A stretch of DNA of 64,000 nt from Patescibacteria group bacterium. Its GTDB lineage: Bacteria > Patescibacteriota > Minisyncoccia > Phycocordibacterales > UBA2100. The notes beneath the pieces are model-generated. The model did no database searches and was not told where the DNA came from. It saw only the letters and a list, made by a program, of their open reading frames with translations. A program made the translations under genes and the position numbers. Shown piece by piece: positions 1 through 64,000 of the stretch; position 1 is the first letter of the stretch, and the number at the start of each line of letters is the position of its first letter. Location of the stretch: the NCBI GenBank assembly GCA_038064835.1, contig JBBTSD010000001.1, positions 28,422 through 92,421 of the forward strand, given 5' to 3'.

Positions 1-3000
1 TCAGCTGCGTTTAATGCAGAACTCTCGCCAGCTTTGGTAAAGATGGGGCAAATAGGAGAAGTGGCACAGGATGCCGTCGCGAGAATAAACGGGCAGGTTC
101 GTGCAGAAATCGACGCCGCAATAGCAACGGCAGGCGCGCGCGCAGAAGGTGCGTTTACTGAGATTCAGCGATCTACAGCAGAGCGGGTGGCAACTGTCAT
201 TTCTCGCGATCAAATGCTTCTCGAGACCCGTATTCGCGAAATCCAAGCAGAACGCAACGCGTGGACTGAGCGATTTACTTGGGTGCAGCGTAATTTTCCG
301 CGTTCACCTCTCGTTGCCGAGCCGTTAGTAACTACAGGAAGCGCAGATAATCCGAGAACAATCAACTACGATACCTACATGCGCGAGACCCAGCGCGAGC
401 TCGATCGTTTAAATGCGGCACTTCAGCTTCGTACGGCGCAGTACAGTACTGTTGCGCGGCTGACAGGGACACCACTCGGAGATGATATAGCTCTCGGTAT
501 AGTTGTTGCGCCAACAACACCTGAAGGGCTTGCCCAGCAGCGCCTTTTAAACCAAGGAATACTTGCAGATTATGCGTTACAGCAAAGAGCCATTCTCGGG
601 GAAGCACGAATCGCTCGACTTTCCGATGCACAGCTCTTAGGTCAGAGCCCTGTGATTGCATCTGAACGGGCTTTTGTTCGCGAGGCGTCGGCTCTGACTG
701 CAGGCAGGCTCGGAGAACTTGCGGGGACAATACCCATGACTCAGGCTACCCAATACGAGATTGGGAAAAATGCAGGTACTATTCGAGACCCTGGGGTTAT
801 CGAATACTTGAGAGATCAAAATGCTTGGTACACTTTTGCAGGGGCAGTGGCACGGGGTTTGAACGAGTCCCTGGGTGACAAGGGACTTCCACCACTGTTT
901 GGAGGGGGAGAGCTTCTCGCTCGCGTGGGGCGAGGGATAACGGGCGACATGCTCAAGGTGGCTCGGTACCCCGTTGGTTCTGCAGAATTATTTCAAACGC
1001 CTGGGCAGATCAGCGGAGGTGTCCTGAGGGCAGGTGGCTCCCTTGCGCTCATGGCGACACCGCTTGGGCTTCCGGGTGCTGAAGCGCGGGCAATTTCAGC
1101 AGTGGCCGCCGCAACTGAAGCCCGGGCAATTGCGGTAGCGGCGCGTGCCGCTACCGTAATAAACACACCAGCCGCGCGCGAGCTCGCGGCTGTTGCTACT
1201 CGCGCCGAGAATGTTGCTGCACAAGCTCTTGCAAGGGCGGGATTGACTACTGCTGGAGGTGTTGTCGTGAGGGCTGACGGCACAATTGCAGCTCGCGTAA
1301 TAGCACCCACTGCCGCTGAGGCTCGTGTAGGTGTTACCGCACCGCGGGTTGTGCGCGCACCTGCTGGTTCAGGTGCCTTAGCCGCTGATACAGGTGTGGT
1401 TGCGCCGGCCGCTCGGGTATCCGCACCTGCACCCGCACGCGTACTTGGTCGTCCAGCCGCCGAATCGCCTGTTGGAGCAGCGACAAGAATCCGTGTTGCT
1501 GAAGCGATAGGTTCCCCACCGCTTCGCGCAGAGACTCGGGTGATAGGGAGAGGGCCACTTCAGGCTGGACAGGCTCCTGCCGTAGCGCGACCAGTTCGGG
1601 TTGTTGAAACACCGCGGCCGAGCCCGGCACCGTCCCAGCGCTTTGCCCAAAACACAACAGCTCGCGAAATTGCTGTCAATCGATCAGTAGCGCCGGTCTC
1701 GGTAAATCGACCTGTCGGTACAACGCAAAGTCCGGTAAGTGCAGCTGTGCCACGCAACATAACGCCGGTTCGTACAGTTTCAAATCCTGGCTCCGTCACT
1801 CCCCGTGCAGTTCCTTCTACAGCTGGTCCGGCCCGTAGCCTGGTTACGCCCCGTAGTCCGGTCGTGTTGGGCAAACCACCGATAACCCGCGGATTTACAC
1901 CTGGTAATCCACAAGTAGCTGGTCGCGCTCGTCCTGCTGATTTTGTGTCTGCCCCAAGGCAAGCACCGCGCGTGGCAGGGCGTCAACAGCAACAGGCACA
2001 GGCGAACGCTTCAAGGGGTGGAGCTTCGGCCAATGCCAACTCTCGCTCACTCACTCCTGATCAGCGATGGGCGCAGACTTTGGAAAAGGCCGAAGTTTTG
2101 GCCGGGAGCAGGAGCGCGCCAGCAGGAGAAAGAGCTGCGGCGGCAAATGCTGCGCAACGAATGCGCGCCGCAGGACCACCATCAGGTGGTCCTGTTCCAC
2201 CACGGGTGAGTGCCCCAAGGACTGCAACAACACCTGCCCCTCGCCCACCTGTTTCAGGATCTCCTGTAAGAAATCCTAGTCAGACAACGGGAGGACCTCT
2301 TGCAACAGTACCTGCTACTCGTCCTGCAACCGCTCCAAGGAGTACTCCAGGATCTACTGCACAAGGTGCAAGGAATCTTGCCCCGCGACCTGTGTCCGGA
2401 GGACAAGGGAGATCGCTTGTTCCTGTTTCGGCCCGGCGTGATGTGCCAAAAACCGCGAGTCCTGCACCACGCGGTACTCCAGGGTCACAACAAATAGACA
2501 CGGCATTAAAGACCCAAGTTCCCATTTTTGGTGGCGCGCGGTCGTCTCCGGCTTCTGCACCTCGTCCTGGCTCACCGCCGACCGTGCGTGAACTCGTTGC
2601 AACTCGAGCAATGGTGCGCGCCGGCGTTGCTTCGGCTCAGGCAGCAGCAATGGCAACACATGCACAATCAATCGAACAGGCATTTGGATATTCAAGTCCG
2701 CAGGCGACATTGGCACGCGCCAACGCAACTGACGCTGCTCGCAACTCCGTTATAGCAGACACTATTGCAAGTAACTTGGCAAACAGAACTGGTCTTGCCA
2801 TGGTCAATATAGATGGTTTCGCGACTGTCGTTCGTGCTGGTGCCGTACCCGAAGCATTTGGATATATGAATGGTACTCGACTGGTGCAAAGCCTTCCATT
2901 TGTTGAAATAGGTGCAACTGCACCTAGTGTTGCTGTGGCACGACCTGGCGCTTCTTTGGCACCTCGTCCTGTGGCCTCAGTCCGACCATCAGCTCCAGCT

Positions 3001-6000
3001 CCGCGAGTTGCTGGTGTCGAGACGATCCCAAGGGGTACGGCGCTGGTTCCTGTATCCGCACGACGCGACTTGCCAGGAGCAGGAGGGCCGACGCCATATT
3101 CAATTCCGGGGCCACGACAAATTCAAGTAGCGCTTGGTAGTCAGGTTGTTCCTCGGTATGGAACGGTAAGCGCCCTCCCTGTAAGCGCAGTTCGTACCGG
3201 TTCGCCACCTACACCTACAGAAATGCTTGCAGTGTCTGAAATTACCCGTGCAGAATTGTTTGCCGCTCGCACGGCTGCAGCAAGTGCCCGTGCATCTGCA
3301 GTTGCAGGTGCTCCAAGAACCACTATTCAGGCGGTACAAGCAGCAAACGCAGTGGTGTCGCGCGCACTTGATGTTGAACGGGTTGTAGTCGCGGCTGCGA
3401 ATCGTGCTGCTTCAGCAGCTGGTCTTGCTTCGGTAACAATCGATGGTACTCAATTTATTGTGCGCACAGGATCGGTACCAGAAGTTGTCGGCTATATGCG
3501 AGGTACTGTGTTCGTGCAAAGTCTGCCGTTTGCTGATCTGAACGCGGGTGCAAGCGTGGCGGTAACGCGACCGGTTATATCATCAGCTCCAAGAACGACT
3601 TCTGCTGCGTCTGCTCAAACTCCCCCTGTCGGCTCAACTCCTACGCCTACCCCGGGACCTAGTAGGGTCTTTACCGCAGACGGTCGTTTTATAGGGGCTC
3701 CCACTAGAGTTGTTGAACGGCCATCTCCACTATTGACAGATATCTCACAACTCCCTGTTTTTGAGGCCAATATCCCGCGCAACCGTTCTCTCGCAGTCAT
3801 TCCGCCTGCTGGTGCAACGGGGGTGTATCCGACTGCGGCGCGAGGATCTTTCGCTCCTGCTGCAGCGCCATCCACGGCTGCGCCACCTCGACCCACGATT
3901 ACTCCAATAACATCTGCACAAGGACAGGCAATTCTAAACTACAATCGTCCTGTCCAATCAATTGAAACAATTTCTCGAGCACTCGGGCGACTGCCACAGG
4001 GGGGGCTTGCGGCAAACTTAGTTGCAGATATAAATCTTGCCCAACTACAATTAAGTGCTTTGGGGATTCTTGTGCCTGGTGGTGGGGTCATGATCCGGCA
4101 GGATGATGGTGTAATGATTGCACGGTATAGCCCCTCTGCTGGTGCATATGTACTCACCCCTGCAGCATTTGGGAGCGATGCTCCCATGCCTCCCGAACCA
4201 GCCCCAAGAGTACATACGCTTTTCTTGGGAGGCGCCCGACCGGGTGCCCCGGTGGACTTACTAGGCATTCCTACACCACCCGAAGTAATACAAGAGGTTC
4301 GTGCACGCGCTGCAGTGCGTGCCGCAATTCAGGGCGGCACCGTTCCGCGCGAAATGATACCACCGCTAGTGGCGCTTCTGGGTGCACCAACTGGATCGTT
4401 TGAGAGGGATCTTGAGGCATTTTTCATTGCCTCTGCACCATCACCAACATACACCGGCACTGCAATTATTCGCCGGTCGCCTGCGCGAGCTCGTGCTGCT
4501 GCAAGGGTAAATGCGCGCAGTGCCGCACTTGCTCGGGGCTTAGCGCCAACAGCCCCTCGCTCAGGGCTGTCTATCGACGACTTGGGAGCTGGGCTCAACA
4601 GCCTGGGTGTTTCGGCTGGTGCTTTTACCACCAACTTTGTTTCAAACACTGTTCTCAGTCGAAGTGGCCAAGATATTCCTGAATCAATAACGGGAAACAA
4701 TGTACAAAATGCGCTTTGGGGCGGGAGCCCGGCCATCTTGGAAAACCAGGGAATGCAGACTGTTTCGTTGGGAGGAGGTATTGCGGATGCCGTAGTCACG
4801 GGTGTGAATTCTGAAAAGAAAAAAACCGAGTGCCTGTCCTCTTGTTTTTCTGTGGTTGGGACTGGAGTCGCACTTGACGGCTCGGGAGGAATTTCCTTTG
4901 TTTCGCATTCTGCCCCCCCAACTCTTGTGGAAAAGAATGCAGTGGCACAAAAAGCTCTGGGAAATCATATCGGTAACGCAATCAAAGACCTGCTTGTCCG
5001 ATCGGTGCCGGGAACAGCGCGGATTGAGATTTTTGGAGGAGGATTCCAGACACTTCCTGGTAGGGAAACTCCTGAGCCTGGGTCGCTTGCTGTGTATGAA
5101 GAAGGAAAAAATTTCCTCGAGGAGACGGCCGTTCAGGCGATTCGACAAGCTCGCGCATTAAATCCTGATATCCCACTTGTGGCTATTTCTAGGCCATTAG
5201 GACCCTCCTATCCTGGAATATCAGCAGAGTCACCCCTTACGGCTGTATTTGTAGATACCCCTCGTCTTACAACGACTGTGTTTGCACCCGAATCCTTGAT
5301 AGCGGAAGGAAGAGGGGTCGCACCAGCTGGTGCAACTACACCAAACTCCCGCCAAACGCTCCCTATGGCGCGTAGTAACATTGGTGCCGAATTTCCGCAA
5401 AATACTGGCGCACTTGTGCAAGTAATCGCCACTCGTGCAGCTGCACTGCAGGGTCAAAATCCATCTCCCACCCCGCCACAACGCATTCTATTAGTGGAAG
5501 ATGACGCACGCGCAGTGAGAGGCTTCCTAGATGCATTCGAAAAATTGTTCCCCGAGCTTCCAGTGGTCAACAAAGGACGCTTCTCCGAGACACCCTCTGC
5601 AGCAGACCTGCAAGCTCCCGGTATCTTGGTCGTCACCTCAGCAGAAAAAGCCCAACTTGCACTCACGGCACCAAGGGCTCTTTCGGTTGGGCTGGTGCTT
5701 CTCGACAATAACTTGCTTGACGGACGACTTGGATACGACATGGTCTACCCGCTCATTAAAGGAAGCCAACCAAACGCTGTCGTTCTTAGTACTTCAGGGG
5801 AAGGCCGGCTTGAACAACCAGGTGTTGGGCATGTCGACAAAGGCATTGGATTCAATGCAAAAAAGCTTTCAGAGGCCTTGGCACAAGCGGGGGTACTACC
5901 CACTGCAAGTGGCATCTCACAAGCCCAACGAGGCGCAGGTGTACTCACTGGCTACCGTGAAAATCCAGTTACCGCAATTCTCCACGCGCGTGCGGCAGGA

Positions 6001-9000
6001 GCTAATCCGTTCGCACCCGCATGGGCACAGCCACAAGTTGGACGAAGTGTTCTTGCACGGCGGGGACAGGGGGTGACTGACAGAGCCGACATTCCTCGAC
6101 GAGGTAGTGGTCGGTGGGGGCCTGTGGCTTCCAATATCCCTGCGGTACTTGGTACGGCTCAAGCACGCGGCGCACTGAATACCCTTGGGCAGATAACTCG
6201 TGGTCCTGGTACATCTCCAGTTTCTTCTGTCGGAGCCGGACAGCAACCATCTTTACCAAGCCAGCGTGATCCGCGTTTGGCTGCACTTGCAACGCGGGTC
6301 CGTGCAATGAATACGATTGTAGTTGTAAACGCGCGTCCAATTCCTGGACGGACAACTGTCGTTCTGGATGCAATAGCCACTTTGCTCGAAGAGGTTTGTG
6401 GGCAAGTCCCTAACTGTCGCAACCTGGAACTTTTCCACGCATTGAGTGGGAGTACACCCGATCCGACACGAATCGTCGCGTTTGACACGCCTGATGGTGC
6501 CCTGCTTGCGGCAGCGCAAAAATTCGCGCAAACATTTCTGACAGATGCTGAAAATCCGCTATCTTCCGCGAGTCTCCGTGTAACCCTCCCCATGGCACGG
6601 AATATTGGTACTGGATTTCCTCAAAACACAGATGTGCTTATCCAAGCAATTGCCGTTCGTGCCGCTGCATTGCAAGCGCGAAACCCAGTCATTTCTGCCA
6701 CCACTCGCATACAACTTTCTACGGCACCTCGTCCAGGACCAGAGAATCCCATTACCGGAAAACCAGATCCAAACCAGGTAGTGACCAATGAAGGTACATT
6801 CTTTGAAATACAAAATTCGCAACTTACTAATGTTGCAGTGGCAGCTATCTTGGACGGTATCGTTGCGGTCGCACCGCCTGTCGTCGTGGACGCAGTTGGT
6901 GTACGAGGTGTATTTGGTGGGAAGCGGTACTTCTCGCCAGTGCTTATCTCTGCAAATGCGCGACCAGTGTCACCTGAAGCTATCCGTGCAGACCTCGCGG
7001 TGCTAGAAGTTTTTGGTGATACCGACCACAGGTTTGATGCGCGAGTAAATCCTCCGCTTGTTTCGAACATCGGTCTTACCTCGGACGGCAGAATGTATGT
7101 GTTTGATTTTGGATATGCACAGCATTTGATGATGGCAAATCCGCTTGATGCGCGCTCGATTGATGCGCAAATGGCGCAGATGACACCAGGAACACAGGCA
7201 CTGTTCGTAAGCAAACTTAACCAACTTGAGGCACGAGTGAGTGGTGCCTCGGGTCTTGCTTTTCTCTCAGGCGTTCTTGGGAATTCTCGCGGGAGTTGGA
7301 AAACAGCTTTTAATTTTATGAGTGATGCGCCGCGCATAGGTAACCCTGCCGCATATTTCCGCGACAACCTGCTTGACCGTATTCGGCAGACGCGCACTGT
7401 AGCTATCGCAATTAATCCCGCTCTCGCAAATCTAGGCACGAGAGGGATTGCAAGAGTCGCTCTTCCTATGGTACGGCCATCACAACTTCTCACCGAAGCA
7501 GAAGCGCTTGCGCTTTTGTCGGGTCCGCCCACCCTTTCGGCGATTGGGGTTTCAGCTAATTTGATAGAGGGCGCCACCGCGTTGATTCGTATCGCTCAAC
7601 AAAATGGTGGCAGACTCCAAAATCCTTTGGCGCAAGCGTGGTACGAAGCTGATATGGAGGCAAGACAGGCGCGAAGATTTTTCCAGAGTGTTCTTAACGA
7701 ACAAAACTTGGCGCGCGGAGCCGTCTCCTTGCTCGCAGGGAACAATGCCCCTCCTGAGCAAATGAGGCAGGCGGTAGCATATGCGACATGGATTGAGAAT
7801 TTTGTACAAGCTGTTGCGACAAACGATTTCCCGAATGATGTGGCAGACACACTCCTGAGAGAGCTACAAAAAGGTGAGCGAACAGTGCCGGTCACTGGTT
7901 CTGTTGCTGGCATGCTTGCGCAAAACACTGCCGCACGCGCCGCTCGACAGAATCTCCCTGCTCTCGAAAATCGATGGATCGAGCTTCAGCGGGCGCATGT
8001 CTCGGCGTCATATTTTATTGCAAATAGTGGCCCCAACCTCGATCCGGGAACAGGAGTTCGCGATGTCAGTTTCCAGAGATCGCAAGAGCTTGTGCGACTA
8101 GCTGTGGAAAGCGAAATGCGACAGCTCGCAACTCAAATTGTTCCCTTACGGCAAACCGCGGCACTTCTCACGCCGTCCGACACATCTTTTATCGGAACCC
8201 TTGCCCGAGCACTGAACCCACAAACCCCACGCCGTGGCCCAGGTGTACTCACTGGCTACCGCGAAAACCCAGTGCTCGCGGCACGGCATGCACGAGCCGC
8301 TGGTGCTGATCCATTCGCACCTGCATGGGCACAGCCACAAGTTGGACGAGGCGGTATTGCTCGGCGCGGGCAGGGAGTGACTCCGATTTCGCCTGCTCAG
8401 ACCCCTCCGATTTCCACCGAGGCAACACTTGTACGGATAGAGAAGATGGTTGTAGATGCACTAAAAAGTATCCGCGAGCAGGCAAAAGGTAACGAGGATG
8501 TACCAAAGAGGCTCATTCCCCATATCCAGCGTCTTACTAGTGGGCAAGGTGTCCAAAATTCAATCGCATCAGCTGTGTTGAATTCAGTTCCGTTCGCCGA
8601 GCTCCCTACACTTACTCAGGCACAGGTATCCGCAATCGCTCTCAATCAGGTGGCCCGCAGAATGGGTCCAGGGCCGCTTTCGCAGATTTTTGCAAAAGGA
8701 TTTGGAGTACTTGAGAAAAGTATCGGTGCCCCTGCTGGGTCGACACTCGCCGGAGTGAGGGTCATCCCCGCAATGCCTGGGATTCTCAGTCCTGTTGTGG
8801 CTCAGTCTGTCGTCCCAAAGAAAGTCTCGAAGCGTGCCATCAACAAGATCGTTAGGCAGGTTAGAACATTTGCTGACGAACCAGTCCGTCAAGAAACTCC
8901 AGCCCAGACTCTGACTCGTTTGCTCGATCGCGTTGGTGCACCACTTGTAGTTAACGAGGCACCACAACAAGGAGTACCTGCTGGTTCTATTGTGGCGCGG

Positions 9001-12000
9001 CCTGAATTTACCGGTACTTATGCGCACACTGTCGCTGAAGGCGCACGCGATTCATCGCAACACTTGCTGTCACTGCCTACTATTATCGACTCATTTCCCG
9101 CGCACCAACTTCGTCGTGCTCTCCGTAGCGCACTGCAAGAAGCCGCCGCACGAGTGGCCCCAACAGATCCGGCCAAAGCCGTGGCACTGCAAAGTGTCTA
9201 CCGCTATTTCGAAGGGAATGCCGCACGCGTGAATGTGTTCAACATCCTTTCAAGTGATTTAAGTGAACTTGCTGGGATTCTCGCGACGAGCGAAGGGACG
9301 GTAAAAAACGCCGTGGGGATGATGGTAGAGCGACGCCCGCGCATCGGAGATGCCGAGTACGATGGGCTCCCACCTACGCAGAAAAAGCAAGTCGTAGATC
9401 AATGGAAAGAGATTGCGCGGTTGTATCTCGAGCTTGTCGGCTCGACTGCGAACGACCAACAGGTAATCGCCGCACTGGGTCGCATGCCCACGAACGACGA
9501 GCTGAAAGCAATGCTTGCCGCTAATCCAGTACAACAAACAGCCACCACTTTTGCGACGGCCGGTCGTACGACTATGGGCCGACACACACGAGCAGTGGGA
9601 GAAGAAGTAGGTGCTCTCAATCTTGCGGGTGGACGAAGTACGACTCGTCCTGGCCAAGCTCGGCGCGGTCCTGGCGGGCCGGTAATTGTGAGCGCACCCG
9701 CGCCACAGGCGGCAGGCGCCGTTTTGACTGGGACACAACCAGTCGCCACTCCATACACGCTGGGGGCGATGACAAACGAAAGCAAAACCAAGCTTGTCTA
9801 CTATATTGAAAATGCCGCGGGTGATGTCATGGGAGCCATGAGTCTTGTCATGGTAAATGCAGATGTGCCTCATGTCATTCTCAGCTCGCTGAGCGTACTC
9901 CCTGCCTATCAAGGTCTCAAACTCGGACGAACATTTTTGCAGGAAGTAAAGAACAGATTGGTAAACGCTGGAATCCCCGTGCTGTTGGTTAATGGAATTG
10001 ACTCGGAGTCACCAGCGTTTCTAATGTACAACCGTTCTGGATGGGTAGATGCGGGTGTGGGAGACCCCATTCAAATGTGGATGGTGAATGATCCAAGGGG
10101 CCTGCTTACCCAAGCAGACCGCACTGCCATAGCGCAAGCTGCAAAACAGGGGGAAAAAGGGGTGAACACGACACAAACCTTTGCGCTCGCTCCTGACGGG
10201 GCAGTCTCGATTGTTGATGTGCCTCCACCTACATCAGTGACCGGCGTGGCACCAGCTGACCCAATTGCACGGCCTCTGGTTGCTATCCAGTCGCGTGCAC
10301 CTCCTGCCGCGATTGTGCCGGATACTGTGGTTTCAGATACGACAACCGCACCGGTTGTTATGGGTTCCCTCGGATTTCCTATCATGCCATCGGATGGGAC
10401 AGTTGCCGGTGTTCTTGAGGGGACTTTTAGAAAACTTGAAACAGAGATGGGGGGTATACCCACCTTGCGGTCGTCCCGCCAGTTTGCCGCGCGGACTGCG
10501 CTCGGTCTCTTCGTTAGGAATATTGCAAACGGACTCGCTAATGCACCGAAAGACGAATTACATGGAGCAGTGATAGCGATTGCTTTTCAATTCCGTGATC
10601 GTACGCTAGGAAATTACCCATCAAATTTGTCTGCAAAAGAAATCATTGCAGAAATGAGCACTGCCTTGAACGAGAAGAACCCACAAAAGTTTGCCTCACT
10701 CAGCGCATGGTCACTCTCCCAGATTTCTTTTGCCCTGGACTCAGTTGAAACATTCGACCAGGGTAGAAAGTTGGTTAATGGCTGGCGCGCCAAAGCCCCA
10801 GACACTCCTGAAGGAAACAAAGAGTTGTTTAAAGAGATCTTCAAATTTGATGCAACGGGCGATGTATTTGTGGTGGCTGGGCCGCAAATGCTCCATGTAT
10901 TTCCAACTGTTCGTGCTGATGTCGATCGTGCGGTCGGGCTTACTGGTGTTGGCGCAGCAGTATTAGCACAGCCACTTGTTCCTGCAGAACTCGGGGGTCG
11001 TGTTGTTATGTACGCTCCTACCGAAGATGTGCTTGCGAATTACCCAGAAATAGCAAGACATGAAGCCGAGCACATTGCGCAATTCATTGCAAATACATCT
11101 GCAGTTTCAAATGCTCGGCATATTTCCTTTCAGCGATTGCTTGCGAAAGCTACCGAGAAACCATCTGAAGCGGTCGCTCGTACACCCCTCCAGTCTTTTG
11201 TGCATTTATTTGCGAATGAGGGGAATTCAAATCAGGAGGGTTTGATTGCAATTCGGGCGAGAGGATATGCGAATGCGTTTATATCTGGTGCACTTTTCCA
11301 GGTGTCCATGGAGCTCTTGTCGTATTTTGTAGCAGATCGCCTGTCGGGTGCCGAACTTGCTGAGCGGGTCAATCGACCATTATACCAAGATCCGATGAAA
11401 GAACTGGCAAAGAAAGAGGCAGAACGGATTACGGGTATCTTGGAACTCAATATCATAAAAGCAACACTTCGTCCGTTTACTCTAGGCACCTTCCTTGGTG
11501 CTCCTGTCGTGCAGGCCACTCCATTCTCGCTGGGAGACAGTTTGAATCCAAACAGGATAAGAGGAAGAGTTGTAATTCCCGATTACACATTCCTTGTCGA
11601 CGAAGGTGTGCGGGTACTTTCCACTCTTACGGCACAGGGGGTTGATCGAGAGGTTATAAACGCACTGCTATCCGGTCTTCCGGTACACCGGTGGAATAGA
11701 GCGGTATCAGCGTTTTTTGCAGAACAGTCGTTCTTTGTGTTTGAAGCAACACCTCGCGACCTTGCTTCCGGACAAGATCTGACAGCAATCCATACGCCAG
11801 CACCGCGTGCAATTAACGGCGGTGCTGTGCCGGCGGCAAGTGTTGCGATCTCCACAACAAAAGAGCTTGCAGACAAACCAATCGATCTCCCGTCAGCAGA
11901 TGCACGGGGGGCTGAATATGCATCAGCACCAGAAGCAACACCCTCCGGATTACAAAGATCATTACCACCCGTGCTTTCATTCGGTCCGCTGAATCTGACA

Positions 12001-15000
12001 GCGCCGGTTTCTGCACCGGTCTCTGGGCTGTTTGGTGATGAGGGACTTGAGTCGGTTTCTACGAGAGGCGTGCTGCTGGAATCTTTATCCGGTTCAGCGC
12101 AGATTGCCCGACAGGCTGCGACAACCCTCCGAGACACTGCCCGTGCATGGGTTGCGTTCCGTCGTCGTGGTGGCCAAGTGAATGATGTGACCAGACAACA
12201 GCTCGCAGGGTCATTCGAGACTATGCCCATTGGTGCTACTTCTGGCACAGCACCAGCGCTCCATGTTGTCCTGGTTTCAGGAGTCAAGTCAAGTCGGCAA
12301 AATTTGTTTGATGGTGCACAGATTATGTACGACACTTTGGCCCAATTGGACTCGAATGTTGCGGTCAGCGTGGCGTATGGTGATTACACGCATGTGGACA
12401 CTGCTCGACAGGCATTTGGTGTGGAGCATTTGATCGGCGAAGCGTCACGCATTCTTAGCAGTGATCCAAACGCAAAGCTTGTTTTCCTTGGGCACTCGTG
12501 GGGCGGTGACTTGTCGGCACTCGCAGTTGGTGTTTTGGAAAGAAACCCACAATTTGTCGGCAGGATTGGACTAGTGCAATACGCAAGTCCAGATCCACGC
12601 AACCTTCGGCCGTTTTTGCGAGCGATTGGTGTGGGCGGTGCGTTGAAACGGCTTGGTTATACGGGTGATGTGCGACTCGAAAGCCCTGTCTTTGTTCTGA
12701 ATGCCGGACGCGACCGTCTGATTCGCATTGATTCATCTGGTGTACAAGGACCAGAAGGAGTTGTTTCTCCACGGCTTGTGCCACAAGCTACTCACACACA
12801 GTGTTTCGGTCCCGAATGTGCGGGTATTGTGGCACAAGCAATTGCGGAAACAGCACGGGCTCTTGATAGGCCTCTGGCCGGCGAATCAGCGCTTGCGTCT
12901 TTGGGTAAACCGGTTACGGTGCATCTTTCGCCAAGCGGCAACAGGGCACGATTCCCCAGAGTTTCTCAGACTGCCCGCAGAGAAGTGTCTGTTCTCTTGC
13001 TCCGACTGGTTCTTGGTGGCGCCGATGTTCCAGGGGCAAACACTGCTTATAGTGGCGGACGACGCCCTCAGATTTCTCCGCGCCTTCGTGGCGAAACATT
13101 ACCACCCGTGACTACCGTTGTTGATGCAACACCAGCACCGACTGGCGTTGTCAGTGGTTTTGGTCCAAGCATGAATTTTCTATCAGGCCCACTTGGCCGA
13201 AATCGCGGCCCGGTGTTTGCACCACCTGACGCGCGAAGTGCAGCTGCAGATGGTATTCCTGTTGCCCAGCTTGAGGCTGAACAGGTCGCGCGTTTCGATG
13301 ATGAAATCGACCGTGCGCTCGATATTATTCGTGCCGACAGCACAGTTGGGTCCTCGGAGTGGGATCGCGTCGCGGCACTTTTGGCAAGTGATGATTTTGT
13401 TGGGAAAGTCCAGGCGGCCGTCGTGGAATCAGGCGACACGAATGGTATTCGACCGGCCATTGCGAAAGAGCTGTACGCATGGGGAGAAAAGTCAGGTTCT
13501 CGTGAGGCTACAAACCTGGTCAGACGAGTTGCGCTGCAGATTCAGTCCAGTTTTGATGCGTCAATCCTTGCAGCAGATCAGAAAGCAATAGACGCACGGC
13601 TTGCAAATTTTCAAACGCAATTGATAAAGGCTGCACGCGATGGCGCCACCGCACGAGTCCTCCGCACTATGACACTCAGATTCGTACAGCAATACAGTGG
13701 TGGATTAGAGTCGCCCGATGTACGGATGATACGGAATACTCTTGTAGAGGCCCTTGCTAGCACGCGCGTACGCTCAAGGAAGGTGACGGAAAGGTTGCTC
13801 GCTCCCATCAGCCCACTCCCACCAGCGACCACACCCCCTTCCAACAGGGAAAAACTCACAAAGATTCGTGTCGCGACAACTCCCTCGGGGCTTTTCCGGG
13901 CTGTGCGCTCGGCGCTCGAGTCAGAAGTTTTTACAAATAGTCGAGTTTTGGGGGTAGTCAAGAAGATTGATCTTGGTTCCATCGCAGAAGGGGGAGTGGC
14001 GGGCACAGCTGAGATTCTGGCGGAAGCATTGACGACAGCATTGGAACCACAGGGCAGGGCACCTGCGCGGGCAAGATACATACAACGCGTTACACCGATT
14101 ATCGCCGCGCTCCAAACTCATACGAAAACAGACATTACATCTGCATTTGTGCGCGCAGCCAATGCTCCGCGAGTTGCTGCAACCCCCCGCACCACCCGCC
14201 AACCGCTCACCCGCGCGGCACTACAAGCGGCTCGCGCTCGCGCAGGATCACTGCAGTCCGCAACCATGAATACGATGGCACAAGCGGCGCGGGCAGTGGG
14301 TGTGGCGTTGGTGCTTGCGGGCGCACCCCAATCTGCGGTGGCACAAGAAGCACCAAAAGCAGGGGTCTCTGTGCCATCGTTGGTACAAGCAGGGATAGAT
14401 GCACGGTTGTTCAGGGGAAACGATGCGCAGATGGTTGAACGCGCACGAAAGGCCATTGTGGGGAACGGGACAATAATTGGCGCGATTAATGTACGCCCGG
14501 GTGTGCCACTGGTATATCTCATCGGAGAGATTCATGACTCGCTGATTTCTAAAAAAGCTGAGGAAATCGTGGACCAAATCCTTCCGTTTGCTCGGAACAT
14601 CGGTCATGAGGGGATTTCTTCTGAAGAAATTCCAGCAGCCGTCGGAGGACTTCACTTTGGTGTCGAAGATCTATCGCTCTACAGACAAGGCTCGTTTCTT
14701 AGCCAAATGTGGTTTTTTCTTAACGCACGCATGGGGAGAGTTGTGAACGCAAGTTATCAAGATGCACAGACGGCCGAGGAGTTTGTCGACCGACTCACCA
14801 CAGATTTCTGGGAGAGTGAGTTTGGCTCTATTTACAAGAAAAAATATGAGGAAAATACAGTCGATGCCCGACTGGTTGAGACGCGCAGAGACGCGCGGGA
14901 CCTTTTGGTTAAAATAGTTCAGAGCTTATGGAATACACATGGTCCAACCAATGTTGATTTAAGGGACGAACTGGATGCAGTAAATGGGCAGATACGACTT

Positions 15001-18000
15001 TCCGTGATTAATCAGCGCTGGGCTGAGAACATAGAAAAGGCCCTTGCTATCCTGCCGGGGGGTAGTGCGGTGATTGCAGTGGGTGCAAGGCACCTGATCG
15101 ATATCCCCATGACACCATCACGACTTCCCGAGTATCGCGCCTTAATCGGGCAGTCGATTCAAGGGGCCTTGGCCGCGCGTGGTATAGGAGTCGTAATCAT
15201 ACTGCCGAATAATTATACCAATGTCAGTGGTATTTCTCGCATAAAGGCCGCGATTGCTTTCGTCGAGATGTCTGCGGTAATGCGCAGTACTGCTCCGATC
15301 TTAGCAGTGCCACCCACCCCCAAGTTAGTGCAACCCCCAACAGAAGCCGTGAGACCGTCTCGTACCAAGGTGTATGAGAGGCCTGGCAGGTTCTCCCCGG
15401 GCAATGGGTTGTTACCAAGGGATAAGGCGCCTACTCGACCAAATCGCCCCACCCGCCAGCCCCTCACCCGCGCGGCATTAAGGGCATCGCGAGAACGATT
15501 GGGTGGCGTCCCTGGCGTTACGACTCGTTTGTCGAATCGGTTTGCAAAAGTTGTAGCAATTGCGTGGAGGATTGGACACGGACATGCGCTCGAAAAGCAT
15601 GGGCCGACCATCGGAACTATTGATCCTGTAGTTCTTTCCCGCATTGTTGCCCGAACGATGCTTGCTGGCATCACAATTTCACGCTCGCCACGAGCAACTG
15701 TGTATGTGGATGCGGAATCACGCATTATCGTTATTCGCGACAGGAATTCTCGGAGCAGTGTGGGTGTGGCAGATGCAGGGACAGTGTATCGGCTTCCGAC
15801 AGGAAGCGGCGACCCCGTTGCATACGCAACAGAAAAGGCCGAAGAGATTTTCAAGAATGATGTTGCGCGAGCAATTGTCGCGGAACATGGTGCAGAGATG
15901 ATTGCTTCGGGGCAGTGGCCAGTAACCAATCCTTCAAGCTTGCGCAACTACATCACAGCGTCAATGACGCAGGGTGTTGAGCAGATGACCCCCTCAGGCG
16001 CTAGGGTATTCGTTGACTCAAAACGCAACACCATCGTACGCGTGAGCCCGGGCGCTTCCGTTGTTGCGACGGCACAAAAATTCGCAAATAGAGAGGCTCT
16101 ACAAGAAGGACTTGCACAAATTATGGGGGGCATGCAAGTGACGCCGAGCCCAACAGTTGCCATAGTTCGTTCACAACCACTGGCACCAGGTGTGGTAGAA
16201 GGCCCACGCTCTTCTGTGCGGCTTGAAAACGCGGCATTTGGTCGTCTTGCGCAAGGACTCTCCGTTACTGAGCGAACGAGTCTGAAACAGGTATTCGATA
16301 CACTGCTTGCGACGAATGACTCGTTCCGTGCACAAATACATGCTTTTGGGCAACCGGATGTCACCGCGGTACAACGGGACGCACTGCGCCCAGCATTGCT
16401 CGCGCAAATTTCTGCCGGAAATCAGGTGTCGGCTACTGCCGCTCAACGGCAAAGCAACCCTAGAGGCCTTGTTGCACGCATTGTAGACGCATTCCGCTAC
16501 GCGCTCAGCGGAATGCGGAGTGGGAATACGAGCACCACCAACATGTTCGGTGCGGCCCTCCTTGAAAAGTTCTTCACCAACTTCTCTGCGCGCATGGTGC
16601 AAACCCGCAATGTGGTGCAGTCTGAGCAGCAGACAACCTCACTTACTTTATCAGCGGTGCAACCGATTCCTGGAACGGGTGCTCTGCGGCGATTTGGTGC
16701 GGCAGGTGTCGAAGTGGCCAAGATCTTTTTCGGTATCACCCCGCGTCCGACAAGCGGCTCGGTTTTTGCCACAGATTCTTTCGGTGCAAATGTGCCGGAA
16801 GAAATCCCTAGCGAAGTGATTGATAATCTGCCTGAACTTAATCAGACCAGTCCAGCCATTGCTTCAAGAGTCATTTTGCCACCCGAGGTTTTGAACGATG
16901 GTGGGATTGATTCCTATCCCGTTAGCCGAGAAACGCTTGTCGATACTATTGGTGGTCGTTTTCATCCGCTTGATACAAAACCGACATCCCAAGCGGCACA
17001 GTTTGTCACCGCCGCACTCTTTAAAGGATTTTTGAATGTCTCTTCTGTTGTTAAAATCGGCGACCGATTCTATTCATACGAGGCCCCTGGAACAATGGCA
17101 CATCCCACTGCAGGTTACCCTGCTTTTGATGCAACAAAGAAAGCCTCTCTCGAGGCCGACCTCGAGATTCTGAGGCTGGTTATGCATGATCTTGATCATA
17201 AAGCACCCAATCTCCACAATGTTGCTTTGTTGGAAGACGGGAATTATATGATTTTTGATTTCGAATTCTCGCATGATGGGTTCTGGCGTGGTTGGAGACT
17301 TTCGATTGAAACCGACGACCGTATTGTACAAAGAATCATGCTGACGAAGCTTCAGCGACTTCAGAGTTTCTATCAATCCGATGAAGGAGTGGCTCTCATG
17401 AAATCTGTGTTTGCTCGCGCTGGTGTTCCTCTGGAGGAGATATTTGAAAACCCGGCTAGCCAAGGAGAAAAAGATGCAAGCACCGCGGCATTTCATGCAA
17501 GGTTTATGGAACGGATTGCTATCGGTATTTCAGACCTTAGAGAGAAACTTGGTCCGGCTGATTTGTCAGTAGCTAATCGTGCTCTTGACAACTTGGTAGC
17601 AACCGCACCTCGTCCCGCTTCCGTGGATGCACCTGCCCCAGCCCAAGAGAACGACCTTCTCGATCGAATTGATACTACAGAGAATCTAATCAGTGCCCTT
17701 CAGGTGATAGTTCGGCAAGGACAATTAAATACTGCTGATGTTGGAAGAATCGCTGAGGTGTCGGTCGCGCTCGACAATGCCGCTACTGCGATGAGGAACG
17801 GAAATATGGCAGTGGCTGGAACTGAAGTGTCTGTAGCGGAAGCACTCATAAACGACCTGGCTGTCAGCAAACCAGCTCTCGTCGCGCAGGCTCGCGCAGC
17901 ACAACCAGGGCGCCCACTGCCGGCAGGTGCGGGTGTGCCGGAAGGAACCCCGCTCACTAAAGCTGAAATACTAGGCAACTTGTGGTACGAAGAAAATCAT

Positions 18001-21000
18001 TCAGTAAATAATCCAGACAGTCATAACTACAGAGCATCAGTCTTTTTGAACGGGAAACTTTATTCAGTGTTCTTTCTGTATAATATGAGTACAGATCTGG
18101 ATGGAGAGAGGGTTTTACATATCGAACTAATCAGGAGTAGCGGGCAACCAGGTGTCTTCCAATCACTGCTTGCATTTGTCGCTGATCGAATTATCGCCGA
18201 AGGAGCCACTAAAGTTGACTGGTTTACGACGGCGAGCGAGACCACCCCCAATACTCATTTTGATGTAACGCGATTGAACGCGCTTTATTCGCGCATAGCG
18301 CGTTTTCCTGGATCAACAAAAAAGCCAAGATCTCGGAATACTTACTCTGGCTTTGACTACAGCGTGCCAGCCCGTGCATTTATTGGATTCCTAAGGAATG
18401 TAGGAATTTCGCCTCGAGGTACAATAATCACTCCCGAAGAAGCTAAAAATATATTAATCGATTCAATGGGTCGAGGAAGTCCTACTTCAGTGGAAGTAAT
18501 TGTACCTGAACAAGTTCAAGCTACTCCTCAGCCCGCGATACCACCTGCACCCCAGGCTGATGCACCTGCCCCGGTCCAAGAGGACAGAGGTGCTCAGGGT
18601 GTCGCCTCTCGGTTCGTCGCTACTCCCAAACTAATCGATGAGCGCAATCGTCTTGCCGCCGCGTCCCGAGGGTTCGTTGGGCGCGTTTTGGAACGCGCTC
18701 GTGGAGAGTTGGTGCCGATTGAAGTGGGGCGAGTGAGCATTGGGGCCGCAGGAAATACGCGCATTTCCGGCATCACTGGCTATAGAGTAAACGACCGCGG
18801 TGAATCTTTCTTGCCAACTGCAGTAGGAGGAAGCTATATCCAAATACGCACGCCACGCGTGGGCCTGATGCGCGCACTCGCAGAGGAGCTTGGTGTTGCC
18901 GCTCCGGCGACGCCAAACCTGGCACCGATTGGTTTTGCAGGGCCAGTACCAGATGACCGCGCGCGCTCAGCGCCTGCGCAAGCTCAAGATGCGCCTGGTA
19001 GCCAAGCAGATACGATAGATGAGACACCTATTTCTGACGACAACAGTCTGCCACGCATATTTGAACGGGAAATCGCGGCAAGAGAGCAAGAGATTCGTGA
19101 ACGGGAATTGGCGATACCTGCAGAAGCTCCCACACCTTCATTGCCTGCGCCTCGTACCAGCGCCGAAATCCGTGCTGCCGCGCGTGTAGCATTACCCACA
19201 CCACCAGCTGCACCAGTACTTCCTGCGCCAGTTCGTCCTCTACCGGCTCCATTTCGCCCCGCTCTGCGCACCACAGCTTTGCCATCACCACTGCCAGCAG
19301 TACTTCCACCACCACTCCCGCCGGTGGCCACCCCACTCGCACCAGATCGCGCACTGCCTCCACCGCTGACGCCTGAGCAGATACAGGCAAGCTTTGCCGC
19401 ACCAAGTTCACCGCTCATTGAGCCAGCTGCGCTCGATGTGATTTCTGCGTGGGCCGCTGCTCGAGAGGATGCAGACACAGAGATTGCGAGGACACAAGAG
19501 GAACCAGTGGTGCTTCGACCAGGTGTTGAGATCCTGACAACTGACCCAACGCGGTCGTTGCAAGTGCGAATAGGAAGCGCAGAAGTTCCATTCAGATGGA
19601 ATGGATCACCAGAAATACGATTTGCCGGAGATGTGCGTCCACAAGCGGTACCGCTCGAAGGACGCGCATTCCCACTGCAGGACTATGTGCAAGCAATCGT
19701 TAACAACGAACCGGGTGTAAGTGGTGATGTGACAGCATATCCGATTTCCCGTCAAAATAATGTGAGTAGTGTAGGTACTCGAGGAATCGTGGTCGCTACG
19801 CCAAATCCAAAATTGGTGGGCAAGAGGTTGGTTATAACAGGTATCGGTGTTGTGCGATTGTTGCCACGCGCAGATGGAAGAGGAGCCGAGTTTGTTATTG
19901 AAGCACCAGATCCAACGCGAACATACGCAGGAGTGCATGGGTTCCCAAGTGGGGAATCTGTGGATGCTGCTGGAAATATTTCCTCGGTGTTTGATACATC
20001 GCCATTCGGCGCGTATACCCCATACGAATTGGACGCAAAAATTAGATTTACACAAGCTTTTTCTCCAAGGTACGGGATTGAAGTGGTGGCCGCTGGTATG
20101 TACGAAGGAACACAGATGGGGTGGTTTGCATACACGCTTCCCGACACAGTTCTTTCTCCGGAGGAGACCATGGTGGCCGATGTCGCGCTTCCTGGTCCCG
20201 CAGGGAGGATTTACGGTGCTGCTCTGGGATCACTATTTGCAGAAATTCGACGCTGGCATGATATGGGGATCGTCCATGGTTCGCTACACCCAGGAAATTG
20301 GTATGTCGACAGTCGGACGGGTAGGCCGACGGCTCTTCTCACTGATCTTGGAGCGGCATCATTGTTAAGCGATCCGCATGCCGAAGAACAAGTTGCGGGG
20401 CGGGTGCCGGCACCTGAAATAACAGCTCGCCTTGATTCCCTAGGAAAAATGACTCCTGCAGAAAAGAAAAAATTCCTTGATATTTCAACTGCCCTGTACC
20501 GCAATACCGCCTTTGTTTTTGGGCCCAGGACTCATGGTCTTCTTGCAGAGCAGACTGCACAGGGGTTGCAATTAGAGTCTTCCCTCCCTATCCCTATTCG
20601 TGGCCTTTCTGGTGCACAAGTGTTATACATGCTCGACTTGGCGGCGCGCGCCATGCACAGTTACCTAAAGGAACCAGCCACAGCACAATCTCTAGATGTC
20701 GTGCGAGGGTACTTAGTAAATAGGCACCAACAGCTTGCGGTCGCAGCTGCGAATCGCCTGGGTATTTACCAAGGATCAAATATTTCGGAACTTGTTCACT
20801 TGGTTGGACTCACGGGTGTTCCGTTTACCACAGCAACTTTCGAACTTGTCGAGGAGATTAGTCTTGATTTGGCCCGCGGGCAAGGCACCTATGTTTCCTT
20901 GGTCACACCGACGGTTGAATCGGTGACGCTGGAAGATGTTTCTGTTTGGGCATCAACACGAGAGTCTGCAGACGCAGAGCTTACGCGTGTACAGGATGAA

Positions 21001-24000
21001 GCTGTGGCGCTTTCAGGACTTGCACAGGCACTGCGACAAAATGTGGCGACTATGCGCGCGGCGGAAGCAGGAATGGATCCGGCTGGAATTCCTGCATGGC
21101 AAATAGCGCAACGACACTACGAGTCAGCTGCAGAAGTGCTTGATAATGCTGTGGCCATGGGTATGTCAGGTGGGTCTGCACTGAGCGAAGCGCAGGCGCT
21201 CATGACGCTTGCAGGCGATGCGGAAAAAACAGCAACAGTCGCAACTGCGCGCAGTGAGGCGAATGTTCGTGCTCGCGATATGCAAGGATTTGCACGACGC
21301 ACGCTCGCGCGTATGACTGGCACAGGAAATCTTGATGCTGCGATCAAGTTTGTAACTGCCCGACAACGAGCACTTGGGGCCGAGCAAGCATTTCTTGCGG
21401 GACGCACTGCGGATGGCAATCGGCTCGCAAACCAAGCTGAGGACTTGTGGGTAGACGCTTCGATAATCGACAAGATAGGGAATCTACAGAAGCTTATTGC
21501 AGAAGTGAATACGCTTGCGCGCGGAACGCCGGAGGCCGATGATATTGAAAACTTGCTTTTGGATATTGCTCGTGAAGGTGCGAACAGGGTCAATGTGTGG
21601 GTGGATGGAGCGACCAGTGTCTCGCCTGCAGAGTGGTTTGATAATGCGATTCGTACTGTTGAGCCGCTCCACACTCGGTTGTTGCGCGATCGCATGACTC
21701 AGTTCGAAGCGAATGTGAACACGGCGGTTACTGGCGAGATTCCAGGGCTTGTTGCCGCAAACGACAACCGACCTGAGATAGAATTGTTGCGTGAGCAAGC
21801 TGCGGGTCTTGCTGGATTAATGCGAGGTGAAGCAGACCGCATACAGCAAATGATCAACGAAGGCGGCGTGCATCCTGATGAATTCGCGCTGTGGGAAACT
21901 GCGCGCGTTACTTTTGGTCGCGCCGCTGACACTTTTGCGCAAGAAGTAGATGCCACCGATGTTGCTGCAATGTCTGCGATTGGCCGCGAAGCGCTTGAAT
22001 TGGCACAAACGGCGTCTGGATTTGAACAAACAGCCCGCGATGCAGAGCGGACTCGCACACAACCCGCGCCACAAAAAAGGCTTGCCGAGAGAATCCTTGA
22101 TGCAGTTGCGGCCGCCGGTGGCGTACCTGAATCTGTGGCAGATACTGCCGCACCAACAGAAGTGCGAGAACGGCTAATAGACAGGATTGCTCGTTCCCGA
22201 GCAGGAATTCAGGTACGCAATGTATACCGTGGCGCACAACAAGGTGTTGAAGAATCTGATCCGCAAACAATCGTGGAGGATGCTGCAGGCTCGGGCAATT
22301 CGTTGGGAACGTCACGACCAAATGCAGAGCCAAGTCTCGGAGAAATTATCGCAGCTATTAGCGCGGACGCATCTGGTGTTGGCAGAAGCACAACAGAAGG
22401 ACAAAATCCAACATCTTCGTTCACGGACACTCTGGACGCTGACGATGCGGTGGCCGCACGAGATGCGGTGGCCACCGCATTGAGAAATAGTAACAACTTG
22501 GATGCGGCCGACCGAACCCCTGATGTTGTCGAGCGGGAAGAGCTGAATGAAATAGCTTTTGACGCGTACACGAACGCGCGCGACTTGTACTCTCAAGCGC
22601 GCACAGCAACAGCTGAATCTGATGTGGCGCAATTGCGTGGTTTTGCACAAGATGCCATGAATCGTGGCGATCTTGCGGCACAAGGTGCGAATAGCAACAG
22701 TCCAAATGAACGAGCGCGTATTCGCACAGTCCTCGATACACAAGTAGGTGGTGGTGCAGGTGGACCACCTCCCCCTCCAACGGGAGGTAATGGAGGAGGA
22801 GGAGGTAATGGCGGATCTTCTGGCGCGTCGAATGATGACCTTCCTACATTTATAACTAGAAAGAGTGGTAATGGAGGAAGTGCCTCAAATCCCATAAACG
22901 CAGGTGGCGGGTCTGGGGGCACTGATGACGGAAGAGTTAGAAGAATGACACAAATACTGCTCAATTTGTTGCGAGCGATTTTCAACTCGGAGGAGCAGGA
23001 ACAGCCAAAACCACTCCCACCTCTTCCACCCGCAGGGGATTCCGCAAGACGAGACCGTGTGGTGCCACCCGCTATACCCCCGAAGGGACCTTCTGATGCT
23101 GTACGGCGAGATTTTGAAGATTTGGCACGCAGATTCAGTCCGCCACCAGCGCCGCCTCCTATGCCACCTTCGCCTGACATACGCCCCGGCGACTTCTACC
23201 CAAGATACAACTTGGACGGCACAATCAAAGAAGTTGTTCCGCGAGATGGCAGTGCACCGCGTGGTCCGGATACTCCTGAATACGATGCGGTTATCGCAGA
23301 TATGAGGCGTCGCGGGGAAGATGCACGCGTTCCCGACGGGGCACCTCCCGCCATGCCACCGGCACCTCCCGCCCCAGTTATGCCGCCTCCAGTTGCGCGT
23401 CCCGCACCTGTCGCGCCACCCCCAGCCACGGCACGACCGGCGGCAGATCCAGCTGCACCACCGCCTGCTCGTCGCCGGACTACCGCAGATCCAACACCCG
23501 CAGCGCGCCCTGCTGGCGCAACAACCCCACGCGGAGGTGCCACTCCAGGCACTAGTCCGGCAGGCGGTCCCGGCTCTATTCTCCCTCAGATAAGTAGTCT
23601 CTTCGACCAACTTATGAAGCTCTTTGGAAAGACCCCTCCGGCAGGCGCAGGTGGACTAGGTGGCTCACCACTTAATGGGCTTGGCCAACCCGCGGTGCCA
23701 ACAAATCCTTGTGCGCGGTATCCAGGGACGACACTCGTAAACAACCGATGTACTTGTGCGACGGGGTATGGGTGGAACGGCACGCGGTGCGCCACAAAGA
23801 ATGGCACTCCGGCACCAACTCCGGGGAAACCTGGTCCACAGGCCGATCTCGGCTGTTCGCCTGAAGAAGCGCGGGAAGGCGAAGCAATTGTGTTTGCCTG
23901 GAGTTGTCAGAATTCTGATACTGTTTCCGCTGTTGGATTTAATCCTGAGGGATTCATGGTTGATTCCAAAGAAGGAAAGATGCCAAAGCCGCCAGAAGGA

Positions 24001-24363
24001 AAGACCAAGGCAGAGTTCTCGGTGACTTGCACCCAGGGATCGGGAGCCACCAAGCGAGAAGCAAAGGCAACCTGCTCGATTCGTATTCGTAATGCAAATG
24101 TGCCAAAGGTGTCGCTCACCTTGTCGCCGCGCGAGCCGGCCGAAGGTGAGCGAGTAACAGCGAATTGGTTTGCGGCAAATGATTTACAATCATGCGAGCT
24201 TACGAGTCCTCAAGAAATTAGTTTGAAACAAATCGGTATTACTGGTTCCTATCTGACACCTCCTGTGCTTATTGCTCGCCCAGTGGTGCTTAACTTCAAA
24301 TGCGCTCCCAAAAATGTAGGTTCACCGTATACCCAGCAAGTGGTGGTAAGGGTAAAGGAGTAG
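1..24363 (+). CDS. Giant multidomain protein, 5'-partial: the reading frame is open from nt 1, upstream of the TTG at 34 used by the ORF track, so there are at least 8,109 aa in the window. It has low-complexity Ala/Pro/Arg/Ser N-terminal regions plus GNAT-like, DUF4157-like, alpha/beta-hydrolase, TraB/GumN-like and two kinase-like modules, then Pro-rich and Cys-rich C-terminal segments.
   Basis: A single uninterrupted frame-1 ORF runs from the window edge to TAG at 24361-24363; a 24-kb open frame cannot arise by chance. There is no stop between nt 1 and 34. Recognisable motifs are listed as separate features. Confidence 0.85.
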   Translation, partial: SAAFNAELSPALVKMGQIGEVAQDAVARINGQVRAEIDAAIATAGARAEGAFTEIQRSTAERVATVISRDQMLLETRIREIQAERNAWTERFTWVQRNFPRSPLVAEPLVTTGSADNPRTINYDTYMRETQRELDRLNAALQLRTAQYSTVARLTGTPLGDDIALGIVVAPTTPEGLAQQRLLNQGILADYALQQRAILGEARIARLSDAQLLGQSPVIASERAFVREASALTAGRLGELAGTIPMTQATQYEIGKNAGTIRDPGVIEYLRDQNAWYTFAGAVARGLNESLGDKGLPPLFGGGELLARVGRGITGDMLKVARYPVGSAELFQTPGQISGGVLRAGGSLALMATPLGLPGAEARAISAVAAATEARAIAVAARAATVINTPAARELAAVATRAENVAAQALARAGLTTAGGVVVRADGTIAARVIAPTAAEARVGVTAPRVVRAPAGSGALAADTGVVAPAARVSAPAPARVLGRPAAESPVGAATRIRVAEAIGSPPLRAETRVIGRGPLQAGQAPAVARPVRVVETPRPSPAPSQRFAQNTTAREIAVNRSVAPVSVNRPVGTTQSPVSAAVPRNITPVRTVSNPGSVTPRAVPSTAGPARSLVTPRSPVVLGKPPITRGFTPGNPQVAGRARPADFVSAPRQAPRVAGRQQQQAQANASRGGASANANSRSLTPDQRWAQTLEKAEVLAGSRSAPAGERAAAANAAQRMRAAGPPSGGPVPPRVSAPRTATTPAPRPPVSGSPVRNPSQTTGGPLATVPATRPATAPRSTPGSTAQGARNLAPRPVSGGQGRSLVPVSARRDVPKTASPAPRGTPGSQQIDTALKTQVPIFGGARSSPASAPRPGSPPTVRELVATRAMVRAGVASAQAAAMATHAQSIEQAFGYSSPQATLARANATDAARNSVIADTIASNLANRTGLAMVNIDGFATVVRAGAVPEAFGYMNGTRLVQSLPFVEIGATAPSVAVARPGASLAPRPVASVRPSAPAPRVAGVETIPRGTALVPVSARRDLPGAGGPTPYSIPGPRQIQVALGSQVVPRYGTVSALPVSAVRTGSPPTPTEMLAVSEITRAELFAARTAAASARASAVAGAPRTTIQAVQAANAVVSRALDVERVVVAAANRAASAAGLASVTIDGTQFIVRTGSVPEVVGYMRGTVFVQSLPFADLNAGASVAVTRPVISSAPRTTSAASAQTPPVGSTPTPTPGPSRVFTADGRFIGAPTRVVERPSPLLTDISQLPVFEANIPRNRSLAVIPPAGATGVYPTAARGSFAPAAAPSTAAPPRPTITPITSAQGQAILNYNRPVQSIETISRALGRLPQGGLAANLVADINLAQLQLSALGILVPGGGVMIRQDDGVMIARYSPSAGAYVLTPAAFGSDAPMPPEPAPRVHTLFLGGARPGAPVDLLGIPTPPEVIQEVRARAAVRAAIQGGTVPREMIPPLVALLGAPTGSFERDLEAFFIASAPSPTYTGTAIIRRSPARARAAARVNARSAALARGLAPTAPRSGLSIDDLGAGLNSLGVSAGAFTTNFVSNTVLSRSGQDIPESITGNNVQNALWGGSPAILENQGMQTVSLGGGIADAVVTGVNSEKKKTECLSSCFSVVGTGVALDGSGGISFVSHSAPPTLVEKNAVAQKALGNHIGNAIKDLLVRSVPGTARIEIFGGGFQTLPGRETPEPGSLAVYEEGKNFLEETAVQAIRQARALNPDIPLVAISRPLGPSYPGISAESPLTAVFVDTPRLTTTVFAPESLIAEGRGVAPAGATTPNSRQTLPMARSNIGAEFPQNTGALVQVIATRAAALQGQNPSPTPPQRILLVEDDARAVRGFLDAFEKLFPELPVVNKGRFSETPSAADLQAPGILVVTSAEKAQLALTAPRALSVGLVLLDNNLLDGRLGYDMVYPLIKGSQPNAVVLSTSGEGRLEQPGVGHVDKGIGFNAKKLSEALAQAGVLPTASGISQAQRGAGVLTGYRENPVTAILHARAAGANPFAPAWAQPQVGRSVLARRGQGVTDRADIPRRGSGRWGPVASNIPAVLGTAQARGALNTLGQITRGPGTSPVSSVGAGQQPSLPSQRDPRLAALATRVRAMNTIVVVNARPIPGRTTVVLDAIATLLEEVCGQVPNCRNLELFHALSGSTPDPTRIVAFDTPDGALLAAAQKFAQTFLTDAENPLSSASLRVTLPMARNIGTGFPQNTDVLIQAIAVRAAALQARNPVISATTRIQLSTAPRPGPENPITGKPDPNQVVTNEGTFFEIQNSQLTNVAVAAILDGIVAVAPPVVVDAVGVRGVFGGKRYFSPVLISANARPVSPEAIRADLAVLEVFGDTDHRFDARVNPPLVSNIGLTSDGRMYVFDFGYAQHLMMANPLDARSIDAQMAQMTPGTQALFVSKLNQLEARVSGASGLAFLSGVLGNSRGSWKTAFNFMSDAPRIGNPAAYFRDNLLDRIRQTRTVAIAINPALANLGTRGIARVALPMVRPSQLLTEAEALALLSGPPTLSAIGVSANLIEGATALIRIAQQNGGRLQNPLAQAWYEADMEARQARRFFQSVLNEQNLARGAVSLLAGNNAPPEQMRQAVAYATWIENFVQAVATNDFPNDVADTLLRELQKGERTVPVTGSVAGMLAQNTAARAARQNLPALENRWIELQRAHVSASYFIANSGPNLDPGTGVRDVSFQRSQELVRLAVESEMRQLATQIVPLRQTAALLTPSDTSFIGTLARALNPQTPRRGPGVLTGYRENPVLAARHARAAGADPFAPAWAQPQVGRGGIARRGQGVTPISPAQTPPISTEATLVRIEKMVVDALKSIREQAKGNEDVPKRLIPHIQRLTSGQGVQNSIASAVLNSVPFAELPTLTQAQVSAIALNQVARRMGPGPLSQIFAKGFGVLEKSIGAPAGSTLAGVRVIPAMPGILSPVVAQSVVPKKVSKRAINKIVRQVRTFADEPVRQETPAQTLTRLLDRVGAPLVVNEAPQQGVPAGSIVARPEFTGTYAHTVAEGARDSSQHLLSLPTIIDSFPAHQLRRALRSALQEAAARVAPTDPAKAVALQSVYRYFEGNAARVNVFNILSSDLSELAGILATSEGTVKNAVGMMVERRPRIGDAEYDGLPPTQKKQVVDQWKEIARLYLELVGSTANDQQVIAALGRMPTNDELKAMLAANPVQQTATTFATAGRTTMGRHTRAVGEEVGALNLAGGRSTTRPGQARRGPGGPVIVSAPAPQAAGAVLTGTQPVATPYTLGAMTNESKTKLVYYIENAAGDVMGAMSLVMVNADVPHVILSSLSVLPAYQGLKLGRTFLQEVKNRLVNAGIPVLLVNGIDSESPAFLMYNRSGWVDAGVGDPIQMWMVNDPRGLLTQADRTAIAQAAKQGEKGVNTTQTFALAPDGAVSIVDVPPPTSVTGVAPADPIARPLVAIQSRAPPAAIVPDTVVSDTTTAPVVMGSLGFPIMPSDGTVAGVLEGTFRKLETEMGGIPTLRSSRQFAARTALGLFVRNIANGLANAPKDELHGAVIAIAFQFRDRTLGNYPSNLSAKEIIAEMSTALNEKNPQKFASLSAWSLSQISFALDSVETFDQGRKLVNGWRAKAPDTPEGNKELFKEIFKFDATGDVFVVAGPQMLHVFPTVRADVDRAVGLTGVGAAVLAQPLVPAELGGRVVMYAPTEDVLANYPEIARHEAEHIAQFIANTSAVSNARHISFQRLLAKATEKPSEAVARTPLQSFVHLFANEGNSNQEGLIAIRARGYANAFISGALFQVSMELLSYFVADRLSGAELAERVNRPLYQDPMKELAKKEAERITGILELNIIKATLRPFTLGTFLGAPVVQATPFSLGDSLNPNRIRGRVVIPDYTFLVDEGVRVLSTLTAQGVDREVINALLSGLPVHRWNRAVSAFFAEQSFFVFEATPRDLASGQDLTAIHTPAPRAINGGAVPAASVAISTTKELADKPIDLPSADARGAEYASAPEATPSGLQRSLPPVLSFGPLNLTAPVSAPVSGLFGDEGLESVSTRGVLLESLSGSAQIARQAATTLRDTARAWVAFRRRGGQVNDVTRQQLAGSFETMPIGATSGTAPALHVVLVSGVKSSRQNLFDGAQIMYDTLAQLDSNVAVSVAYGDYTHVDTARQAFGVEHLIGEASRILSSDPNAKLVFLGHSWGGDLSALAVGVLERNPQFVGRIGLVQYASPDPRNLRPFLRAIGVGGALKRLGYTGDVRLESPVFVLNAGRDRLIRIDSSGVQGPEGVVSPRLVPQATHTQCFGPECAGIVAQAIAETARALDRPLAGESALASLGKPVTVHLSPSGNRARFPRVSQTARREVSVLLLRLVLGGADVPGANTAYSGGRRPQISPRLRGETLPPVTTVVDATPAPTGVVSGFGPSMNFLSGPLGRNRGPVFAPPDARSAAADGIPVAQLEAEQVARFDDEIDRALDIIRADSTVGSSEWDRVAALLASDDFVGKVQAAVVESGDTNGIRPAIAKELYAWGEKSGSREATNLVRRVALQIQSSFDASILAADQKAIDARLANFQTQLIKAARDGATARVLRTMTLRFVQQYSGGLESPDVRMIRNTLVEALASTRVRSRKVTERLLAPISPLPPATTPPSNREKLTKIRVATTPSGLFRAVRSALESEVFTNSRVLGVVKKIDLGSIAEGGVAGTAEILAEALTTALEPQGRAPARARYIQRVTPIIAALQTHTKTDITSAFVRAANAPRVAATPRTTRQPLTRAALQAARARAGSLQSATMNTMAQAARAVGVALVLAGAPQSAVAQEAPKAGVSVPSLVQAGIDARLFRGNDAQMVERARKAIVGNGTIIGAINVRPGVPLVYLIGEIHDSLISKKAEEIVDQILPFARNIGHEGISSEEIPAAVGGLHFGVEDLSLYRQGSFLSQMWFFLNARMGRVVNASYQDAQTAEEFVDRLTTDFWESEFGSIYKKKYEENTVDARLVETRRDARDLLVKIVQSLWNTHGPTNVDLRDELDAVNGQIRLSVINQRWAENIEKALAILPGGSAVIAVGARHLIDIPMTPSRLPEYRALIGQSIQGALAARGIGVVIILPNNYTNVSGISRIKAAIAFVEMSAVMRSTAPILAVPPTPKLVQPPTEAVRPSRTKVYERPGRFSPGNGLLPRDKAPTRPNRPTRQPLTRAALRASRERLGGVPGVTTRLSNRFAKVVAIAWRIGHGHALEKHGPTIGTIDPVVLSRIVARTMLAGITISRSPRATVYVDAESRIIVIRDRNSRSSVGVADAGTVYRLPTGSGDPVAYATEKAEEIFKNDVARAIVAEHGAEMIASGQWPVTNPSSLRNYITASMTQGVEQMTPSGARVFVDSKRNTIVRVSPGASVVATAQKFANREALQEGLAQIMGGMQVTPSPTVAIVRSQPLAPGVVEGPRSSVRLENAAFGRLAQGLSVTERTSLKQVFDTLLATNDSFRAQIHAFGQPDVTAVQRDALRPALLAQISAGNQVSATAAQRQSNPRGLVARIVDAFRYALSGMRSGNTSTTNMFGAALLEKFFTNFSARMVQTRNVVQSEQQTTSLTLSAVQPIPGTGALRRFGAAGVEVAKIFFGITPRPTSGSVFATDSFGANVPEEIPSEVIDNLPELNQTSPAIASRVILPPEVLNDGGIDSYPVSRETLVDTIGGRFHPLDTKPTSQAAQFVTAALFKGFLNVSSVVKIGDRFYSYEAPGTMAHPTAGYPAFDATKKASLEADLEILRLVMHDLDHKAPNLHNVALLEDGNYMIFDFEFSHDGFWRGWRLSIETDDRIVQRIMLTKLQRLQSFYQSDEGVALMKSVFARAGVPLEEIFENPASQGEKDASTAAFHARFMERIAIGISDLREKLGPADLSVANRALDNLVATAPRPASVDAPAPAQENDLLDRIDTTENLISALQVIVRQGQLNTADVGRIAEVSVALDNAATAMRNGNMAVAGTEVSVAEALINDLAVSKPALVAQARAAQPGRPLPAGAGVPEGTPLTKAEILGNLWYEENHSVNNPDSHNYRASVFLNGKLYSVFFLYNMSTDLDGERVLHIELIRSSGQPGVFQSLLAFVADRIIAEGATKVDWFTTASETTPNTHFDVTRLNALYSRIARFPGSTKKPRSRNTYSGFDYSVPARAFIGFLRNVGISPRGTIITPEEAKNILIDSMGRGSPTSVEVIVPEQVQATPQPAIPPAPQADAPAPVQEDRGAQGVASRFVATPKLIDERNRLAAASRGFVGRVLERARGELVPIEVGRVSIGAAGNTRISGITGYRVNDRGESFLPTAVGGSYIQIRTPRVGLMRALAEELGVAAPATPNLAPIGFAGPVPDDRARSAPAQAQDAPGSQADTIDETPISDDNSLPRIFEREIAAREQEIRERELAIPAEAPTPSLPAPRTSAEIRAAARVALPTPPAAPVLPAPVRPLPAPFRPALRTTALPSPLPAVLPPPLPPVATPLAPDRALPPPLTPEQIQASFAAPSSPLIEPAALDVISAWAAAREDADTEIARTQEEPVVLRPGVEILTTDPTRSLQVRIGSAEVPFRWNGSPEIRFAGDVRPQAVPLEGRAFPLQDYVQAIVNNEPGVSGDVTAYPISRQNNVSSVGTRGIVVATPNPKLVGKRLVITGIGVVRLLPRADGRGAEFVIEAPDPTRTYAGVHGFPSGESVDAAGNISSVFDTSPFGAYTPYELDAKIRFTQAFSPRYGIEVVAAGMYEGTQMGWFAYTLPDTVLSPEETMVADVALPGPAGRIYGAALGSLFAEIRRWHDMGIVHGSLHPGNWYVDSRTGRPTALLTDLGAASLLSDPHAEEQVAGRVPAPEITARLDSLGKMTPAEKKKFLDISTALYRNTAFVFGPRTHGLLAEQTAQGLQLESSLPIPIRGLSGAQVLYMLDLAARAMHSYLKEPATAQSLDVVRGYLVNRHQQLAVAAANRLGIYQGSNISELVHLVGLTGVPFTTATFELVEEISLDLARGQGTYVSLVTPTVESVTLEDVSVWASTRESADAELTRVQDEAVALSGLAQALRQNVATMRAAEAGMDPAGIPAWQIAQRHYESAAEVLDNAVAMGMSGGSALSEAQALMTLAGDAEKTATVATARSEANVRARDMQGFARRTLARMTGTGNLDAAIKFVTARQRALGAEQAFLAGRTADGNRLANQAEDLWVDASIIDKIGNLQKLIAEVNTLARGTPEADDIENLLLDIAREGANRVNVWVDGATSVSPAEWFDNAIRTVEPLHTRLLRDRMTQFEANVNTAVTGEIPGLVAANDNRPEIELLREQAAGLAGLMRGEADRIQQMINEGGVHPDEFALWETARVTFGRAADTFAQEVDATDVAAMSAIGREALELAQTASGFEQTARDAERTRTQPAPQKRLAERILDAVAAAGGVPESVADTAAPTEVRERLIDRIARSRAGIQVRNVYRGAQQGVEESDPQTIVEDAAGSGNSLGTSRPNAEPSLGEIIAAISADASGVGRSTTEGQNPTSSFTDTLDADDAVAARDAVATALRNSNNLDAADRTPDVVEREELNEIAFDAYTNARDLYSQARTATAESDVAQLRGFAQDAMNRGDLAAQGANSNSPNERARIRTVLDTQVGGGAGGPPPPPTGGNGGGGGNGGSSGASNDDLPTFITRKSGNGGSASNPINAGGGSGGTDDGRVRRMTQILLNLLRAIFNSEEQEQPKPLPPLPPAGDSARRDRVVPPAIPPKGPSDAVRRDFEDLARRFSPPPAPPPMPPSPDIRPGDFYPRYNLDGTIKEVVPRDGSAPRGPDTPEYDAVIADMRRRGEDARVPDGAPPAMPPAPPAPVMPPPVARPAPVAPPPATARPAADPAAPPPARRRTTADPTPAARPAGATTPRGGATPGTSPAGGPGSILPQISSLFDQLMKLFGKTPPAGAGGLGGSPLNGLGQPAVPTNPCARYPGTTLVNNRCTCATGYGWNGTRCATKNGTPAPTPGKPGPQADLGCSPEEAREGEAIVFAWSCQNSDTVSAVGFNPEGFMVDSKEGKMPKPPEGKTKAEFSVTCTQGSGATKREAKATCSIRIRNANVPKVSLTLSPREPAEGERVTANWFAANDLQSCELTSPQEISLKQIGITGSYLTPPVLIARPVVLNFKCAPKNVGSPYTQQVVVRVKE
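2410..3650 (+). repeat. In-frame tandem duplication of a ~620-nt module inside the giant ORF (units ~2410-3030 and ~3035-3650)
   Basis: Protein segments LVPVSARRD(V/L)P...(I/Q)(D/Q)(T/V)AL and NIDG/TIDG...VP E(A/V)(F/V)GYM(N/R)GT...VQSLPF...A(P/S)VAV(A/T)RP each occur twice in the same order. Confidence 0.55.
5936..6078 (+). repeat. Copy 1 of a ~143-nt near-identical intragenic repeat encoding GVLTGYRENPV...HARAAGA(N/D)PFAPAWAQPQVGR...ARRGQGVT
   Basis: Compared by eye with copy 2 at 8240-8382; roughly 85% nt identity and the same reading frame. Confidence 0.7.
8240..8382 (+). repeat. Copy 2 of the ~143-nt intragenic repeat (see 5936-6078)
   Basis: Same encoded peptide as copy 1, with few substitutions. 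A second shorter repeat pair, LPMAR(S)NIG.(E/G)FPQNT..L(V/I)Q.IA.RAAALQ..NP, lies at ~5358-5462 and ~6586-6687. Confidence 0.7.
9780..10050 (+). other. GNAT (N-acetyltransferase)-like module within the giant ORF
   Basis: LVYYIENAAGDVMGAMSL...LSVLPAYQGLKLGRTFLQEV...LLVN resembles the GNAT acetyl-CoA-binding motif A (Q/R-x-x-G-x-G/A). A second, weaker GNAT-like stretch lies at ~18050-18300. Confidence 0.45.
11059..11082 (+). other. HExxHxxQ motif (ARHEAEHIAQ), DUF4157-like putative zinc-metallopeptidase signature
   Basis: A HEAEHIAQ motif sits inside the giant ORF. DUF4157 domains, often at toxin or effector N-termini, are characterised by HExxHxxQ. Recognised from memory only. Confidence 0.3.
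12400..12620 (+). other. Alpha/beta-hydrolase (esterase/lipase-like) module with a GHSWGG nucleophile elbow
   Basis: KLVFLGHSWGGDLSALAVG matches the G-x-S-x-G serine hydrolase motif. Confidence 0.55.
14440..15130 (+). other. TraB/GumN-like module within the giant ORF
   Basis: An N-terminal VYLIGEIHDS and a C-terminal AVIAVGARHLIDIP resemble the two conserved blocks of the TraB/PrgY/GumN family. It is flanked by near-identical TRQPLTRAAL linker motifs at ~14194-14226 and ~15451-15483. Confidence 0.4.
17100..17300 (+). other. Protein-kinase-like (APH/Kdo-kinase-like) catalytic-loop motifs
   Basis: LVMHDLDHKAPNLHNVAL...NYMIFDFEFS resembles the H-x-D-L-x-x-x-N catalytic loop plus DFG/DFE motifs of the eukaryotic-like kinase (ELK) / aminoglycoside-phosphotransferase fold. 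Confidence 0.35.
20200..20360 (+). other. Second protein-kinase-like module, with Ser in place of the catalytic Asp (IVHGSLHPGNW ... LTDLG)
   Basis: GIVHGSLHPGNWYVD resembles HGDLHPGNI of RIO/Kdo/APH/ABC1 kinases, with the catalytic D replaced by S. It is followed by LLTDLG, which resembles the DFG motif. Confidence 0.45.
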
Positions 24364-24379
24364 AAGCGTCTTTGTTCAC

Positions 24380-24397
24380 AGGGCTCTCTACAGCCCT
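24380..24397. terminator. Weak hairpin (AGGGCT-ctctac-AGCCCT) 17 nt after the giant ORF stop
   Basis: A 6-bp inverted repeat; the U-tract is poor. Confidence 0.25.
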
Positions 24398-24444
24398 TGG
24401 AATTGTGAGATACTGATGGTAATTAGAAATTTAGTCATATTTTC

Positions 24445-26271
24445 ATGTCTCTTAAAAAAGTTGTTCTCACAGCATTTGTAGCATTGATGGTAGTAGTGCC
24501 TGCGGCAACACATGCACTTACATTGGACGAGCTACAGATACAGATTCGCGACTTGCTTGCGTTTGTAAGCAGACTTCAGGCACAGCTCGACCAGCTTCGT
24601 GGAAGTACTATTGCTCCACCAAATCCTGGCGGTCCACCGCCATCGTGTCGTGTGTGGTACGACGGATGTAATACTTGTACACGGGGCAACCCTGGTGGCA
24701 ACATGGCATGCACTGAATTAATCTGTATGCAGGCATTGGATCTTGCAGAGCGGCGCTCTTATTGCAGAGAGTACTTTGATGGTGGTGTTGTGATGCCGCC
24801 GCGCCCGCCGATTTGCAGACGCCTGCTTGATGCGGTAGGGGATCTTCCCGCTGCCGAAATTCAAGAGTTTCTCAGAGACGAGGGGATATTCAATGGCGAG
24901 CCAACAGGATTTTTTGGGGGTGTTACACAGGCGGCGCTTGGTCAGTGGCAAGAAGTAAACGGCATAGTCAATCAAGGACAGAATGGATGGGGCAATTATG
25001 GACCACGCACACGCGATGCTATTCGCAGGCGCTGTGAGGGTGGTGGCCCAAACCAAGGAGCGCTTCGCGCAAAGCCGATGCGCGGACTGGCGCCACTTCT
25101 GGTCACCTTTATGCCGGGGGTACGGGTTGCAGGTCCGACGATTGCTGATGCGCCGAGTTACAAAATAAACTTTGGTGATGGGAGTCCAGAACAAACGCTG
25201 GCATGTCCACTATCACCGCCAAGTGATACATCACTACGAGACGGCTTTTGCCAGCCGGAAGTGACACATACCTACGGAACTGCTGGAACATATACTGCGT
25301 CTCTCGTTCAATTTGGTGGCTACACGATGGGGCCACCCCACACGATTACCAAAGGTCAGGTTACGATTACGGTCGTAGGTGGCCCAGATATATGCCCTGC
25401 CGTCGAGTACCAACGGCCTATTTGTAGGGACGGGGAAATACCAACACCTGGACAACATCTTTCCGGACAATGTCCTGGTCCATGGATTTGCAAGCCAAAG
25501 GAAGACTCACAATGCAAGATGTGGGGAAGTGGATGCTCGGAATGTACTCGTGAATATCCGGGAGGCCCCGCAACATGTACGCCCACAGATGGATGCTATT
25601 CTGGGTATCAGTGCAAGAAATATTTCGATGGTGTAAATGGCAACAAACCACCAACAATCTCAAGTTTCTCTGGTCCCACGACACTCCAAAATGGAGAGTC
25701 GGGAACTTGGACGATTAATGCATCAGATCCAGAGAATGGAACATTGAGCTACGATGTAAAGTGGGGAGACGAAGTGTGGCGCAACGATGTCAATACGGCA
25801 GTTGCGCTTGCACAACCAGTCTTTACGCAAGCAACAACACTTTCACATGCATACAGTCAGCCAGGCACATACACAGTGAGTGTCATTGTACGAGATATTG
25901 CGGGGAATGTGGCACGCGCGAGTTCTACGGTGCAGGTAAGGAGCGGAGCAATTTCTCCGGCGTGTCCTGGTGCAGTGCCAAGTTCATACTGCAGTGGCTC
26001 ATGGGAACAAGTGGGTCTCGGTGTGCCCGAAGGAATTGGTGTTTGTACTGTTGGTTGGATGTGCCGTCCGACGATTTGTACGGGTGAGTACGCACCAGCC
26101 TGTGGTCGGCCTGATGGATGTGTAAATACTTGCACTGGATCTGGTCCCTGTACGAATATATGCCAAATACCCCCGCCGCAGACCTATGCAAACAAATGTG
26201 TACTTCGCTCCGCACAAGCAACCTTCCTTCATGAAGGTGCATGCAGACCAGACTCAGGAAATTGGTACTAA
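24445..26271 (+). CDS. Secreted protein: signal peptide, coiled coil, Pro-rich linker, Cys-rich region, peptidoglycan-binding-like domain, two PKD-like domains
   Basis: N-terminal MSLKKVVLTAFVALMVVVPAATHA signal; PGBD-like FLRDEGIF..GVTQAALGQWQEVNGI; PKD-like FGDGSPEQT...HTYGTAGTYTASL and WGDEVW...HAYSQPGTYTVSVIVRDIAGN. Confidence 0.7.
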   Translation: MSLKKVVLTAFVALMVVVPAATHALTLDELQIQIRDLLAFVSRLQAQLDQLRGSTIAPPNPGGPPPSCRVWYDGCNTCTRGNPGGNMACTELICMQALDLAERRSYCREYFDGGVVMPPRPPICRRLLDAVGDLPAAEIQEFLRDEGIFNGEPTGFFGGVTQAALGQWQEVNGIVNQGQNGWGNYGPRTRDAIRRRCEGGGPNQGALRAKPMRGLAPLLVTFMPGVRVAGPTIADAPSYKINFGDGSPEQTLACPLSPPSDTSLRDGFCQPEVTHTYGTAGTYTASLVQFGGYTMGPPHTITKGQVTITVVGGPDICPAVEYQRPICRDGEIPTPGQHLSGQCPGPWICKPKEDSQCKMWGSGCSECTREYPGGPATCTPTDGCYSGYQCKKYFDGVNGNKPPTISSFSGPTTLQNGESGTWTINASDPENGTLSYDVKWGDEVWRNDVNTAVALAQPVFTQATTLSHAYSQPGTYTVSVIVRDIAGNVARASSTVQVRSGAISPACPGAVPSSYCSGSWEQVGLGVPEGIGVCTVGWMCRPTICTGEYAPACGRPDGCVNTCTGSGPCTNICQIPPPQTYANKCVLRSAQATFLHEGACRPDSGNWY

Positions 26272-26297
26272 TACCATCTCCAAAAGTACAGATAAAC

Positions 26298-26325
26298 AAA
26301 ACCCCATGTAGGGGGTTTTGTTTTT
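26298..26325. terminator. Bidirectional rho-independent terminator (AAAACCCC-atgta-GGGGTTTT followed by a T-run) between convergent genes
   Basis: A perfect 8-bp GC-cored stem with flanking A-run and T-run sits between the stop of the 24445 gene and the stop of the HIT gene. Confidence 0.65.
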
Positions 26326-26695
26326 AGAGTGCCGCGCGGATTTTTCTTGCATTCGCAGGAAGGTCTTCCTTGGCACCTGAAACCAAGTGCGGAGCAGGAT
26401 AGAGCCAGATGTGCGCATGAGGAACTTCATTCCCCATAATTCTTGCATACACCTCGTCCGTAGAGAAAGCCTTTTGTATCGCGTGGACAATCTTTTGTGT
26501 GGTTGCGAAGTAGCTATCTCCATTTGGCACATCCCACACCCAGCGATAGTGATCTTTTGGGATAACAAGGGTGTGTCCAGGGGAAATGGGGCGAATATCA
26601 AGAAATGCGAGGAAAGTATCATCCTCAAAAACTTTCTCTGCAGGAATTTCGTTACGAATAATTTTACAAAAGACGCAGGGTGAAGAAGTTTCCAT
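26324..26695 (-). CDS. HIT (histidine triad) family nucleotide hydrolase
   Basis: CVFCKI...[17 protein letters not shown]...HAHIWLYP (H-x-H-x-H-x-x histidine triad). Confidence 0.85.
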
Positions 26696-26835
26696 CGGAA
26701 TAGTGTACTACCTAAAATGGTCCTCAGATAAAGAATCTATCACGCACCTTCAGACGCAAGAATACTTTCCACATGGTGGCATTTGATGAAAAATGCCGGT
26801 GCTATACTGAAAGAGCATTTTTAATTATATTTTCT

Positions 26836-29028
26836 ATGAAAAAAATAGGTTTTTTTGGAGTACTGGCGCTCGCTGTGTGGATTCCCATGAGCACACACGC
26901 CGCAACGACGACCAATGTTTCTATCACCGATTTTCAATTCACACCTGCGGCAATCACCATTGTCGCTGGAGACACAGTGGTGTGGAAGAACAACGGGTCG
27001 ATGCGGCACATTGTGAACGCGGTTGATAACTCATATACGAGTGATCTTATTTCTGTGGGTGCAAGTTATCAGCGCACTTTTATAAACTCAGGGACCTACC
27101 CTTATTTTTCTTTGGTTCATGGTACTCGCACGGGTGGTGGTATGGCAGGCACCATCACCGTGACTCCCGCACCACCGCCGCCCCCTGTTTTTGTTCCTCC
27201 GCCCCCGCCACCCATTCCAGGGACACCACTAAGCCCGGGAGGGAATCTGGGAGACCTGCTTGCACAGGTTGTGAGCCTTAGCTCCTTCGTTCAGCAGTTG
27301 CAAGCACAACTTGCGAAATTGACAGGGGGCATACCGACAATTCCGCGGCCAGTCGAAACAAAAATGTGCCCCGCGGTTTTCCGGACAATTCTGCTAGGTT
27401 CGCGCGGGCAGGATGTGAAACAGCTTCAGGAATTTCTCCATGAACGGGGTTATTATACCGCGTTCGGATTTAGTGACCTGTTTGGTGCGGAAACAGAAAG
27501 TGCCCTCAAAGAGTTCCAGTGTCGGCTTGGCATAGTCTGTAGCGGAAGTCCCCGCACCACTGGGTATGGAGCGCTCGGGCCAACCACTCGGGAAGCGATT
27601 CGTGGTATGGCATGTGCTGGAGGTACGGTGTCGCCCCCAGGAAGCTTCAACTCATGCGCACTTGCAGGGGTGACAATTCCACACCAAGGTTCACGCCTTT
27701 TCTATTCTCAGCCGCAAGCTGTGTCGTGTCAGGCGGTGTCGCAACTTCGGATTTGCAACCATGGGGTGATGTCGGGCGGACAAAACTTTGCTTACAGCAC
27801 CTGCGGGCAAATACCAAGTGTTCCTGTGACGCCACCTGGCCCTATCACGCCACCACCTCCTGTAGGGACACCGAAGTGCACCTTCCTCTCGTACACTTTT
27901 GCAGAAGGTGAGAGCAAGACTTTCTTCTCGCGCGCAAATGCGCCATTTGGTGATTCGTGCGACAACTATGCGCAAGTTCGTTCGTGCAGAAACGGCGTGC
28001 TTACCGGCAGTCATGAATACTTCATATCTCAATGTCGTACACTCTCGACATCTTCGTGTACGGTAAATGGCGCGACGGTTCTGAATGGACAAACAAAAAC
28101 CTTCTTTGATCGGACGAGTGTAAGCGCCGGATCCTCGTGTAGTGCTTACTCACAAAGTCGTACTTGCACCAATGGAGAGATGTCGGGTGACAATGGCTAC
28201 ATGTATCAAAACTGTACCGACGGTGCCACCTGTACTGTGGGCGTGACGACGCTCGCCAGTCACGAGACGCGCACTTTCTATTCGCTCGGGACAGTGCCGA
28301 CAGGATCCAATTGCGGGAATTACTCACAGAGTCGTACATGTGTCAACGGGGTTGTATCAGGAGATGGGGTGTTTAACTTCCTCACATGCAGTGCACAGGT
28401 TGAGGGAAGCTGTACTCTCGACAACACCGTGGTACTAACAACGCAGTCGCGCACATTCTATCTACAAGACTTCGTGCTTCCTGGAGAACAGTGCTCTGCG
28501 TATGCACAGAGCCGTAAATGCACCAACGGGTCGTTTGACGGAAATGCTGCATACAACAAAGCTAATTGTACAAACGCAACCACAGGATCGTGTACAGTCG
28601 GTGGGTATGTGGTGAACAATGGCGCAACCCAAACCTTTTACACCGTGGCAGACGCTCCTGCTGGACATCTATGCTCTGAATACTCACAGAGTCGCTCATG
28701 TAGTAATGGCGCTGTTACTGGCACAACAAACTATGACAAGCCATCATGTGTCGATACCGACTCCTGCACGGTGAATTCGATTACTATCGGTCACAACGCA
28801 ACATCCACACTGTACTCTGCACAGACGGTCTCGTTTGGGTCGTTGTGTTCCGCGGTGGCACAAGAGAGACATTGCGTTAACGGCTCGCTCTCGGGCGGTG
28901 CATCATATATCTATTCCGGATGTGCGGTATCTCCACCGACTTCATCCGTGGCCTTCCCGCAATTGGCCAGTGTATTTACCGCAATTGATTCACTAGTGGG
29001 TGCTCTTGAGAGACTGCTCACAAAGTAA
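26836..29028 (+). CDS. Secreted multidomain protein: signal peptide, cupredoxin-like domain (Cu-ligand Cys replaced by Ser), Pro-rich linker, coiled coil, peptidoglycan-binding-like domain, ~8 tandem ~58-aa Cys-containing repeats
   Basis: The ORF is open from 26773; the likely ATG is at 26836 (MKKIGFFGVLALAVWIPMSTHA). DFQFTPAAITIVAGDTVVWKNNGSMRHIVN...GTYPYFSLVHGTRTGGGMAGTITV aligns with the plastocyanin/pseudoazurin pattern, with S where the Cys ligand should be. PGBD-like LLGSRGQDVKQLQEFLHERGYY...ALKEFQ. Repeats of the form CT..(x)..T(F/L)(F/Y)...G..C..Y(S/A)Q(S/V)R.C.NG..(S/T)G...Y....C. Confidence 0.7.
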   Translation: MKKIGFFGVLALAVWIPMSTHAATTTNVSITDFQFTPAAITIVAGDTVVWKNNGSMRHIVNAVDNSYTSDLISVGASYQRTFINSGTYPYFSLVHGTRTGGGMAGTITVTPAPPPPPVFVPPPPPPIPGTPLSPGGNLGDLLAQVVSLSSFVQQLQAQLAKLTGGIPTIPRPVETKMCPAVFRTILLGSRGQDVKQLQEFLHERGYYTAFGFSDLFGAETESALKEFQCRLGIVCSGSPRTTGYGALGPTTREAIRGMACAGGTVSPPGSFNSCALAGVTIPHQGSRLFYSQPQAVSCQAVSQLRICNHGVMSGGQNFAYSTCGQIPSVPVTPPGPITPPPPVGTPKCTFLSYTFAEGESKTFFSRANAPFGDSCDNYAQVRSCRNGVLTGSHEYFISQCRTLSTSSCTVNGATVLNGQTKTFFDRTSVSAGSSCSAYSQSRTCTNGEMSGDNGYMYQNCTDGATCTVGVTTLASHETRTFYSLGTVPTGSNCGNYSQSRTCVNGVVSGDGVFNFLTCSAQVEGSCTLDNTVVLTTQSRTFYLQDFVLPGEQCSAYAQSRKCTNGSFDGNAAYNKANCTNATTGSCTVGGYVVNNGATQTFYTVADAPAGHLCSEYSQSRSCSNGAVTGTTNYDKPSCVDTDSCTVNSITIGHNATSTLYSAQTVSFGSLCSAVAQERHCVNGSLSGGASYIYSGCAVSPPTSSVAFPQLASVFTAIDSLVGALERLLTK
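27650..28930 (+). repeat. Coding tandem repeat array: ~7-8 copies of a ~174-nt (~58-aa) Cys-containing module within the 26836 gene
   Basis: Repeated protein units, e.g. CTVNGATVLNGQTKTFFDRTSVSAGSSCSAYSQSRTCTNGEMSGDNGYMYQNC and CTVGVTTLASHETRTFYSLGTVPTGSNCGNYSQSRTCVNGVVSGDGVFNFLTC. Confidence 0.65.
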
Positions 29029-29031
29029 TAC

Positions 29032-30528
29032 ATGTACAGCGGTATCTCTGTTCGTCCGCGCGTGCTCGCCTCGGCTGTTCGCCTGGCAGTTCTCGTGGTC
29101 GTGCTCTGCACTGTTGGTTTTTACGGACAAGAAACGCTTGCGCCGTATGCGGACAGAGCGTTAGGTATCGAATACGATCAAATGCTCGCCGATGCCTCAG
29201 AGAGCGAGTTTCGGTATGTTCTCAAAAAAAGAGAGATACGCGTGATAGCCGAGGCGCGACTCAAGGCACTGATGGAAGAGTATAAGAACGATGTACCACT
29301 GCGCACCATCGAAAGACAGTCAGCATTGTTTCATGCCGTTGAGAATGAACGCCTGATCGCCGCTGATCTGAGTGTGATGCAGTTGTATCTCTATGAAGGA
29401 GGGAAAATTGTTGAAACCGTCCCTATCGCATCAAAAGGAAAACGCGGATCTCGTTGGGAAACACCGACAGGATTCTATCAGGTGCAAACAAAAGAGCAGG
29501 ATCATTTTTCGTCTATTGGTGAAGTGCACATGCCATATAGCATGCAATTTTTTGGGAACTTTTTTATCCATGGGTGGCCATATTATCCGAGTGGTACGCC
29601 AGTCGACTCAGAGTTCTCAGGAGGATGTGTGCGCCTTTCAACAAAGGATGCCGAAAAAGTGTATGCCTTTGCAGAGAAAAACACTGCGGTATTTGTGTAC
29701 GATGATCCACCCCTGCATCAGGGAGGGGTCTCATTATCGCGCCACAGTGGTTCCCCCGATGCTATCACAGCTCGGTCATTTATCGTCGCCGATGTGGACT
29801 CGGGGAGCGTCTTCCTTGAAAGAAACGCCGGGACGCCACGCACGATGGCATCAATTACAAAGCTTATGACTGCCCTCGTAGCAAACGAAAGCATCCACTA
29901 CACCAAGACGCTGCAAATTACGCGTGACGACCGTACAGGCGAGGGCGACTACGGCACACTCTCGAGCAACGACACGCTGACGGTTGGCGATGCATTCTAC
30001 CCGCTTCTGATGGAATCAAACAATGCGGTCGCTCATGCGCTTGCACGGCATTACGGGACAAATTCGTTTCTGACCTGGATGAACGACAAGGCGCGCGCGC
30101 TCGGAATGGTGCATACACAGTTTGCAGACCCATCGGGCATCTCGGCGCAAAACAAGGCAACTGCAGAAGATATTTTTCGCCTGGCACGGTACCTGCTCGA
30201 GCATCAATCCTTCATTCTTGGCGTGACTCGTCTTAAAGCAGCAATAGCAACCGACCAAAAGACCGGCGAAAAGCTTTCATTTAGGAACCTCAATCATTTT
30301 TCTGGAGACGAGCATTTTATAGGAGGGAAGACAGGATACACAACCGCCGCGAAAGAAACTATGGTTTCAATTTTCGAAGTTCCTGTAGGAACAAAGACAG
30401 CACGAGTCGCTATCGTGGTTCTCGGCTCTGAGGATCGGGAGCAAGACACAAAGAAGCTTCTTTCTTGGTTTACCAAATCCGCTGAAGAGGCAGAGAGCGG
30501 GTCTGTTATCGAAATGCGCACAATTTAA
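29032..30528 (+). CDS. Bifunctional cell-wall enzyme: N-terminal TM anchor + L,D-transpeptidase (YkuD) domain fused to a D,D-carboxypeptidase (PBP5/DacA-like, S11) domain
   Basis: YkuD catalytic motif FFIHGWPY...SGGCVRLS. S11/PBP motifs: S-x-x-K (ASITK), S-x-N (ESNNAVA), K-T-G (GKTGYT). Confidence 0.75.
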   Translation: MYSGISVRPRVLASAVRLAVLVVVLCTVGFYGQETLAPYADRALGIEYDQMLADASESEFRYVLKKREIRVIAEARLKALMEEYKNDVPLRTIERQSALFHAVENERLIAADLSVMQLYLYEGGKIVETVPIASKGKRGSRWETPTGFYQVQTKEQDHFSSIGEVHMPYSMQFFGNFFIHGWPYYPSGTPVDSEFSGGCVRLSTKDAEKVYAFAEKNTAVFVYDDPPLHQGGVSLSRHSGSPDAITARSFIVADVDSGSVFLERNAGTPRTMASITKLMTALVANESIHYTKTLQITRDDRTGEGDYGTLSSNDTLTVGDAFYPLLMESNNAVAHALARHYGTNSFLTWMNDKARALGMVHTQFADPSGISAQNKATAEDIFRLARYLLEHQSFILGVTRLKAAIATDQKTGEKLSFRNLNHFSGDEHFIGGKTGYTTAAKETMVSIFEVPVGTKTARVAIVVLGSEDREQDTKKLLSWFTKSAEEAESGSVIEMRTI

Positions 30529-30584
30529 AAAGGGACCCACACAGCGTGTAGGCCTCGAGAGGGTCTGGATGGTACAATCCTCAG

Positions 30585-32261
30585 GTGACTGTCTTTGCTG
30601 ATATTGTCGATACGCTCTTACTACAACGAGGGGTGTCTGATGCAGATAAAGACTCTTTCCTTAACCCCGATTTTGTTCGGGACACGCACGATCCATTTCT
30701 TCTTGAGGGTATGCACAAGGCAGTTGATCGTATTCTTGTGGCGCTTGGCGCAGGAGAGCGCATTGCGGTGTATGCCGATTTTGATTGCGATGGGATTCCT
30801 GGAGCCGTGGTTATGCATGATTTTTTTAAGAAAGTCGGGCATACCGCATTCGAAGTGTATATTCCACACCGACATACTTACGGGCACGGTTTTCACAAAG
30901 CGGCGATAGATGATTTAAAAGAACGGGGAGTCTCACTTATTATCACTATTGATGTTGGTGTCACTGCTGTTGAAACTGCCGCATACGCCAAGGAAAAAGG
31001 TATCGATGTCATTATCACTGATCATCACGAGCCGCCCGATATACTGCCTGAAGCAGTCGCGGTGATAAATCCGAAGCTCGGCACATACCCGTTCCGTGAC
31101 CTGTGTGGTGCGGCTGTTGGTTTCAAGGTGGTTCAAGCGGTTCTTGCTGAAGGGGGGAAGCAAGGTGTTGCTGCATGTGTCGCAGTGCCGGAGGGATGGG
31201 AGAAATGGCTTCTGGATATGGTGGGTATTGCCACGGTGGCAGACATGGTCCCCCTCGTTGGAGAGAACAGAGCACTCGCGCGGTTTGGGCTTTTTGTATT
31301 GCGCAAGTCGCCACGACTCGGCATCCATGCGTTGTGTCGCAAGGCGCGACTCGATCAACGACGCATTACCGAAGATGACATAGGATTTTCATTTGCACCG
31401 CGTATCAATGCATCATCACGCATGGATTGTCCAGAGCTCGCATTCCAGTTGCTTGCGACAAGCGACCCTGCTGAAGCTGAGAATCTTGCCGCGCAACTCG
31501 AAAAACTAAACGCGCAGAGAAAGGGTGTGGTGGCGAGTCTTGTTAAGGAAGTGCGAAAAATTGCTCTCGAACGGTATCCGACAGGCGATGTGGTGATTTT
31601 GGGAAATCCTGAATGGAAGCCCGCACTACTCGGTCTTGCTGCAAATTCAGTTGTCGAAGATCGTGGGGGGATTGTGTGTTTATGGGGGCGAGATGGCAGT
31701 GGTGCACTCAAAGGGTCGTGTCGTTCAGATGGCAGTATCAATGTTGTTGAAATGTTCAAAGTGGCGCAAGGTGCGGGTACACTCGAAGAAAGTGGTGGGC
31801 ATGCCTGCGCGGGTGGTTTTTCAATGTCGTCCGAACAAGTACATCGCGTGTCCGAGCTTTTGGGTAGCGCCGCTGAGCAGGTGCGCGGGAACGCGATTCC
31901 TGTTGATCCGCAATTCGATGCCGAAATCACTGTTGGAGATATATCTGCAAAACTTCTGGACGCGCTCGCGCTTCTTGCGCCGTTTGGAATCGCAAACCCC
32001 AAGCCAGTTTTCCGTACCACGGCAGATATCCGTGCAGTCAAAGTGTTTGGCAAAGAGGGGAATCACACAGAAGTTATGGTCGGCCTTGAAAATGTGACCG
32101 TGCGCGCGTTCGAGTTTTTTAAGACACCTGATAATTTCACTGTTCCCCCGCGAGTGGGCGAGCGACAACATATCCTCGTGACAGTGGAAAAGGATTCTTT
32201 TCGGGGTCCCCGCGCGGTGGCTTTGCGGATTGTCGATGTGTTACCCTTCGTCTCTCACTGA
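30585..32261 (+). CDS. recJ: Single-stranded-DNA-specific exonuclease RecJ (DHH/DHHA1)
   Basis: DHH family motifs (VYADFDCDG, ITDHHEP); typical length and order. Confidence 0.85.
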   Translation: MTVFADIVDTLLLQRGVSDADKDSFLNPDFVRDTHDPFLLEGMHKAVDRILVALGAGERIAVYADFDCDGIPGAVVMHDFFKKVGHTAFEVYIPHRHTYGHGFHKAAIDDLKERGVSLIITIDVGVTAVETAAYAKEKGIDVIITDHHEPPDILPEAVAVINPKLGTYPFRDLCGAAVGFKVVQAVLAEGGKQGVAACVAVPEGWEKWLLDMVGIATVADMVPLVGENRALARFGLFVLRKSPRLGIHALCRKARLDQRRITEDDIGFSFAPRINASSRMDCPELAFQLLATSDPAEAENLAAQLEKLNAQRKGVVASLVKEVRKIALERYPTGDVVILGNPEWKPALLGLAANSVVEDRGGIVCLWGRDGSGALKGSCRSDGSINVVEMFKVAQGAGTLEESGGHACAGGFSMSSEQVHRVSELLGSAAEQVRGNAIPVDPQFDAEITVGDISAKLLDALALLAPFGIANPKPVFRTTADIRAVKVFGKEGNHTEVMVGLENVTVRAFEFFKTPDNFTVPPRVGERQHILVTVEKDSFRGPRAVALRIVDVLPFVSH

Positions 32262-32268
32262 CACACCT

Positions 32269-32673
32269 ATGAGTATCATTCTATATACCGATGGGGGTTC
32301 GCGAAACAATCCGGGCATTTCCGGTATAGGTGCAGTGGTGTATGACGGCGCGAAGAAAGTCGGAGAAATTTCACACTACCTGGGTGTCCGCACCAATAAC
32401 TGGGCAGAATATGAAGCGGTAATTTTAGGACTCGAAGAGGTTAGGCGGCAGGGATTCTCAGGCAAGGATGTCGAAGTGCGCCTCGACAGCAAACTTGTTG
32501 CCGAACAACTTTCCCGAAACTGGAAAATAAAAGAAGAGTCACTGCGTTTGCAGGCCGAACGAGCATGGCTCCTTTTTCCACTGTTCAAATCCGTACGCTT
32601 CACCTACATTCCGCGAGAGAAAAATAAAGAGGCAGATGCGCTTGCGAATCTCGCCATGGACCGCGGCCATTAA
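32269..32673 (+). CDS. rnhA: Ribonuclease HI
   Basis: MSIILYTDGGSRNNPGISGIGAVVY...NNWAEYEAVILGLEE...REKNKEADALAN; the likely ATG is at 32269 within the ORF that opens at 32230. Confidence 0.85.
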   Translation: MSIILYTDGGSRNNPGISGIGAVVYDGAKKVGEISHYLGVRTNNWAEYEAVILGLEEVRRQGFSGKDVEVRLDSKLVAEQLSRNWKIKEESLRLQAERAWLLFPLFKSVRFTYIPREKNKEADALANLAMDRGH

Positions 32674-32706
32674 CCCATGTTGGACTTACGAAGTCCAACA
32701 TGGGTT
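32672..32706. terminator. Perfect 16-bp palindromic hairpin (AACCCATGTTGGACTT-acg-AAGTCCAACATGGGTT) exactly between two convergent stop codons
   Basis: Seen directly; it is flanked by the rnhA stop at 32671-32673 and the minus-strand stop at 32713-32715. Its core is shared with a second palindrome at ~38682-38704. Confidence 0.6.
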
Positions 32707-32712
32707 AATTCT

Positions 32713-33276
32713 TTATATACCCCCTTGCCAGTCAAGGATCGCTTGCAGTGGGTACAGCAACATCACCACATTGAGGGCAAGGTTGTCGCGGATGACAAAC
32801 CCCGTCCAAAGCTCAAAGGCGATTGCGAGTGCGACAGTAATCATGATGGGGAATCGCCACGCGATGATGAATCCAAAAACCATCCAGAGTGTGTCAAAGA
32901 CTGAATTGATAACACTGTCGCCAAAGTAGTCGAGTGAGATGGTCACTTCGCGGTACCGGTTGATAATAAAGTCGGTGTTTTCAAAAAGTTCCCACCCTGC
33001 TTCGGCAACAATCGCAAGTGCCAGACGCGCCCCCCAATGCATCTTGGGGAAGATTAGTTTTGATAGCCAATAGAATGCAAATCCATGAATGATGTGTGAA
33101 AAAGTATACCAATCAGCAATATGCTGTGAATTTTCCGAGCTTATAGTGATACCATGCCAGAATTTTACATAGCCACACTCGCAGATGGGGACCTGACCCA
33201 TAAACCACAAAAGAATCCCCTGACCGATAACCAGAATGACGGAAACCGCAGGCCAAAAATAGGGTGGTGACTGCAT
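32713..33276 (-). CDS. Small polytopic membrane protein of unknown function (possibly DUF2585/UPF0314-like)
   Basis: A 187-aa hydrophobic ORF with ~5 predicted TM helices; the family assignment is from memory only. Confidence 0.55.
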   Translation of the reverse strand: MQSPPYFWPAVSVILVIGQGILLWFMGQVPICECGYVKFWHGITISSENSQHIADWYTFSHIIHGFAFYWLSKLIFPKMHWGARLALAIVAEAGWELFENTDFIINRYREVTISLDYFGDSVINSVFDTLWMVFGFIIAWRFPIMITVALAIAFELWTGFVIRDNLALNVVMLLYPLQAILDWQGGI

Positions 33277-33316
33277 GGTTGCAGTATAGCGGGAAAAATA
33301 AGGGCGGGCTTAAAAC

Positions 33317-33344
33317 TTGCAAAATACTCTGAATATGCTATAAT
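33317..33344 (+). promoter_or_regulatory. Sigma70-like promoter (TTGCAA-16 nt-TATAAT) upstream of the SPFH gene
   Basis: Near-consensus -35/-10 hexamers with a 16-nt spacer ~60 nt upstream of the ATG at 33405, followed by a short 5'UTR hairpin and an AGGA RBS. Confidence 0.4.
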
Positions 33345-33404
33345 AAAAGAAGCTCTGCGGATGTCCAAAACCGCGGCTGCTTTCCGGAAACGAAAGGAAA
33401 ACGA

Positions 33405-34274
33405 ATGAACAGGGCGACTCTTTTGATGGGGTGGACGACTATCAGCGTCATCTACTTCATTGGCAGCTTCGTGATTGTGGGTGGACCCTTCATCCCGCTC
33501 ATGGTCTATGCAGGTCTCATGGTCGTGTTCTATGCGGGTTGTTGGATCAACACCATTAACGAATGGGAGCGACGGCCGGTCATGCTCTTCGGCCGCTACA
33601 TATACACGGCCGGTCCAGGGCTGACTTTCATCGAGCCATTGTTCTTCACAACGCTCGATGATGTGCCGGTTCAGGATCTGGTTATCGATGTCCCCGTGCC
33701 GAATGTCCAGACAAAGGACAATGTAAGCATCGGCATCTCTGGTGTTCTGACTTATCGCATCGATCCTACCAAGGTTCGTGACGCGGTGGTGCAGGTGCGC
33801 CATGTGGCCTCGGCCATACAAGAGCGTGCGCTTACGACGCTCACTGACACGGCGGCCGGGACCGACATTGACCACCTGCTCGCTGATCGCAAGAAGTTCT
33901 GCCTCGATATCGCAGAAGCCCTCCGCGACCGTGTGAGCACCTGGGGCGTGGAAATCCGCGCCTTCGAGATCAAGGGTTTCAAAATCAACGACAAGGATGT
34001 CGAGCAGTCAATTGCGATGAAGGCGCGCGCCGAGAAGGAAGGTGCCGCCGAACTGATGCGCGCACAGTACCAGCAACGAGTGGCAGTTGCGCTCGATGAG
34101 GCGGCGCGCAGCTATGGCGAGGCCGGTCGCTGGCTCAAGGGTATGGAGGTGCTGGTCGAGCTTTCGCGCTCGGCACAGAATCACACCATCATGATCCCGA
34201 GCGACTTGCAGAACGCTCTCGCCGCGGCAACGGCAGTCGCGCTGGCCAAGCCGACCGACCAGGCGGCGAAGTAA
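33405..34274 (+). CDS. SPFH/band-7 (stomatin/prohibitin-like) membrane protein
   Basis: N-terminal TM helices followed by a band-7 domain (ERRPVMLFGRYIYTAGPGLTFIEPLF...VQTKDNVSIGISGVLTYRI...), then a coiled-coil tail. Confidence 0.8.
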   Translation: MNRATLLMGWTTISVIYFIGSFVIVGGPFIPLMVYAGLMVVFYAGCWINTINEWERRPVMLFGRYIYTAGPGLTFIEPLFFTTLDDVPVQDLVIDVPVPNVQTKDNVSIGISGVLTYRIDPTKVRDAVVQVRHVASAIQERALTTLTDTAAGTDIDHLLADRKKFCLDIAEALRDRVSTWGVEIRAFEIKGFKINDKDVEQSIAMKARAEKEGAAELMRAQYQQRVAVALDEAARSYGEAGRWLKGMEVLVELSRSAQNHTIMIPSDLQNALAAATAVALAKPTDQAAK

Positions 34275-34378
34275 CAGGGTTCAGAATCAGTAGTGGCAGG
34301 CGGTCTTCGGACCGCCTGCTTTTGTTTGACCACTCGTCACTTTCTTGCTATTCCTCAAGAGAGAAGAGGAGGACTTCC

Positions 34379-35077
34379 ATGAAAGTGTATCGCCTTCCGC
34401 GATGCTCTATTACCGATGTCGACACGGGGCTTCGTGCCGAACAAATATGGCGAGGCACCGCACGGGAACGCGCCACGCTCGAAGACTTCGTGTCGATTTA
34501 CGAGCCCAACGAGGCGTTCTCAACCAGTATGCTGGGGAAAGACCGCGACATGGTCTCGGTTCGCGCAAAGACAAAAGAAGAGTTCGAGGAATATATCGAA
34601 AGAAAAAATGTGCCACTAATTACCATGCATCGAGGTGGCGGCATGATGTGGCATGGGCCAGGGCAGATCAATCTTTCCCCCTTGGTCGATTTACGAAGGT
34701 TGGGCATCTCGATTACTGAATATAGTGAACTTTTGGAAGAAGTGTGCGTACGGACCGTGCAGGTCTTTGGAGTGCGCGGAGTTCGTCACCATTTTCACAA
34801 AGGTTCACAGGGCGCTTGGGTTTCAGTGGGTGGAGTTCTGAAAAAGATTGCTTTTTTTGGGTGGAAGGACAATCGGGGTATTGCGATTCATGGGTGCACC
34901 ATCAATGTCTCGCCAAACCTTCTCCCGTTTTCGTATATTAATCCTTGTAACTTGCGCGGAGTGGAAGCGACATCCCTGCAAGAAGTTCTGGGCTTTGCAC
35001 CGCCACTCTACGAAGTCGCATGTGTTCTTGAGAAAGTGTTTGTGAGCCTTATACAGCAAAAAGCGCATGTCGACTGA
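34379..35077 (+). CDS. lipB: Octanoyltransferase LipB (lipoyl(octanoyl) transferase)
   Basis: LipB signature RGGGMMWHGPGQ and KIAFFGWK...GIAIHGCTINV; it lies beside the E2/E1 genes. The likely ATG is at 34379 inside the ORF that opens at 34322. Confidence 0.75.
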   Translation: MKVYRLPRCSITDVDTGLRAEQIWRGTARERATLEDFVSIYEPNEAFSTSMLGKDRDMVSVRAKTKEEFEEYIERKNVPLITMHRGGGMMWHGPGQINLSPLVDLRRLGISITEYSELLEEVCVRTVQVFGVRGVRHHFHKGSQGAWVSVGGVLKKIAFFGWKDNRGIAIHGCTINVSPNLLPFSYINPCNLRGVEATSLQEVLGFAPPLYEVACVLEKVFVSLIQQKAHVD

Positions 35078-35086
35078 CATGCGCTT
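35061..35086. terminator. Bidirectional hairpin terminator (AAGCGCATGTC-gact-GACATGCGCTT) between convergent lipB and E2 genes
   Basis: An 11-bp perfect stem overlapping the lipB stop, with a T-rich tail. Confidence 0.5.
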
Positions 35087-35099
35087 TCGTCCTATCAAT

Positions 35100-36377
35100 T
35101 CACTTCAACAAAGGAATTCTCTCGGGGTGCATGAGTAGATAATGCTGAAGCACACGGAGAAACGAGATTGGCTCGCGGCCGTTCATGACCCGGTGGTCGA
35201 ATCTAAACGCAACCCGCATACGCCTCTCGTCACCACTCGCACGCACTGCACCGAATGCAATGCCGCTCGCGATGCGCGAAATCAAGAGCGGGTGGGGATC
35301 TTCGCCGCCCAAGTATTCTTCTCCTCGCCACGACACTGGCGCACCGACATTGTTGATAATGAATGTTGGATCACTCATGTCTTCGACAGTCAGTCGTCCG
35401 GTTGATCCGGCAGCACTTACCAAGCGTTCTGTTTCGCGAATCACCTCAAGGAAGCGCAAGGTCTCTGCACAACGAATGGTTGGCGTCGCCAAGCCCGAGA
35501 AAATGCCACCAGCTTTTTCTGAGGGCATCGATATCGCGAGACCGATGTGCACATTTTTGTAGAGGCGGATTTCCTTGTGTGCTCCCTCCTCGTACCAGCG
35601 TGCATTCAATGCGCGGAATTCATTTTGTGAGAGGAGCCAGGCACACGACGCGATAAAGAAGTGTTCGAGTCGCAATTTCAGACCATATGTTTTTTGCACA
35701 TGTCCCTTCAGATCCTCGCGGAGCTTCAAGAGTGCACGCACATCAACATCTACCGAATCTCCAGCAAGTGGCATGAGCTGCGCTTTGCGCATCTCTTCTG
35801 CAGTTGTTCGCTGTAGTATCGTTGGTGACACTGGCATATATGCCGACGGAGGCATATTGGGTGTCGTGGTGTTTGTAGATTTCTCATCACGAAGATCAGC
35901 TTCCCTGAGGATACTGGTCCCGGTGATTTTCACTGTCGATAAATCGACGCCCATTTCACGAGCCAAGCGTCGTGTACGCGGCGAGGCACGCACCGGACCG
36001 CCGTCAGGTTTTGGCGGAGGTCCGATAATGGGAGTGTCCGCCGTAGTTTCAACCAACTCGATTTCTGCAAGCCGGAGTGGCTCTTTGCGCAAATCAACAG
36101 AAACTATAGTGCCTGCGGGCACAAGTATTTTGATGATGCGTGCATTGATTTCAGGGCCAACGGCCTCGATATCTTTTTCACCTTTCTGCGCGAGCAAGCT
36201 TAGTATGTTCCCGCCACGCACTGTCCCTGTATCGGGGTCGACAGTGCCGGGAACTACATCGCCTTCTTGGACAAACCAGGCACGGATTTCGATGTCGAAC
36301 GGATCCGGCGGTAGGTCATTGTAGAAGCCGAGGCGGTTTTTCTGTGCCTCGGTAATCTCGAGGATTCCTCGTGCCAT
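35100..36377 (-). CDS. Dihydrolipoamide acyltransferase (E2) of a 2-oxoacid dehydrogenase complex
   Basis: Lipoyl-like N-domain, peripheral subunit-binding domain (SPRTRRLAREMGVDLSTVKITGTSIL), and catalytic domain with the DHRVMNG motif. Confidence 0.8.
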   Translation of the reverse strand: MARGILEITEAQKNRLGFYNDLPPDPFDIEIRAWFVQEGDVVPGTVDPDTGTVRGGNILSLLAQKGEKDIEAVGPEINARIIKILVPAGTIVSVDLRKEPLRLAEIELVETTADTPIIGPPPKPDGGPVRASPRTRRLAREMGVDLSTVKITGTSILREADLRDEKSTNTTTPNMPPSAYMPVSPTILQRTTAEEMRKAQLMPLAGDSVDVDVRALLKLREDLKGHVQKTYGLKLRLEHFFIASCAWLLSQNEFRALNARWYEEGAHKEIRLYKNVHIGLAISMPSEKAGGIFSGLATPTIRCAETLRFLEVIRETERLVSAAGSTGRLTVEDMSDPTFIINNVGAPVSWRGEEYLGGEDPHPLLISRIASGIAFGAVRASGDERRMRVAFRFDHRVMNGREPISFLRVLQHYLLMHPERIPLLK

Positions 36378-38639
36378 TTACGCCTCCTGTGTCAGTGTTT
36401 TAATGGCGTCCACTACCATGTGCTCGTTTGGCAAACGGTAGTTCTCAAGCACCAGATGCGCAGGAATGGGTGAATTCAGTGCGGCAATACGCTTGATGCG
36501 TCCGCGAAGTTCGTAGAATGCTTCATCTTCAGCAATTGATGCAGAAATTTCTGCACCGAATCCCATAAACCGCGAGTCTTCGTGGAGAACAACCAAGCGA
36601 CCGGTCTTTCGCACTGATGCGAGGACGGTTTCTTTGTCCCACGGATTCAGAATACGCAGATCGATAACCTCCACGCTGATATCGTTTTGTGTTGCGAGTG
36701 TTTCTGCACTCGAAAGTGCCAGCTGGAGCATCTTGGGTCCGTATGTTACGAGGGTTACATCTTCTCCTTCGCGCCGCACAATGGCGGTGAATGGAGTGAA
36801 GTATTCGCCTTCGGGTACCGTACCTGCGACCCCGTAGAAACTCATTTCTTCCAAGAAGGCAACCATGTCTGGATCTCGAACGGCGCTTTTCAGAAGACCT
36901 TTCGCATCTTCGGGAGTTGCTGGTACCACTACTTTGATGCCGAGCGCTTTTAAGAGCCAAGTTTCCACCCAGTTCTCGTGATAGTGGTTTGACTGTGGTG
37001 CATAGCCCACGGGGCCACGCATCACGCCAGGAATACCCACACGATTCATGAAGGGTCGCGTTGCCGCGATGGTGAGCAAGGGGCTTGGGCCAGCGAGGAA
37101 AAAGTTCCAAAACTGGTATTCGCCAATCACTCGTCCACCAACAAGTCCCGCGCCGACAACAAATCCGCCAATCGCCGCTTCGTCAAGTGGTGTGTTATGG
37201 AGACGTCCCCGCCACTCCGTGAGGAGGGGGGCGGTCACTTCAAACACACCACCACCAGGGAAACCGACATCCTCGCCAATCATGTGGAGGAGTGGGTCAT
37301 GCGCGAATTCTTCGCGCAATGCCGATTGCAAGGCTTCTTTGAATGTCATACGACGGGTTGGCCCATGCGCAGGGTGTGCCTGCGCAAGCGCCGCGACCGT
37401 TGTGTTTGCGGGTTCCATCAATGTGGAACGATAGTTCTCGGGTGTTGGTTCCGGATCGAGCAACGCCTTTTGGTGGGCGTCCTCAACGCGTCTCTTCACA
37501 GTGTCGCGCAGTTCGGCATAGGCGTTTGCGCCAACATAACCGAGCTCTTCACATGCCATGCGCGTTTTGAAGAGCGGATCGCTTTCGCGTCCCATCCATA
37601 TCCCCAAAAATGCAGGATCGTACAAGTGCTTCAGATAGTCGGTGCGCTCGGTGCGATTGTGGCCGCTCCGGCGAAAGGTGACAGCGTTTATGAGCGCAGG
37701 ATGGTTTGCGTGTCGTGCAAAATCCAATAAGAACCAGGTGCCCAGATACATCTCGAATGCGTTGTCACCATCGAGTGTGAGCATGGGCATTTCATACGCG
37801 ACTGCTCGGTTTGAGAGGTCGATACCTCCGTACTCTTCGCGGGGTGGTGTACGGAGTGAAATTTGGTTGTTGTGAATCGCAAACACGACAGGTAGTTGCC
37901 ATGACTTGGCAAACTGCATACCGGCATGCGCCAGTCCGTTGGTCGACGCACCATCACCAATGATCGCCACACCAGCGATGCGTTTGTCTGGCGCAAGTGG
38001 TGTTCTCTCGTGATGCTCCTCGAAACGATTACGATACCAGGTTGCGCCGTTAATGAGTACAGCGGCCATTGCCATATCAGAGGCGAGGAAGCCAAGATCG
38101 TTTCGTTTCAAATCTCCAAAGTGAAGATTCGGATCGTAGCCTCCGGTCGGGCTTGTTGCGCGCATGAGATGCATGGTCCACAAATCGTAGACAGGCATCC
38201 CCCGTGCAAGCGCTGCAGATGCATTGCGATGATCGCGAGCAAGTATGTCGCCCGCACGCATTGCGTGTCCGATACCACTACCCACGGCTTCTTGCCCAAA
38301 GTTGTCGAGCAATGCCCCTTTGAATTCGCCAGCACGATAGCTAGCAAGAACGCTCTCGTTGAAGAGTCGATTCTCAAGCACGGTCGTCAAAAGTGCACGA
38401 CCGAGATTTTCATCGCACAAAGCTATGTGTGCATGCAACCGTTCAAGGCTCTCTTTGAGCAGTGTGAGATACTCGGGGCGGTCCTTCCATGAGCGGTAGC
38501 GATTTTTCGCAACACTGACAAACTCGGCCATCTGGCATTCGAATGTGTGCGCTATTTTCTCTAGCATGACTCTTGTCCTTTGTTGACAATGTTCAGCTTC
38601 TGCATCATTTCTACTCGCTTCCAAAATATGCGCAAGCAA
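36378..38639 (-). CDS. Fused E1 alpha+beta subunit of a pyruvate/2-oxoacid dehydrogenase (TPP-dependent)
   Basis: The alpha part has the TPP motif GDGASTNG; the beta/transketolase-like C-terminal part is (MIGEDVGFPGGGVFEVT...). It is 753 aa and lies immediately upstream of E2 in the same operon. Confidence 0.8.
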   Translation of the reverse strand: MLAHILEASRNDAEAEHCQQRTRVMLEKIAHTFECQMAEFVSVAKNRYRSWKDRPEYLTLLKESLERLHAHIALCDENLGRALLTTVLENRLFNESVLASYRAGEFKGALLDNFGQEAVGSGIGHAMRAGDILARDHRNASAALARGMPVYDLWTMHLMRATSPTGGYDPNLHFGDLKRNDLGFLASDMAMAAVLINGATWYRNRFEEHHERTPLAPDKRIAGVAIIGDGASTNGLAHAGMQFAKSWQLPVVFAIHNNQISLRTPPREEYGGIDLSNRAVAYEMPMLTLDGDNAFEMYLGTWFLLDFARHANHPALINAVTFRRSGHNRTERTDYLKHLYDPAFLGIWMGRESDPLFKTRMACEELGYVGANAYAELRDTVKRRVEDAHQKALLDPEPTPENYRSTLMEPANTTVAALAQAHPAHGPTRRMTFKEALQSALREEFAHDPLLHMIGEDVGFPGGGVFEVTAPLLTEWRGRLHNTPLDEAAIGGFVVGAGLVGGRVIGEYQFWNFFLAGPSPLLTIAATRPFMNRVGIPGVMRGPVGYAPQSNHYHENWVETWLLKALGIKVVVPATPEDAKGLLKSAVRDPDMVAFLEEMSFYGVAGTVPEGEYFTPFTAIVRREGEDVTLVTYGPKMLQLALSSAETLATQNDISVEVIDLRILNPWDKETVLASVRKTGRLVVLHEDSRFMGFGAEISASIAEDEAFYELRGRIKRIAALNSPIPAHLVLENYRLPNEHMVVDAIKTLTQEA

Positions 38640-38670
38640 AAGGAGATTGGACAGTCAGTGCGCTCACTCA

Positions 38671-38709
38671 CCCCTGTAAGATGTTCGACTTCGTAAGTCG
38701 AACACGGGG
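38671..38709. promoter_or_regulatory. Palindromic element (CCCCTGT-aag-A-TGTTCGACTT-cgt-AAGTCGAACA-CGGGG) in the divergent E1/flotillin intergenic region
   Basis: A 10-bp perfect inner stem with an outer CCCC/GGGG extension; its core is related to the hairpin at 32672-32706. Confidence 0.4.
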
Positions 38710-38840
38710 ACAATTCTGTGCAATTACACAGTAGGGAAAAAGTGCACGAACGACCCATTGACAAATAACAAAAATGTCCTAGTATCAAATAAGCTCCGCA
38801 CAGGTGCGGATGCTCTCTGAGAAAGAGAAGGGAAAGAAGA

Positions 38841-40202
38841 ATGACCTCCATTTTGACTACTGGCGCCATGGTGCTGGTACCGCTTGCCATCGTGGCAGCG
38901 ATACTGCTCATTGCGATGATGTTCCGCACGGTGGTCGAGACCAATCGGGTCCACATCGTGCAATCACGAAAACAGACCATTTCCTATGGAACTGGTCAAG
39001 CGGCCGGGAATGTGTACTACAACTGGCCGAGCAAGTTTCCGGTCATCGGCATCACGCGCATTATCTTGCCCGTGAGCAACTTTGATCTGCCACTTCATCA
39101 GTACAAGGCATACGACAAAGACCGCGTGCCGTTCGAGCTCGATGTCGTCGCGTTCTTCCGCATCAAGGATACGAATCATGCGGCCGAACGCGTTTCGAAC
39201 TTCGATGATCTCAAGCATCAGCTTCTGGCAATCGTCCAGGGCGCGGTGCGAAAGATTCTCGCTTCGCACGACATCAACCAGATCATGGTGGATCGTGCAA
39301 CTTTCGGCCAGCAGTTCACGGTCGAAGTGGCAACCGAACTTGCTAATTGGGGCGTCGAGCCAGTAAAGAACATGGAGCTGATGGATATCCGCGATGCGGA
39401 CGGCTCCGCTGTCATTGCCAACATCATGGCAATGAAGGCGTCTCACATTGAAATGTCGTCCCGGACTGAAGTCGCTCGCAACAAGCAAGAAGCCGAGACC
39501 GCCGAGATCAATGCTCGGCAGGTTGTCGAGGTTCGCCGGCAACACGCCGAACAGGCGGTTGGCGAGCGGACAGCAGAAAAAGACAAGGCAGTTGGCATCG
39601 CAACGCAAAAGGCGGCGCAGGAAGTGAAGGTCGAAGAGGCCGCTACTCGCGAAAAGGAAATGATTGTCATCCGCGTCCAGCAGGTCAGGCAAGCTGAGAT
39701 CACCCGAGATCAGCAAGTTGTGGCGGCCGAGCAGGACCGACAGACGCGCGTCATCATGGCCGAGGGCAACCTCGAAGCCACTAAGCGGCATGCCGAAGGT
39801 GTTCGCCTCGAAGGCGAGGCCAAGGGCGCTGCCGAACAGGCCATGCAGATGGCTCCGGTCAATGCGCAGATCGCGCTTGCCGAGAAAATCGCCGAGTTGG
39901 AAGGCTATCAGCAGTATCTGACGGCAATCAAGGCTATCGAGGCGCATGTTGCCGTCGGTAGCAAGCAGGCCGAAGCGTTGAAAGCGGCTGATATCAAGGT
40001 CATCGCCAACACAGGGAAGCCCACCGAAGGTGTGAGCAGTGTCATGGACCTGTTCACCTCGAAGGGAGGCACCGATGTTGCCGCGATGGTTGAGGCAGTG
40101 GCACAGAGCCCCTTGGGCAAGGCGGCATTGGAGAAGCTGGGCATCGTTGCTCAGACCCCCGAGAAGCGCGCGTCTACCGGCAACGGTCAGGCGCACAGCT
40201 AA
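38841..40202 (+). CDS. Flotillin-like SPFH protein (YqiK/FloT family)
   Basis: N-terminal TM, band-7 domain, long Ala/Glu-rich coiled-coil region (AEQAVGERTAEKDKAVGIATQKAAQEVKVEEA...). Confidence 0.75.
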   Translation: MTSILTTGAMVLVPLAIVAAILLIAMMFRTVVETNRVHIVQSRKQTISYGTGQAAGNVYYNWPSKFPVIGITRIILPVSNFDLPLHQYKAYDKDRVPFELDVVAFFRIKDTNHAAERVSNFDDLKHQLLAIVQGAVRKILASHDINQIMVDRATFGQQFTVEVATELANWGVEPVKNMELMDIRDADGSAVIANIMAMKASHIEMSSRTEVARNKQEAETAEINARQVVEVRRQHAEQAVGERTAEKDKAVGIATQKAAQEVKVEEAATREKEMIVIRVQQVRQAEITRDQQVVAAEQDRQTRVIMAEGNLEATKRHAEGVRLEGEAKGAAEQAMQMAPVNAQIALAEKIAELEGYQQYLTAIKAIEAHVAVGSKQAEALKAADIKVIANTGKPTEGVSSVMDLFTSKGGTDVAAMVEAVAQSPLGKAALEKLGIVAQTPEKRASTGNGQAHS

Positions 40203-40278
40203 TCTTTGAGAACAGTTTTTGAAGCGGGCGCCACAAGCGCCCGCTTTTCTTTTTTCGCACAGTGCGTATCATGTCTTT

Positions 40279-40611
40279 ATGGAAAACACACAAGCACCAA
40301 TCGAAAAAAAGCAGGGAGCACTTGGAGGATTCATGCAGTTTATTCGCGAGCAAGGAGTGGTAGGACTCGCCGTAGGTTTTATTTTAGGAGGCGCTGTTTC
40401 AAAAGTCGTGTCTTCCCTCGTGCAAGACATTATCAATCCGTTGCTGGGTATGGTGCTTGGTTCGACTGAAAGTCTCGCCGGAATGGCAATCGGACCCGTA
40501 AAACTCGGTGCATTCGTCGGTGTGATGATTGACTTCGTGATTGTCGCGGCCGTTATCTATTTCGTCTTCAAACAACTCGGTTTTGACAAGATGGACAAGA
40601 AAAAAGCCTAA
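40279..40611 (+). CDS. mscL: Large-conductance mechanosensitive channel MscL
   Basis: FMQFIREQGVVGLAVGFILGGAVSKVVSSLVQDIINPLLG...; the likely ATG is at 40279 within the ORF that opens at 40219. Confidence 0.85.
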   Translation: MENTQAPIEKKQGALGGFMQFIREQGVVGLAVGFILGGAVSKVVSSLVQDIINPLLGMVLGSTESLAGMAIGPVKLGAFVGVMIDFVIVAAVIYFVFKQLGFDKMDKKKA

Positions 40612-41255
40612 TGAAACGATCTCGCATCGCTTGCATTATCTTTGATTTAGACCGGTGTATTTTTGACACCAGTTCCATGGGGCCAGAGGTGCTGGAGCCG
40701 ATACGAAAAGTAATCCGAGAGTCAAATCTTTCAGACACATGTAAAACCCAAGCGCAGGATTTATTACTCACCACCTCGCTCACTGATCTTGCTTGTGCTT
40801 GCGAGATTCCTGAATCAGTCGTTTCACAGATGCGCGCCGCGTATCGTTCCATGACGGTTCCGGCGCAAGCTCGTTCGTATGGAGATGAACAAGTGATAGC
40901 CCAACTGCCAGGTGAGAAAATTTTGGTGACCACTGGATTCGAACGGTTCCAGCGAGAAAAGATTGCACATACAGGTGTCACACGATTGTTCAGCATGATT
41001 GTCATTGACGCAGTGGACGATGTATCGATTCGGAAAGGAAAAGAAAAAATTTTCAGCAATCTGGCGCACGAACGAGCGCTTCCCATGGAAGCGATATGTG
41101 TGGTGGGTGATAGTCCTGATTCGGAGTTGGGTGCAGGAAAACGCTTGGGGATGGTCACGGTGCAGACACTTCGCCCAGGCGTTGTGCCGTGGGACGGTGC
41201 TGATTACCGCATCCAGAATCTGAGAGAATTGACGACAATTATTGAGGGTGCGTAA
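40611..41255 (+). CDS. HAD-superfamily hydrolase
   Basis: N-terminal IIFDLDRCIFDT (motif I-like) and C-terminal VVGDSPDSELGAGKRLGM (motif IV-like). Confidence 0.55.
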   Translation: MKRSRIACIIFDLDRCIFDTSSMGPEVLEPIRKVIRESNLSDTCKTQAQDLLLTTSLTDLACACEIPESVVSQMRAAYRSMTVPAQARSYGDEQVIAQLPGEKILVTTGFERFQREKIAHTGVTRLFSMIVIDAVDDVSIRKGKEKIFSNLAHERALPMEAICVVGDSPDSELGAGKRLGMVTVQTLRPGVVPWDGADYRIQNLRELTTIIEGA

Positions 41256-41288
41256 GATGTCCATCGAGCGTGTCTTTGGTAGGCTCTG

Positions 41289-42761
41289 TTGATGTTTGTT
41301 GGCGCGCTACTTGGTTTTGTGGTGGGGATTGGTCTTGGCGAGATTACTCCGGCCGGCTTTGCAGGGGCAACCGCACTCATGGCAATGGGTGCTTTTTTAG
41401 CATGGATACCAGTCATGTGGCGTGTGCGTATCATCTGTGTTGGATTCTGTATCGGGTGTGCGTTCGGAATCATGCGTACCTCGCTCGTCAGTCCCTCTGC
41501 CGATGTAACTCTAGACTCTTTTGTAAGTGAACGAATTGTGATAACGGGACGCGTTGTCGATGAGCCGGACAAGCGGGACCAGGCAACACTGATTACTGTC
41601 TTGCCAACGATAGTGCGTGTGGGGGATCAGGAGTTGAATGTTGAATCTGGAGTGCGTGTGTTGGCAAAACTACCGCGCGACAGCGAAGTGTTCTACGCTG
41701 ACACTGTGACTGTGCGCGGCCGATTGGCATTACCAAAAGCGTTTGAAACTGATGGGGGTAGATTTTTTGACTATCCAGGATATTTACAGACACGAGGGAT
41801 CGGGTATGTGCTTGAGTGGGCACAACTTGTAGAAGTGAATGATGGTGGATTTACTGCGCGCGGATTTCTTTTTTCAGCAAAGCGGTGGTATGTGGAGGGG
41901 TTGGGCGCAGCTCTTCCCGAACCGTATGCGTCGCTTGCAGGGGGTATTACAGTGGGCGACAAGCGATCTGTTGGCGAAGATCTATCAGAAGTATTTCGTG
42001 CCACCGGCCTCTCACACATCATCGTGCTTTCAGGGTACAACATCACTGTCGTAGTCACGGCACTCTTGTCCGCACTCGCATCACTTTCAATTCGAAATCG
42101 CTCGGTGGTTGGTGTCTTGGTCATTCTCGCATTCATTATGATGACGGGAGCGAGTGCGAGTGGTGTGCGCGCCGGCATCATGGCGTCAGTAGTGCTTTTG
42201 GCGGGGATATTGCATCGCCGATATGCCGCCTCGCGCGCGTTGCTGTGCGCCACTACAGTGATGCTTGTGTGGAACCCGCTTCTGCTACTTCATGACCCCG
42301 GTTTCCAATTGAGCATTGTAGCAACGGTCGGTGTCATATGGGGCACGCCTCTCGCAGAAAAATTACTGCGATGGACTACTGTGCGGTGGGGTATGCGCGA
42401 AATTCTTGCAAGCACGATTGCGGCACAGGTAGTCGTGTTGCCACTACTCTTGTACCAAAACGGTTTGTTTTCAGTCCTGTCGTTTCCGGCGAATGCCCTG
42501 GTGCTCCCTTTTGTGCCTGTGGCAATGGCCGCATCGTTTGTGGCTGGTATTGTGGCGGCAGTGAGCGCGCCATTAGGAATCATTGTTGGATTGCCAGCAT
42601 ATCTACTACTTTTGTACATGGTACACATTGCTGAAACACTCGCCTCGTTTTCGTTTGCGACGGTAACCTTTCCATCTTTCAGCATAGCAGTACTCTTTTG
42701 TGTATATAGTGTGATGGCAGGGGCTTTTCTATGGCATGAGAAAAACCGCACGGAGTGTTAG
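41289..42761 (+). CDS. comEC: ComEC/Rec2 N-terminal and transmembrane competence-domain part (no beta-lactamase domain in this ORF)
   Basis: DUF4131-like N-terminus and competence domain (DKRSVGEDLSEVFRATGLSHIIVLSGYNITVV), polytopic. Confidence 0.7.
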   Translation: MMFVGALLGFVVGIGLGEITPAGFAGATALMAMGAFLAWIPVMWRVRIICVGFCIGCAFGIMRTSLVSPSADVTLDSFVSERIVITGRVVDEPDKRDQATLITVLPTIVRVGDQELNVESGVRVLAKLPRDSEVFYADTVTVRGRLALPKAFETDGGRFFDYPGYLQTRGIGYVLEWAQLVEVNDGGFTARGFLFSAKRWYVEGLGAALPEPYASLAGGITVGDKRSVGEDLSEVFRATGLSHIIVLSGYNITVVVTALLSALASLSIRNRSVVGVLVILAFIMMTGASASGVRAGIMASVVLLAGILHRRYAASRALLCATTVMLVWNPLLLLHDPGFQLSIVATVGVIWGTPLAEKLLRWTTVRWGMREILASTIAAQVVVLPLLLYQNGLFSVLSFPANALVLPFVPVAMAASFVAGIVAAVSAPLGIIVGLPAYLLLLYMVHIAETLASFSFATVTFPSFSIAVLFCVYSVMAGAFLWHEKNRTEC

Positions 42762-43357
42762 TGTCCGATAGCTGAAAAACGCTCTTCTATCTTTTTCCAA
42801 TTAAGATTTTTTAAGAATGCGTCGATATGCTTTGCTTTTTCGGCTGGCACATGGTCCACCATGTAGGCATGTTCCCACATGTCCATGGCAAGGAGCACTT
42901 TCACATCAGCAAGCGTACCGAGCTCATGGTCTACTGTCCACCATATGTGGGGTGTTTTTCCTTTTTCATCCCATGCAAGTGTGCACCAACCACTTCCGCG
43001 ACTCATGCCAACTTTTTTAAAGTGCGCAATAAACGCATCCCACGATCCATATTTTTCCGTAAGTGCTATACCTAGTGTCGATTCGCGCGGCTCTGGTGTC
43101 GCGGCACCTTCAAATTGTGGAAAGTAAAACTCGTGCATGCGCATACCGTTGAATTCAAAACCAAGGCGCCGCCTGCATGACTCGATGGCAAATGCGTACT
43201 TCTCCGCGTCTTGCTTGGTGAGGTCGGAAATTTGTTCCCGAAGGATATTGATGTGCTTTACATAGCCCTGATAGAGACCAAGGTGCACATCAATCTGTTT
43301 TTGCGAGATGCCATCGAGTGCAGGAATCGCAAAAGGTATTGCTTCGTAGGTATGCAT
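42758..43357 (-). CDS. Fe/Mn superoxide dismutase
   Basis: Full-length match to the Fe/Mn-SOD pattern, including DMWEHAYMVD; its 3' end overlaps the comEC-N stop by 4 nt (convergent). Confidence 0.9.
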   Translation of the reverse strand: MHTYEAIPFAIPALDGISQKQIDVHLGLYQGYVKHINILREQISDLTKQDAEKYAFAIESCRRRLGFEFNGMRMHEFYFPQFEGAATPEPRESTLGIALTEKYGSWDAFIAHFKKVGMSRGSGWCTLAWDEKGKTPHIWWTVDHELGTLADVKVLLAMDMWEHAYMVDHVPAEKAKHIDAFLKNLNWKKIEERFSAIGH

Positions 43358-43404
43358 AGTGTGAATATTAGCTGAATAACAAAAGTGAGTATACCATCAC
43401 GCAC

Positions 43405-44253
43405 ATGAAGAAACGGCTATGGGTATCGTGGGCCTGTGTCGTGTTGGTCGCGCTTATCACCGTGACTATCCTCAGTATCTCTCGTGACAACGGGCGCTAC
43501 TTGCGCGTTTCTTTTCTCGATGTTGGGCAGGGAGATGCGATTTTTATCGAGTCTCCGACAGGATACCAGGTACTGATTGATGGGGGTCGCGACAGATCAG
43601 TGTTGCGCGAGCTTTCGCGCGAGATGCATTGGTATGATCGTTCAATCGACTTGGTGATCGCGACGCATCCCGACAGCGACCATATCAGTGGACTGAACGA
43701 CATACTTGATCGTTATCGTGTTGCCGAGATTTTTGATTCAGGAGTCGTGCATGATGCACCGGCGGCAATCTCGTTTCGAAAAAAATCCCAAGCCGAAGGT
43801 GCGCGAATGAGCGCCCCGTTGCGCGGGCAAGTTGTCGACATTGGTGGTGGCGCATACATCGAAATTTTGTTTCCCGATAGGCCGGTTCCACATCTTGAAA
43901 CAAATACCGCGTCGATTGTTGTACGCGTCGTGTACGGTGCGACTTCGTTTATGCTCACTGGAGATTCGCCACAAGTAATCGAAGAATATCTCGTCTATCT
44001 CGATGGTTCAGCATTACAAAGTACTGTGTTAAAAGCAGGACACCACGGATCACGGACATCGTCGTCACCGCAATTTGTGGCGACAGTCGCGCCTACATAC
44101 GCTGTGTATTCCCGAGGGTGCGACAACAGTTACGGGCATCCACATAAAGAGGTAGTAGCTATTTTTACTCAGATTGGTGTTCAAGTACGCGACACCTGTA
44201 CGGACTCGCGTGTAACATTTATATCCAACGGCTCGACCCTTATAGAACAATAG
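43405..44253 (+). CDS. ComEC-type metallo-beta-lactamase domain protein with its own N-terminal TM anchor
   Basis: VSFLDVGQGDAIFIESP...LVIATHPDSDHISGL...KAGHHGSRTSSS (MBL-fold motifs as in the ComEC C-terminus). Confidence 0.7.
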   Translation: MKKRLWVSWACVVLVALITVTILSISRDNGRYLRVSFLDVGQGDAIFIESPTGYQVLIDGGRDRSVLRELSREMHWYDRSIDLVIATHPDSDHISGLNDILDRYRVAEIFDSGVVHDAPAAISFRKKSQAEGARMSAPLRGQVVDIGGGAYIEILFPDRPVPHLETNTASIVVRVVYGATSFMLTGDSPQVIEEYLVYLDGSALQSTVLKAGHHGSRTSSSPQFVATVAPTYAVYSRGCDNSYGHPHKEVVAIFTQIGVQVRDTCTDSRVTFISNGSTLIEQ

Positions 44254-44325
44254 TTGACGAGATTTGTTGGCAAGAGCATAGTCGATGCAGTATCAAGGCA
44301 TTGAAAAACCAGAGAGGAGAATCAG

Positions 44326-45159
44326 GTGCGATTCATCTTGCGTCTGCTCGAGACCTTGCTTTTCCTAGTGTTTGCAGCAGGCTTCGCGTTTCTCACGCTT
44401 TCGGTGGTACTTCTCACCAACGATCGTGATCGCGAAGAGTCAGAAGACGGCTACGATCACTTTCTTACTGCGAATCTAAGGGTTGATGCGCCCTCATGGA
44501 GGCGATCGAGTCTTATGAAGACGCAAGTTGCCGGCAGCCAGATAGTGGTTCGCTGGCCGGGAAAGCTCGGCGAGGGGGCTACCGTTCGGTACCATTTTGT
44601 GGAAAAAATAACTGAGTTTCGTGGGACAGGGCCTGCAAGCTGTACTCGTATCGAACCCGTTACTCCAGAACGCGTTCGGGGAGTATCTGTTGAAATGTTT
44701 AAGGCAAAAATCGAAGACGCATTCAGACAGTGGTCGGCAGTGTCCGGCCTTGTGTTTACACAAGTTGATAGCCCTCAGGAAGCAGATCTTCTATTGGGCA
44801 TGTCTCCACTTGCGAACGGTTTGTCATATGTGCATCTTGGTGCTGCCGACTTCCTAATTGGCAACTCGCTTTTGGGAGAGCAGACTGTGTATGAGAAAGC
44901 CACGACTTGCTTTAGCTCAAAGATTTTTTGGGGGCATGGTTCGACGACATGGCGTCTCGGGTGGTCGGGGAATCTGGACGCGGTTTCTCTGCATGAGATT
45001 GGGCACACTATCGGACTCTTTCATACGCGACAACGAGACTCCGTGATGTGTGCAGGCAGTCATTGTTCGGAAGGAGTAGTGACTCTAGCAGTGGGAGATA
45101 TTGCTGCAGTTCAATATCTGTATGGCAAACCCAGAAGCGGGCGCACGGCACGCAAGTGA
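44326..45159 (+). CDS. Matrixin/astacin-like zinc metalloprotease (HExxHxxGxxH), membrane-anchored
   Basis: HEIGHTIGLFHTRQRDSVM; N-terminal TM helix; GTG start with a GAGGAG RBS. Confidence 0.6.
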   Translation: MRFILRLLETLLFLVFAAGFAFLTLSVVLLTNDRDREESEDGYDHFLTANLRVDAPSWRRSSLMKTQVAGSQIVVRWPGKLGEGATVRYHFVEKITEFRGTGPASCTRIEPVTPERVRGVSVEMFKAKIEDAFRQWSAVSGLVFTQVDSPQEADLLLGMSPLANGLSYVHLGAADFLIGNSLLGEQTVYEKATTCFSSKIFWGHGSTTWRLGWSGNLDAVSLHEIGHTIGLFHTRQRDSVMCAGSHCSEGVVTLAVGDIAAVQYLYGKPRSGRTARK

Positions 45160-45259
45160 TAGATGAGAAAAACCACGCTCCGGCGTGGTTTTTGTATAGT
45201 TGCTTTTTACGCCATATATGCTATAATGCAATTTGGGCAGGTGCTCGCAGGAGAGAAAA

Positions 45260-45607
45260 GTGACGAAAATCGCATACAGCCTGGTCATCGCTACGCTCGC
45301 GATGTGGGTCCTATTTCTCGTTGCGCCCGCAAAGGCGCAGACAACAGAGTGGCGCTACGAACGGCACTACCATGGGGAAACCTTCGGGAATCCTCATGGG
45401 TATCATGTGCGCCGGTATGGCTACCCGCTCGCGCTCCCGCGCAATTCCGGCTATGGACAATACCAGCGATACCCGACGCATCCGTCCTTCCGGCCCCCGG
45501 CTGAAGCGTGGCGTTCGGTTCCACGGTCCCATCAGCCGCGGCCCCACTGGTATGATCAAGGGCGCCCCTGCTGGCGCACCAGCAAGTACAATAGTTGGTG
45601 CCAGTAA
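45260..45607 (+). CDS. Small secreted His/Tyr/Arg/Pro-rich protein of unknown function
   Basis: Likely GTG start at 45260 after a GGAGAG RBS (the ORF opens at 45233); signal peptide SLVIATLAMWVLFLVAPAKAQ. Confidence 0.4.
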   Translation: MTKIAYSLVIATLAMWVLFLVAPAKAQTTEWRYERHYHGETFGNPHGYHVRRYGYPLALPRNSGYGQYQRYPTHPSFRPPAEAWRSVPRSHQPRPHWYDQGRPCWRTSKYNSWCQ

Positions 45608-45641
45608 GAAGGGGAAATAGAGCACGGTTTCAGAAAAAACA

Positions 45642-45665
45642 AAGGCCGCACTTTCGTGCGGCCTT
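45642..45665. terminator. Bidirectional rho-independent terminator (AAGGCCGCAC-tttc-GTGCGGCCTT) between convergent genes
   Basis: A 10-bp perfect GC-rich stem with an A-run before it and a T-rich tail after it. Confidence 0.6.
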
Positions 45666-45676
45666 CTTCCAATCCC

Positions 45677-46483
45677 TCATCGCGCTCTCCACTCGATCCT
45701 CATTTTAAGAATGCGAGCTACGACTGCTTCAGCTGTGCGCCTTATTTCCGCCTGATGAGCATCGCGGGCAATATAGTGCAGCACAAGTTCCGGATAGATG
45801 CGCATCATCTCATCCGTGTAGTGCTGTATCGCCTTGCCGCGCGCGGTCATTGTAAGAGTTTGTGACGCGCGAATGAGCTTGAGCCGCGCTTGTTTCATTC
45901 GGATAGAGCGCTTGGCATCAAGAATGACTAGTGTCGGCCCCGCTCCGCACACCCAGATACCTCCTGCCTCGACAATGACAGACACCGACATGATATTCGC
46001 TCGATGGAGATATCTTGAGTTGTATTCCGCACAATCGTCTGAACCTGTGGGCCCGACGAGCAATTCCGACGGTTTGGGTAGGGAAAGTGCCGGATATTTG
46101 CCATTATTATTTTCCGCCACATACCGTTTCGTAAAGAAATCGGCCGAATGGCTGTGTAGAGTGAACAGGAAGCGCAGGGCTTCGCTTGGGGCATCTGAAG
46201 GCACGAGCTTGAAGAGTTGAGCGTCGGTGACATCTCGAGGTACAAAGCCTATGCTTCCTTCGGATACAACAACGGCGCAGGCCGAGTTCGTCTGCACGCT
46301 GTTGCATAGCATCGAAGCCGAATATTCAGGTTCTCCGCCACCCGGCAGTGCGCGCGCACGAAGAATAGCAATCACTTCGTGCAACTCTGCCTTGCTAGGG
46401 GAGGTTTTTTCTTCTGCGCGCACCGAACCAAACAGTGCAACACCAAGGGCACACAAGGTAACAAACAGTAGTCCTTTTCTCAT
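45677..46483 (-). CDS. Hypothetical secreted protein (signal peptide)
   Basis: N-terminal MRKGLLFVTLCALGVALFGSVRA; no family recognised. Confidence 0.5.
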   Translation of the reverse strand: MRKGLLFVTLCALGVALFGSVRAEEKTSPSKAELHEVIAILRARALPGGGEPEYSASMLCNSVQTNSACAVVVSEGSIGFVPRDVTDAQLFKLVPSDAPSEALRFLFTLHSHSADFFTKRYVAENNNGKYPALSLPKPSELLVGPTGSDDCAEYNSRYLHRANIMSVSVIVEAGGIWVCGAGPTLVILDAKRSIRMKQARLKLIRASQTLTMTARGKAIQHYTDEMMRIYPELVLHYIARDAHQAEIRRTAEAVVARILKMRIEWRAR

Positions 46484-46625
46484 TTTCCATACTCCACTGC
46501 TTCCGTTATCATGACATATTCTAGTATAATTTCAAGGATTGTGGCGACTTGCTTTTTATTGAATACATGTCATTATTTTTATAGGCGTGACGCAGAGACG
46601 ACATGCCGCATCAGGAGAGAGTGTT

Positions 46626-47066
46626 ATGACAAAAAAGCCTTCCCGCTCGCGGGAAGAGCGCTTCAGTAGAACTAATGTGCCGCCCTCACTCGAAGTAGCG
46701 CATGATCGCTTTGCCGATCTTGGTGAAGACATGCTCCGCATCGACGGTGACTTGGCCGCAGCTTCGACTGATTTGCGTGACCCGACATTCCCTGAACACA
46801 AGAAAGCAGAGCTTCGTGAGTGGCGCACGCGCGCTATCAGGGCACGGAGCTGTATTGGCAGGGAACGCAAGTGGCTCGAAGAGTGGTTGCGGCAACAGGT
46901 GATCGGGTCCAATACTACCGGCCCGAGAGCACATGTCTTTCTTCGACGCGCTCACAAGATCCTTGCGGAACTTGTGCAAGAGGACGCCGTCGAGTTCTTT
47001 CCTGAAGAAATCAGATTTATTCAAGACACAGGCAGGATTCTAGAGATTGCGCGGGCAGTTTCATAG
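46626..47066 (+). CDS. Hypothetical protein
   Basis: The ORF opens at 46587; the first plausible ATG is at 46626; an intrinsic terminator follows it. Confidence 0.4.
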   Translation: MTKKPSRSREERFSRTNVPPSLEVAHDRFADLGEDMLRIDGDLAAASTDLRDPTFPEHKKAELREWRTRAIRARSCIGRERKWLEEWLRQQVIGSNTTGPRAHVFLRRAHKILAELVQEDAVEFFPEEIRFIQDTGRILEIARAVS

Positions 47067-47076
47067 AAATTAAGAG

Positions 47077-47098
47077 CCGGGTTTGTACCCGGTTTTTT
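47077..47098 (+). terminator. Rho-independent terminator (CCGGGT-ttgt-ACCCGG followed by T6)
   Basis: A classic stem-loop plus a run of six T. Confidence 0.65.
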
Positions 47099-47121
47099 CA
47101 TATCCGTGCACGGGAAGACTT

Positions 47122-47364
47122 TTAAATCAGCCCAGCTTTTTTGAGTACTTGGTGCGCGCCGTGTTTGCGAATTGTCTTAATACCCTTTGCTGATACAACA
47201 ACAATGATGCTCTTGCCGAGTTCAGGAATGAAAATCTTCTTTTTCTGGAGGTTTACATGGCGACGACGCTTGCCGGTAGGGTTGAATTGGGTGGCACGCG
47301 TGCGGTTTGAATATCCGCCGCCGACGCGAGAGCGTTTCCCAGTGATTGCGCATTCCTTTGCCAT
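47122..47364 (-). CDS. rpmB: 50S ribosomal protein L28
   Basis: MAKECAITGKRSRVGGGYSNRTRATQFNPTGKRRRHVNLQKKK... is typical bL28. Confidence 0.85.
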   Translation of the reverse strand: MAKECAITGKRSRVGGGYSNRTRATQFNPTGKRRRHVNLQKKKIFIPELGKSIIVVVSAKGIKTIRKHGAHQVLKKAGLI

Positions 47365-47521
47365 AGTGTCGAGTATGGTACCATCACATTATGGATTATG
47401 CAATTGGCGTATCCCTTCGTTGCTTCGTGCGGCGATTTTCTCCACCGTACTAACATAGTACGCTTGCGAAAATCACCTTCTCACGCCTCGGGTTACATCC
47501 AATTCCATAATCCATACCATT

Positions 47522-48157
47522 ATGCAAATCGACATCATATTCAACATTGTCATCATTGTCTTCTCGGTAGTTATTCACGAGGTATCGCACGGCTACATGG
47601 CCAACTTTCTGGGAGATCCAACAGCCCGCCTCCAGGGCAGGCTGACACTCAATCCTATCAGCCACCTAGACCCTTTCGGATCGGTTATATTGCCACTCAT
47701 GCTCTCGCTCTCAAGCTCGCCACTTCTTTTCGGGTGGGCAAAGCCAGTCCCGTATAATCCCTACAATTTGCGGCGCGGGGGACTGTGGTCGGAGGCCTTG
47801 GTTGCTGGCGCTGGCCCTGCGTCAAACCTTGCCATCGCACTGATGTTCGCACTTTTCATTCGCATCGGTTCGAACATGGGTGTTTCTGAAAGCGTGCTCG
47901 CGCTGTCACTCATGGTGGTGGGTATCAATGTCATGTTGGCGCTGTTTAATCTCGTGCCGATTCCACCACTCGATGGCTCAAAAATTCTGTCGGCAATTTT
48001 GCCAAGAGGTATGGCGCAACGCTGGGAGGTGGTGCGTGTCCAGTTAGAGCAGAACCTGCTATTTGGGTTTGGGGCCGTCATTCTTTTTGTCATGTTGCTC
48101 GGTCCCTTGCTCGGAGGTACCGTGAGAAGTGTCGCGTATTTCCTTGCCGGTATATAA
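47522..48157 (+). CDS. Site-2 protease family (peptidase M50) membrane metalloprotease
   Basis: HEVSHGYMANFLGD ... NLVPIPPLDGSKIL (HExxH and LDG motifs) in a polytopic protein. Confidence 0.75.
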   Translation: MQIDIIFNIVIIVFSVVIHEVSHGYMANFLGDPTARLQGRLTLNPISHLDPFGSVILPLMLSLSSSPLLFGWAKPVPYNPYNLRRGGLWSEALVAGAGPASNLAIALMFALFIRIGSNMGVSESVLALSLMVVGINVMLALFNLVPIPPLDGSKILSAILPRGMAQRWEVVRVQLEQNLLFGFGAVILFVMLLGPLLGGTVRSVAYFLAGI

Positions 48158-48320
48158 ACCCAATGAACTCAAGTTTTAAAAAGTTCATTGGTATATAACC
48201 ACGGCGTACCACAAGAGTACTTCAGAAAACATAGTCGCTGTCACTCCTTGTTTTCTTGGTCGTCGGAGAAAATGAAAGAAAATCTTTCGCTTTCTCCTCG
48301 CTTGTGGTTATAGTACCGCG

Positions 48321-48713
48321 ATGGTGCGCGTAAAGATTATAGTTGCTCTGGCACTTGCAGTACTTTTGGGCGGATTCGTACTTCTTTTGTACTTGGCGCA
48401 AAGCAATGTGGCGCACAGCGTTGCTATGACAGATGATATGCAGGTGGCAATCGTACTTACACCAACCGGATATGAACCAAAAGAAGTGCGTGTAAAAAAG
48501 GGAACAACCGTTTTGTTTACCACTACCATCGGACATGCACATTGGCCATCGTCGGATTTGCATCCGTCGCACATGATTTACGCCGAGTTTGATCCGAAAC
48601 GACCACTAAAATCCGACGAGGCTTGGAGCTTTGGTTTTGACAAAGTGGGTACCTGGGGATTTCACGATCATATACGCGCCTATTTCACCGGGGTTATTTA
48701 TGTCGAAGAATAG
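48321..48713 (+). CDS. Membrane-anchored cupredoxin-like fold protein lacking the Cys copper ligand
   Basis: YEPKEVRVKKGTTVLFTTTIGHAHWP...FGFDKVGTWGFHDHIRAYFTGVIYV resembles a cupredoxin beta-sandwich with H/D/H where C/H/M would be. Confidence 0.45.
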   Translation: MVRVKIIVALALAVLLGGFVLLLYLAQSNVAHSVAMTDDMQVAIVLTPTGYEPKEVRVKKGTTVLFTTTIGHAHWPSSDLHPSHMIYAEFDPKRPLKSDEAWSFGFDKVGTWGFHDHIRAYFTGVIYVEE

Positions 48714-49914
48714 AATTCTGTTCTCTGGCGCAGGATGCTTCTTGCTTCTGTGTCTTGGGTGGCTTGTTTGGTCGTTCTTGGTGTCAGTATCGTCAAATAA
48801 TATATCGGCAATCACAGCTTGTGCCCAGGAATTTACCGGTCAATCAGAGCGGATAAATTGCTGGTATCGGTTGATTGAAAAAGAAATCATCAAAGATGGT
48901 GTGCCCGCAGGTATGCATGCCTTCACCTACATATATGACAACTATCCAGACTTTGTTTCAACAGGATGCCATGTGCATGCCCACAAAGTGGGAGACATGG
49001 TTTATTACGGCGTCTACTTGGCCGATCCTCGGCTCGAGGCACTTGAGTATCCCGATTCACTCACTGCGTGCGGCTACGGATTTTTTCACGGGTTTCTTGA
49101 ACACCTAATCCAAGATCATCCGACAACAAAATTTGTCACAGAAACATGTGAGTGGATGAGTGAGCGTCTGGAGGAAAGAATGCCCGCGATACGCACCATT
49201 TGCTATCACGGTTCCGGACATGGTTTTACTCTCGCTCAGGTAGAAAAAGTACCACAGGCGCAGTGGGGCGATCTGATTGCTTTCACTAAAGACCCGCTTG
49301 AAAAATGCGACGCTCTTTCCGTGCCGAGAGAGATTGAGCGAGAGGAGTGTCGCGAAGGCGTGTTCAATGTACTTATCAATTGGGCAGAGGGAGGTGAGTA
49401 TGGGTTTTCGTTTAATCGCGATAACCCGCTTGTGATTTGTGATGCTTTCGAGAAAAAGTGGCGACACGCATGCTATTACGAGTTTTCGCAAAAGCTGGAC
49501 CATATTGCACGAAGAGATGTGATGGAATTATGGCGGGTGGCAAATAAAATCAAAGACAGAGATGAGGCATCTGTCGTATTTCGTGTGGCCATGGCGGGCG
49601 CGGTTCAACAGACTATTGCCGACGGTACTTATATCGGCCTCACAAAGAAGTGTCTTTTGGCCGGCCCTCAAGTGGAGAACATGTGTATTGAAAGTATTGT
49701 GAATGGCCTATTTGAGCACGGTTCTCCGCGGAAAGAGCATGATAAGGCTCTCGCGTTTTGTATGGAAGAGTGGCTGAATGATGCCCAACGCACTCAATGT
49801 TATACGGCGGTTGCGACGCGGCTCTTGCGATTTCATACCAGAGAAGATGCTGATGATGATTGCAGAGACTTTCCCAAAGAGTATCAAAGCATGTGCCTTA
49901 GGGCTCGCCCATAA
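48703..49914 (+). CDS. Membrane-anchored Cys/His-rich hypothetical protein; a paralog lies at 63449-64000
   Basis: ATG at 48703 overlaps the upstream stop by 11 nt; conserved CHVHAHKVG and CGYGFFHG blocks. Confidence 0.5.
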   Translation, partial: SKNRILFSGAGCFLLLCLGWLVWSFLVSVSSNNISAITACAQEFTGQSERINCWYRLIEKEIIKDGVPAGMHAFTYIYDNYPDFVSTGCHVHAHKVGDMVYYGVYLADPRLEALEYPDSLTACGYGFFHGFLEHLIQDHPTTKFVTETCEWMSERLEERMPAIRTICYHGSGHGFTLAQVEKVPQAQWGDLIAFTKDPLEKCDALSVPREIEREECREGVFNVLINWAEGGEYGFSFNRDNPLVICDAFEKKWRHACYYEFSQKLDHIARRDVMELWRVANKIKDRDEASVVFRVAMAGAVQQTIADGTYIGLTKKCLLAGPQVENMCIESIVNGLFEHGSPRKEHDKALAFCMEEWLNDAQRTQCYTAVATRLLRFHTREDADDDCRDFPKEYQSMCLRARP

Positions 49915-50003
49915 TGCGTCGTTGAACAATTGATTCACCCACATTACTTGCATTTATTGCCATGCCATAGTACGCTCTTCGGGCCTGAAAGGGCTTTTTT
50001 TAC

Positions 50004-50414
50004 ATGGCGACAATCAATCAACTCATAAAGAAAAACCGAAAGGACCCGGTGCGGCGTTCGCAGGTCATGGCACTCGGGCGCGGTTTTAATCGTCTCAAGA
50101 ATCGTCCGTCGTTCTACCCGTCTCCATTCAAGCGTGGTGTGTGCACCAAAGTAACCACCAAGACTCCTCGTAAGCCAAACTCTGCTATCCGCAAGATTGC
50201 GCGTGTGCGTTTGACAAACGGTATGGAAATCACCGCGTATATTCCTGGTGAAAAGCACACCCTGCAAGAGCACTCAGTGGTGTTGGTCCGCTCAGGTCGT
50301 GTTAAGGATGTTGGCTTGCGTTACACGGTTGTGCGTGGCAAGTTTGACGCCGCAGGTGTCGACGGGCGTCGTCGTGGCCGATCTCGCTATGGGGCCAAGA
50401 AGCCAAAGAAATAA
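50004..50414 (+). CDS. rpsL: 30S ribosomal protein S12
   Basis: [10 protein letters not shown]...[73 protein letters not shown]. Confidence 0.95.
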
Positions 50415-50438
50415 GGAAGTAAGGAATAAAAATAATAT

Positions 50439-50900
50439 ATGCGCCGACCATTTAAAAAGAAGCATCGAGCTACTCCCGACCCTGTTTACGGTTCTCTACT
50501 CGTTTCCAAGCTCACCAACTATGTAATGGAGCGCGGCAAGAAAGACACTGCTCGTCGCGTTGTATACGCTATGCTCGAAGATCTCAAGAAAGAAGGTGAC
50601 CCCATTACTATCCTCGAGACGGCTATCAAGAATGTTGAGCCGGCAATGGAGGTGCGATCTCGTCGTGTGGGAGGAGCAAACTACCAAGTGCCTACCCCAG
50701 TGCGTCCTGAACGCCAGCTGGCCCTCTCTCTTCGCTGGATTATCGGCGCCGCTCGCGCAAAGAAAGGGACTCCTCTCGCACAAAAACTTTCCACAGAAAT
50801 TCTCGCGGCTCACAAAGGAACCGGAGAAGCGGTCGGCAAGCGCGACAACATGCACAAGATGGCCGAGGCCAACAAGGCATTTGCACACTTTGCGTGGTAA
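50439..50900 (+). CDS. rpsG: 30S ribosomal protein S7
   Basis: Full-length uS7 match (…ANYQVPTPVRPERQLALSLRWIIGAARAKKG…). Confidence 0.95.
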   Translation: MRRPFKKKHRATPDPVYGSLLVSKLTNYVMERGKKDTARRVVYAMLEDLKKEGDPITILETAIKNVEPAMEVRSRRVGGANYQVPTPVRPERQLALSLRWIIGAARAKKGTPLAQKLSTEILAAHKGTGEAVGKRDNMHKMAEANKAFAHFAW

Positions 50901-50927
50901 TACCATCGCCACTAGTCGAACGCTTTA

Positions 50928-50951
50928 GACACCTTCTTTTTCTTTGGTGTC
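50928..50951. terminator. Hairpin (GACACC-ttctttttcttt-GGTGTC) between the rpsG stop and the converging SagB-like gene
   Basis: A 6-bp stem with a large pyrimidine loop; weak. Confidence 0.3.
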
Positions 50952-50962
50952 GACGGTAATGC

Positions 50963-51679
50963 TCACAATTGGGTGATTTCCTTTTGTCGGGCCGCCAGCG
51001 CTCCGTACACCACCAGCTCTTCTTGGGGATCAATATCAAGCACTTTTTCAATTGCCTGGTGGTCGAGGCCTCCGAACGGGCGCAGGCGCACTCCGAGCGC
51101 TGTAGCAACGAGCGCCATGTTTTGCATGATATGACCCGCTTCAAGGAGGGCGAGCGGATACGCGAAGTCGTGGTACTTGCGCGAAGATTTTTCAAGGGAG
51201 GCAGTTAGAAGTAGTACATTCGCTCCTTGCAAAGACTCTGTTCGCGAGACATATGTCTCGACTTTTTCTTGTGTGGACAACGCCCACAGATGCTCGAGAG
51301 CATGCACATCAGGCCGGTAGTGAAAAACTGCACGCTGGAGTGTCTCGACGGAAAATGCGAGTAGATATGCTTCAATAGGATAGTACCCACCCCCAGAGGG
51401 ATATGGACGGCGTTTTCGTTCCGTGAGCTTCATCGCTCCGCCGAGCAGGTGTGAGATGTCCGAAAAAGAGAGTGGTGCGCACGCGGAGGGCATATCAGAG
51501 TTTCTCAATTCGAGCGCTCTGAAGAGGGATACTTCTGGATCAGAGAGGTGGTCCATTGGTACGAGCTCCATGCGCTCGTATCTCTTTGCCAGGCGTGTCT
51601 CGTGCAGATGTGCTGTTCCATGTGTAAAACGGCTGTCTTGAAAGTGTTGATGTATTTCCCGGTAAAGATTGTGAGGCAT
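50963..51679 (-). CDS. SagB-type (McbC-like) FMN-dependent dehydrogenase of the nitroreductase superfamily
   Basis: KRRPYPSGGGYYPIEAYL is the hallmark motif of SagB-type dehydrogenases. The likely start is at 51679 (MPHNLYRE...), 7 nt downstream of the YcaO stop; the ORF track extends it to 51796. Confidence 0.75.
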   Translation of the reverse strand: MPHNLYREIHQHFQDSRFTHGTAHLHETRLAKRYERMELVPMDHLSDPEVSLFRALELRNSDMPSACAPLSFSDISHLLGGAMKLTERKRRPYPSGGGYYPIEAYLLAFSVETLQRAVFHYRPDVHALEHLWALSTQEKVETYVSRTESLQGANVLLLTASLEKSSRKYHDFAYPLALLEAGHIMQNMALVATALGVRLRPFGGLDHQAIEKVLDIDPQEELVVYGALAARQKEITQL

Positions 51680-51686
51680 GACAGAG

Positions 51687-53216
51687 TTATGCAAACGGAT
51701 GGGGCTCCTCGGCGAAAGGAGTTTCTCGTGGAGTGTATCCGAAAAGTTTTGGAATTTCAGTGAGACGCGCACCACCAAGACAGGGAAAACGCTCATTGAT
51801 ATGCAAAGGTTGTAACTCGGGAATCACGACGAATTCCACATGCCATGGTGTCGGATTTTTCGGGGAGATGCCGAGCGGGACAGAGGCGCATCCATACCCA
51901 CGCTCTGTGCACCACCCTACGATTCTATCCAGATGTTCGTCTTTGGTGTCGTGTTCCCACATGGCTTGTACGGGCTTTTCCAGCACTCCATTGGTGAGAA
52001 ATGCGAGGCGCGCCGCGCGTTTTGTATCCGTCCAATAAACCGCGCGCTCGAAATGCTTGATGCGATGTGGCACGATTGCATCTACGCTGTAGAGGTGCCG
52101 CCACGAAGAGCGAATATTTTTTCGAATACGAAGTGCCTCGCGTATCGCATGTGCGGCCGCTTCCGACAAGCGCGCATGTACGCCAAGCCCGAGTACGACA
52201 GGAACCCCGCCAGGAGCATCATCTCGGATGACAGCGCAGACAACATGCGCAGGTGCATCCGTAGGGAGCTTGATAATATCCGCACGCAGACGATAGCGCT
52301 CCATCCGTTGCAGTAACAGCGAGAGCTCATCGGACTTGTGTGCCAAATAATCGAGCGCGATGCGTGGGCAGGTGAGCTGATTAAGCCACATGATCATAAA
52401 CGCATCGCGCTCGATTATCTCGAGCGCACCATTAAGAAGTGCAAATTCCCGTGTTGGTCCGGTAGCGAGCCCTGTAGTAATTCTGGGTCGTAGCATCGGC
52501 TCTCGTTTTTCCTGGAGATACTTTCCACTTGAAGTGATTTGTGCGGGAATATACATACGTGCGTTTGTTTTAAGGCAACGACCTCTAACCCATGCAAATG
52601 CTGAATCATGCGGTACTGCGGTGGAGCGCTGTGCTCGTTGCGCCCTAGAAAAACCCGCAAAAGAGGAAATGGGGAGGTGTCGCTTCTTGGCCATATCTTG
52701 TTCTGTGCTCCAGCACAGGCCCTGCATGTGTTCGGTGTCATAGCGCCACAGGTGTCTCTCCAGACATTCGGCAAGGGCGGAAGCCAGCGCCTGCGGGTCA
52801 GATGTCGCTGAAGACCCGCCGGCCGCCTCGTCCTTCGCGAATTGCGCGCTCCATGCGTGCATGTGTGGCTCGTCAGGCATGTGGCCGGTTTGTCGAATAC
52901 CGAGAAGTATTCCAGCATCTTGAAGATTACGCACAATAGGGCGAAGCGGCAGCATGTCGCTCTGAGAAAGACGAGTGGCGTCGCGTACCAGCTCGGCTCC
53001 AAACGAAGCCTCAACAGACTCCGCAAATGCCGCCCGTGCTTTTTCGAACACATTTCCCGAACGATACTCTGTAACGACTCGAGATACAGAGCGAAGTGTC
53101 ATGAGGGGAGTATACCAATGGGCAGATATCGTCGAGCATTGACATATCTCCGTAGCGGTTGTGTTCCGCCGGTTGTGGACACGATACCCTGATACCATGA
53201 CGCCATCTTCCGCCAT
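51687..53216 (-). CDS. YcaO-domain protein (standalone cyclodehydratase-type YcaO with a C-terminal PxPxP-like tail)
   Basis: YcaO motifs ALAECLERHLW and TTGLATGPTREFALLNGALEIIERDAFMIMW; the C-terminus is ...EEPHPFA. Confidence 0.8.
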   Translation of the reverse strand: MAEDGVMVSGYRVHNRRNTTATEICQCSTISAHWYTPLMTLRSVSRVVTEYRSGNVFEKARAAFAESVEASFGAELVRDATRLSQSDMLPLRPIVRNLQDAGILLGIRQTGHMPDEPHMHAWSAQFAKDEAAGGSSATSDPQALASALAECLERHLWRYDTEHMQGLCWSTEQDMAKKRHLPISSFAGFSRAQRAQRSTAVPHDSAFAWVRGRCLKTNARMYIPAQITSSGKYLQEKREPMLRPRITTGLATGPTREFALLNGALEIIERDAFMIMWLNQLTCPRIALDYLAHKSDELSLLLQRMERYRLRADIIKLPTDAPAHVVCAVIRDDAPGGVPVVLGLGVHARLSEAAAHAIREALRIRKNIRSSWRHLYSVDAIVPHRIKHFERAVYWTDTKRAARLAFLTNGVLEKPVQAMWEHDTKDEHLDRIVGWCTERGYGCASVPLGISPKNPTPWHVEFVVIPELQPLHINERFPCLGGARLTEIPKLFGYTPRETPFAEEPHPFA

Positions 53217-56200
53217 GAACCCTGATTCTCAAAGAACAAAAGCGTACAAGATTTCCGCACACCAAGATTCTTTGGCCGGACGCCCCGGCAAGGACACTGG
53301 CGCGGATACCGACTTGATTACTTCTAAAAACGAATGGACGGTGGCTCTGGCACATGCGCGCGCGGTGATCGAAGCAGAACTCCTCGGGAAAAAGGCACCA
53401 CAGTTTCCTTTCTCAAAGGCGCCACAGTTCCTGAGCCCGGGTACGGCAGGGGTGTGTATATGGGTTGGGGGCTCTCTCCGGGGTTCGCATATAGTCGAAG
53501 GCGCACTTTTGGGGAATGCAGTGAGCGAATCGGCGGCACAAACAGTGCAAGACCCTCGATTCAAACCGATTGCGGAAGCGGATAGTAAAAACATGAGAGT
53601 ACAGGTGAGTCAGATTTCTTCTGTGTGGGTACGCATTGATCCACGCACCGGGACGCTCGCGCACAATAAAGGGTATGCACTCGTGCACGGAGGGAAGACA
53701 GGGTGGTTTCTTCCGGAGGTTTTTAGCATACGGACATTTACCAGTATTTCACAGTTGGCACGAGCGCTGGCACGAGAAAAGTTGCATCTTCCGGAGGAAG
53801 TTGCATTCGGGAAAGATACCGAGTTGTATACATTCGAAGTATACGAGGTGGTGGAGTCTATGTGCGAGTCCGAGCTGTCAGTGGGCGGTGCTCAGACATA
53901 CCCCGTGCATCTCGATGGTCCAATACCTCGCGAAGCTCGCACTGATCGCGAGAGCTCCATCTCTCGGATGGTAGCGTATGCGGTACGCTGTTGTAACGAG
54001 GACGGCAGTATCACCTGTGCGCTATCGGAAGGGATCGCAGACGCTCGCTACGAATGGGGGAGAGCATTTTTTTCAATTGCTGCCATGGCCGAATATGCGC
54101 GCACAGCACCCTCCGCACTAACCAAGGCGGCTCATCGTGCGTATCACTACCATCGGTCACATCTTTTTGGGAAGCGTGGCGCACATCTTCCGGACACAGC
54201 GCTTTTGTATGCATACCTGGGGCACGCGGCGCTTTCCTTCGGTTTTGTAGACGATGCGCGAATGTGTTCCGAATATATTAAGGGGGTGGTCGAACGGGAA
54301 AGATTTTCTCCGATACCGTTCGGTCAAGCGGCGAGTTTCCTAAGCAGAATGATTCTGGTAGGTCTGGATATAAAAGCGCATGCCGCGGCGTACTGCTTGG
54401 CAACTCTTGCGCGCCATTTCGAAGAGGATACAAACAAGTCGACAGCGTCATATGCAGAACTTGCCACGGCAAGTGCCATCTTCTACAAAGCAACACAGAG
54501 TGAATGGGCGCTCGGTCTTGCCCGCATGACAGCGCGGTGGCTCATGAGCGAACAACTTTCTGACGGAGCGTTTAGAGGTTCGCAGTCGAGCACATCTGCA
54601 TATACACGAGGTACGGGGAAGGTAATCGAAGCGCTCGCCGAATACGCCCGTTCGTGCCCGCTTTCAGAAGACGAGCGCGCTCGCGTCGTCACCGCTATGG
54701 GTCGTGGCGAATCGTGGATGATGCGCATGCAGTATTCTGCAGAGAGTAGCTTTGCGCTATCAAAAACCTTTCGAGAGAAAGTGCAGGGGGGATTTCGTCA
54801 CGACTACTTCAGCAAAGATGCATGGCTTGATGCAGTGTGGCACTTCCTGCTTTACAAAGCGCGCCGGGAAAGCAATGACGAAAAGCGAGCACATGGTCAT
54901 CAGACGATAGAATTCTTGCCTCTGCGAAATGCCCCGCGTTTTTTTAAGGAGCACGGCGAAGATTCGCGTCTTCGCACCGACAAGTACGCTGCTCTGGGGT
55001 GGGCGTTCATGAAGAAGCTGGGTGTGGGGTCTGCAATTGAAAAATTATCCACTCGAGAGCTTCTGGATGCGTGGACAATTCTGCGACGAGCGCGCATCAC
55101 AGAGAGTGAGGTTGCGCACACTATGCGGTACATGGCGTTTCCGGACACGCCTGGATTTTTTGCGTGCCACCCAACTCTTTCCTATGAGCCTGGAAGCACC
55201 GACGGGAGGACAAAACAGCGCAGGTATGCTCATGGATTCAGTGAATCGTGGGAGCGCGCACTCGCACAGTCAGTGGGAGAAATGTATGAACGGTACTTTC
55301 TCTCGCTGTATAAGAGCAACGAGTTGCGCCTTGCGTCGGTAAATGAACTAAAGGCTGATCATGTGGCGCATCTCGACCCAGCATATCTGACTCGGCTTTC
55401 CGAATCACAAGTCAAGGCTCTCGGCTCTCGATCGTGGGACGAGAGTGTGCCGTTGCGCTGGGTGGAAGGAGTGCGGGTGAGTTCAGGCAAGAAAGTGCTT
55501 ATTCCTGCGCAACTCGTGTTTTGGAATTACTCGTGTGCGAATGACGAGGCAAGACTCTGCGAGAGCAATTCCAGCGGTCTGGGGGCAGCGGGAAGCTCTG
55601 CGGGGGCGCTTCTTGCCGGGCTACATGAAGTGTTGGAGCGGGATGCTTTTCTTGCGCACTGGCTCACTAAAACACCGCTAGAGCGCATTACTCTTGCGAG
55701 CGTGCCCGGAGAGAAATGTGCGCGCTTTGTCGACCGCGCGCGAAAGCATGGGGTTCGCATGAGTTTGTTTCGAGCAGGAACGACGGGAGGTATTGATGCA
55801 TTCTATGCGCTTCTTGAAGACGAGAGAGGTCGAGGAAATCCGCGTGTGGTGCTTGGCGGTTCCTGCAAATCGAATCCTGTGGCCGCGATTGAACGCGCCC
55901 TCGAGGAAGTGTGGTCAATATATTTCGCTGTGCGCGCAGAAGAGAAAGGCTCGTATGAACTGCTGGCCGAAGATTATGTGCCGTTCAAGAGCCCGCTTGC
56001 CATAGGCAAACGAGTGTCACTCTGGTCTCACCAAGATACCGCTCCTGAAATCTCCTTTCTTCTAAAAGTAAAAGAGCAAGACTTTAGTGTACCCTCGCGT
56101 ACTGGTACCAGGAACGCACATGAAGAGCTCCTCACAACTGTGGAAGACATTGAAAAGCAAGGGGTCGGCTACGAGGTGTTTGCGTACCATGCGGTGCACC

Positions 56201-56385
56201 CACTTCTCGCAGAGGCGGGGATATTTGCGACGCGCGTGATAGTCCCGGCGCTCATACCGCTCTACTATAGTGAACACATGGCACCGACACTGCTTACACA
56301 TCGACTTGCGCAGTGGAGCGCACAACAGGGTTTTGGGGACAAAAAGTGCGCTATTTCCAATGTGTTTCCACACCCGTACCCGTGA
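53161..56385 (+). CDS. 1074-aa fusion: AMMECR1-like N-domain (Cys->Ser in LRGCIG) + ~450-aa alpha-helical region + C-terminal YcaO domain ending PHPYP
   Basis: AMMECR1-like GVCIWVGGSLRGSHIVEGALLGNAVSESAAQTVQDPRFKPIAEAD...RVQVSQISS; YcaO motifs VGEMYERYFL and SSGLGAAGSSAGALLAGLHEVLERDAFLAHW. The true start is probably an internal ATG (~53197 or 53215), because the annotated 5' end overlaps the divergent YcaO gene. Confidence 0.75.
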   Translation: MFRRLWTRYPDTMTPSSAMNPDSQRTKAYKISAHQDSLAGRPGKDTGADTDLITSKNEWTVALAHARAVIEAELLGKKAPQFPFSKAPQFLSPGTAGVCIWVGGSLRGSHIVEGALLGNAVSESAAQTVQDPRFKPIAEADSKNMRVQVSQISSVWVRIDPRTGTLAHNKGYALVHGGKTGWFLPEVFSIRTFTSISQLARALAREKLHLPEEVAFGKDTELYTFEVYEVVESMCESELSVGGAQTYPVHLDGPIPREARTDRESSISRMVAYAVRCCNEDGSITCALSEGIADARYEWGRAFFSIAAMAEYARTAPSALTKAAHRAYHYHRSHLFGKRGAHLPDTALLYAYLGHAALSFGFVDDARMCSEYIKGVVERERFSPIPFGQAASFLSRMILVGLDIKAHAAAYCLATLARHFEEDTNKSTASYAELATASAIFYKATQSEWALGLARMTARWLMSEQLSDGAFRGSQSSTSAYTRGTGKVIEALAEYARSCPLSEDERARVVTAMGRGESWMMRMQYSAESSFALSKTFREKVQGGFRHDYFSKDAWLDAVWHFLLYKARRESNDEKRAHGHQTIEFLPLRNAPRFFKEHGEDSRLRTDKYAALGWAFMKKLGVGSAIEKLSTRELLDAWTILRRARITESEVAHTMRYMAFPDTPGFFACHPTLSYEPGSTDGRTKQRRYAHGFSESWERALAQSVGEMYERYFLSLYKSNELRLASVNELKADHVAHLDPAYLTRLSESQVKALGSRSWDESVPLRWVEGVRVSSGKKVLIPAQLVFWNYSCANDEARLCESNSSGLGAAGSSAGALLAGLHEVLERDAFLAHWLTKTPLERITLASVPGEKCARFVDRARKHGVRMSLFRAGTTGGIDAFYALLEDERGRGNPRVVLGGSCKSNPVAAIERALEEVWSIYFAVRAEEKGSYELLAEDYVPFKSPLAIGKRVSLWSHQDTAPEISFLLKVKEQDFSVPSRTGTRNAHEELLTTVEDIEKQGVGYEVFAYHAVHPLLAEAGIFATRVIVPALIPLYYSEHMAPTLLTHRLAQWSAQQGFGDKKCAISNVFPHPYP

Positions 56386-56470
56386 GACCTTTTCTAAAGT
56401 TCGTACACAACTTGTTGCGCAGATTTCAATTACATAGCGACACGCTGTTTATCCACACAGACAGTCAAGA

Positions 56471-56947
56471 GTGTTCGGAACGCGGTACTATGTGTGCATG
56501 GTTGCGGTCCAAGTATCAAAAGATTTTTTGAGGCGGGCTGGGTATGCGCTTTTGGTAATACTCGGTGTGGGTTTATCGTTAGGCGCCCTCTTGTTCCCTC
56601 GCGCATCCGGCACTTCACACGGGCTGACTGGAAAGGACACAGCCCATGCGGATGTCCCTGGTTGCGGAGGGGGAGGATGCGCTGAATCATGTGGTAGCTC
56701 ATGTGGTAGCTCATGCGACAGTTCATGCGACAGTTCATGCTCGTCATGCACGGCGTGTAGCACGGATGGGGGGTGTGATTCAGGGTGTTCATGTGATTGT
56801 GGTTGTGCTGGTGGGTGTGGAGGGGACTGTTCTGGTGGGTGTAGCGATGGGTGTGGCTCGGCTGATGGGTGTGGCTCGGCTGATGGGTGCGGGTGTGGAT
56901 GCTCCGAAGGTGGTGGAGGAGGTGAGGGCGAAGGAGAGGGCGCTTAG
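56471..56947 (+). CDS. Putative RiPP (TOMM-type) precursor: hydrophobic or signal-like leader + ~95-aa Cys/Ser/Gly/Asp-rich core (25+ Cys)
   Basis: The core is GCGGGGCAESCGSSCGSSCDSSCDSSCSSCTACSTDGGCDSGCSCDCGCAGGCGGDCSGGCSDGCGSADGCGSADGCGCGCSEGGGGGEGEGEGA. The alternative ATG is at 56498 (MVAVQVSKDFLRRAGYALLVILGVGLSLGALLF...). It sits immediately downstream of the YcaO fusion gene. Confidence 0.6.
   Translation: MFGTRYYVCMVAVQVSKDFLRRAGYALLVILGVGLSLGALLFPRASGTSHGLTGKDTAHADVPGCGGGGCAESCGSSCGSSCDSSCDSSCSSCTACSTDGGCDSGCSCDCGCAGGCGGDCSGGCSDGCGSADGCGSADGCGCGCSEGGGGGEGEGEGA
56686..56900 (+). repeat. Short in-frame tandem nucleotide repeats (12-18 nt units) inside the precursor core
   Basis: TCATGTGGTAGC x2, TCATGCGACAGT x2, GATGGGTGTGGCTCGGCT x2 plus a partial copy; these encode SCGS/SCDS/DGCGSA repeats. 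Confidence 0.7.
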
Positions 56948-56982
56948 TTAGCTTACGCCAAAAATTTCACTACACTAAATAT

Positions 56983-58104
56983 ATGCAAGCAGAAAGTTTG
57001 AAATCAATATATCGGGGAGTTTTCATAATCGCTTTTCTCGCAGTTTCTGTGGTCGCCTTCTATGTTCAATACGAGTTAAAAGGACAGAGTGCGATGTCTA
57101 AGGAGGAAATCCGCGGGGCAGAAGAGCTCGCGCTTCGTGGCCAATATGATAAGGCACTTGCGATGGCTCGGAATACAGCCAGTGCCGCCTCGGACCCTCG
57201 CAGTATCTTTGACGCGCGACTCACGGCCATATTTTCTGCTTTTATGGGAGGGGATACTGACGCCAGGCTTGCAGCTGTGCGAGTCGCGAAAGAGCAGTAT
57301 GCGATTGCCGCCGAGCCGCGTGAGCGCTCATACATAATCGGTATGCTCATTGGTTTTATTACAATAGATAGAAACCCAAAAGTGTTCGGAGAGGTATTTT
57401 CAGGAGATATCTTTGGCGCACTTCGCGCAAAAGATGGAGATCCTTTGGTTTCTCTAAAGAATCTTGCAGAGCTTTCTATAGTCGAAAACCCAACATCAGG
57501 AGCATATCTCCAGATAGCGACGCTCGACGCCGCTCGTATTCTAGGCGCCAAAGCTCTCAAGCTTAGCAAGGAAGATCGGCAAGCCCATGCTAAAAACATA
57601 CTCACATTGCTCGAATCCGCGGCGGCTGTTTTTTCCGATGAGCGCACGCATATTCCCCGTACACTCTTCGGCAAGCTTCAGTTCGCGAGTTACTACAGCC
57701 GGACAGGATATCTGTACGGTGCGGTGGCACTAGTTATCCCTGATTATTTCAAGCAATCGGAGGAGGCGTATCAGACGCTCTATGCACTTCGCGCAAAAGA
57801 AGAGGGTGGGAAGCAAGGCCTGATTTCGTCATGGGTTCCTCATGCGTATCTCAATCATGCACTGTATCTTGATTCGGTCGGGGGTGTTTCTAGGCGCGGA
57901 GATATGCAAGAAGTACTCAGCTCGCTGGTTGGTTTAGTGCAAGCCGATCGGGCTGTGCACGAAAAATCCTTCCTGGGTTTCTTGCGCAACGCGAAAGAAA
58001 TGGAAGCGAAGTATGGTTCGTATGACGCCAAGAACCTACGCCACCTTGCGACCTTATCTCCAGAGCTCAAAGATTTCCTAGTCCAAGAAGGGTGGATATT
58101 CTAA
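56983..58104 (+). CDS. Membrane-anchored alpha-helical hypothetical protein; last gene of the inserted island
   Basis: N-terminal TM (VFIIAFLAVSVVAFYV); the remainder is predicted helical; no family recognised. Confidence 0.5.
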   Translation: MQAESLKSIYRGVFIIAFLAVSVVAFYVQYELKGQSAMSKEEIRGAEELALRGQYDKALAMARNTASAASDPRSIFDARLTAIFSAFMGGDTDARLAAVRVAKEQYAIAAEPRERSYIIGMLIGFITIDRNPKVFGEVFSGDIFGALRAKDGDPLVSLKNLAELSIVENPTSGAYLQIATLDAARILGAKALKLSKEDRQAHAKNILTLLESAAAVFSDERTHIPRTLFGKLQFASYYSRTGYLYGAVALVIPDYFKQSEEAYQTLYALRAKEEGGKQGLISSWVPHAYLNHALYLDSVGGVSRRGDMQEVLSSLVGLVQADRAVHEKSFLGFLRNAKEMEAKYGSYDAKNLRHLATLSPELKDFLVQEGWIF

Positions 58105-58126
58105 AAGTATCCTGCGCGATTATTTT

Positions 58127-58154
58127 TTGCAATTACGCTGTAGTCTGTTATAGT
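58127..58154 (+). promoter_or_regulatory. Sigma70-like promoter (TTGCAA-16 nt-TATAGT) upstream of fusA, followed by a small UUCG-loop hairpin + T-run (58160-58185)
   Basis: Hexamers seen directly; it would give fusA its own promoter downstream of the insertion. Confidence 0.3.
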
Positions 58155-58208
58155 TCGGTGGTCGCTTCGGCGGTTTTTATTTTAACTAAGTATCTGTTTT
58201 ATTCCCCT

Positions 58209-60353
58209 ATGAATCGAGATTATCCACTGGAGAGGGTGCGCAACTTCGGCATCATCGCACACATCGACGCGGGCAAGACCACCACCTCTGAGCGTATTCT
58301 CTTTTACACGGGTGAATCTCATAAAATCGGTGAAGTGCACGACGGTAACACCGTGACCGACTGGATGGAACAGGAGCGCGAACGAGGTATCACGATTACC
58401 GCCGCCGCAATCACTTGTTTCTGGAATCCTTCGTACATGGGCACCGACCTCTCATTCAAACATCGTTTCAATATCATCGATACTCCAGGCCACATCGACT
58501 TCACTTCTGAAGTACAACGATCAATGCGCGTCCTCGACGGCGCGATTGTCGTGTTTGACGGTGTTGCTGGTGTAGAGCCACAGACCGAGACCAACTGGCG
58601 CTACGCCGAAGATGCAAAAGTACCCCGTCTTTGTTTCGTGAATAAGCTTGACCGCACAGGCGCATCTTTTGATAAATCGTTTGGCATGATTCGCGAGCGG
58701 CTGTCGAAAAACGCGGTGCGTATGCAAATTCCTATTGGCGAAGAAGATGCGCTTGAAGGCGTCATTAATCTTATAGATATGCAGGCGTTTCGTTTTGAGG
58801 GAGACAAGGGGCGCGTCGTCATTCCTATGCCGGTACCCGAATCTCACAAAGCAGAGGCAGAGAAGTACCGTGCCGAACTCATCGAAGCGATCGTCGAGCA
58901 CGACGAGGTGCTTATGACAGGATACCTTGAGGGGAAGGAACCGACCGTCCCTGTGCTTAAAGCCACGCTCAGGAAGGCAGTTATCGAAAATAAAATCTTC
59001 CCCACCTTCTGTGGTTCCGCACTTAAAAATGTTGGAGTCCAGCTGGTCCTTGATGGTGTTGTGGACTACCTCCCGACACCGCTTGACCTTCCGCCAGCAA
59101 AGGGAATCCATCCTGATACAGGCGAAGTGATCGAACGCAAACCAGCCGACTCTGAGCCATTCTCTGCGCTTATTTTTAAACTCCAGACTGACCCGTTTGT
59201 AGGTCAGCTCTCATTCTTTCGCGTATATTCAGGTCAACTAGAGGTGGGAAGCTATGTCTACAATGCATCAAATGGCACCAAGGAGCGTGTTGGCCGTATG
59301 GTTCGCCTCCAGGCCGACAAACGAGAAGAAATAAAAAAGGTGTTCACTGGTGAAATCGCGGCACTCTTGGGCGCAAAGGATGCCAAGATTGGGCACACCA
59401 TTTGTGATGAAAAGAATCCAATAATTCTCGAAGAGATTAAATTCCGTCAGCCAGTTCTCTCTGCTCGTATTGAGCCAAAGACCAAGGGCGATCAAGAAAA
59501 GATGGGTATGGCATTAGCAAAACTTTCCGACGAAGATCCAACATTCCGTATTCGCAGTGACGAGGAAACAGGCGACACCATCGTGTCCGGTATGGGCGAG
59601 CTCCATCTCGATATCATTGTTGATCGGATGCGTCGCGAGTTTGGCGTTGAGGCAACACTCGGCAAGCCGCAAGTCGCTTACCGCGAGACCATTCAGGGTA
59701 GTGCTGAAGTTGAAAATAAATACATCAAGCAGACCGGAGGTCGCGGGCAGTACGGCCATGTCAAAATTCGCGTCAAACCACTCGAGCCATTGGTGGAAGG
59801 CAAGAAGATTCCTGCAAATACGACTCGTGAAGACCACTTTGAGTTCATTAATACCGTTAAAGGAGGCGCAATTCCTCAGGAATATATTCCTGCTGTCGAG
59901 AAGGGTATTCGTGAAGCGCTTGAGCGCGGAGTCCTTGCGGGTTATCCGGTTGTCGATGTCTCTGTCGAGTTGTTTGACGGGTCGTTTCATGAAGTCGACT
60001 CATCCGAAATTGCCTTCAAGATTGCCGGTTCCATGGCGTTTCAGGAGGCTGCACGACAGGCACGACTTGCGCTCCTTGAGCCAATTATGAAAATCGAAGT
60101 TGTTACCCCGGACAAATTCATGGGCGATGTTACGGGTAATCTCAATGGCAAGCGCGGACAAGTACAATCTATCGACGATCGCTCAGGCGGCCTCAAAGTT
60201 ATTATTGCGCATGTACCGCTCTCTGAAATGTTTGGGTACACCACAGCACTTCGTTCGATGACTGAAGGCCGTGCGACATCCATGATGGAATTCGATCATT
60301 ATGCAACGGTACCAAAGAATGTAGCAGATGAGGTTGTTGCAAGTAGAAAGTAG
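58209..60353 (+). CDS. fusA: Elongation factor G
   Basis: MNRDYPLERVRNFGIIAHIDAGKTTTSERILFYTG...; full-length EF-G. The ORF track opens at 58092; the true ATG is at 58209. Confidence 0.95.
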   Translation: MNRDYPLERVRNFGIIAHIDAGKTTTSERILFYTGESHKIGEVHDGNTVTDWMEQERERGITITAAAITCFWNPSYMGTDLSFKHRFNIIDTPGHIDFTSEVQRSMRVLDGAIVVFDGVAGVEPQTETNWRYAEDAKVPRLCFVNKLDRTGASFDKSFGMIRERLSKNAVRMQIPIGEEDALEGVINLIDMQAFRFEGDKGRVVIPMPVPESHKAEAEKYRAELIEAIVEHDEVLMTGYLEGKEPTVPVLKATLRKAVIENKIFPTFCGSALKNVGVQLVLDGVVDYLPTPLDLPPAKGIHPDTGEVIERKPADSEPFSALIFKLQTDPFVGQLSFFRVYSGQLEVGSYVYNASNGTKERVGRMVRLQADKREEIKKVFTGEIAALLGAKDAKIGHTICDEKNPIILEEIKFRQPVLSARIEPKTKGDQEKMGMALAKLSDEDPTFRIRSDEETGDTIVSGMGELHLDIIVDRMRREFGVEATLGKPQVAYRETIQGSAEVENKYIKQTGGRGQYGHVKIRVKPLEPLVEGKKIPANTTREDHFEFINTVKGGAIPQEYIPAVEKGIREALERGVLAGYPVVDVSVELFDGSFHEVDSSEIAFKIAGSMAFQEAARQARLALLEPIMKIEVVTPDKFMGDVTGNLNGKRGQVQSIDDRSGGLKVIIAHVPLSEMFGYTTALRSMTEGRATSMMEFDHYATVPKNVADEVVASRK

Positions 60354-60370
60354 TAATGTGAAAGAGACAA

Positions 60371-61999
60371 CTACGGTGTTGCCGTGGTGATGCAATGCAG
60401 AGCGTTATTAAAGGTCGGGACATAGGTCCGGCTCGTCTCTTGATCATACAAAATCTTGCCAACAATCCTTTCTGGGAACTGGATGTGACCTAGTTCTTTT
60501 CCTGTTGTAGGGTCGATTTTGTACAAGACACCGTCGTTCGAACCTATAAACAACGAACCCTTGATGAGGGCAGGGCTACTAAAGATTCTCCCGCGTGTCA
60601 AAAATTTCCAATGCAGTTTTTTATGCACGGTGTCGTAGGAGTAGACAAACTTATCGAGTGAGTTGATGAATAGTGTATCGCCAGTCCATAGTGGGGTGGA
60701 GTATATCGCCTCGAGTGTTTCAAATGTATCTGAGATGGCTAGAGTCTTGGTGTCAATAATATGACACTTCTTGTCGAATGCTCCGAAGGCGACTTTCGAT
60801 CCATCAGATTTTTCTGCAAACGATGCACGAATCGGCGCGCCGATAGTATGCTCCTGTAGTTGTTCGCCTGTTTTCGCACGGTACATTCGGACAATCCCAT
60901 CATTAGAGCCACAGAAGAGCAGATTATTTTTTTCAGACACATAGGGAGAGCAGTGGGTAAGACCGGTGTGCTGACCACGCCACCGTTCTTCTCCTGTCTC
61001 TGGGTCAAGTGCTACAACGGCGCCTCGTTTTTTCCAGAGACCAAATTCGAGACCAATGTACAGTAGGTTATTTTTTGTGGAAACGGCAGGAGAAGATCCG
61101 ATCCAGTCAGCATCCATAAATACCCACTTTGTTTTGCCTGTTTTTGCATCGAGTGCGTACAGATTGCCGTCGTACGCACCAAAGTACACGATATCGTTGA
61201 ATACCAGGGGTGAAGAATAGATCATTTTCCCCTTGTCTCCAAAACGGACCGTGTGGGTCCAGAGAGTAGAACCGTTTTGTTTATTGATACAGTAAAATAC
61301 GCCCGAATCAGTACCAAAAAGTAATGTGTCCCCATGCATTACCGGTGTCGACTTGGGGACAACATTTTTGTAATTCACTGAGGTGGGAGAAGTGGTGAAT
61401 GTCCAATGATGGGTAAATGGGAGTGGTTGTAGCTCGCGTACATTTTCAAAATTCCTGACACCCAACGACTCTTGGAAATCGTTGAGTTCGAAAAGGGTGA
61501 CAAGGCGGATGCCATTTTGTGTCAGAAAATCGTAAAACGAAGTATCTCGGAAACGCACAAGGCAAAAAATTGCCTCGACCTGCAATCCCGCCTCCCGCAA
61601 TGTGGCGATCTGCTTCTCTACAGACTTCCCGCTATTCAAAATGTCGTCTACCAGAATGATGGGCTCTTGTGTAGGTGATCCTTCAATGGACTTGTGTAAG
61701 TCGTGTTTCTTCCTGCCTTTGCGTATAAAAAGACCATTTGCCCTAATGTTGCGTGTTTCAGCAGAAAAAACCAGGGTGGTCAAAAGAGGGATGGATGCTG
61801 ATTCAAGGCCGCATACTTGGAGGGTTTGCTTGTCTGGAAACGCCTCGAAAAAAGCCGTCGCATATACATCCATAAATTCCTTCGTCATGCTGACATTTCG
61901 AAAATCAAAAATCCATCGCTCCTCGCCTGTGTCTTGGAACCGTGAAAAAGTCTTTTGCTCAATCAGTTTCTTTAATGCCGCATGTCGTGGAGAGCTCAT
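60371..61999 (-). CDS. Fusion of a type-I phosphoribosyltransferase-like domain and a PQQ-like beta-propeller repeat domain
   Basis: PRPP-binding-like EPIILVDDILNSGKS; the C-terminal half has repeated G.LYALDA.TGK..W / ALDPETGEERW PQQ-type blades. Confidence 0.55.
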   Translation of the reverse strand: MSSPRHAALKKLIEQKTFSRFQDTGEERWIFDFRNVSMTKEFMDVYATAFFEAFPDKQTLQVCGLESASIPLLTTLVFSAETRNIRANGLFIRKGRKKHDLHKSIEGSPTQEPIILVDDILNSGKSVEKQIATLREAGLQVEAIFCLVRFRDTSFYDFLTQNGIRLVTLFELNDFQESLGVRNFENVRELQPLPFTHHWTFTTSPTSVNYKNVVPKSTPVMHGDTLLFGTDSGVFYCINKQNGSTLWTHTVRFGDKGKMIYSSPLVFNDIVYFGAYDGNLYALDAKTGKTKWVFMDADWIGSSPAVSTKNNLLYIGLEFGLWKKRGAVVALDPETGEERWRGQHTGLTHCSPYVSEKNNLLFCGSNDGIVRMYRAKTGEQLQEHTIGAPIRASFAEKSDGSKVAFGAFDKKCHIIDTKTLAISDTFETLEAIYSTPLWTGDTLFINSLDKFVYSYDTVHKKLHWKFLTRGRIFSSPALIKGSLFIGSNDGVLYKIDPTTGKELGHIQFPERIVGKILYDQETSRTYVPTFNNALHCITTATP

Positions 62000-63492
62000 T
62001 GTCTTTTGAAGGTTGCGTACAGCACTGCGCTACAGGCACCCAGGATCGATAGAATCCACAAAAGCCAATATCCCGATACCAGGTTCTCAAGGAGTTTTTC
62101 GTTTTTTATAAGGTCGGGAGAGACTTTTATCTGCGGGCTGATATCGTACGCAAATCCATTTTTAAATATGGGGGTATCAAGGACCTGGGCGTTGTCGGTA
62201 CGAATCCATTCGTTATGTGCAAATGGACGATATTCGAGGACACACACATCCTCAACATCAACAATCCTTTCATATTTCTCACCGTTGATGGAGTGGTCGA
62301 ATGTCCATGAAATTCGCGCAACAGAGTCGTCCCGCATGCATTTTGTTTTCAGGGGGAACCAGTAGCGATAGGGGTCGCAGCGATTATTGGCGACATGATT
62401 TTCTCGAGCAAGGACAATTGGCTCGGTGTTGCCAGTGCTATAGACAGTGGCTTTCGAGAAGCATTGATGGTTTGCTTCAAACATGTACATGCCGTAGTAG
62501 TTTCCCTCAAGTGTTTTTTTCTGATCTCCAGGGATAAGGATCCCCGTGAGTTGCCCCGCCAATAAGAAAAGAAGGAATAGGTACCCGAGTAAAGTATTCC
62601 GCGTTATTCTTTTAATGTGGAAGTGTCCCTGTTGTGAAAACAAGATAAAGAGGGCGGGGATCGAGATTGCGATATAGCGGTAGTTCACAATAATACCCGA
62701 ATAGATGTGGAAGAGGAGGAAATAGGTGAGCGCAGCGGTCTGAAGCAGCCTTCTATTTGAGAGAAGGAACCAGCTACCAACCATTTGCATCACGATCACG
62801 ATATTCGTAAAGAAGGGAAGAATTGCATGATTAAACAAGGGTGCTCCGGTAAAGAGCGAGTTGAAGTAGTTGGCAAAAATCCAGCCACCATCAATTTTTA
62901 TACTTGAGGCCAATACATACAGAAATACAAAAGTGATTTTTGCAAAATACTCTTTTTCGCGCATGAACAGCCATACGAATGCGAGCGCCATGTCGTAATA
63001 ATCAAAATTTCCTGTCAGGCCATAGGTAAAGAAAAATCCGACGATTACTTTCCAGATAAGACAGGAAAGGATGACGACATGAGCAGAAGTCCAATCCTTG
63101 CGGTATGCCGCATAGACACCGTAGCTTAAGGCGAGGAATAGGAGTAGGTAGAATGCGCTCTGACTGTATCCATAGGGAAGTGACTCGAGAAAAAGGTATT
63201 CGCCACAGGATGGAAAATATGGTGGGCAGACATGGAGGCCATTTTGATAAGTAGAGATGCTAATGAAATTCTTTTCAACCCACCCGAAAAAAGTAATGAA
63301 AAAAGAGAGACTTAGAGCATAAAAGAGTAGCTGAAGGACAGGGCTACTTTCAATCTCCTGAATAGCAAAGAACTGGTAATATCTTCTCTTTAAATTGAAC
63401 ACCATGAGTATGATAGTATAGGCAAGTCGTCCCTCAAGCAAAGTGCCTATGCTTAGTCGAAAAGAAGTTGCATTTATACTACTGGTCATCAT
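61996..63492 (-). CDS. Polytopic integral membrane protein (~10 TM) with a C-terminal soluble Cys-containing domain; possibly HTTM/VKGC-like (unverified)
   Basis: A long hydrophobic N-terminal two-thirds; no motif confirmed. The start may be an internal Met (~63408), because the annotated 5' end overlaps the divergent gene. Confidence 0.45.
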   Translation of the reverse strand: MMTSSINATSFRLSIGTLLEGRLAYTIILMVFNLKRRYYQFFAIQEIESSPVLQLLFYALSLSFFITFFGWVEKNFISISTYQNGLHVCPPYFPSCGEYLFLESLPYGYSQSAFYLLLFLALSYGVYAAYRKDWTSAHVVILSCLIWKVIVGFFFTYGLTGNFDYYDMALAFVWLFMREKEYFAKITFVFLYVLASSIKIDGGWIFANYFNSLFTGAPLFNHAILPFFTNIVIVMQMVGSWFLLSNRRLLQTAALTYFLLFHIYSGIIVNYRYIAISIPALFILFSQQGHFHIKRITRNTLLGYLFLLFLLAGQLTGILIPGDQKKTLEGNYYGMYMFEANHQCFSKATVYSTGNTEPIVLARENHVANNRCDPYRYWFPLKTKCMRDDSVARISWTFDHSINGEKYERIVDVEDVCVLEYRPFAHNEWIRTDNAQVLDTPIFKNGFAYDISPQIKVSPDLIKNEKLLENLVSGYWLLWILSILGACSAVLYATFKRQ

Positions 63493-64000
63493 CTCGTCTT
63501 TTGCAGGTCACCAGTATGTCCAAGAGCTACGGACAAAGAACATAGCAGATTTCTACACCATCATCGAAAACCAAGAGAAGATTAAGGATGATGTTCCGAT
63601 CACTCCTGAAGACTTCTCAGCAATTCAACAGTGCGGGAGGGTTGCAAAAAGTAGCGGCGCCAGCATGGAAGAGTGCGCGCGTGATTTTTATGATAAGTAC
63701 ACCATGAAGCACGGTGGAGAGGCGGCATTTGCGCACCTGGCTCGACTCCAAAAGGAGCATCCCGATCTACTGCCAAGTTGCCATTACATCTCCCATGGTA
63801 TTGGGCATGCAGTTTTGCGCCAGAATAATAACGACCCTTACAAAGCTTTTGCTTTTATGCAGTCAGGAGGATATTTCAAGAATGTAGTTACCTGCGGGAA
63901 CGGCTTTTTCCACGGTGTTATCGAAGAAATTGCAAAAAAAATTAAGGACAAAGATCAGCTTGTTGAGGTGTTGGGTTCTGTATGCGCAAATGAGAAGATA
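63449..64000 (+). CDS. 3'-partial gene: membrane-anchored Cys/His-rich protein, paralog of the 48703-49914 gene
   Basis: I translated frame 63449 by hand: MLSRKEVAFILLVIISSFAGHQ...SCHYISHGIGHAV...TCGNGFFHGVIEEI..., which parallels CHVHAHKVG...CGYGFFHGFLEHL. It runs off the window end and is not in the ORF track. Confidence 0.4.
   Translation, partial: MLSRKEVAFILLVIISSFAGHQYVQELRTKNIADFYTIIENQEKIKDDVPITPEDFSAIQQCGRVAKSSGASMEECARDFYDKYTMKHGGEAAFAHLARLQKEHPDLLPSCHYISHGIGHAVLRQNNNDPYKAFAFMQSGGYFKNVVTCGNGFFHGVIEEIAKKIKDKDQLVEVLGSVCANEKI

Follow-up and report, generated by a model that had tools for sequence, protein, structure and literature searches.

Why does the str operon of this Patescibacteria genome, normally a contiguous operon, hold five genes between rpsG and fusA? 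In the 64-kb window (the whole stretch of 64,000 nucleotides analyzed here), rpsL (50004-50414, plus strand) in the upstream part of the operon is followed by rpsG (50439-50900, plus strand; TIGR01029, 182.9 bits), and fusA, which encodes EF-G, starts at 58209 (58209-60353, plus strand; TIGR00484, 1017 bits) behind a promoter-like site at 58126-58154. An earlier note on this DNA had placed here a SagB-type dehydrogenase, a YcaO, an AMMECR1/YcaO fusion, a small ORF rich in Cys, and a helical protein with a membrane anchor, and had read them as a TOMM/LAP biosynthetic island inserted into the operon. The five genes are indeed present and their domains are supported. With a probability of about 0.6, we consider the region to be one lineage's version of a conserved peptide-maturation system of Patescibacteria (Parcubacteria/Paceibacterota).

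The first two genes lie on the minus strand. One (50963-51679; longest ORF to 51796) encodes a SagB-type FMN dehydrogenase of 238 aa that matched PF00881 (3e-15) and passed the curated cutoff of TIGR03605 (112.9 bits, cutoff 78.4); its motif SRKYHDFAYPLALLEAGH is the counterpart of the family-wide KYGxRGYRxxLLEAGH, with the K-Y motif conserved. The other (51687-53102; longest ORF to 53216) encodes YcaO1, a type-1 YcaO of the SagB-adjoining kind with 471 aa. Both lengths are those of the gene calls, as the overlap of the two genes in the ORF list is an artefact of longest-ORF extension. YcaO1 matched PF02624 at 1e-42, and YcaO2, the C-terminal part of the fusion encoded by the third gene, did so at 5e-49. 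For both, the SagD-family model TIGR03604 was the top YcaO model by ~120 bits, with scores of 187.1 and 179.6 bits, respectively, that remain below its cutoff of 219.25. The residues E29/E32/R33 and E145/R149/D150 of the ExxER and ExxERD motifs show no variation in 18 YcaOs of the family, two of which are the copies in the window, and the two enzymes keep the ATP/Mg motifs. Their C-termini vary around the family consensus PHPFP, YcaO2 ending in FPHPYP and YcaO1 in EEPHPFA, with the last Pro lost; a proline-rich PxPxP C-terminus is reportedly typical of azoline-forming YcaOs. The two proteins belong to two subclades, and three sister genomes (L035, L037, and L038) carry orthologue-like YcaO1 genes. 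A perfect 19-bp inverted repeat (52347-52418, minus strand) lies within the YcaO1 coding sequence and covers its IIERDA codons; the corresponding RNA hairpin (-48.1 kcal/mol, z = -7.0) is missing in homologues.

The third gene (53215-56385, plus strand) encodes a three-part fusion of 1056 aa in which an AMMECR1 domain (about 53350-53841) is followed by an (alpha/alpha)6 toroid, all-helical and here called X (about 53947-54870), and then by YcaO2 (about 55234-56382). The N-terminal domain shares with the AMMECR1 proteins of AmmeMemoRadiSam systems a PF01871 match above cutoff (38.9 bits, cutoff 25) and a resemblance to the solved AMMECR1 structures 1zq7 and 1vaj. In contrast to AmmeMemoRadiSam, TIGR04335 fell short of its cutoff (36 bits, cutoff 99), the toroid is fused, and no Memo or radical-SAM neighbor was found at any locus examined. 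The AMMECR1-X family comprises 269 clusters at 50% identity (E ≤ 1e-30). Its G-x-LRG-S motif holds Ser in 81 of the 91 members in which the motif was found; canonical AMMECR1 has Cys at that position (LRGCIG). Members adjoin a YcaO in seven loci and are fused to one in four independent proteins. The fusion of AMMECR1 to a six-hairpin toroid seems to be an undescribed architecture, and the literature searched made no mention of YcaO together with AMMECR1.

The fourth gene (56498-56947, plus strand; probable ATG start at 56498, alternative GTG start at 56471) encodes the putative precursor, a peptide of 149 aa. The deposited MAG gene call reads it in another frame (56652-56951), but the Cys-rich frame favored by the earlier note is, judging by homologous peptides in other genomes, the real one. 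A basic N-terminus is followed by the hydrophobic helix YALLVILGVGLSLGALLF, an 18-aa linker, the junction A-H-A-D-V-P (56642-56659), and a 98-aa core (56651-56944) with 22 Cys, 32 Gly, 21 Ser/Thr, 15 Asp/Glu, no Lys or Arg, and a net charge of -15; the gene also contains internal repeats of 12-24 nt. The same plan is conserved across a family of 21 copies and one truncated copy: the N-terminus is basic, a hydrophobic helix leads to the invariant junction P-x-A-x-A-D-V-P, and the acidic tail that follows is made of Gly, Ser, and Cys, with Lys and Arg nearly absent (net charge of the cores, -2 to -15). Position -1 of the junction is Ala in 22/22, position -3 is Ala or Val, and position +1 is Asp in 21/22. 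The hydrophobic segment ends 13-35 residues before the invariant A-x-A, a long gap compared with a classical signal-peptidase I substrate. To judge by its sequence, this signal-anchor-type N-terminus does not match a classical LAP leader.

The fifth gene (56983-58104, plus strand) encodes p373, which is 373 aa long and has a TM helix at its N-terminus and an ectodomain that is all-alpha and TPR-like; one TPR motif was found, and the predicted model is all-helical, with low confidence. Most p373-like genes have a precursor gene directly upstream. The family alignment contains no invariant catalytic residues, and a C-terminal PEFKxFLxxxGW is conserved.

How closely, then, does this set follow known azole-forming systems? 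With TOMM/LAP clusters (microcin B17, streptolysin S, heterocycloanthracin, klebsazolicin, and phazolicin) it shares a YcaO of the cyclodehydratase type whose C-terminus is of the PxPxP type, an FMN dehydrogenase that is SagB-type and contains the K-Y motif, and, next to these, a precursor whose core is rich in Gly, Ser, and Cys. These features and the YcaO motifs agree with the TOMM/LAP-like logic of enzymes and precursor suggested in the earlier note; the leader, which is of the signal-anchor type with an A-x-A-D-V-P junction, does not, and on sequence the parallel is partly supported. Unlike in TOMM/LAP clusters, two YcaOs of two subclades are present, their SagD-family scores lie under the trusted cutoff, and the place of an E1-like (SagC/McbB) or Ocin-ThiF partner is taken by an AMMECR1/(alpha/alpha)6 module, which is either fused or encoded next door. 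Pfam and TIGR profiles detected no E1-like, Ocin-ThiF-like, or RRE domain in the proteins of the block; the N-terminal extensions gave no Pfam match, even at E ≤ 10, and no ThiF-like sequence occurs in the window or the related loci examined. Domain searches of the block likewise returned no ABC-type match and no immunity gene, and no dedicated leader peptidase or ABC exporter was seen in it or in the conserved neighborhood. The architecture is as unusual as first described, with two YcaOs, an AMMECR1 fusion, and neither an E1/ThiF partner nor an exporter or peptidase. An apparently Sec-type signal-anchor leader, a toroid joined to AMMECR1 where an E1/ThiF protein would be expected, and a 22-Cys core are unusual as well. 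Bottromycin-type stand-alone YcaOs also come two per cluster with no E1 or ThiF partner, but the precursors of bottromycins carry a follower peptide and lack a TM segment, a macroamidine is the product of one of their YcaOs, and the accessory genes are unrelated to those found here.

A rather unlikely alternative is that the peptide stays unmodified, as a Cys-rich peptide of the envelope that is metallothionein-like or held by disulfide bonds, and that YcaO and SagB act elsewhere or carry out thioamidation or amidine formation. Typical precursor cores contain just two Cys, that of L032 contains none, and a DsbA-like protein is encoded at L015, L019, and L023. Furthermore, several loci, among them L015 (a complete 617-kb chromosome), encode the peptide together with p373 and AMMECR1-X but have neither YcaO nor SagB within 10 kb; loci that lack a nearby YcaO are L015, L023, L025, and L031. 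The peptide therefore has a role that does not depend on YcaO, and AMMECR1-X cannot be a YcaO partner alone. The YcaOs are also equally distant (E about 1e-7) from structurally solved YcaOs that form azolines and from those that form thioamides, the latter including MJ1094. However, the number of Cys is raised specifically where a YcaO adjoins: precursors ≤1.5 kb from a YcaO gene have 2-22 (median 4) and the others 0-2 (Mann-Whitney U test, p = 1e-4, kinship ignored). A SagB dehydrogenase makes sense only once azolines have been formed, the C-terminus of PxPxP type is conserved, and TfuA is absent from the block, where the McrA-type YcaO equivalog TIGR03266 reached 65 bits against a cutoff of 365. 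We infer that azoles are formed on the precursor.

The surroundings of the block bear on how it came to lie in the str operon. The system is not confined to the rpsG-fusA interval; fusA is embedded, with gene groups of the same system on both sides. Beyond it, a fusion of an orotate-PRTase-like domain and a PQQ/BamB-type beta-propeller (60371-61999, minus strand), whose homologues share 15 loci with an AMMECR1-X gene and are usually directly adjacent to it, overlaps at its stop codon with the gene of a polytopic membrane protein (61996-63405, minus strand; 469-498 aa, no family match). CH410, a Cys/His-rich exported protein (5' part at 63449-64000, plus strand), runs out of the window. Just past the window lie a second precursor (101 aa, ASADVP junction) and a second p373-like gene (424 aa), and after these CH400, a PemK toxin-antitoxin pair, tuf, and rpsJ. 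Upstream of rpsL, p130 (48321-48713, plus strand) is weakly cupredoxin-like, and CH427 (48700-49914, plus strand) is a paralogue of CH410, CH400, and CH340; in L035 and L038 the CH340 gene and a YcaO gene overlap by 4 bp, and in L037 the two lie directly side by side.

The gene set is present in at least 24 other genomes, nearly all of them Patescibacteria, and in none of these is it near rpsL, rpsG, or fusA. Other loci also encode TM-anchored DsbA-like, rhodanese, and TPR proteins as well as Cys-rich exported proteins. In the three sister genomes, the interval from fusA to tuf holds a YcaO/precursor/SagB module with the same inner order as here, YcaO1 on the minus strand followed on the plus strand by precursor and p373. 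In the two nearest relatives, the rpsG-fusA junction is occupied by small, unrelated ORFs and the fusA-tuf junction by fn3/Gly-rich proteins, in one of them with a toxin-antitoxin pair. Since the sister-clade module is at fusA-tuf and the closest relatives hold unrelated genes, both junctions look like sites that gather cargo genes in this clade.

These observations leave little of the proposed inserted island. That the block is a recently acquired mobile genomic island would accord with the interruption of a normally contiguous operon and with the outgroup L039, in which a single 203-aa ORF separates rpsG from fusA and fusA-tuf is contiguous. We nevertheless regard such an origin as very improbable. 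As the earlier note had observed, signs of mobility are missing: no integrase match was found among the proteins of the block, no tRNA in the whole window, and no direct repeats flanking the block, and Rfam gave no match. Moreover, the GC content (0.529 versus 0.521 in the surroundings) and tetranucleotide usage are native, further members lie beyond fusA, a module of the same inner gene order occurs in the sister clade's str operon, and the system is typical of the phylum. Rather than a foreign island, the region is a local version of a gene set that is conserved throughout Patescibacteria.

The hint at a ribosomal connection, which the earlier note had drawn from the position, fared no better in the comparison of relatives that it had called for. 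One form of this idea is a secreted LAP antibiotic of the classical kind, such as klebsazolicin, phazolicin, or microcin B17; its place in the str operon would then matter functionally, be it that the ribosome or an elongation factor is the target or that co-regulation or self-protection is involved. The Gly/Ser/Cys-rich core resembles those of microcin B17 and heterocycloanthracin, and the module occupies the str operon of four related genomes at two different junctions. Against these points stand the genomes with the system far from ribosomal protein genes, the unrelated cargo at the same junctions in the nearest relatives, the lack of exporter, immunity gene, and leader peptidase, and the signal-anchor leader, which together make an antibiotic quite unlikely. 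Moreover, that the system is broadly conserved among tiny genomes, and within one Paceibacterota clade at these two junctions, speaks for a physiological role. Another form, in which the YcaOs modify a neighboring ribosomal protein or EF-G, has the adjacent rpsL, rpsG, and fusA in its favor and a precedent in E. coli YcaO, which has been considered a possible enzyme for the thioamidation of uL16 and the modification of uS12 (PMC7550191). It is nonetheless hardly credible, as the family YcaOs are SagD-like and not E. coli-like, 9/17 of the family YcaO genes examined lie ≤1.5 kb from a small precursor, a dedicated Cys-rich substrate is at hand, and outside this clade no family YcaO gene is near a ribosomal protein gene. 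Nothing ties the peptide to the ribosome.

Two published sets of systems help to place the conserved peptide-maturation system that we favor. Sharrar et al. 2020 reported antiSMASH-predicted 'LAP' clusters in Parcubacteria and Microgenomates (110 in 93 genomes), which consist of YcaO, a nitroreductase, and a precursor of about 84 aa and are predictions only (PMC7298704). The present cluster is very probably of the same kind; the signal-anchor precursor family, the AMMECR1-toroid protein, the p373 partner, the PRTase/beta-propeller protein, and the str-operon position are absent from that account. Bufferins, which are MNIO-modified, Sec-exported copper-binding RiPPs whose Cys are converted into heterocycles, offer a precedent for Sec export (PMC11626156). 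The likeness, which for our system is read from sequence, would extend to a long precursor with an N-terminal export signal and to heterocyclization of Cys in the cytoplasm before export by a general pathway; both also lack a dedicated exporter and seem to serve the producer's own physiology. The enzymes differ, as bufferins rely on MNIO/DUF2063 to form 5-thiooxazoles, whereas YcaO and SagB are encoded here and MNIO (DUF692) and DUF2063 domains are absent from the proteins of the block. Bufferins, moreover, are small folded proteins whose Sec signal peptides are canonical, in contrast to the acidic low-complexity tail and TM-anchor-like hydrophobic segment of our precursor.

In the maturation pathway that we propose, the YcaOs would cyclodehydrate Cys, and possibly Ser, of the core to azolines in the cytoplasm, and SagB would oxidize these to azoles. 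The AMMECR1-toroid module may substitute for the absent E1/ThiF-type partner, by presenting the substrate or by modifying it further. Driven by its own N-terminal helix, the modified peptide would then be inserted or exported via the general Sec/YidC route and either retained at the cell surface or freed by a signal-peptidase-type cut after A-x-A. Outside the cell, the p373 ectodomain could work on it as a holder, chaperone, or receptor. Our guess is that the product is not an antibiotic against the ribosome but an envelope peptide that the cell itself uses, possibly in handling metals or redox reactions.

In the str operon, where rpsL occupies 50004-50414 and rpsG 50439-50900, five genes separate rpsG from fusA (58209-60353), as the earlier note had proposed and as open reading frames (ORFs) and domain matches now support. 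Two of them lie on the minus strand, a SagB-type dehydrogenase (TIGR03605, 112.9 bits versus a cutoff of 78.4) and a YcaO protein (YcaO1, 51687-53102; PF02624, 1e-42). The plus strand carries a 1056-aa fusion (53215-56385) of an AMMECR1 domain (PF01871, 38.9 bits, cutoff 25), a middle domain of ~310 residues without family match and a second YcaO (YcaO2, 5e-49), then a small Cys-rich ORF (56498-56947) for a putative precursor peptide of 149 aa and, before fusA, a 373-aa protein with an N-terminal transmembrane (TM) helix (p373, 56983-58104). The YcaO, SagB and AMMECR1 assignments were thus confirmed by profile search, with TIGR03605 and PF01871 both above cutoff. Elsewhere, one 8109-aa open reading frame (34-24363, plus strand) spans over one third of the window.

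Both YcaOs retain the ExxER and ERD motifs, which are invariant in 18 family members, and SagB retains its K-Y motif. The family C-terminus is PHPFP (FPHPYP in YcaO2, PHPFA in YcaO1), a PxPxP-type tail; such tails mark azoline-forming YcaOs. The best model for both proteins is that of the SagD family, yet they score under its trusted cutoff, and the nearest solved YcaO structures are distant (E about 1e-7) and do not allow the chemistry to be assigned. The TOMM/LAP logic suggested for the island is therefore supported by the YcaO motifs and tail, the SagB motif and the Cys-rich precursor, but not by the SagD-family score. Within YcaO1 (52347-52418, minus strand) lies a perfect inverted repeat of 19 bp whose arms are 34 nt apart and encode IIERDA and PRIALDY; as RNA it would fold at -48.1 kcal/mol (z = -7.0). 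The repeat is absent from the YcaO1 homologues of L035, L037 and L008. Two YcaO subclades could be distinguished, type 1 adjoining SagB and type 2 adjoining or fused with AMMECR1-X, the AMMECR1 domain with its (alpha/alpha)6-toroid domain; the window is the one examined locus that holds both types. AMMECR1-X and YcaO were found in four independent fusions and as adjacent genes in seven loci, arguing by Rosetta-stone reasoning for a functional link between them.

As the earlier note had remarked, the island has no recognizable E1/ThiF partner, and no ThiF-like sequence was detected anywhere in the window. A search of the N-terminal extensions for an RRE/PqqD-like domain found none. In two of the relatives with the YcaO module, a short ThiF/MoeB-family adenylyltransferase gene lies beside comEC, ~9 kb upstream of fusA (L037 603-1301, L038 619-1299); it was rejected as the missing partner, the equivalent place in the window being occupied by a HAD hydrolase (40611-41255).

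The Cys-rich reading frame of the precursor was corroborated by matching peptides encoded beside homologues of the neighboring genes in other genomes. Public gene calls (MAG and Logan assemblies) place another frame here (56652-56951, plus strand) with a His/Val-rich product of 99-101 aa, so that automated RiPP mining will miss this peptide family. The 22 copies collected, one of them truncated at a contig end, share one plan: the N-terminus is basic, a hydrophobic helix (~14-25 residues) comes next, and then follow a linker of 13-35 residues and a junction of the form [V/I]-P-x-A-x-A-D-V-P, with Ala at -1 in 22/22, Ala or Val at -3 and Asp at +1 in 21/22. The tails beyond it are rich in Gly, Ser, Asp and Glu and almost devoid of Lys and Arg (net charge -2 to -15), and most carry two Cys close to the end; the window core contains 22 Cys in 98 residues, with internal repeats of 12-24 nt. 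Where a YcaO gene lies no more than 1.5 kb away, precursors contain 2-22 Cys (median 4), versus 0-2 elsewhere (p = 1e-4, uncorrected for phylogeny). Most p373-like genes have a precursor gene directly upstream. A single-sequence AF2 model of p373 was of low confidence (pLDDT 56), and the sole matches from PDB sequence searches were the AMMECR1 domain and one TPR motif.

A pattern scan with an AMMECR1-X alignment, restricted to one genome per species, returned 24 loci, nearly all from Patescibacteria, and all-against-all clustering of their ORFs revealed recurring partners. These are a p373-like TM/TPR-like protein (16 loci), a fusion of an orotate phosphoribosyltransferase (PRTase)-like domain and a beta-propeller (15 loci, mostly as a direct neighbor of AMMECR1-X), a Cys-rich exported protein (13), a TM-TPR protein (12), SagB (11), a TM-rhodanese (5), a TM-DsbA-like protein (4), a PaaK-like ligase (4) and a methyltransferase (3). 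Word-index protein searches gave seven matches with the fusion protein and five with a 23-sequence AMMECR1-X alignment; the family was sized by an exhaustive profile search, which yielded 269 clusters at 50% identity (E<=1e-30). Several loci with peptide, p373 and AMMECR1-X genes, one of them on a complete chromosome, have neither YcaO nor SagB within 10 kb, and the YcaO/SagB pair thus resembles an optional add-on to a wider peptide system. AMMECR1-X/YcaO family matches outside Patescibacteria were seen in a 7-Mb contig labelled delta proteobacterium (L024), where YcaO is fused to only part of the toroid domain, and in a Bdellovibrionales MAG (L029); either horizontal transfer or misbinning could explain them.

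In the window genome, the gene set continues past fusA with a minus-strand fusion of an orotate-PRTase-like domain and a PQQ/BamB-type beta-propeller (60371-61999; TIGR00336, 57.8 bits, below cutoff), of which a second copy lies past rpsJ (L036 1-1640, in the same genome beyond the window). Between the beta-propeller gene and tuf are a membrane protein of 498 aa (469 aa with the shorter start of gene callers), two exported proteins rich in Cys and His, another precursor gene accompanied by its own p373-like gene, and a PemK toxin-antitoxin pair. Since members of the set occur on both sides, fusA lies inside it. The PemK-type toxin and its small upstream ORF (L036 4486-5062, outside the window) sit between the system genes and tuf, just upstream of tuf. 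A TM-anchored family with 12 invariant Cys and four invariant His (H-x3-H and C-x-H-x3-H) has three paralogues around this str operon, and family members were located at 48321-49914 (plus strand, including a preceding 130-aa protein), L003 20235-21467, L036 5793-6995 and L035 12633-13658. Upstream of rpsL, the paralogue CH427 follows the 130-aa protein, which is weakly amicyanin-like (E = 1.2e-3); other paralogues overlap a YcaO gene by 4 bp in L035 and L038 and directly adjoin one in L037.

The recurrence of this set as a conserved Patescibacteria neighborhood that extends past fusA argues against the earlier view of an island inserted inside the str operon. Searches for tRNAs, Rfam families, domains and repeats agreed with that note in finding no integrase, tRNA or flanking direct repeats (zero Rfam families in the window), and the island has a GC content of 0.529 versus 0.521 for the window with ordinary tetranucleotide usage; this native composition and the absent tRNA and flanking repeats speak against a mobile-element origin, which was rejected. 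The EF-G of the window organism, a Patescibacteria bacterium, shares 86% identity with proteins labelled Candidatus Kaiserbacteria and 81% with ones labelled Pacebacteria. In relatives at 86% (L033, L034), rpsG and fusA are separated by ~1.1 kb of small ORFs unrelated to one another, and fusA and tuf by 5-7 kb of fn3/Gly-rich genes, with a toxin-antitoxin pair in L033; YcaO is absent from both layouts. In relatives at 81% (L035, L037, L038), rpsG is near fusA, and the fusA-tuf interval holds a Cys/His-rich protein gene (CH340, minus strand), YcaO (minus), an 84-aa precursor, which in L035 reads AHADVPSCDSCSSCTACGAC..., the p373 counterpart p380 and SagB (minus). In an outgroup at 74% (L039), a single 203-aa ORF lies between rpsG and fusA, and fusA and tuf are contiguous. 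The inner order YcaO1 (minus), precursor (plus), p373 (plus) is common to the window and the 81% relatives; the module has therefore resided in the operon for some time and was rearranged relative to fusA. The rpsG-fusA and fusA-tuf junctions thus behave as cargo sites. In the closest relative (L033 12097-12886), fusA is followed by a HigB/RHH toxin-antitoxin pair and then by a duplicated stretch of the fusA 3' end (45 aa), apparently the trace of an insertion there. In the window, a promoter-like sequence whose -10 element is TG-extended lies 55 nt ahead of fusA and is followed by a small terminator-like hairpin (58126-58175); fusA may have gained its own promoter once parted from rpsG. A ribosomal link had been suggested from the location; rpsL, rpsG and fusA are absent within 10 kb in all 24 scanned loci and the same junctions hold other cargo in relatives, so that nothing favors a functional tie of the peptide to the ribosome.

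From gene content and motifs, we propose that the YcaOs would cyclodehydrate core Cys in the cytoplasm in an ATP-dependent manner, that SagB would oxidize the products to thiazoles, and that AMMECR1-X might handle the substrate or add a further modification. The peptide would be exported through its own signal-anchor, possibly with cleavage after A-x-A, and p373 would interact with it outside the cell. Bufferins, Sec-exported and Cys-heterocyclized RiPPs for copper handling, offer a precedent (PMC11626156). The acidic, thiol-rich cores, the DsbA-like and rhodanese neighbors in other loci, and the clade's cupredoxin-like protein and 12-Cys/4-His family hint, speculatively, at a metal-related role. 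A bolder reading, to which we give roughly one chance in four, is that the AMMECR1-toroid protein is a new class of YcaO partner or co-enzyme replacing E1/ThiF-type RRE proteins and, with the PRTase/beta-propeller and TPR-like ectoprotein, forms a vertically inherited Patescibacteria envelope system making azole-bearing, Sec-exported acidic peptides, tethered or released, that serve the cell itself, for instance in bufferin-like metal handling or in attachment to a host. In that case the AMMECR1 domain would gain its first biochemical context and a new RiPP class would be defined, with the window copy, housed in the str operon, as an extreme elaboration that has 22 Cys and two YcaOs.

YcaO/nitroreductase "LAP" clusters have already been predicted in CPR genomes (PMC7298704), so clusters of this general kind are known. 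The literature searched held nothing relevant on YcaO paired with AMMECR1 or AMMECR1 with RiPPs, and the signal-anchor precursor family, the AMMECR1-toroid partner, the p373 partner and the str-operon residence appear undescribed. The rpsL-rpsG-fusA-tuf string is supposedly inviolable; in this clade it accommodates kilobases of cargo at two of its junctions, which bears on synteny-based annotation and CPR operon models. Patescibacteria have tiny genomes and, to our knowledge, almost no characterized specialized metabolism, and many devote several kilobases to this gene set (>10 kb in some loci). The AMMECR1 domain is conserved from archaea to humans, and we know of no role established for it. 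If the model holds, these bacteria would run a RiPP pathway on the cell's general export route with an unprecedented AMMECR1-toroid partner, which would widen the view of YcaO substrate recognition and give AMMECR1 a testable function.

What the first reader, a model, noticed from the sequence alone, without database searches (positions are those of the whole stretch)
50963..53216. Divergent minus-strand operon: second standalone YcaO (…PHPF tail) tightly coupled (7-nt gap) to a SagB-type dehydrogenase
The island therefore has two YcaO paralogs on opposite strands with back-to-back or overlapping 5' ends (53161 and 53216). Two YcaOs in one cluster could mean division of labour (e.g. azoline formation plus thioamidation/amidine formation, or Cys-specific against Ser-specific cyclodehydration), or a catalytic/non-catalytic pair. 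The ~150-residue N-terminal extension of the standalone YcaO is unassigned and could be a leader-recognition element.
Basis: partly seen in the sequence, partly recalled or inferred. Interest (0 to 1): 0.6.

Follow-up and report, generated by a model that had tools for sequence, protein, structure and literature searches.

The report
Partner-less YcaO–SagB azole-forming pair (CPR)
This is a real, intact two-gene operon for turning cysteines of a peptide into thiazole rings, from an uncultured Patescibacteria genome; it is notable because its family lacks the usual helper protein, targets a conserved membrane-anchored Cys-rich peptide, and here sits beside a second such enzyme fused to an AMMECR1 domain.

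Summary
On the minus strand a YcaO gene (51687-53102) is followed after 7 nt by a SagB-type FMN dehydrogenase gene (50963-51679). Relatives place the YcaO start at 53102, not 53216, so the two divergent YcaO genes are 112 nt apart and do not overlap.

- **Enzymes intact:** both YcaO domains keep the residues aligned with E. coli YcaO E75/E78/R79/E199/E202/R203/E290. SagB keeps the RPYPSGG FMN motif and the catalytic Lys-Tyr pair.
- **N-terminal extension:** about 60 helical residues rather than 150. It is not RRE-like, and no E1-like partner is encoded in the window.
- **Family context:** 27 Patescibacteria loci share one layout. A signal-anchored Cys/Gly/Ser/Asp-rich peptide with an invariant AHAD(V/A)P motif, then four secreted or anchored proteins, lie divergent from YcaO, SagB and a PRTase-β-propeller protein.
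- **Core versus add-on:** the standalone YcaO is the conserved core enzyme. The plus-strand one is an add-on: an AMMECR1 + (α/α)6-toroid protein fused to a different YcaO subfamily. That pair is split into adjacent genes elsewhere, and fused just upstream of the same peptide type in at least two other lineages.

YcaO+nitroreductase clusters in these bacteria were already reported in 2020. The partner-less design, the signal-anchored precursor and the AMMECR1 partner appear undescribed.

The parts
50963..51679 (-). SagB-type FMN-dependent azoline dehydrogenase (238 aa), starting 7 nt after the YcaO stop codon
   Evidence: TIGR03605 113.4 bits (cutoff 78.4), Pfam Nitroreductase 2.2e-15. It aligns to McbC 6gos_C at 2.8e-15: RRPYPSGG matches McbC R117/R118, K168-Y169 match McbC K201-Y202, and 'RLRPFGG' matches R233. 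R59, S61, R91, Y93, P94, S95, G97, K168, Y169, E180, G182, H183 and N187 are >=95% conserved in 27 family members.
51687..53102 (-). Standalone YcaO ('YcaO-A', 471 aa; an upstream in-frame ATG at 53216 is probably not used)
   Evidence: Pfam YcaO 1e-42. AF2 model pLDDT 91.5. Foldseek top hits are LynD 4e-22, MusD, M. jannaschii and M. kandleri YcaO, TruD, Ec-YcaO and McbD. E112, E115, R116, E228, E231, R232 and E322 align with Ec-YcaO E75, E78, R79, E199, E202, R203 and E290. The C-terminal tail is EPHPFA. Start supported.
53103..53214 (.). 112-nt divergent intergenic region between the two YcaO genes
   Evidence: Follows from the homologue-supported starts. No sigma-70 consensus promoter was found. 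A TGGTATACT extended -10-like string lies 6 nt upstream of ATG 53102 on the minus strand; this rests on reading the sequence only.
53215..56385 (+). Fusion protein (1056 aa): AMMECR1 domain (~53350-53841) + (α/α)6 toroid (~53947-54879) + complete YcaO of a second subfamily, 'YcaO-B' (~54900-56385, tail FPHPYP)
   Evidence: Pfam AMMECR1 8.2e-10 and YcaO 5.5e-49. The AF2/Foldseek model (mean pLDDT 60; toroid blocks 66-93) matches PH0010 (AMMECR1) at 2e-6 and GH76/GH88/GH105-type (α/α)6 barrels. The catalytic Glu/Arg set is kept. The two halves are separate adjacent genes in about 10 metagenome loci. Other full-length fusions exist: P0126, P0127, P0129, P0130.
56498..56947 (+). Candidate substrate 'CysPep' (149 aa; mechanical ORF from GTG 56471): basic N-terminus, hydrophobic helix, linker, AHADVP motif, then a 98-aa Cys/Gly/Ser/Asp core with 22 Cys
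   Evidence: Homologous peptides lie beside the YcaO in 25 of 27 family loci; the other two loci are cut at the YcaO start. Public gene calls use a wrong frame. The gene contains perfect 12-nt and 18-nt tandem repeats.
56983..58104 (+). 'P373': N-terminally anchored, Pfam-less 373-aa protein, the most constant neighbour of CysPep
   Evidence: Present in 21 of 27 family loci directly after CysPep. Also present in YcaO-less loci L084, L091 and L095 and in L105. No Pfam or NCBIfam hit.
60371..61999 (-). Orotate-PRTase-like domain fused to a BamB/PQQ-like β-propeller (542 aa); in relatives this gene lies downstream of SagB, usually directly
   Evidence: Cluster present in 13 of 27 loci, downstream of SagB in most. 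40% identity to the L014 copy. TIGR00336 pyrE domain 57.8 bits (below cutoff), PQQ_2 2.9e-30.

Best explanation
The minus-strand operon encodes the two catalytic enzymes of a linear azol(in)e-peptide-type maturation system found in a subset of Patescibacteria (CPR).

**Proposed mechanism**
- YcaO-A uses ATP to cyclodehydrate Cys (and possibly Ser/Thr) residues of the neighbouring Cys/Gly/Ser/Asp-rich peptide (CysPep, 56498-56947) to thiazolines.
- The translationally coupled SagB-type flavoprotein oxidises them to thiazoles.
- The system works without the usual E1-like/RRE 'C protein'. Recognition is presumably by the YcaO itself, through its family-specific ~60-aa helical N-terminus or its active-site region. 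The target would be the conserved leader: the N-terminal MVAI-like start, a hydrophobic helix and the AHAD(V/A)P motif.
- The leader looks like a long Sec signal or signal-anchor with an A-x-A site. The modified tail is therefore probably exported or displayed outside the membrane. There it would meet the co-encoded secreted or anchored proteins (P373; in relatives also a TPR protein, a Cys-rich ~370-aa protein and a ~150-aa protein).
- The divergent AMMECR1-toroid-YcaO-B fusion is an accessory second cyclodehydratase module acting on the same peptide. Its AMMECR1-toroid half plays the partner role for YcaO-B.

**Shown:** domain identities, intact catalytic residues, gene order and its conservation, and the peptide family.

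**Inferred:** that CysPep is the substrate, azole chemistry, partner-independence, export and cleavage at AHA|D, and the split of work between the two YcaOs.
For: 1. **Enzymes are intact.**
   - YcaO fold and ATP/Mg residues are present.
   - SagB scores above the curated cutoff and keeps the McbC-type FMN arginines and the Lys-Tyr catalytic pair.
   - The two genes are 7 nt apart.
2. **YcaO followed by SagB is conserved.**
   - It holds in 25 of 27 Patescibacteria loci.
   - It also holds in distant standalone homologues in cyanobacteria, Chloroflexi and Actinobacteria.
3. **CysPep has the usual signature of a RiPP precursor.**
   - It lies next to the YcaO in every locus that has upstream sequence.
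   - The leader is conserved and the core is hypervariable: 27% Gly, 16.5% Ser, 16% Cys, 12% Asp.
4. **No E1-like, ThiF or TfuA protein is present.**
   - None among the conserved neighbours or the other window ORFs of at least 200 aa that were scanned.
   - The 8109-aa ORF was not scanned.
5. **The leader resembles a signal-anchor.**
   - The N-region has net charge mostly +1 to +7.
   - A 19-aa hydrophobic stretch has mean KD 2.26.
   - The A-x-A motif lies 14-29 aa after it.
   - The co-operonic proteins have N-terminal anchors or signals.
6. **Precedent:** Sec-signal RiPPs with Cys-derived heterocycles exist, the bufferins (PMC11626156).
7. **The fused YcaO-B lies directly upstream of a CysPep-type gene** in the window, in L103/L104 and in L105.
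8. **AMMECR1-toroid genes are repeatedly coupled to YcaO-B genes**.
9. **Prior report:** YcaO+nitroreductase clusters in CPR genomes were already classed as LAP clusters (PMC7298704).
Against: - No chemistry was observed; substrate assignment rests on adjacency and composition.
- YcaO-A scores below the curated cutoff of the SagD/TOMM model (187 against 219 bits). Its tail ends P-H-P-F-A rather than the canonical P-x-P-x-P.
- Azoline-forming YcaOs normally need an E1-like or Ocin-ThiF partner, and none is present.
- If the hydrophobic leader drives co-translational membrane insertion, the Cys-rich tail would leave the cytoplasm before cytoplasmic enzymes could act.
- The A-x-A site is 14-29 aa from the hydrophobic segment, further than in typical signal peptidase I substrates.
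- CysPep-like peptides with very few Cys occur with P373 in loci that have no YcaO or SagB (L084, L091). The peptide/P373 module therefore has a function that does not depend on azole formation.
Confidence: 0.65

Rival explanations
1. Classical secreted antibiotic: the cluster makes a diffusible linear azole peptide toxin like microcin B17 or phazolicin, which is cleaved from its leader and released to kill competitors. It would not be a cell-envelope-associated product.
For: It has the same enzyme pair and the same type of Cys/Ser/Gly-rich core as LAP bacteriocins. Sharrar et al. interpreted CPR YcaO+nitroreductase clusters this way. The hypervariable, repeat-driven core fits an arms-race molecule.
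Against: The conserved neighbourhood has no ABC exporter, immunity gene or dedicated leader peptidase. It holds four secreted or anchored proteins and a PRTase-propeller instead. The leader contains a hydrophobic helix. Cores reach 98-133 aa, long for a LAP. The peptide/P373 module persists without YcaO.
Confidence: 0.2
2. CysPep is not the substrate. It is an unmodified Cys-rich surface or metal-binding protein, and YcaO-A/SagB act on another peptide or protein encoded elsewhere.
For: The predicted topology puts the Cys-rich tail outside the cell. CysPep-like/P373 modules exist without YcaO. No RRE was identified to tie enzyme to peptide.
Against: A CysPep gene accompanies the YcaO in 25 of 25 informative loci, usually as the divergent first gene. 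The YcaO-less peptides are Cys-poor (2-3 Cys), against a median of 8 Cys per core in YcaO-linked ones. The fused YcaO-B is also placed directly upstream of CysPep in three lineages. No alternative Cys/Ser-rich small ORF is conserved.
Confidence: 0.1
3. Different YcaO chemistry: thioamide, amidine or ATP-dependent peptidase activity (as in MusD) rather than azoline formation, at least for one of the two YcaOs.
For: YcaO-A is below the SagD-family cutoff and has a non-canonical last residue. MusD, a YcaO peptidase, is among the best sequence and fold matches. Two YcaOs in one locus could carry out two chemistries.
Against: No TfuA or sulfur-delivery partner is present. An obligately coupled SagB dehydrogenase only makes sense after azoline formation. 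The best family model for both YcaOs is the thiazole/oxazole-forming SagD family. The P-H-P motif at the C-terminus is kept.
Confidence: 0.08
4. Ribosome-related role: because the island sits between rpsL-rpsG and fusA, and E. coli YcaO is annotated as an S12 methylthiotransferase accessory factor, the YcaO acts on a ribosomal protein.
For: The island lies between S12/S7 and EF-G. One relative (L004) also has the peptide operon directly upstream of fusA. JGI auto-annotation labels homologues 'S12 methylthiotransferase accessory factor'.
Against: S7 and S12 are not near the YcaO in any locus outside this genome, and EF-G is near it only in L004. No RimO was found. The C-terminal dimerisation domain of E. 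coli-type YcaO is absent (alignment). SagB coupling and the Cys-rich peptide point elsewhere.
Confidence: 0.03

Closest known systems
Linear azol(in)e-peptide (LAP/TOMM) synthetases, e.g. microcin B17 McbBCD, streptolysin S SagBCD
   Same: It pairs a YcaO cyclodehydratase with a SagB/McbC-type FMN dehydrogenase. The same FMN arginines and Lys-Tyr catalytic pair are present. The precursor core is Cys/Ser/Gly-rich. The YcaO C-terminus carries a P-x-P motif.
   Different: - There is no E1-like/RRE 'B/C' scaffold protein, fused or separate.
- YcaO-A is below the SagD-family cutoff.
- The tail ends ...PHPFA, not ...PxPxP.
- The leader carries a hydrophobic helix and an AHAD(V/A)P motif.
- There is no ABC exporter, immunity gene or leader protease.
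- The conserved partners are secreted or anchored proteins and a PRTase-β-propeller.
LAP clusters of candidate phyla radiation genomes (Sharrar et al. 2020, mBio, PMC7298704)
   Same: These are YcaO next to a nitroreductase in CPR genomes, including 51 Parcubacteria. Of the 110 clusters reported, 89 had that adjacency. This locus is almost certainly of that kind.
   Different: The paper's example (Microgenomates) had a peptidase and an 84-aa precursor. It does not describe the signal-anchored AHAD(V/A)P peptide family, the eight-gene synteny, the missing E1-like partner or an AMMECR1-fused YcaO. A text and supplement search found nothing on these.
Standalone YcaOs of bottromycin biosynthesis (from my own knowledge, not tested here)
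   Same: They are YcaO enzymes that act without an E1-like or TfuA partner.
   Different: Those enzymes recognise a follower peptide, make one thiazoline or a macroamidine, and are not coupled to SagB. Sequence relatedness was not examined.
Heterocycloanthracin-type precursors with repeated Cys-Xaa-Xaa motifs (from my own knowledge)
   Same: The cores are long and low-complexity, made of Cys-Gly/Ser repeats, and evolve by repeat expansion.
   Different: Those systems use a fused E1-like/YcaO cyclodehydratase and cytoplasmic-type leaders. No sequence homology of the leaders was seen.
Bufferins (MNIO-modified RiPP metallophores, PMC11626156)
   Same: The precursor carries a Sec-type N-terminal signal instead of a classical leader. 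Its Cys residues are converted to heterocycles in the cytoplasm before Sec export, and no dedicated exporter is needed.
   Different: The chemistry and enzymes differ (MNIO + DUF2063 making 5-thiooxazoles). Bufferins are small folded proteins with 4-6 Cys. Export and any metal binding of CysPep are inferred here, not shown.
AMMECR1 / 'AmmeMemoRadiSam system protein A' (TIGR04335)
   Same: The N-terminal domain of the fused YcaO matches AMMECR1 (Pfam 8.2e-10; PH0010 fold 2e-6). Radical SAM genes lie near some split homologues (L087, P0129 locus).
   Different: It scores below the TIGR04335 cutoff (36 against 99 bits). The window protein reads LRGS where, from memory, canonical AMMECR1 has LRGCIG. 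It is fused to an (α/α)6 toroid and coupled or fused to a YcaO. No Memo partner was seen.

Membership tests
YcaO superfamily (PF02624) | Domain match above the curated threshold | tested here: met
   147.1 bits against 25.7 for YcaO-A; 167.7 bits for the fused YcaO-B.
YcaO superfamily (PF02624) | ATP/Mg2+-binding Glu/Arg set (E. coli YcaO E75, E78, R79, E199, E202, R203, E290; this residue list is from my memory of Dunbar et al. 2014) | tested here: met
   The aligned positions are invariant in an alignment with E. coli YcaO. YcaO-A has E112/E115/R116/E228/E231/R232/E322. The YcaO-B domain has E17/E20/R21/E133/E136/R137/E226. The same positions are invariant in 34 family members.
YcaO superfamily (PF02624) | YcaO fold | tested here: met
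   AF2 pLDDT 91.5. Foldseek hits LynD 4e-22, MusD, M. jannaschii and M. kandleri YcaO, TruD, Ec-YcaO and McbD.
Azoline-forming TOMM/LAP cyclodehydratase, SagD family (TIGR03604) | Score above NCBIfam's curated cutoff | tested here: not met
   It is the best family hit for both YcaOs, but both fall below the 219.25-bit cutoff: YcaO-A 187.1 bits, YcaO-B 179.6 bits.
Azoline-forming TOMM/LAP cyclodehydratase, SagD family (TIGR03604) | C-terminal Pro-rich PxPxP motif with a terminal Pro in the active site (McbD P394/P396, PMC6395948) | tested here: inconclusive
   YcaO-A ends P-H-P-F-A; the family tail is PHPF[A/S/V]. YcaO-B ends P-H-P-Y-P, which is canonical. P467 and P469 are invariant and H468 nearly so.
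Azoline-forming TOMM/LAP cyclodehydratase, SagD family (TIGR03604) | E1-like or Ocin-ThiF-like partner carrying an RRE, fused or adjacent | tested here: not met
   None was found among the conserved neighbours or the other window ORFs of at least 200 aa that were scanned; the 8109-aa ORF was not scanned. The N-terminal 100 aa have no Pfam hit at E<=1, and the model shows three helices and no β-sheet.
Azoline-forming TOMM/LAP cyclodehydratase, SagD family (TIGR03604) | Adjacent Cys/Ser/Thr-rich precursor with a conserved leader and variable core | tested here: met
   The CysPep family is present in 25 of 25 informative loci. In the window it lies 3.4 kb away because the fusion gene intervenes.
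Azoline-forming TOMM/LAP cyclodehydratase, SagD family (TIGR03604) | ATP-dependent cyclodehydration activity on the peptide | not testable with these tools
   This needs reconstitution and mass spectrometry.
SagB-family azoline dehydrogenase (TIGR03605) | Score above the curated cutoff | tested here: met
   113.4 bits against 78.4.
SagB-family azoline dehydrogenase (TIGR03605) | Catalytic Lys-Tyr pair (McbC K201/Y202) | tested here: met
   K168-Y169 align to McbC K201-Y202 (residue roles from PMC6395948). They are >=95% conserved in 27 family members.
SagB-family azoline dehydrogenase (TIGR03605) | FMN-contacting arginines (McbC R82, R117, R181, R233) | tested here: inconclusive
   - The equivalent of R117 is present (RRPYPSGG; R91 invariant).
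- R233 aligns to an Arg that is at least 60% conserved.
- An invariant R59-x-S61 lies where R82 is expected, but outside the aligned stretch.
- R181 aligns to Ser in a loop.
TfuA-dependent thioamide-forming YcaO | Adjacent TfuA gene | tested here: not met
   No TfuA domain was found in any neighbour with Pfam data. The match to TIGR03266 is 65 bits against a cutoff of 365.
CPR LAP cluster as described by Sharrar et al. 2020 | YcaO next to a nitroreductase in a CPR genome, with a Cys/Ser-rich small ORF | tested here: met
   The window's YcaO is NCBI-labelled 'Patescibacteria group bacterium'. Gene order; the paper's description.
CPR LAP cluster as described by Sharrar et al. 2020 | Cluster-encoded peptidase for leader removal | tested here: not met
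   No peptidase is among the conserved neighbours. The M50 and M10 peptidases in the window lie 3.5-7 kb away and are not syntenic in relatives.

The most novel reading that the evidence does not exclude
The YcaO-SagB pair is the tailoring arm of a conserved Patescibacteria cell-envelope system rather than an antibiotic cluster. It would convert a signal-anchored, repeat-evolving Cys-rich peptide into an exported or surface-displayed polythiazole chain. That chain would work with four co-encoded extracytoplasmic proteins, for example in metal binding or host attachment. The system would do so without any RRE/E1-like partner. AMMECR1-(α/α)6-toroid proteins would be a previously unrecognised class of YcaO partner, giving AMMECR1 its first concrete biochemical context.
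Probability: 0.3. Interest if true: 0.8.

Novelty: new variant of a known kind. Interest (0 to 1): 0.58.

Why it matters
Azole-forming YcaO enzymes are thought to depend on an E1-like/RRE partner. A whole family that pairs only with SagB and a signal-anchored substrate would widen the rules for substrate recognition.

It would also add a YcaO-based counterpart to the recently found Sec-exported, Cys-derived heterocycle peptides (bufferins).

The recurrent coupling and fusion of AMMECR1-toroid proteins with a second YcaO subfamily offers a testable function for AMMECR1, a widespread domain of unknown role.

These genes sit in the reduced genomes of episymbiotic Patescibacteria and are surrounded by secreted proteins. 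The product may therefore matter for envelope or host-interaction biology, not only for natural-product mining.

Tried and rejected
1. **RRE/wHTH in the YcaO-A N-terminus.** Pfam found nothing at E<=1, and the AF2 model shows helices only. Rejected as an RRE.
2. **Catalytic/non-catalytic YcaO pair.** Rejected, because both keep the Glu/Arg set.
3. **Overlapping 5' ends.** Rejected after start-site comparison.
4. **Link to ribosomal protein S12 or the str operon.** S7/S12 occur near the YcaO only in this genome, and EF-G additionally only in L004. Treated as coincidence or local synteny.
5. **E1-like, ThiF, Ocin-ThiF or TfuA partner.** Sought among the conserved neighbours and the window ORFs of at least 200 aa other than the 8109-aa ORF. 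None was found.
6. **Sigma-70 promoter scan of 50800-53400.** No hit, uninformative for this phylum.
7. **Word-indexed protein searches.** The search with the fusion gave only 4 hits and the search with P373 only itself. This first made the fusion look unique. The exhaustive HMMER search corrected that.
9. **AF2 model of AMMECR1-toroid.** Built from only 3 sequences, it has moderate confidence (pLDDT 60). Only the domain-level fold assignment is used.
10. **Papers not held.** Dunbar 2014 and Burkhart 2017 were unavailable, so the E. coli YcaO residue list is from memory.
11. **Sharrar 2020 supplements.** They held nothing on Kaiserbacteria, YcaO or precursors.
12. **L106.** This is another full-length fusion with no CysPep-like ORF beside it, so the fusion-peptide link is frequent but not universal.


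Full report
**1. What is in the sequence**

The finding covers two minus-strand genes.
- The mechanical ORF 51687..53216 (509 aa) has a YcaO domain: PF02624, E 1e-42, 147 bits against a cutoff of 25.7.
- Its TAA stop is followed by 'ctctgtc' and an ATG at 51679. That ATG opens a 238-aa ORF ending at 50963.
- The 238-aa ORF is a SagB-family dehydrogenase. TIGR03605 scores 113.4 bits against 78.4, Pfam Nitroreductase gives 2.2e-15, and the best solved relatives include McbC at 2.8e-15.

The divergent ORF 53161..56385 carries AMMECR1 and a second YcaO domain. The island lies between rpsL/rpsG (50004-50900) and fusA (58209-60353).

**2. Start sites**

The identical protein is annotated at NCBI as a 471-aa 'YcaO-like family protein' from a Patescibacteria MAG. 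An 82%-identical homologue is also 471 aa. In most related loci 110-113 residues precede the first catalytic Glu. Here that is 111 residues from ATG 53102 and 149 from ATG 53216. With the plus-strand gene called from ATG 53215 (1056 aa), the two genes are separated by 112 nt rather than overlapping. No sigma-70 consensus promoter was found there. By eye, a TGGTATACT string sits 6 nt upstream of ATG 53102.

**3. Are the enzymes intact?**

I aligned YcaO-A, the fused YcaO domain, E. coli YcaO (taken from NC_000913.3) and five homologues.
- The positions corresponding to E. coli E75, E78, R79, E199, E202, R203 and E290 are invariant. The list of ATP/Mg ligands is from my memory of Dunbar et al. 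2014; that paper is not held.
- The same residues are invariant in 34 family members.
- The AF2 model of YcaO-A is confident (pLDDT 91.5). It matches LynD (4e-22), MusD, the M. jannaschii and M. kandleri YcaOs, TruD, E. coli YcaO and McbD.

SagB aligns to McbC as follows (residue roles from PMC6395948).
- RRPYPSGG covers McbC R117/R118.
- K168-Y169 match the catalytic K201-Y202.
- An Arg matches R233.

In 27 family members R59, S61, R91, Y93, P94, S95, G97, K168 and Y169 are at least 95% conserved.

**4. The N-terminal extension**

With the corrected start, about 100 residues precede the Pfam domain.
- In the model, residues 1-62 form three helices of lower confidence (pLDDT 51-76). The canonical N-terminal strands of the YcaO fold follow.
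- The first 100 residues have no Pfam match even at E<=1.
- Non-Patescibacteria homologues align only from about residue 84 onward.

The segment is family-specific and could bind the family-specific leader. It is not an RRE/wHTH.

**5. The family and its neighbourhood**

More than 150 homologues were found, labelled Patescibacteria, Kaiserbacteria or Paceibacterota wherever a source names them. A genome scan returned 25 further Patescibacteria loci at 35-50% identity. Clustering all ORFs within 8 kb of the YcaO in 27 loci gave a striking common layout:

~150-aa secreted protein < ~370-aa Cys-rich secreted protein < ~280-aa TPR protein < P373 < CysPep <|> YcaO > SagB > PRTase-β-propeller.

- SagB follows the YcaO in 25 of 27 loci.
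- CysPep is present in 25 of 27 (one search adds L025). The other two loci are cut at the YcaO start.

CysPep has the following features.
- A conserved M-(V/A)-(A/V)-(I/V) start.
- A basic stretch, mostly net +1 to +7.
- A 19-residue hydrophobic segment (mean Kyte-Doolittle 2.26), usually followed by P-R/K.
- A 14-29-residue linker.
- A nearly invariant (V/I)-A-H-A-D-(A/V)-P motif.
- A hypervariable tail of 26-133 residues: 27% Gly, 16.5% Ser, 16% Cys, 12% Asp.

The window's copy (56498-56947) has the richest core, with 22 Cys in 98 residues, and contains perfect 12-nt and 18-nt tandem repeats. Public gene calls at this locus and in L004 chose a wrong frame.

In the window the layout is rearranged. 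CysPep and P373 lie downstream of the fusion gene, and the PRTase-propeller gene is at 60371-61999. The TPR, ~370-aa and ~150-aa genes were not found in the window.

**6. No classical partner**

None of the conserved neighbours is E1-like, ThiF-like or TfuA. P373 and the ~370-aa protein have no Pfam family, and the others are TPR or PRTase + BamB/PQQ-like propeller. The window's other large ORFs that were scanned encode unrelated functions; the 8109-aa ORF was not scanned. The order standalone YcaO then SagB also holds for 25-32%-identical homologues in cyanobacteria, Chloroflexi, Actinobacteria and others. Some distant homologues do carry about 450 extra N-terminal residues, which I take to be fused cyclodehydratases.

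**7. The second YcaO**

The plus-strand protein has three parts.
- An AMMECR1 domain.
- An all-helical ~310-residue domain.
- A complete YcaO of another subfamily, only 23% identical to YcaO-A, ending in the canonical PHPYP.

The AF2 model is of moderate confidence (mean pLDDT 60). It matches PH0010 (AMMECR1) and (α/α)6 barrels of the GH76/GH88/GH105 type.

The word-indexed search made the fusion look almost unique. Two further searches corrected this.
- A metagenome scan with the AMMECR1-toroid half found 16 loci. In about 10 of them that protein is a separate gene immediately upstream of, or overlapping by a few bases, a YcaO-B-type gene, sometimes with SagB.
- The exhaustive HMMER search found other full-length fusions (P0126, P0127, P0129, P0130). 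It also found dozens of separate YcaO-B (~500-530 aa) and AMMECR1-toroid (~610-660 aa) proteins.

Their contexts are telling.
- In L103/L104 the fusion is followed directly by a CysPep-type gene (hydrophobic helix, 'ASADVP', Gly/Glu/Cys tail).
- In L105 (38% GC) the order is YcaO > SagB > fusion > CysPep ('IAHADS…CGNSGGCGCSGG…') > P373-like > TPR/Cys-rich protein.
- The P0129 locus combines a YcaO, the propeller protein, TPR proteins and the fusion.
- In L084, L091, L095 and L098 the unfused AMMECR1-toroid gene sits beside P373. In L084, L091 and L098 a Cys-poor CysPep-like peptide ('HALADAP') is also present. The propeller and TPR genes are seen in L084 and L091. None of these loci has a YcaO.

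The fusion is therefore a Rosetta-stone link between AMMECR1-toroid proteins and YcaO-B, and both are tied to the CysPep/P373 module. L106 is a fusion without a nearby CysPep.

**8. Mechanism**

*Shown:*
- two intact YcaO domains;
- an intact SagB;
- tight coupling of the two genes;
- conserved adjacency to a leader/core-type Cys-rich peptide;
- absence of an E1-like partner from the regions examined.

*Inferred:*
- YcaO-A phosphorylates backbone amides preceding Cys (possibly Ser/Thr) and closes thiazolines, and SagB oxidises them to thiazoles.
- The enzyme recognises the conserved leader directly.
- The hydrophobic leader then directs Sec-dependent export or anchoring, with possible signal-peptidase cleavage after A-H-A.
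- YcaO-B, helped by its AMMECR1-toroid half, modifies a further subset of positions.

Bufferins provide precedent for Cys-derived heterocycles installed in the cytoplasm on Sec-signal precursors (PMC11626156).

*Weak points:*
- The A-x-A site is unusually far from the hydrophobic segment.
- Co-translational insertion would compete with modification.
- Cys-poor peptide/P373 modules exist without any YcaO.

**9. Comparison and novelty**

Sharrar et al. (2020) already reported LAP-type clusters in CPR genomes. They found 110 clusters in 93 genomes, 51 of them Parcubacteria, and 89 clusters had a nitroreductase next to the YcaO. The basic finding is therefore a member of a known kind.

I could not find the following described in the held literature.
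- A partner-less YcaO-SagB design coupled to a signal-anchored AHAD(V/A)P precursor family.
- The eight-gene synteny dominated by extracytoplasmic proteins.
- AMMECR1-toroid proteins as recurrent YcaO partners. No held paper contains both 'AMMECR1' and 'YcaO'.

I therefore rate it a new variant of a known kind, of moderate-to-good interest. Most of the interest lies just outside the coordinates of the original finding.

Noticed in passing
window 34-24363 (+): A single open reading frame of 8109 codons occupies the first 24 kb of the window. It is a giant protein and was not analysed further.
   Followed up: no
window 56471-56951; L004 9550-9964: Public gene calls for the Cys-rich peptide use a wrong overlapping frame: 99/101 aa at 56646/56652-56951 here, and 61 aa in L004. 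The conserved frame is the one encoding the hydrophobic helix, AHADVP and the Cys-rich tail. The peptide family is therefore probably absent from protein databases.
   Followed up: yes
L084 7971-11759; L091 2398-5763; L095; L098: Some Patescibacteria-like contigs carry a Cys-poor CysPep-like peptide ('...LPHALADAP' followed by an Asp/Gly/Ser/Thr tail with 2-3 Cys) and P373. Next to them lie an unfused AMMECR1-toroid protein, an MBL-fold protein, an anchored rhodanese, an AMP-dependent ligase and an FAD-binding oxidase, with no YcaO or SagB. This looks like an alternative tailoring set for the same peptide/P373 module.
   Followed up: partly
window 50004-50900 and 58209-60353; L004 3551-5692: The 7.2-kb island splits rpsL-rpsG from fusA. 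In L004 the peptide operon also runs directly into fusA, but S7/S12 are not nearby. No other related locus shows ribosomal-gene adjacency.
   Followed up: partly
window 60371-61999 (-); relatives downstream of SagB, usually directly: An orotate-PRTase-like domain with a PRPP-loop motif is fused to a BamB/PQQ-like β-propeller. It is conserved in 13 of 27 loci and also in the YcaO-less L084 and L091. Its role is unknown; it could be a scaffold or a nucleotide-dependent tailoring enzyme.
   Followed up: partly
window 53215-55230; alignment A3: In the window protein the AMMECR1 domain fused to the YcaO reads LRGS where, from memory, canonical AMMECR1 has the LRGCIG motif (Cys replaced by Ser). The two homologues in A3 read LRAS and LRGS.
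   Followed up: no
L016 18310-20513; L023 12908-15344; L017, L019, L021: Several Kaiserbacteria/Paceibacteria contigs carry either a second complete peptide/YcaO/SagB set or an extra YcaO-B-like + SagB pair without AMMECR1. Multi-YcaO arrangements are therefore common in this group.
   Followed up: partly
window 56687-56889: The Cys-rich core gene contains perfect short tandem repeats: 12 nt x2.4, 12 nt x2.5 and 18 nt x2.4. They encode SSCG, DSSC and CGSADG units, which suggests core length evolves by repeat slippage.
   Followed up: yes
window 24445-26271, 26773-29028, 48321-48713: Several predicted secreted proteins have cupredoxin or plastocyanin-like domains, peptidoglycan-binding domains, or PKD domains with Cys-rich tails. 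A link to metal handling by the Cys-rich peptide is speculative.
   Followed up: no
L087 4717-7563; P0129 locus: Radical SAM/SPASM genes lie next to AMMECR1-toroid + YcaO-B modules in some metagenome contigs. This echoes the 'AmmeMemoRadiSam' association of AMMECR1.
   Followed up: no

Follow-up and report, generated by a model that had tools for sequence, protein, structure and literature searches.

YcaO enzymes normally depend on a partner for locating and processing their peptide (an E1-like/RRE 'C' protein, an Ocin-ThiF-like protein or TfuA), and a C-terminal PxPxP is associated with the azoline-forming members. The TOMM/LAP BCD synthetases, such as SagBCD and McbBCD, combine a YcaO and a SagB-type dehydrogenase with an E1-like C protein and a Cys/Ser/Gly-rich peptide, and in bottromycin-type pathways labour is divided between two YcaO paralogues. 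In the cyanobactin heterocyclases LynD, TruD, PatD and MusD, an N-terminal partner module composed of RRE and E1-like domains and a C-terminal YcaO are carried on one chain, and the precursors have a soluble leader. The function of AMMECR1, an ancient family with a human disease gene among its members, is unknown, and the AmmeMemoRadiSam system proteins belonging to it have a radical SAM enzyme and a Memo-like dioxygenase as partners. The conserved Cys of the AMMECR1 motif RGChG has been predicted to be catalytic (PMC2034487). In CPR bacteria (Patescibacteria), 110 LAP clusters with YcaO(+nitroreductase) have been reported from 93 genomes (Sharrar et al. 2020, PMC7298704), in a paper where AMMECR1 goes unmentioned. 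Here, we describe a CPR locus in which these two families meet in one protein, within a stretch of 64,000 nucleotides from a Patescibacteria group bacterium (hereafter the window, to which all positions refer).

The protein is encoded on the forward strand by an ORF of 1074 codons (53161..56385), which runs without interruption from a GTG, although ATG 53197 (1062 aa, according to NCBI) or ATG 53215 (1056 aa, according to gene callers; P0001) is likelier to be its start. The initial annotation had read the ORF as one gene, and this stands: the identical ORF is present on eight contigs, with samples including one NCBI assembly and three Logan runs, and divergent fusions exist, which rules out a frameshift or assembly artefact. 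The AMMECR1–barrel–YcaO fusion protein (1,056–1,074 residues) is therefore real and intact, and public records name it merely 'AMMECR1 domain-containing protein'. It consists of an AMMECR1-fold domain (53326..53880; P0001 aa 38-222), an (alpha/alpha)6 barrel, or 'MID' domain (53881..54873; aa 223-553), a low-confidence flexible tether (54874..55050; aa 554-612) and a YcaO module (55051..56385; aa 613-1056). The AF2 model of AMMECR1 plus barrel reaches a pLDDT of 92.3 and a pTM of 0.91, and in the full-length model (pTM 0.69) the orientation between the modules is undefined.

The assignment of the N-terminus to AMMECR1, made initially from motifs, is borne out by both profile and fold. Pfam AMMECR1 (PF01871) matches ORF aa 64-227 at 38.9 bits, where the gathering score is 25; the isolated N-terminus scores 42.6 bits, and other members of the family 25.9-49 bits (cutoff 25). 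The pLDDT lies above 90 across the predicted domain, which has the two-lobed duplicated RAGNYA fold seen in PH0010, MM0484 and ST0229, and Foldseek matches it to 1vaj (E 1.6e-9, target-normalised TM 0.76) as well as to 1zq7 and 1wsc. Its length is ~185 aa instead of the ~150 residues first given. Besides the fold, the window protein shares with the AMMECR1 family the DxR-aromatic and G-x-x-LP motifs and the R-G of RGChG, with LRGS at P0001 88-91 (53476-53487), DPRFKP at 113-118 (53551-53568) and GWFLPEV at 53701-53721. The predicted-catalytic Cys, described as 'absolutely conserved' in AMMECR1, is absent, and Ser occupies its position (LRGSHI). This substitution had been noted in the single protein, and its scope is now wider: among 135 family members scored, the position is Ser in 119 (~88%), Cys in 11 and another residue in 5, and the Ser is a trait of the whole family, not a lesion of one gene. 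In the HMMER alignment to 1zq7 a 2-residue gap falls at the Ser/Cys position, so that the equivalence of this Ser to the canonical Cys rests on the S/C alternation inside the family. The AmmeMemoRadiSam protein A model (TIGR04335) gives 36-40 bits, far under its cutoff of 99, and no radical SAM or Memo genes are found among the annotated neighbours within ~10 kb, either here or in the related loci surveyed; the initial annotation had pointed out that AMMECR1 homologues are classically partnered with radical-SAM systems and not with YcaO, and the partners of the window family are those of a YcaO/SagB system.

The window family also differs from AMMECR1 in its additional C-terminal (alpha/alpha)6 barrel. 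This region had been described as a helical middle of ~450 residues with no family to be named; no Pfam or NCBIfam family is indeed matched, but the region resolves into a barrel of ~330 aa in the predicted structure, a tether of ~55-60 aa and the N-terminal part of the YcaO module. A fold search with the AMMECR1 plus barrel model recovered (alpha/alpha)6 barrel structures, and the fold is comparable to class II terpene cyclases and prenyltransferase-type repeats (squalene-hopene cyclase, drimenyl-PP synthase 8zg0, 8paj). A LanC-like, prenyltransferase or terpene-cyclase role was dropped, as neither the Cys-Cys-His or Asp-Cys-His zinc site of LanC/prenyltransferase nor the DxDD of class II terpene cyclases is conserved. 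The barrel carries two motifs of the Q-x-x-DG-x-F type and ~15 invariant polar or aromatic residues, and its family-invariant motifs include YTRGTGK (54601-54621), GGFRHD (54787-54804) and W-x-D-x3-H (54823-54843). Polar residues are strongly conserved in the AMMECR1 and barrel domains alike; they fit a specific binding or catalytic site, which could match the conserved motif of the peptide. Such a degree of invariance, with R, K, E, H, D and W residues and also Ser/Cys at the predicted AMMECR1 active site, is rather what one expects of an enzyme than of a scaffold that binds a leader.

The C-terminal half had been recognized as a YcaO with its hallmark motifs and a PxPxP-like tail, and this holds in full. 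Pfam YcaO (PF02624) matches ORF aa 692-1031 with 167.7 bits over model positions 2-324 of 325, and the NCBIfam SagD-family model TIGR03604 matches the fusion over its full model (2-377) with 179.6 bits, under the cutoff of 219.25. The ATP/Mg-binding acidic motifs GEMYER (P0001 688-693; 55276-55293) and EVLERD (805-810; 55627-55644) are invariant in alignment A5, and the chain terminates in FPHPYP, where PHPYP (1052-1056; 56368-56382) corresponds to PxPxP. The partner YcaOs encoded by separate genes end in PHPFP, with P497, P499, H500, P501 and P503 invariant or nearly so in the same alignment. The nearest solved relatives, by sequence profile and by fold, are LynD, TruD and MusD: a PDB profile search places TruD closest (2e-31), followed by MusD and LynD, and Foldseek returns LynD (7e-15), MusD and TruD, along with archaeal YcaO. 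Cyanobactin heterocyclases and the fusion have in common the ATP-binding motifs, the PxPxP tail and a single chain in which a partner module precedes the YcaO. They differ in the partner module itself, since RRE and E1-like domains stand in the former and AMMECR1 and barrel in the latter, with no homology detected between them, and also in the flexible tether by which the modules of the fusion are joined. The pLDDT of this tether falls below 50 at P0001 aa 556-564, 569-574 and 581-612; its counterpart in the partner YcaOs encoded separately is their weakly conserved N-terminus, whose 'FLP' motif it retains (alignment A5).

The fusion belongs to a broad family. An exhaustive profile search recovered ~230 clusters at 50% identity (E <= 1e-30) of AMMECR1 plus barrel proteins, almost all of them from CPR, and overturned the extreme rarity suggested by the seven matches of a word-index search. 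Most are standalone proteins of ~630 aa, and these standalone homologues bear an N-terminal extension of ~110 aa. Other fusions are rare: five further proteins share the architecture at ~30-38% identity, and all six fusions form one clade of 8 tips in a MAFFT/NJ tree, which replaced a discarded tree with scattered fusions that had been built from hmmsearch -A match columns with inconsistent identities. The split form is much commoner, and in seven loci (L003, L012, L017, L020, L022, L027, L033) a YcaO gene lies no more than 60 bp downstream of a separate AMMECR1 plus barrel gene, and its product can be aligned over its whole length to the C-terminal half of the fusion, tether region included. 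Of the 13 loci flanked on each side by 5 kb or more, a YcaO is nearby in 11 and SagB in 8, and SagB is present in 11 of the 28 related loci. In two loci (L018 and L023, with flanks of ~8.5-10 kb) the AMMECR1 plus barrel gene lies beside a gene for a phosphoribosyltransferase (PRTase)-propeller protein and no YcaO is in range; the module is therefore not strictly tied to YcaO. The window protein is the rare fused form of a larger, previously undescribed two-gene partnership, the two genes having fused in the one small clade that includes it. The initial annotation knew of no described AMMECR1-YcaO fusion, and no paper in the searched literature library mentions AMMECR1 together with YcaO.

In the window, the cluster adjoins rpsG and fusA of the str operon and lies between them, a position that is unique to this genome and absent from the other 27 loci. 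On the reverse strand, a second, standalone YcaO (51687..53216; 471 aa, 51687-53102, according to gene callers) scores 147 bits with Pfam and 187.1 bits with TIGR03604, likewise under the cutoff of 219.25; its ECLER and EIIERD motifs are intact and its tail is PHPFA. It is accompanied on the same strand by a SagB-type FMN dehydrogenase of the nitroreductase fold (50963..51796), which matches Pfam Nitroreductase and scores 112.9 bits with TIGR03605 (cutoff 78.4). Downstream of the fusion, on the forward strand, are a candidate precursor peptide (56471..56947) and a TM-anchored helical protein of 373 aa from an unnamed family (56983..58104), homologues of which recur in L003 and L017. A phosphoribosyltransferase-like domain fused to a PQQ-like beta-propeller is encoded on the reverse strand (60371..61999) and is the commonest direct neighbour of AMMECR1 plus barrel genes in other genomes. 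An anti-phage defence system was rejected, because PADLOC gave no defence matches on the cluster save a marginal one to the PRTase, and a promoter/terminator scan of the cluster was at background level. With its SagB dehydrogenase, second YcaO and membrane-anchored Cys-rich peptide, the cluster is TOMM/LAP-like, and it shares with SagBCD and McbBCD the YcaO, the SagB-type dehydrogenase and the Cys/Ser/Gly-rich peptide. In contrast to these synthetases, it has AMMECR1 plus barrel conserved in the place of the E1-like C protein, and PRTase-propeller and TM-anchored helical proteins as conserved accessories. Compared with Pfam and NCBIfam, the cluster proteins and the accessory N-termini gave no match to E1, ThiF or PqqD-like domains (C protein, Ocin-ThiF-like, RRE), not even at E <= 10, although RRE domains easily escape HMM searches and the ~110-aa extension of the standalone homologues, or the YcaO N-termini, could hide one.

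The candidate precursor has its probable start at ATG 56498 (149 aa) and comprises a basic N-terminus, a TM helix, a spacer, an A-H-A-D-V-P motif and a tail of 98 aa, of which 22 are Cys, 32 Gly and 19 Ser; the TM helix sets it apart from cyanobactin precursors. Its gene consists in part of tandem repeats of 12 and 18 nt. The frame given by public gene callers (56646/56652-56951) would yield a Val/His/Ala-rich product without homologues, and 56471/56498-56947 is preferred since its product matches peptides elsewhere: homologous peptides occur in 12 other loci, so that peptides of the same layout, with an A-x-A-D motif, stand next to the enzymes in 13 loci. The motif is unlikely to be a signal-peptidase I site (cleaved between A-x-A and D), because it lies ~20-35 residues beyond the hydrophobic segment. 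We infer that this Cys-rich peptide is the substrate of the cluster enzymes.

Most likely, AMMECR1 plus barrel acts as a new partner module of a YcaO that forms azolines, with substrate recognition and catalysis both as candidates. In the more specific form of this reading, for which the chances appear about even, the fusion unites on a single chain a heterocyclase otherwise made of two proteins, which belongs to a TOMM/LAP-type pathway characteristic of CPR, and AMMECR1 plus barrel takes the E1-like/RRE position. The C-terminal YcaO would use ATP to activate backbone amides and drive cyclodehydration of Cys, and possibly Ser, in the peptide tail to azolines, which the SagB-type flavoprotein would oxidise to azoles. 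The AMMECR1 plus barrel module would fill the place of the E1-like/RRE 'C-protein' domains of LynD and TruD, and would probably bind the A-x-A-D-V/L-P segment of the precursor, activate the YcaO, or both; in most relatives it would do so as a separate protein encoded beside its YcaO, and in the window lineage as part of one chain with a flexible tether. Substitution for an E1-like/RRE partner had already been suggested in the initial annotation, whose interpretation is supported overall; this part is strengthened, though not proven, by the AMMECR1 plus barrel genes directly upstream of YcaO in many CPR genomes and by a cluster in which no E1/RRE/ThiF-like domain is detectable. The module could also be catalytic instead of, or besides, serving as a recognition scaffold.

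Catalysis is the essence of a possible but doubtful alternative, in which AMMECR1 plus barrel is not a recognition subunit but a tailoring enzyme beside the YcaO, either a leader peptidase cutting between A-x-A and D or a transferase of acyl or other groups, acting through RG(S/C) and/or the R-H-D...W-D...H pocket of the barrel. The family-wide retention of RG(C/S) and DxR-aromatic, a nucleophile-type position that alternates between Ser and Cys, the invariant residues of a barrel whose fold class is mostly enzymatic, a cluster without a conserved peptidase and the company of the PRTase-propeller gene where YcaO is not near all speak for such an enzyme. The module nevertheless has no similarity to known peptidase or transferase families and no conserved DxDD or Cys/His zinc site, and its fusion to YcaO in the N-to-C order of E1/RRE-YcaO fits a subunit relationship at least equally well. 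It is rather improbable that the AMMECR1 domain itself acts on the peptide through the Ser/Cys of RG(S/C) together with the barrel pocket, by leader cleavage between A-x-A and D or by acyl or group transfer onto the YcaO-activated backbone.

The YcaOs might, with still lower probability, perform another amide activation, by which they form thioamides, amidines or macroamidines or cleave the peptide at the expense of ATP as reported for MusD, in which case the module would supply a nucleophile or hold the substrate. Several YcaO chemistries are known, MusD (7u58, 'YcaO-mediated ATP-dependent peptidase activity') ranks with the nearest relatives of solved structure, both YcaOs score under the SagD-family cutoff and the two paralogues per cluster recall the bottromycin-type division of labour; however, a SagB-family dehydrogenase that passes its curated cutoff is a neighbour here and in 11 loci, no TfuA-like gene was seen, the peptide tails are Cys/Ser-rich and the C-terminal PxPxP is present. 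That the system modifies a housekeeping protein (e.g., a ribosomal protein) and not a small peptide is very improbable, for although the cluster sits inside the str operon here and 'ribosomal protein S12 methylthiotransferase accessory factor' is the name that some database entries give to related YcaOs, the operon position is conserved in none of the 27 other loci (on which ground a link to S12 modification was rejected), the TM/Cys-rich peptide gene is conserved beside the enzymes in 13, and the S12 label derives from E. coli YcaO, for which such a role has not been proven either (PMC7550191).

A conserved YcaO partner structurally unrelated to those described would widen the rules for mining and engineering RiPP pathways, and would explain how CPR YcaO plus nitroreductase clusters work without a C protein. 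If the AMMECR1 domain is active on the peptide, the AMMECR1 superfamily would gain its first defined substrate and biochemical reaction, and the YcaO partners E1-like/RRE and TfuA would be joined by a third class. The compact context, with defined neighbours, a candidate peptide substrate and natural Ser/Cys variants, makes AMMECR1 biochemistry directly testable. For the organisms themselves, the membrane-anchored peptides with acidic Cys/Gly-rich tails may be a cell-surface product of ultra-small episymbionts, serving in host attachment, metal binding or antagonism.

The open reading frame at 53161-56385 (+), read initially as an AMMECR1-YcaO fusion, runs without interruption and is indeed one gene, with possible starts at GTG 53161 (1074 aa), ATG 53197 (1062 aa; NCBI MEK7627840.1, 'AMMECR1 domain-containing protein', Patescibacteria group bacterium) and ATG 53215 (1056 aa; P0001, whose numbering is used here). 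Eight contigs from several samples, among them one NCBI assembly as well as three Logan runs, encode the same protein, which rules out a frameshift or an artefact of assembly. Pfam recognizes AMMECR1 at 38.9 bits (cutoff 25) and YcaO at 167.7 bits, with zero matches in the stretch between them. Every motif quoted in the initial annotation was found in P0001, which carries LRGS (88-91), DPRFKP (113-118), intact YcaO motifs GEMYER (688-693) and EVLERD (805-810), and a terminal PHPYP. The NCBIfam TOMM SagD-family model aligned end to end at 179.6 bits, below its cutoff of 219, and AmmeMemoRadiSam protein A scored 36 bits against a cutoff of 99.

An AlphaFold2 model of residues 40-553, based on a 37-sequence alignment, reached a mean pLDDT of 92.3 and a pTM of 0.91, and Foldseek against the PDB placed the three solved AMMECR1 proteins at the top, 1vaj (E 1.6e-9, TM 0.76 on target), 1zq7 and 1wsc, followed by (α/α)6 barrels. 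A profile of the middle domain (residues 223-553) weakly detected squalene-hopene cyclase repeats through Q-x-x-DG-x-F motifs (E 2.5e-4). In the full-length model (pLDDT 88.1, pTM 0.69), which leaves the geometry between the modules undefined, a tether at residues 556-612 is of low confidence and the YcaO domain is well folded from about residue 613; among solved structures this domain is closest to LynD, MusD and TruD and then to archaeal thioamide-forming YcaOs. Therefore, the proposed helical middle of about 450 residues stands as a helical barrel of about 330 residues, with a flexible tether and the first part of the YcaO module making up the rest.

The window protein is a rare fused member of an undescribed family. 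A word-index search added only P0002 (33% identity) as a further fusion, plus a handful of AMMECR1-barrel proteins of about 630 aa without YcaO. When the barrel profile was run exhaustively with HMMER against 1.84 billion representatives, 535 matches emerged, mostly of 600-660 aa, including 230 at E ≤ 1e-30. Among the best 150, Pfam identified six YcaO fusions (P0001, P0002, P0021, P0024, P0140 and the N-truncated P0084), and a MAFFT/NJ tree built on the barrel domain groups all six in one 8-tip clade, so a single origin of the fusion is probable. Scanning GTDB species representatives yielded 24 barrel loci, nearly all in CPR lineages (Parcubacteria/Paceibacterota, Moranbacteria, Taylor- and Wolfebacteria, and MAGs labelled Saccharibacteria), besides one deltaproteobacterium and one Bdellovibrionales MAG. 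The AMMECR1 domain precedes the barrel wherever the contig includes the N-terminal part of the gene (L028 holds only the gene's end); among database representatives, the match is absent in a few short proteins and P0084. Standalone members (P0003-P0007 and most others) begin with an additional conserved domain of about 110 aa (e.g., L003 10001-10336; ..LEWLSG...F.FPL.FGD.P...W...F.S.E.E..ER) without a Pfam match. The window fusion lacks this domain and fusion P0024 has it; it could act as a hidden RRE-like module that binds peptides. Outside CPR, the AMMECR1-barrel/YcaO pair exists, possibly by transfer, in a deltaproteobacterial MAG (7-Mb contig; L027 7988-11910); the AMMECR1-barrel protein there has 800 aa and an extended N-terminus, and about 380 nt of its ORF are shared with the longest reading frame of the YcaO downstream.

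According to Balaji and Aravind (PMC2034487), AMMECR1 is a duplicated RAGNYA fold whose predicted active site combines a DxR-aromatic motif with an RGChG motif, the 'absolutely conserved' Cys of the latter pointing into the cleft; a radical SAM enzyme and a dioxygenase are named as its partners. Compared with canonical AMMECR1, the present family keeps R-G and D-x-R-F/Y and lacks the radical SAM/Memo context in all surveyed neighbourhoods. The reported Cys-to-Ser change is real and typical of the family, since 119 of the 135 members with a scorable motif have Ser, 11 Cys (fusion P0024 has LRGC) and five another residue. These counts, together with the retained motifs, argue for a site under selection at which hydroxyl or thiol would both serve.

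Twenty-eight non-redundant loci were surveyed, 13 of them with at least 5 kb on both sides. YcaO neighbours the module in 16 of 28 (two fused, seven starting within 60 bp downstream) and 11 of the 13 long-flank loci, SagB in 11 and eight, a PRTase-propeller gene, usually directly adjacent, in 16 and eight, and a peptide of the TM and A-x-A-D family in 13 and six, respectively; YcaO or the PRTase-propeller gene occurs in 13/13 long-flank loci. The PRTase-propeller gene is the most constant direct neighbour, often overlapping or divergent, and in L018 and L023 it adjoins the module with no YcaO within about 8.5-10 kb. Downstream YcaOs, with a PHPFP tail, can be aligned over their whole length to the fusion's C-terminal half, tether region and a conserved W..I..YL.RAGI helix included; AMMECR1-barrel and its YcaO are a classical fusion/fission (Rosetta-stone) pair. 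The variable N-termini of these partner YcaOs keep F-L-P followed by R-Y-x-x-P, the former retained in the fusion tether as IEFLPLRN (54874-55050); both motifs may serve in docking to the AMMECR1-barrel protein.

In the window, rpsL (50004-50414, +) and rpsG (50439-50900, +) are followed by a SagB-family dehydrogenase (50963-51796, -; TIGR03605, 112.9 vs 78.4), a second YcaO (51687-53102/53216, -; ECLER, EIIERD, tail PHPFA), the fusion, a small ORF (56471/56498-56947, +), a 373-aa TM-anchored protein of no known family (56983-58104, +), fusA (58092-60353, +), a PRTase-like and PQQ-like β-propeller protein (60371-61999, -) with a PRPP-type loop IILVDDILNSGKS, and a polytopic membrane protein (61996-63492, -). 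The window thus holds a TOMM/LAP-like set inside an otherwise conserved str operon, splitting rpsL-rpsG from fusA, a placement seen in 0/27 other related loci. The standalone YcaO at 51687-53216 (-) and the YcaO module of the fusion at 55051-56385 (+) are divergent paralogues (mutual match E ~4e-12); most related loci have a single YcaO within their flanks, which in L004 is the standalone 'YcaO_1' type. The TM-anchored all-helical family (about 365-405 aa; no Pfam/NCBIfam match) recurs downstream of peptide genes (L004 8773-9957; L017 9239-10336) and is duplicated in L003 (13893-15110, 15073-16257), several members ending in ...GW(K/I)F.

The small ORF encodes a candidate precursor that reads MVAVQVSKDFLRRAGYALLVILGVGLSLGALLF...KDTAHADVPG up to its tail, in which 22 of the 98 residues are Cys, 32 Gly and 19 Ser. 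Its core contains perfect tandem repeats (56687-56942) of 12 nt (TCATGTGGTAGC, TCATGCGACAGT) and 18 nt (GATGGGTGTGGCTCGGCT), yielding SCGS/SCDS and GCGSAD repeats in a tail only partly repeat-built. The repeat expansion looks recent, but the sequence is the same in 4/4 contigs compared from this organism. Homologues elsewhere contain just 1-6 Cys. Peptides of the family combine a basic N-terminus, a single TM helix, a 20-35-residue spacer, the motif A-[SHNKRY]-A-D-[VLAG]-[PAG] and a short acidic Gly/Ser/Cys tail, and the window peptide is an extreme, repeat-expanded member. The overlapping frame of public gene callers (56646/56652-56951; 99-101 aa, Val/His/Ala-rich) is apparently wrong; homologues adjoining related enzymes exist for the Cys-rich frame alone, and deposited genomes probably mis-annotate the real precursor gene. 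A second peptide of this family (MSLQKISKLLRF...TASADVPGGSAGG..., rich in Ser, Gly and Asp, with one Cys) lies about 740 nt past the right end of the window (L006 21529-21834), preceded by a paralogue of a 427-aa Cys-containing protein (48631-49914); the partial ORF at 63443-64000 is the start of this paralogue. The whole system may span about 17 kb and act on two substrates.

Statements on function are inferred wherever they go further than domain identity, fold, gene order and conservation. The intact YcaO motifs and PxPxP tail, adjacent SagB, Cys/Ser-rich peptides and cyanobactin-heterocyclase relatives most likely point to ATP-dependent azoline formation by YcaO on the adjacent peptide, followed by oxidation to azoles. 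Profile searches down to E ≤ 10 detected no E1-like, ThiF-like or PqqD/RRE domain in the cluster proteins or the accessory N-termini, although an RRE-like fold could lie outside the modelled regions. Because of this result, the conservation of the module beside or N-terminally fused to YcaO, and the same order of partner module and YcaO as in LynD/TruD (RRE/E1-YcaO), the favoured reading, at about even odds, is that the module fills the role of the C protein; it would then recognize the conserved A-x-A-D-V/L-P segment, activate YcaO, or both. The main rival, a tailoring enzyme such as the missing leader peptidase or a transferase, is a more doubtful reading, favoured by many invariant polar residues, the Ser/Cys alternation at RG(S/C), and L018 and L023, where the module persists beside the PRTase-propeller gene. 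Other YcaO chemistries, or a housekeeping protein as substrate, are less likely.

CPR 'LAP' clusters of YcaO and nitroreductase are already known, with 110 in 93 genomes by genome mining (PMC7298704). The literature searched, with incomplete coverage, held no paper combining AMMECR1 and YcaO, and none on AMMECR1/RiPP, YcaO in CPR/Patescibacteria/Parcubacteria or fused and E1-like YcaO partners described such a partner; database names are generic, in keeping with the initial view that the fusion is undescribed. What is new is an unprecedented partner module of a YcaO/SagB peptide-modification pathway, whose precursor, unusually, would be membrane-anchored.
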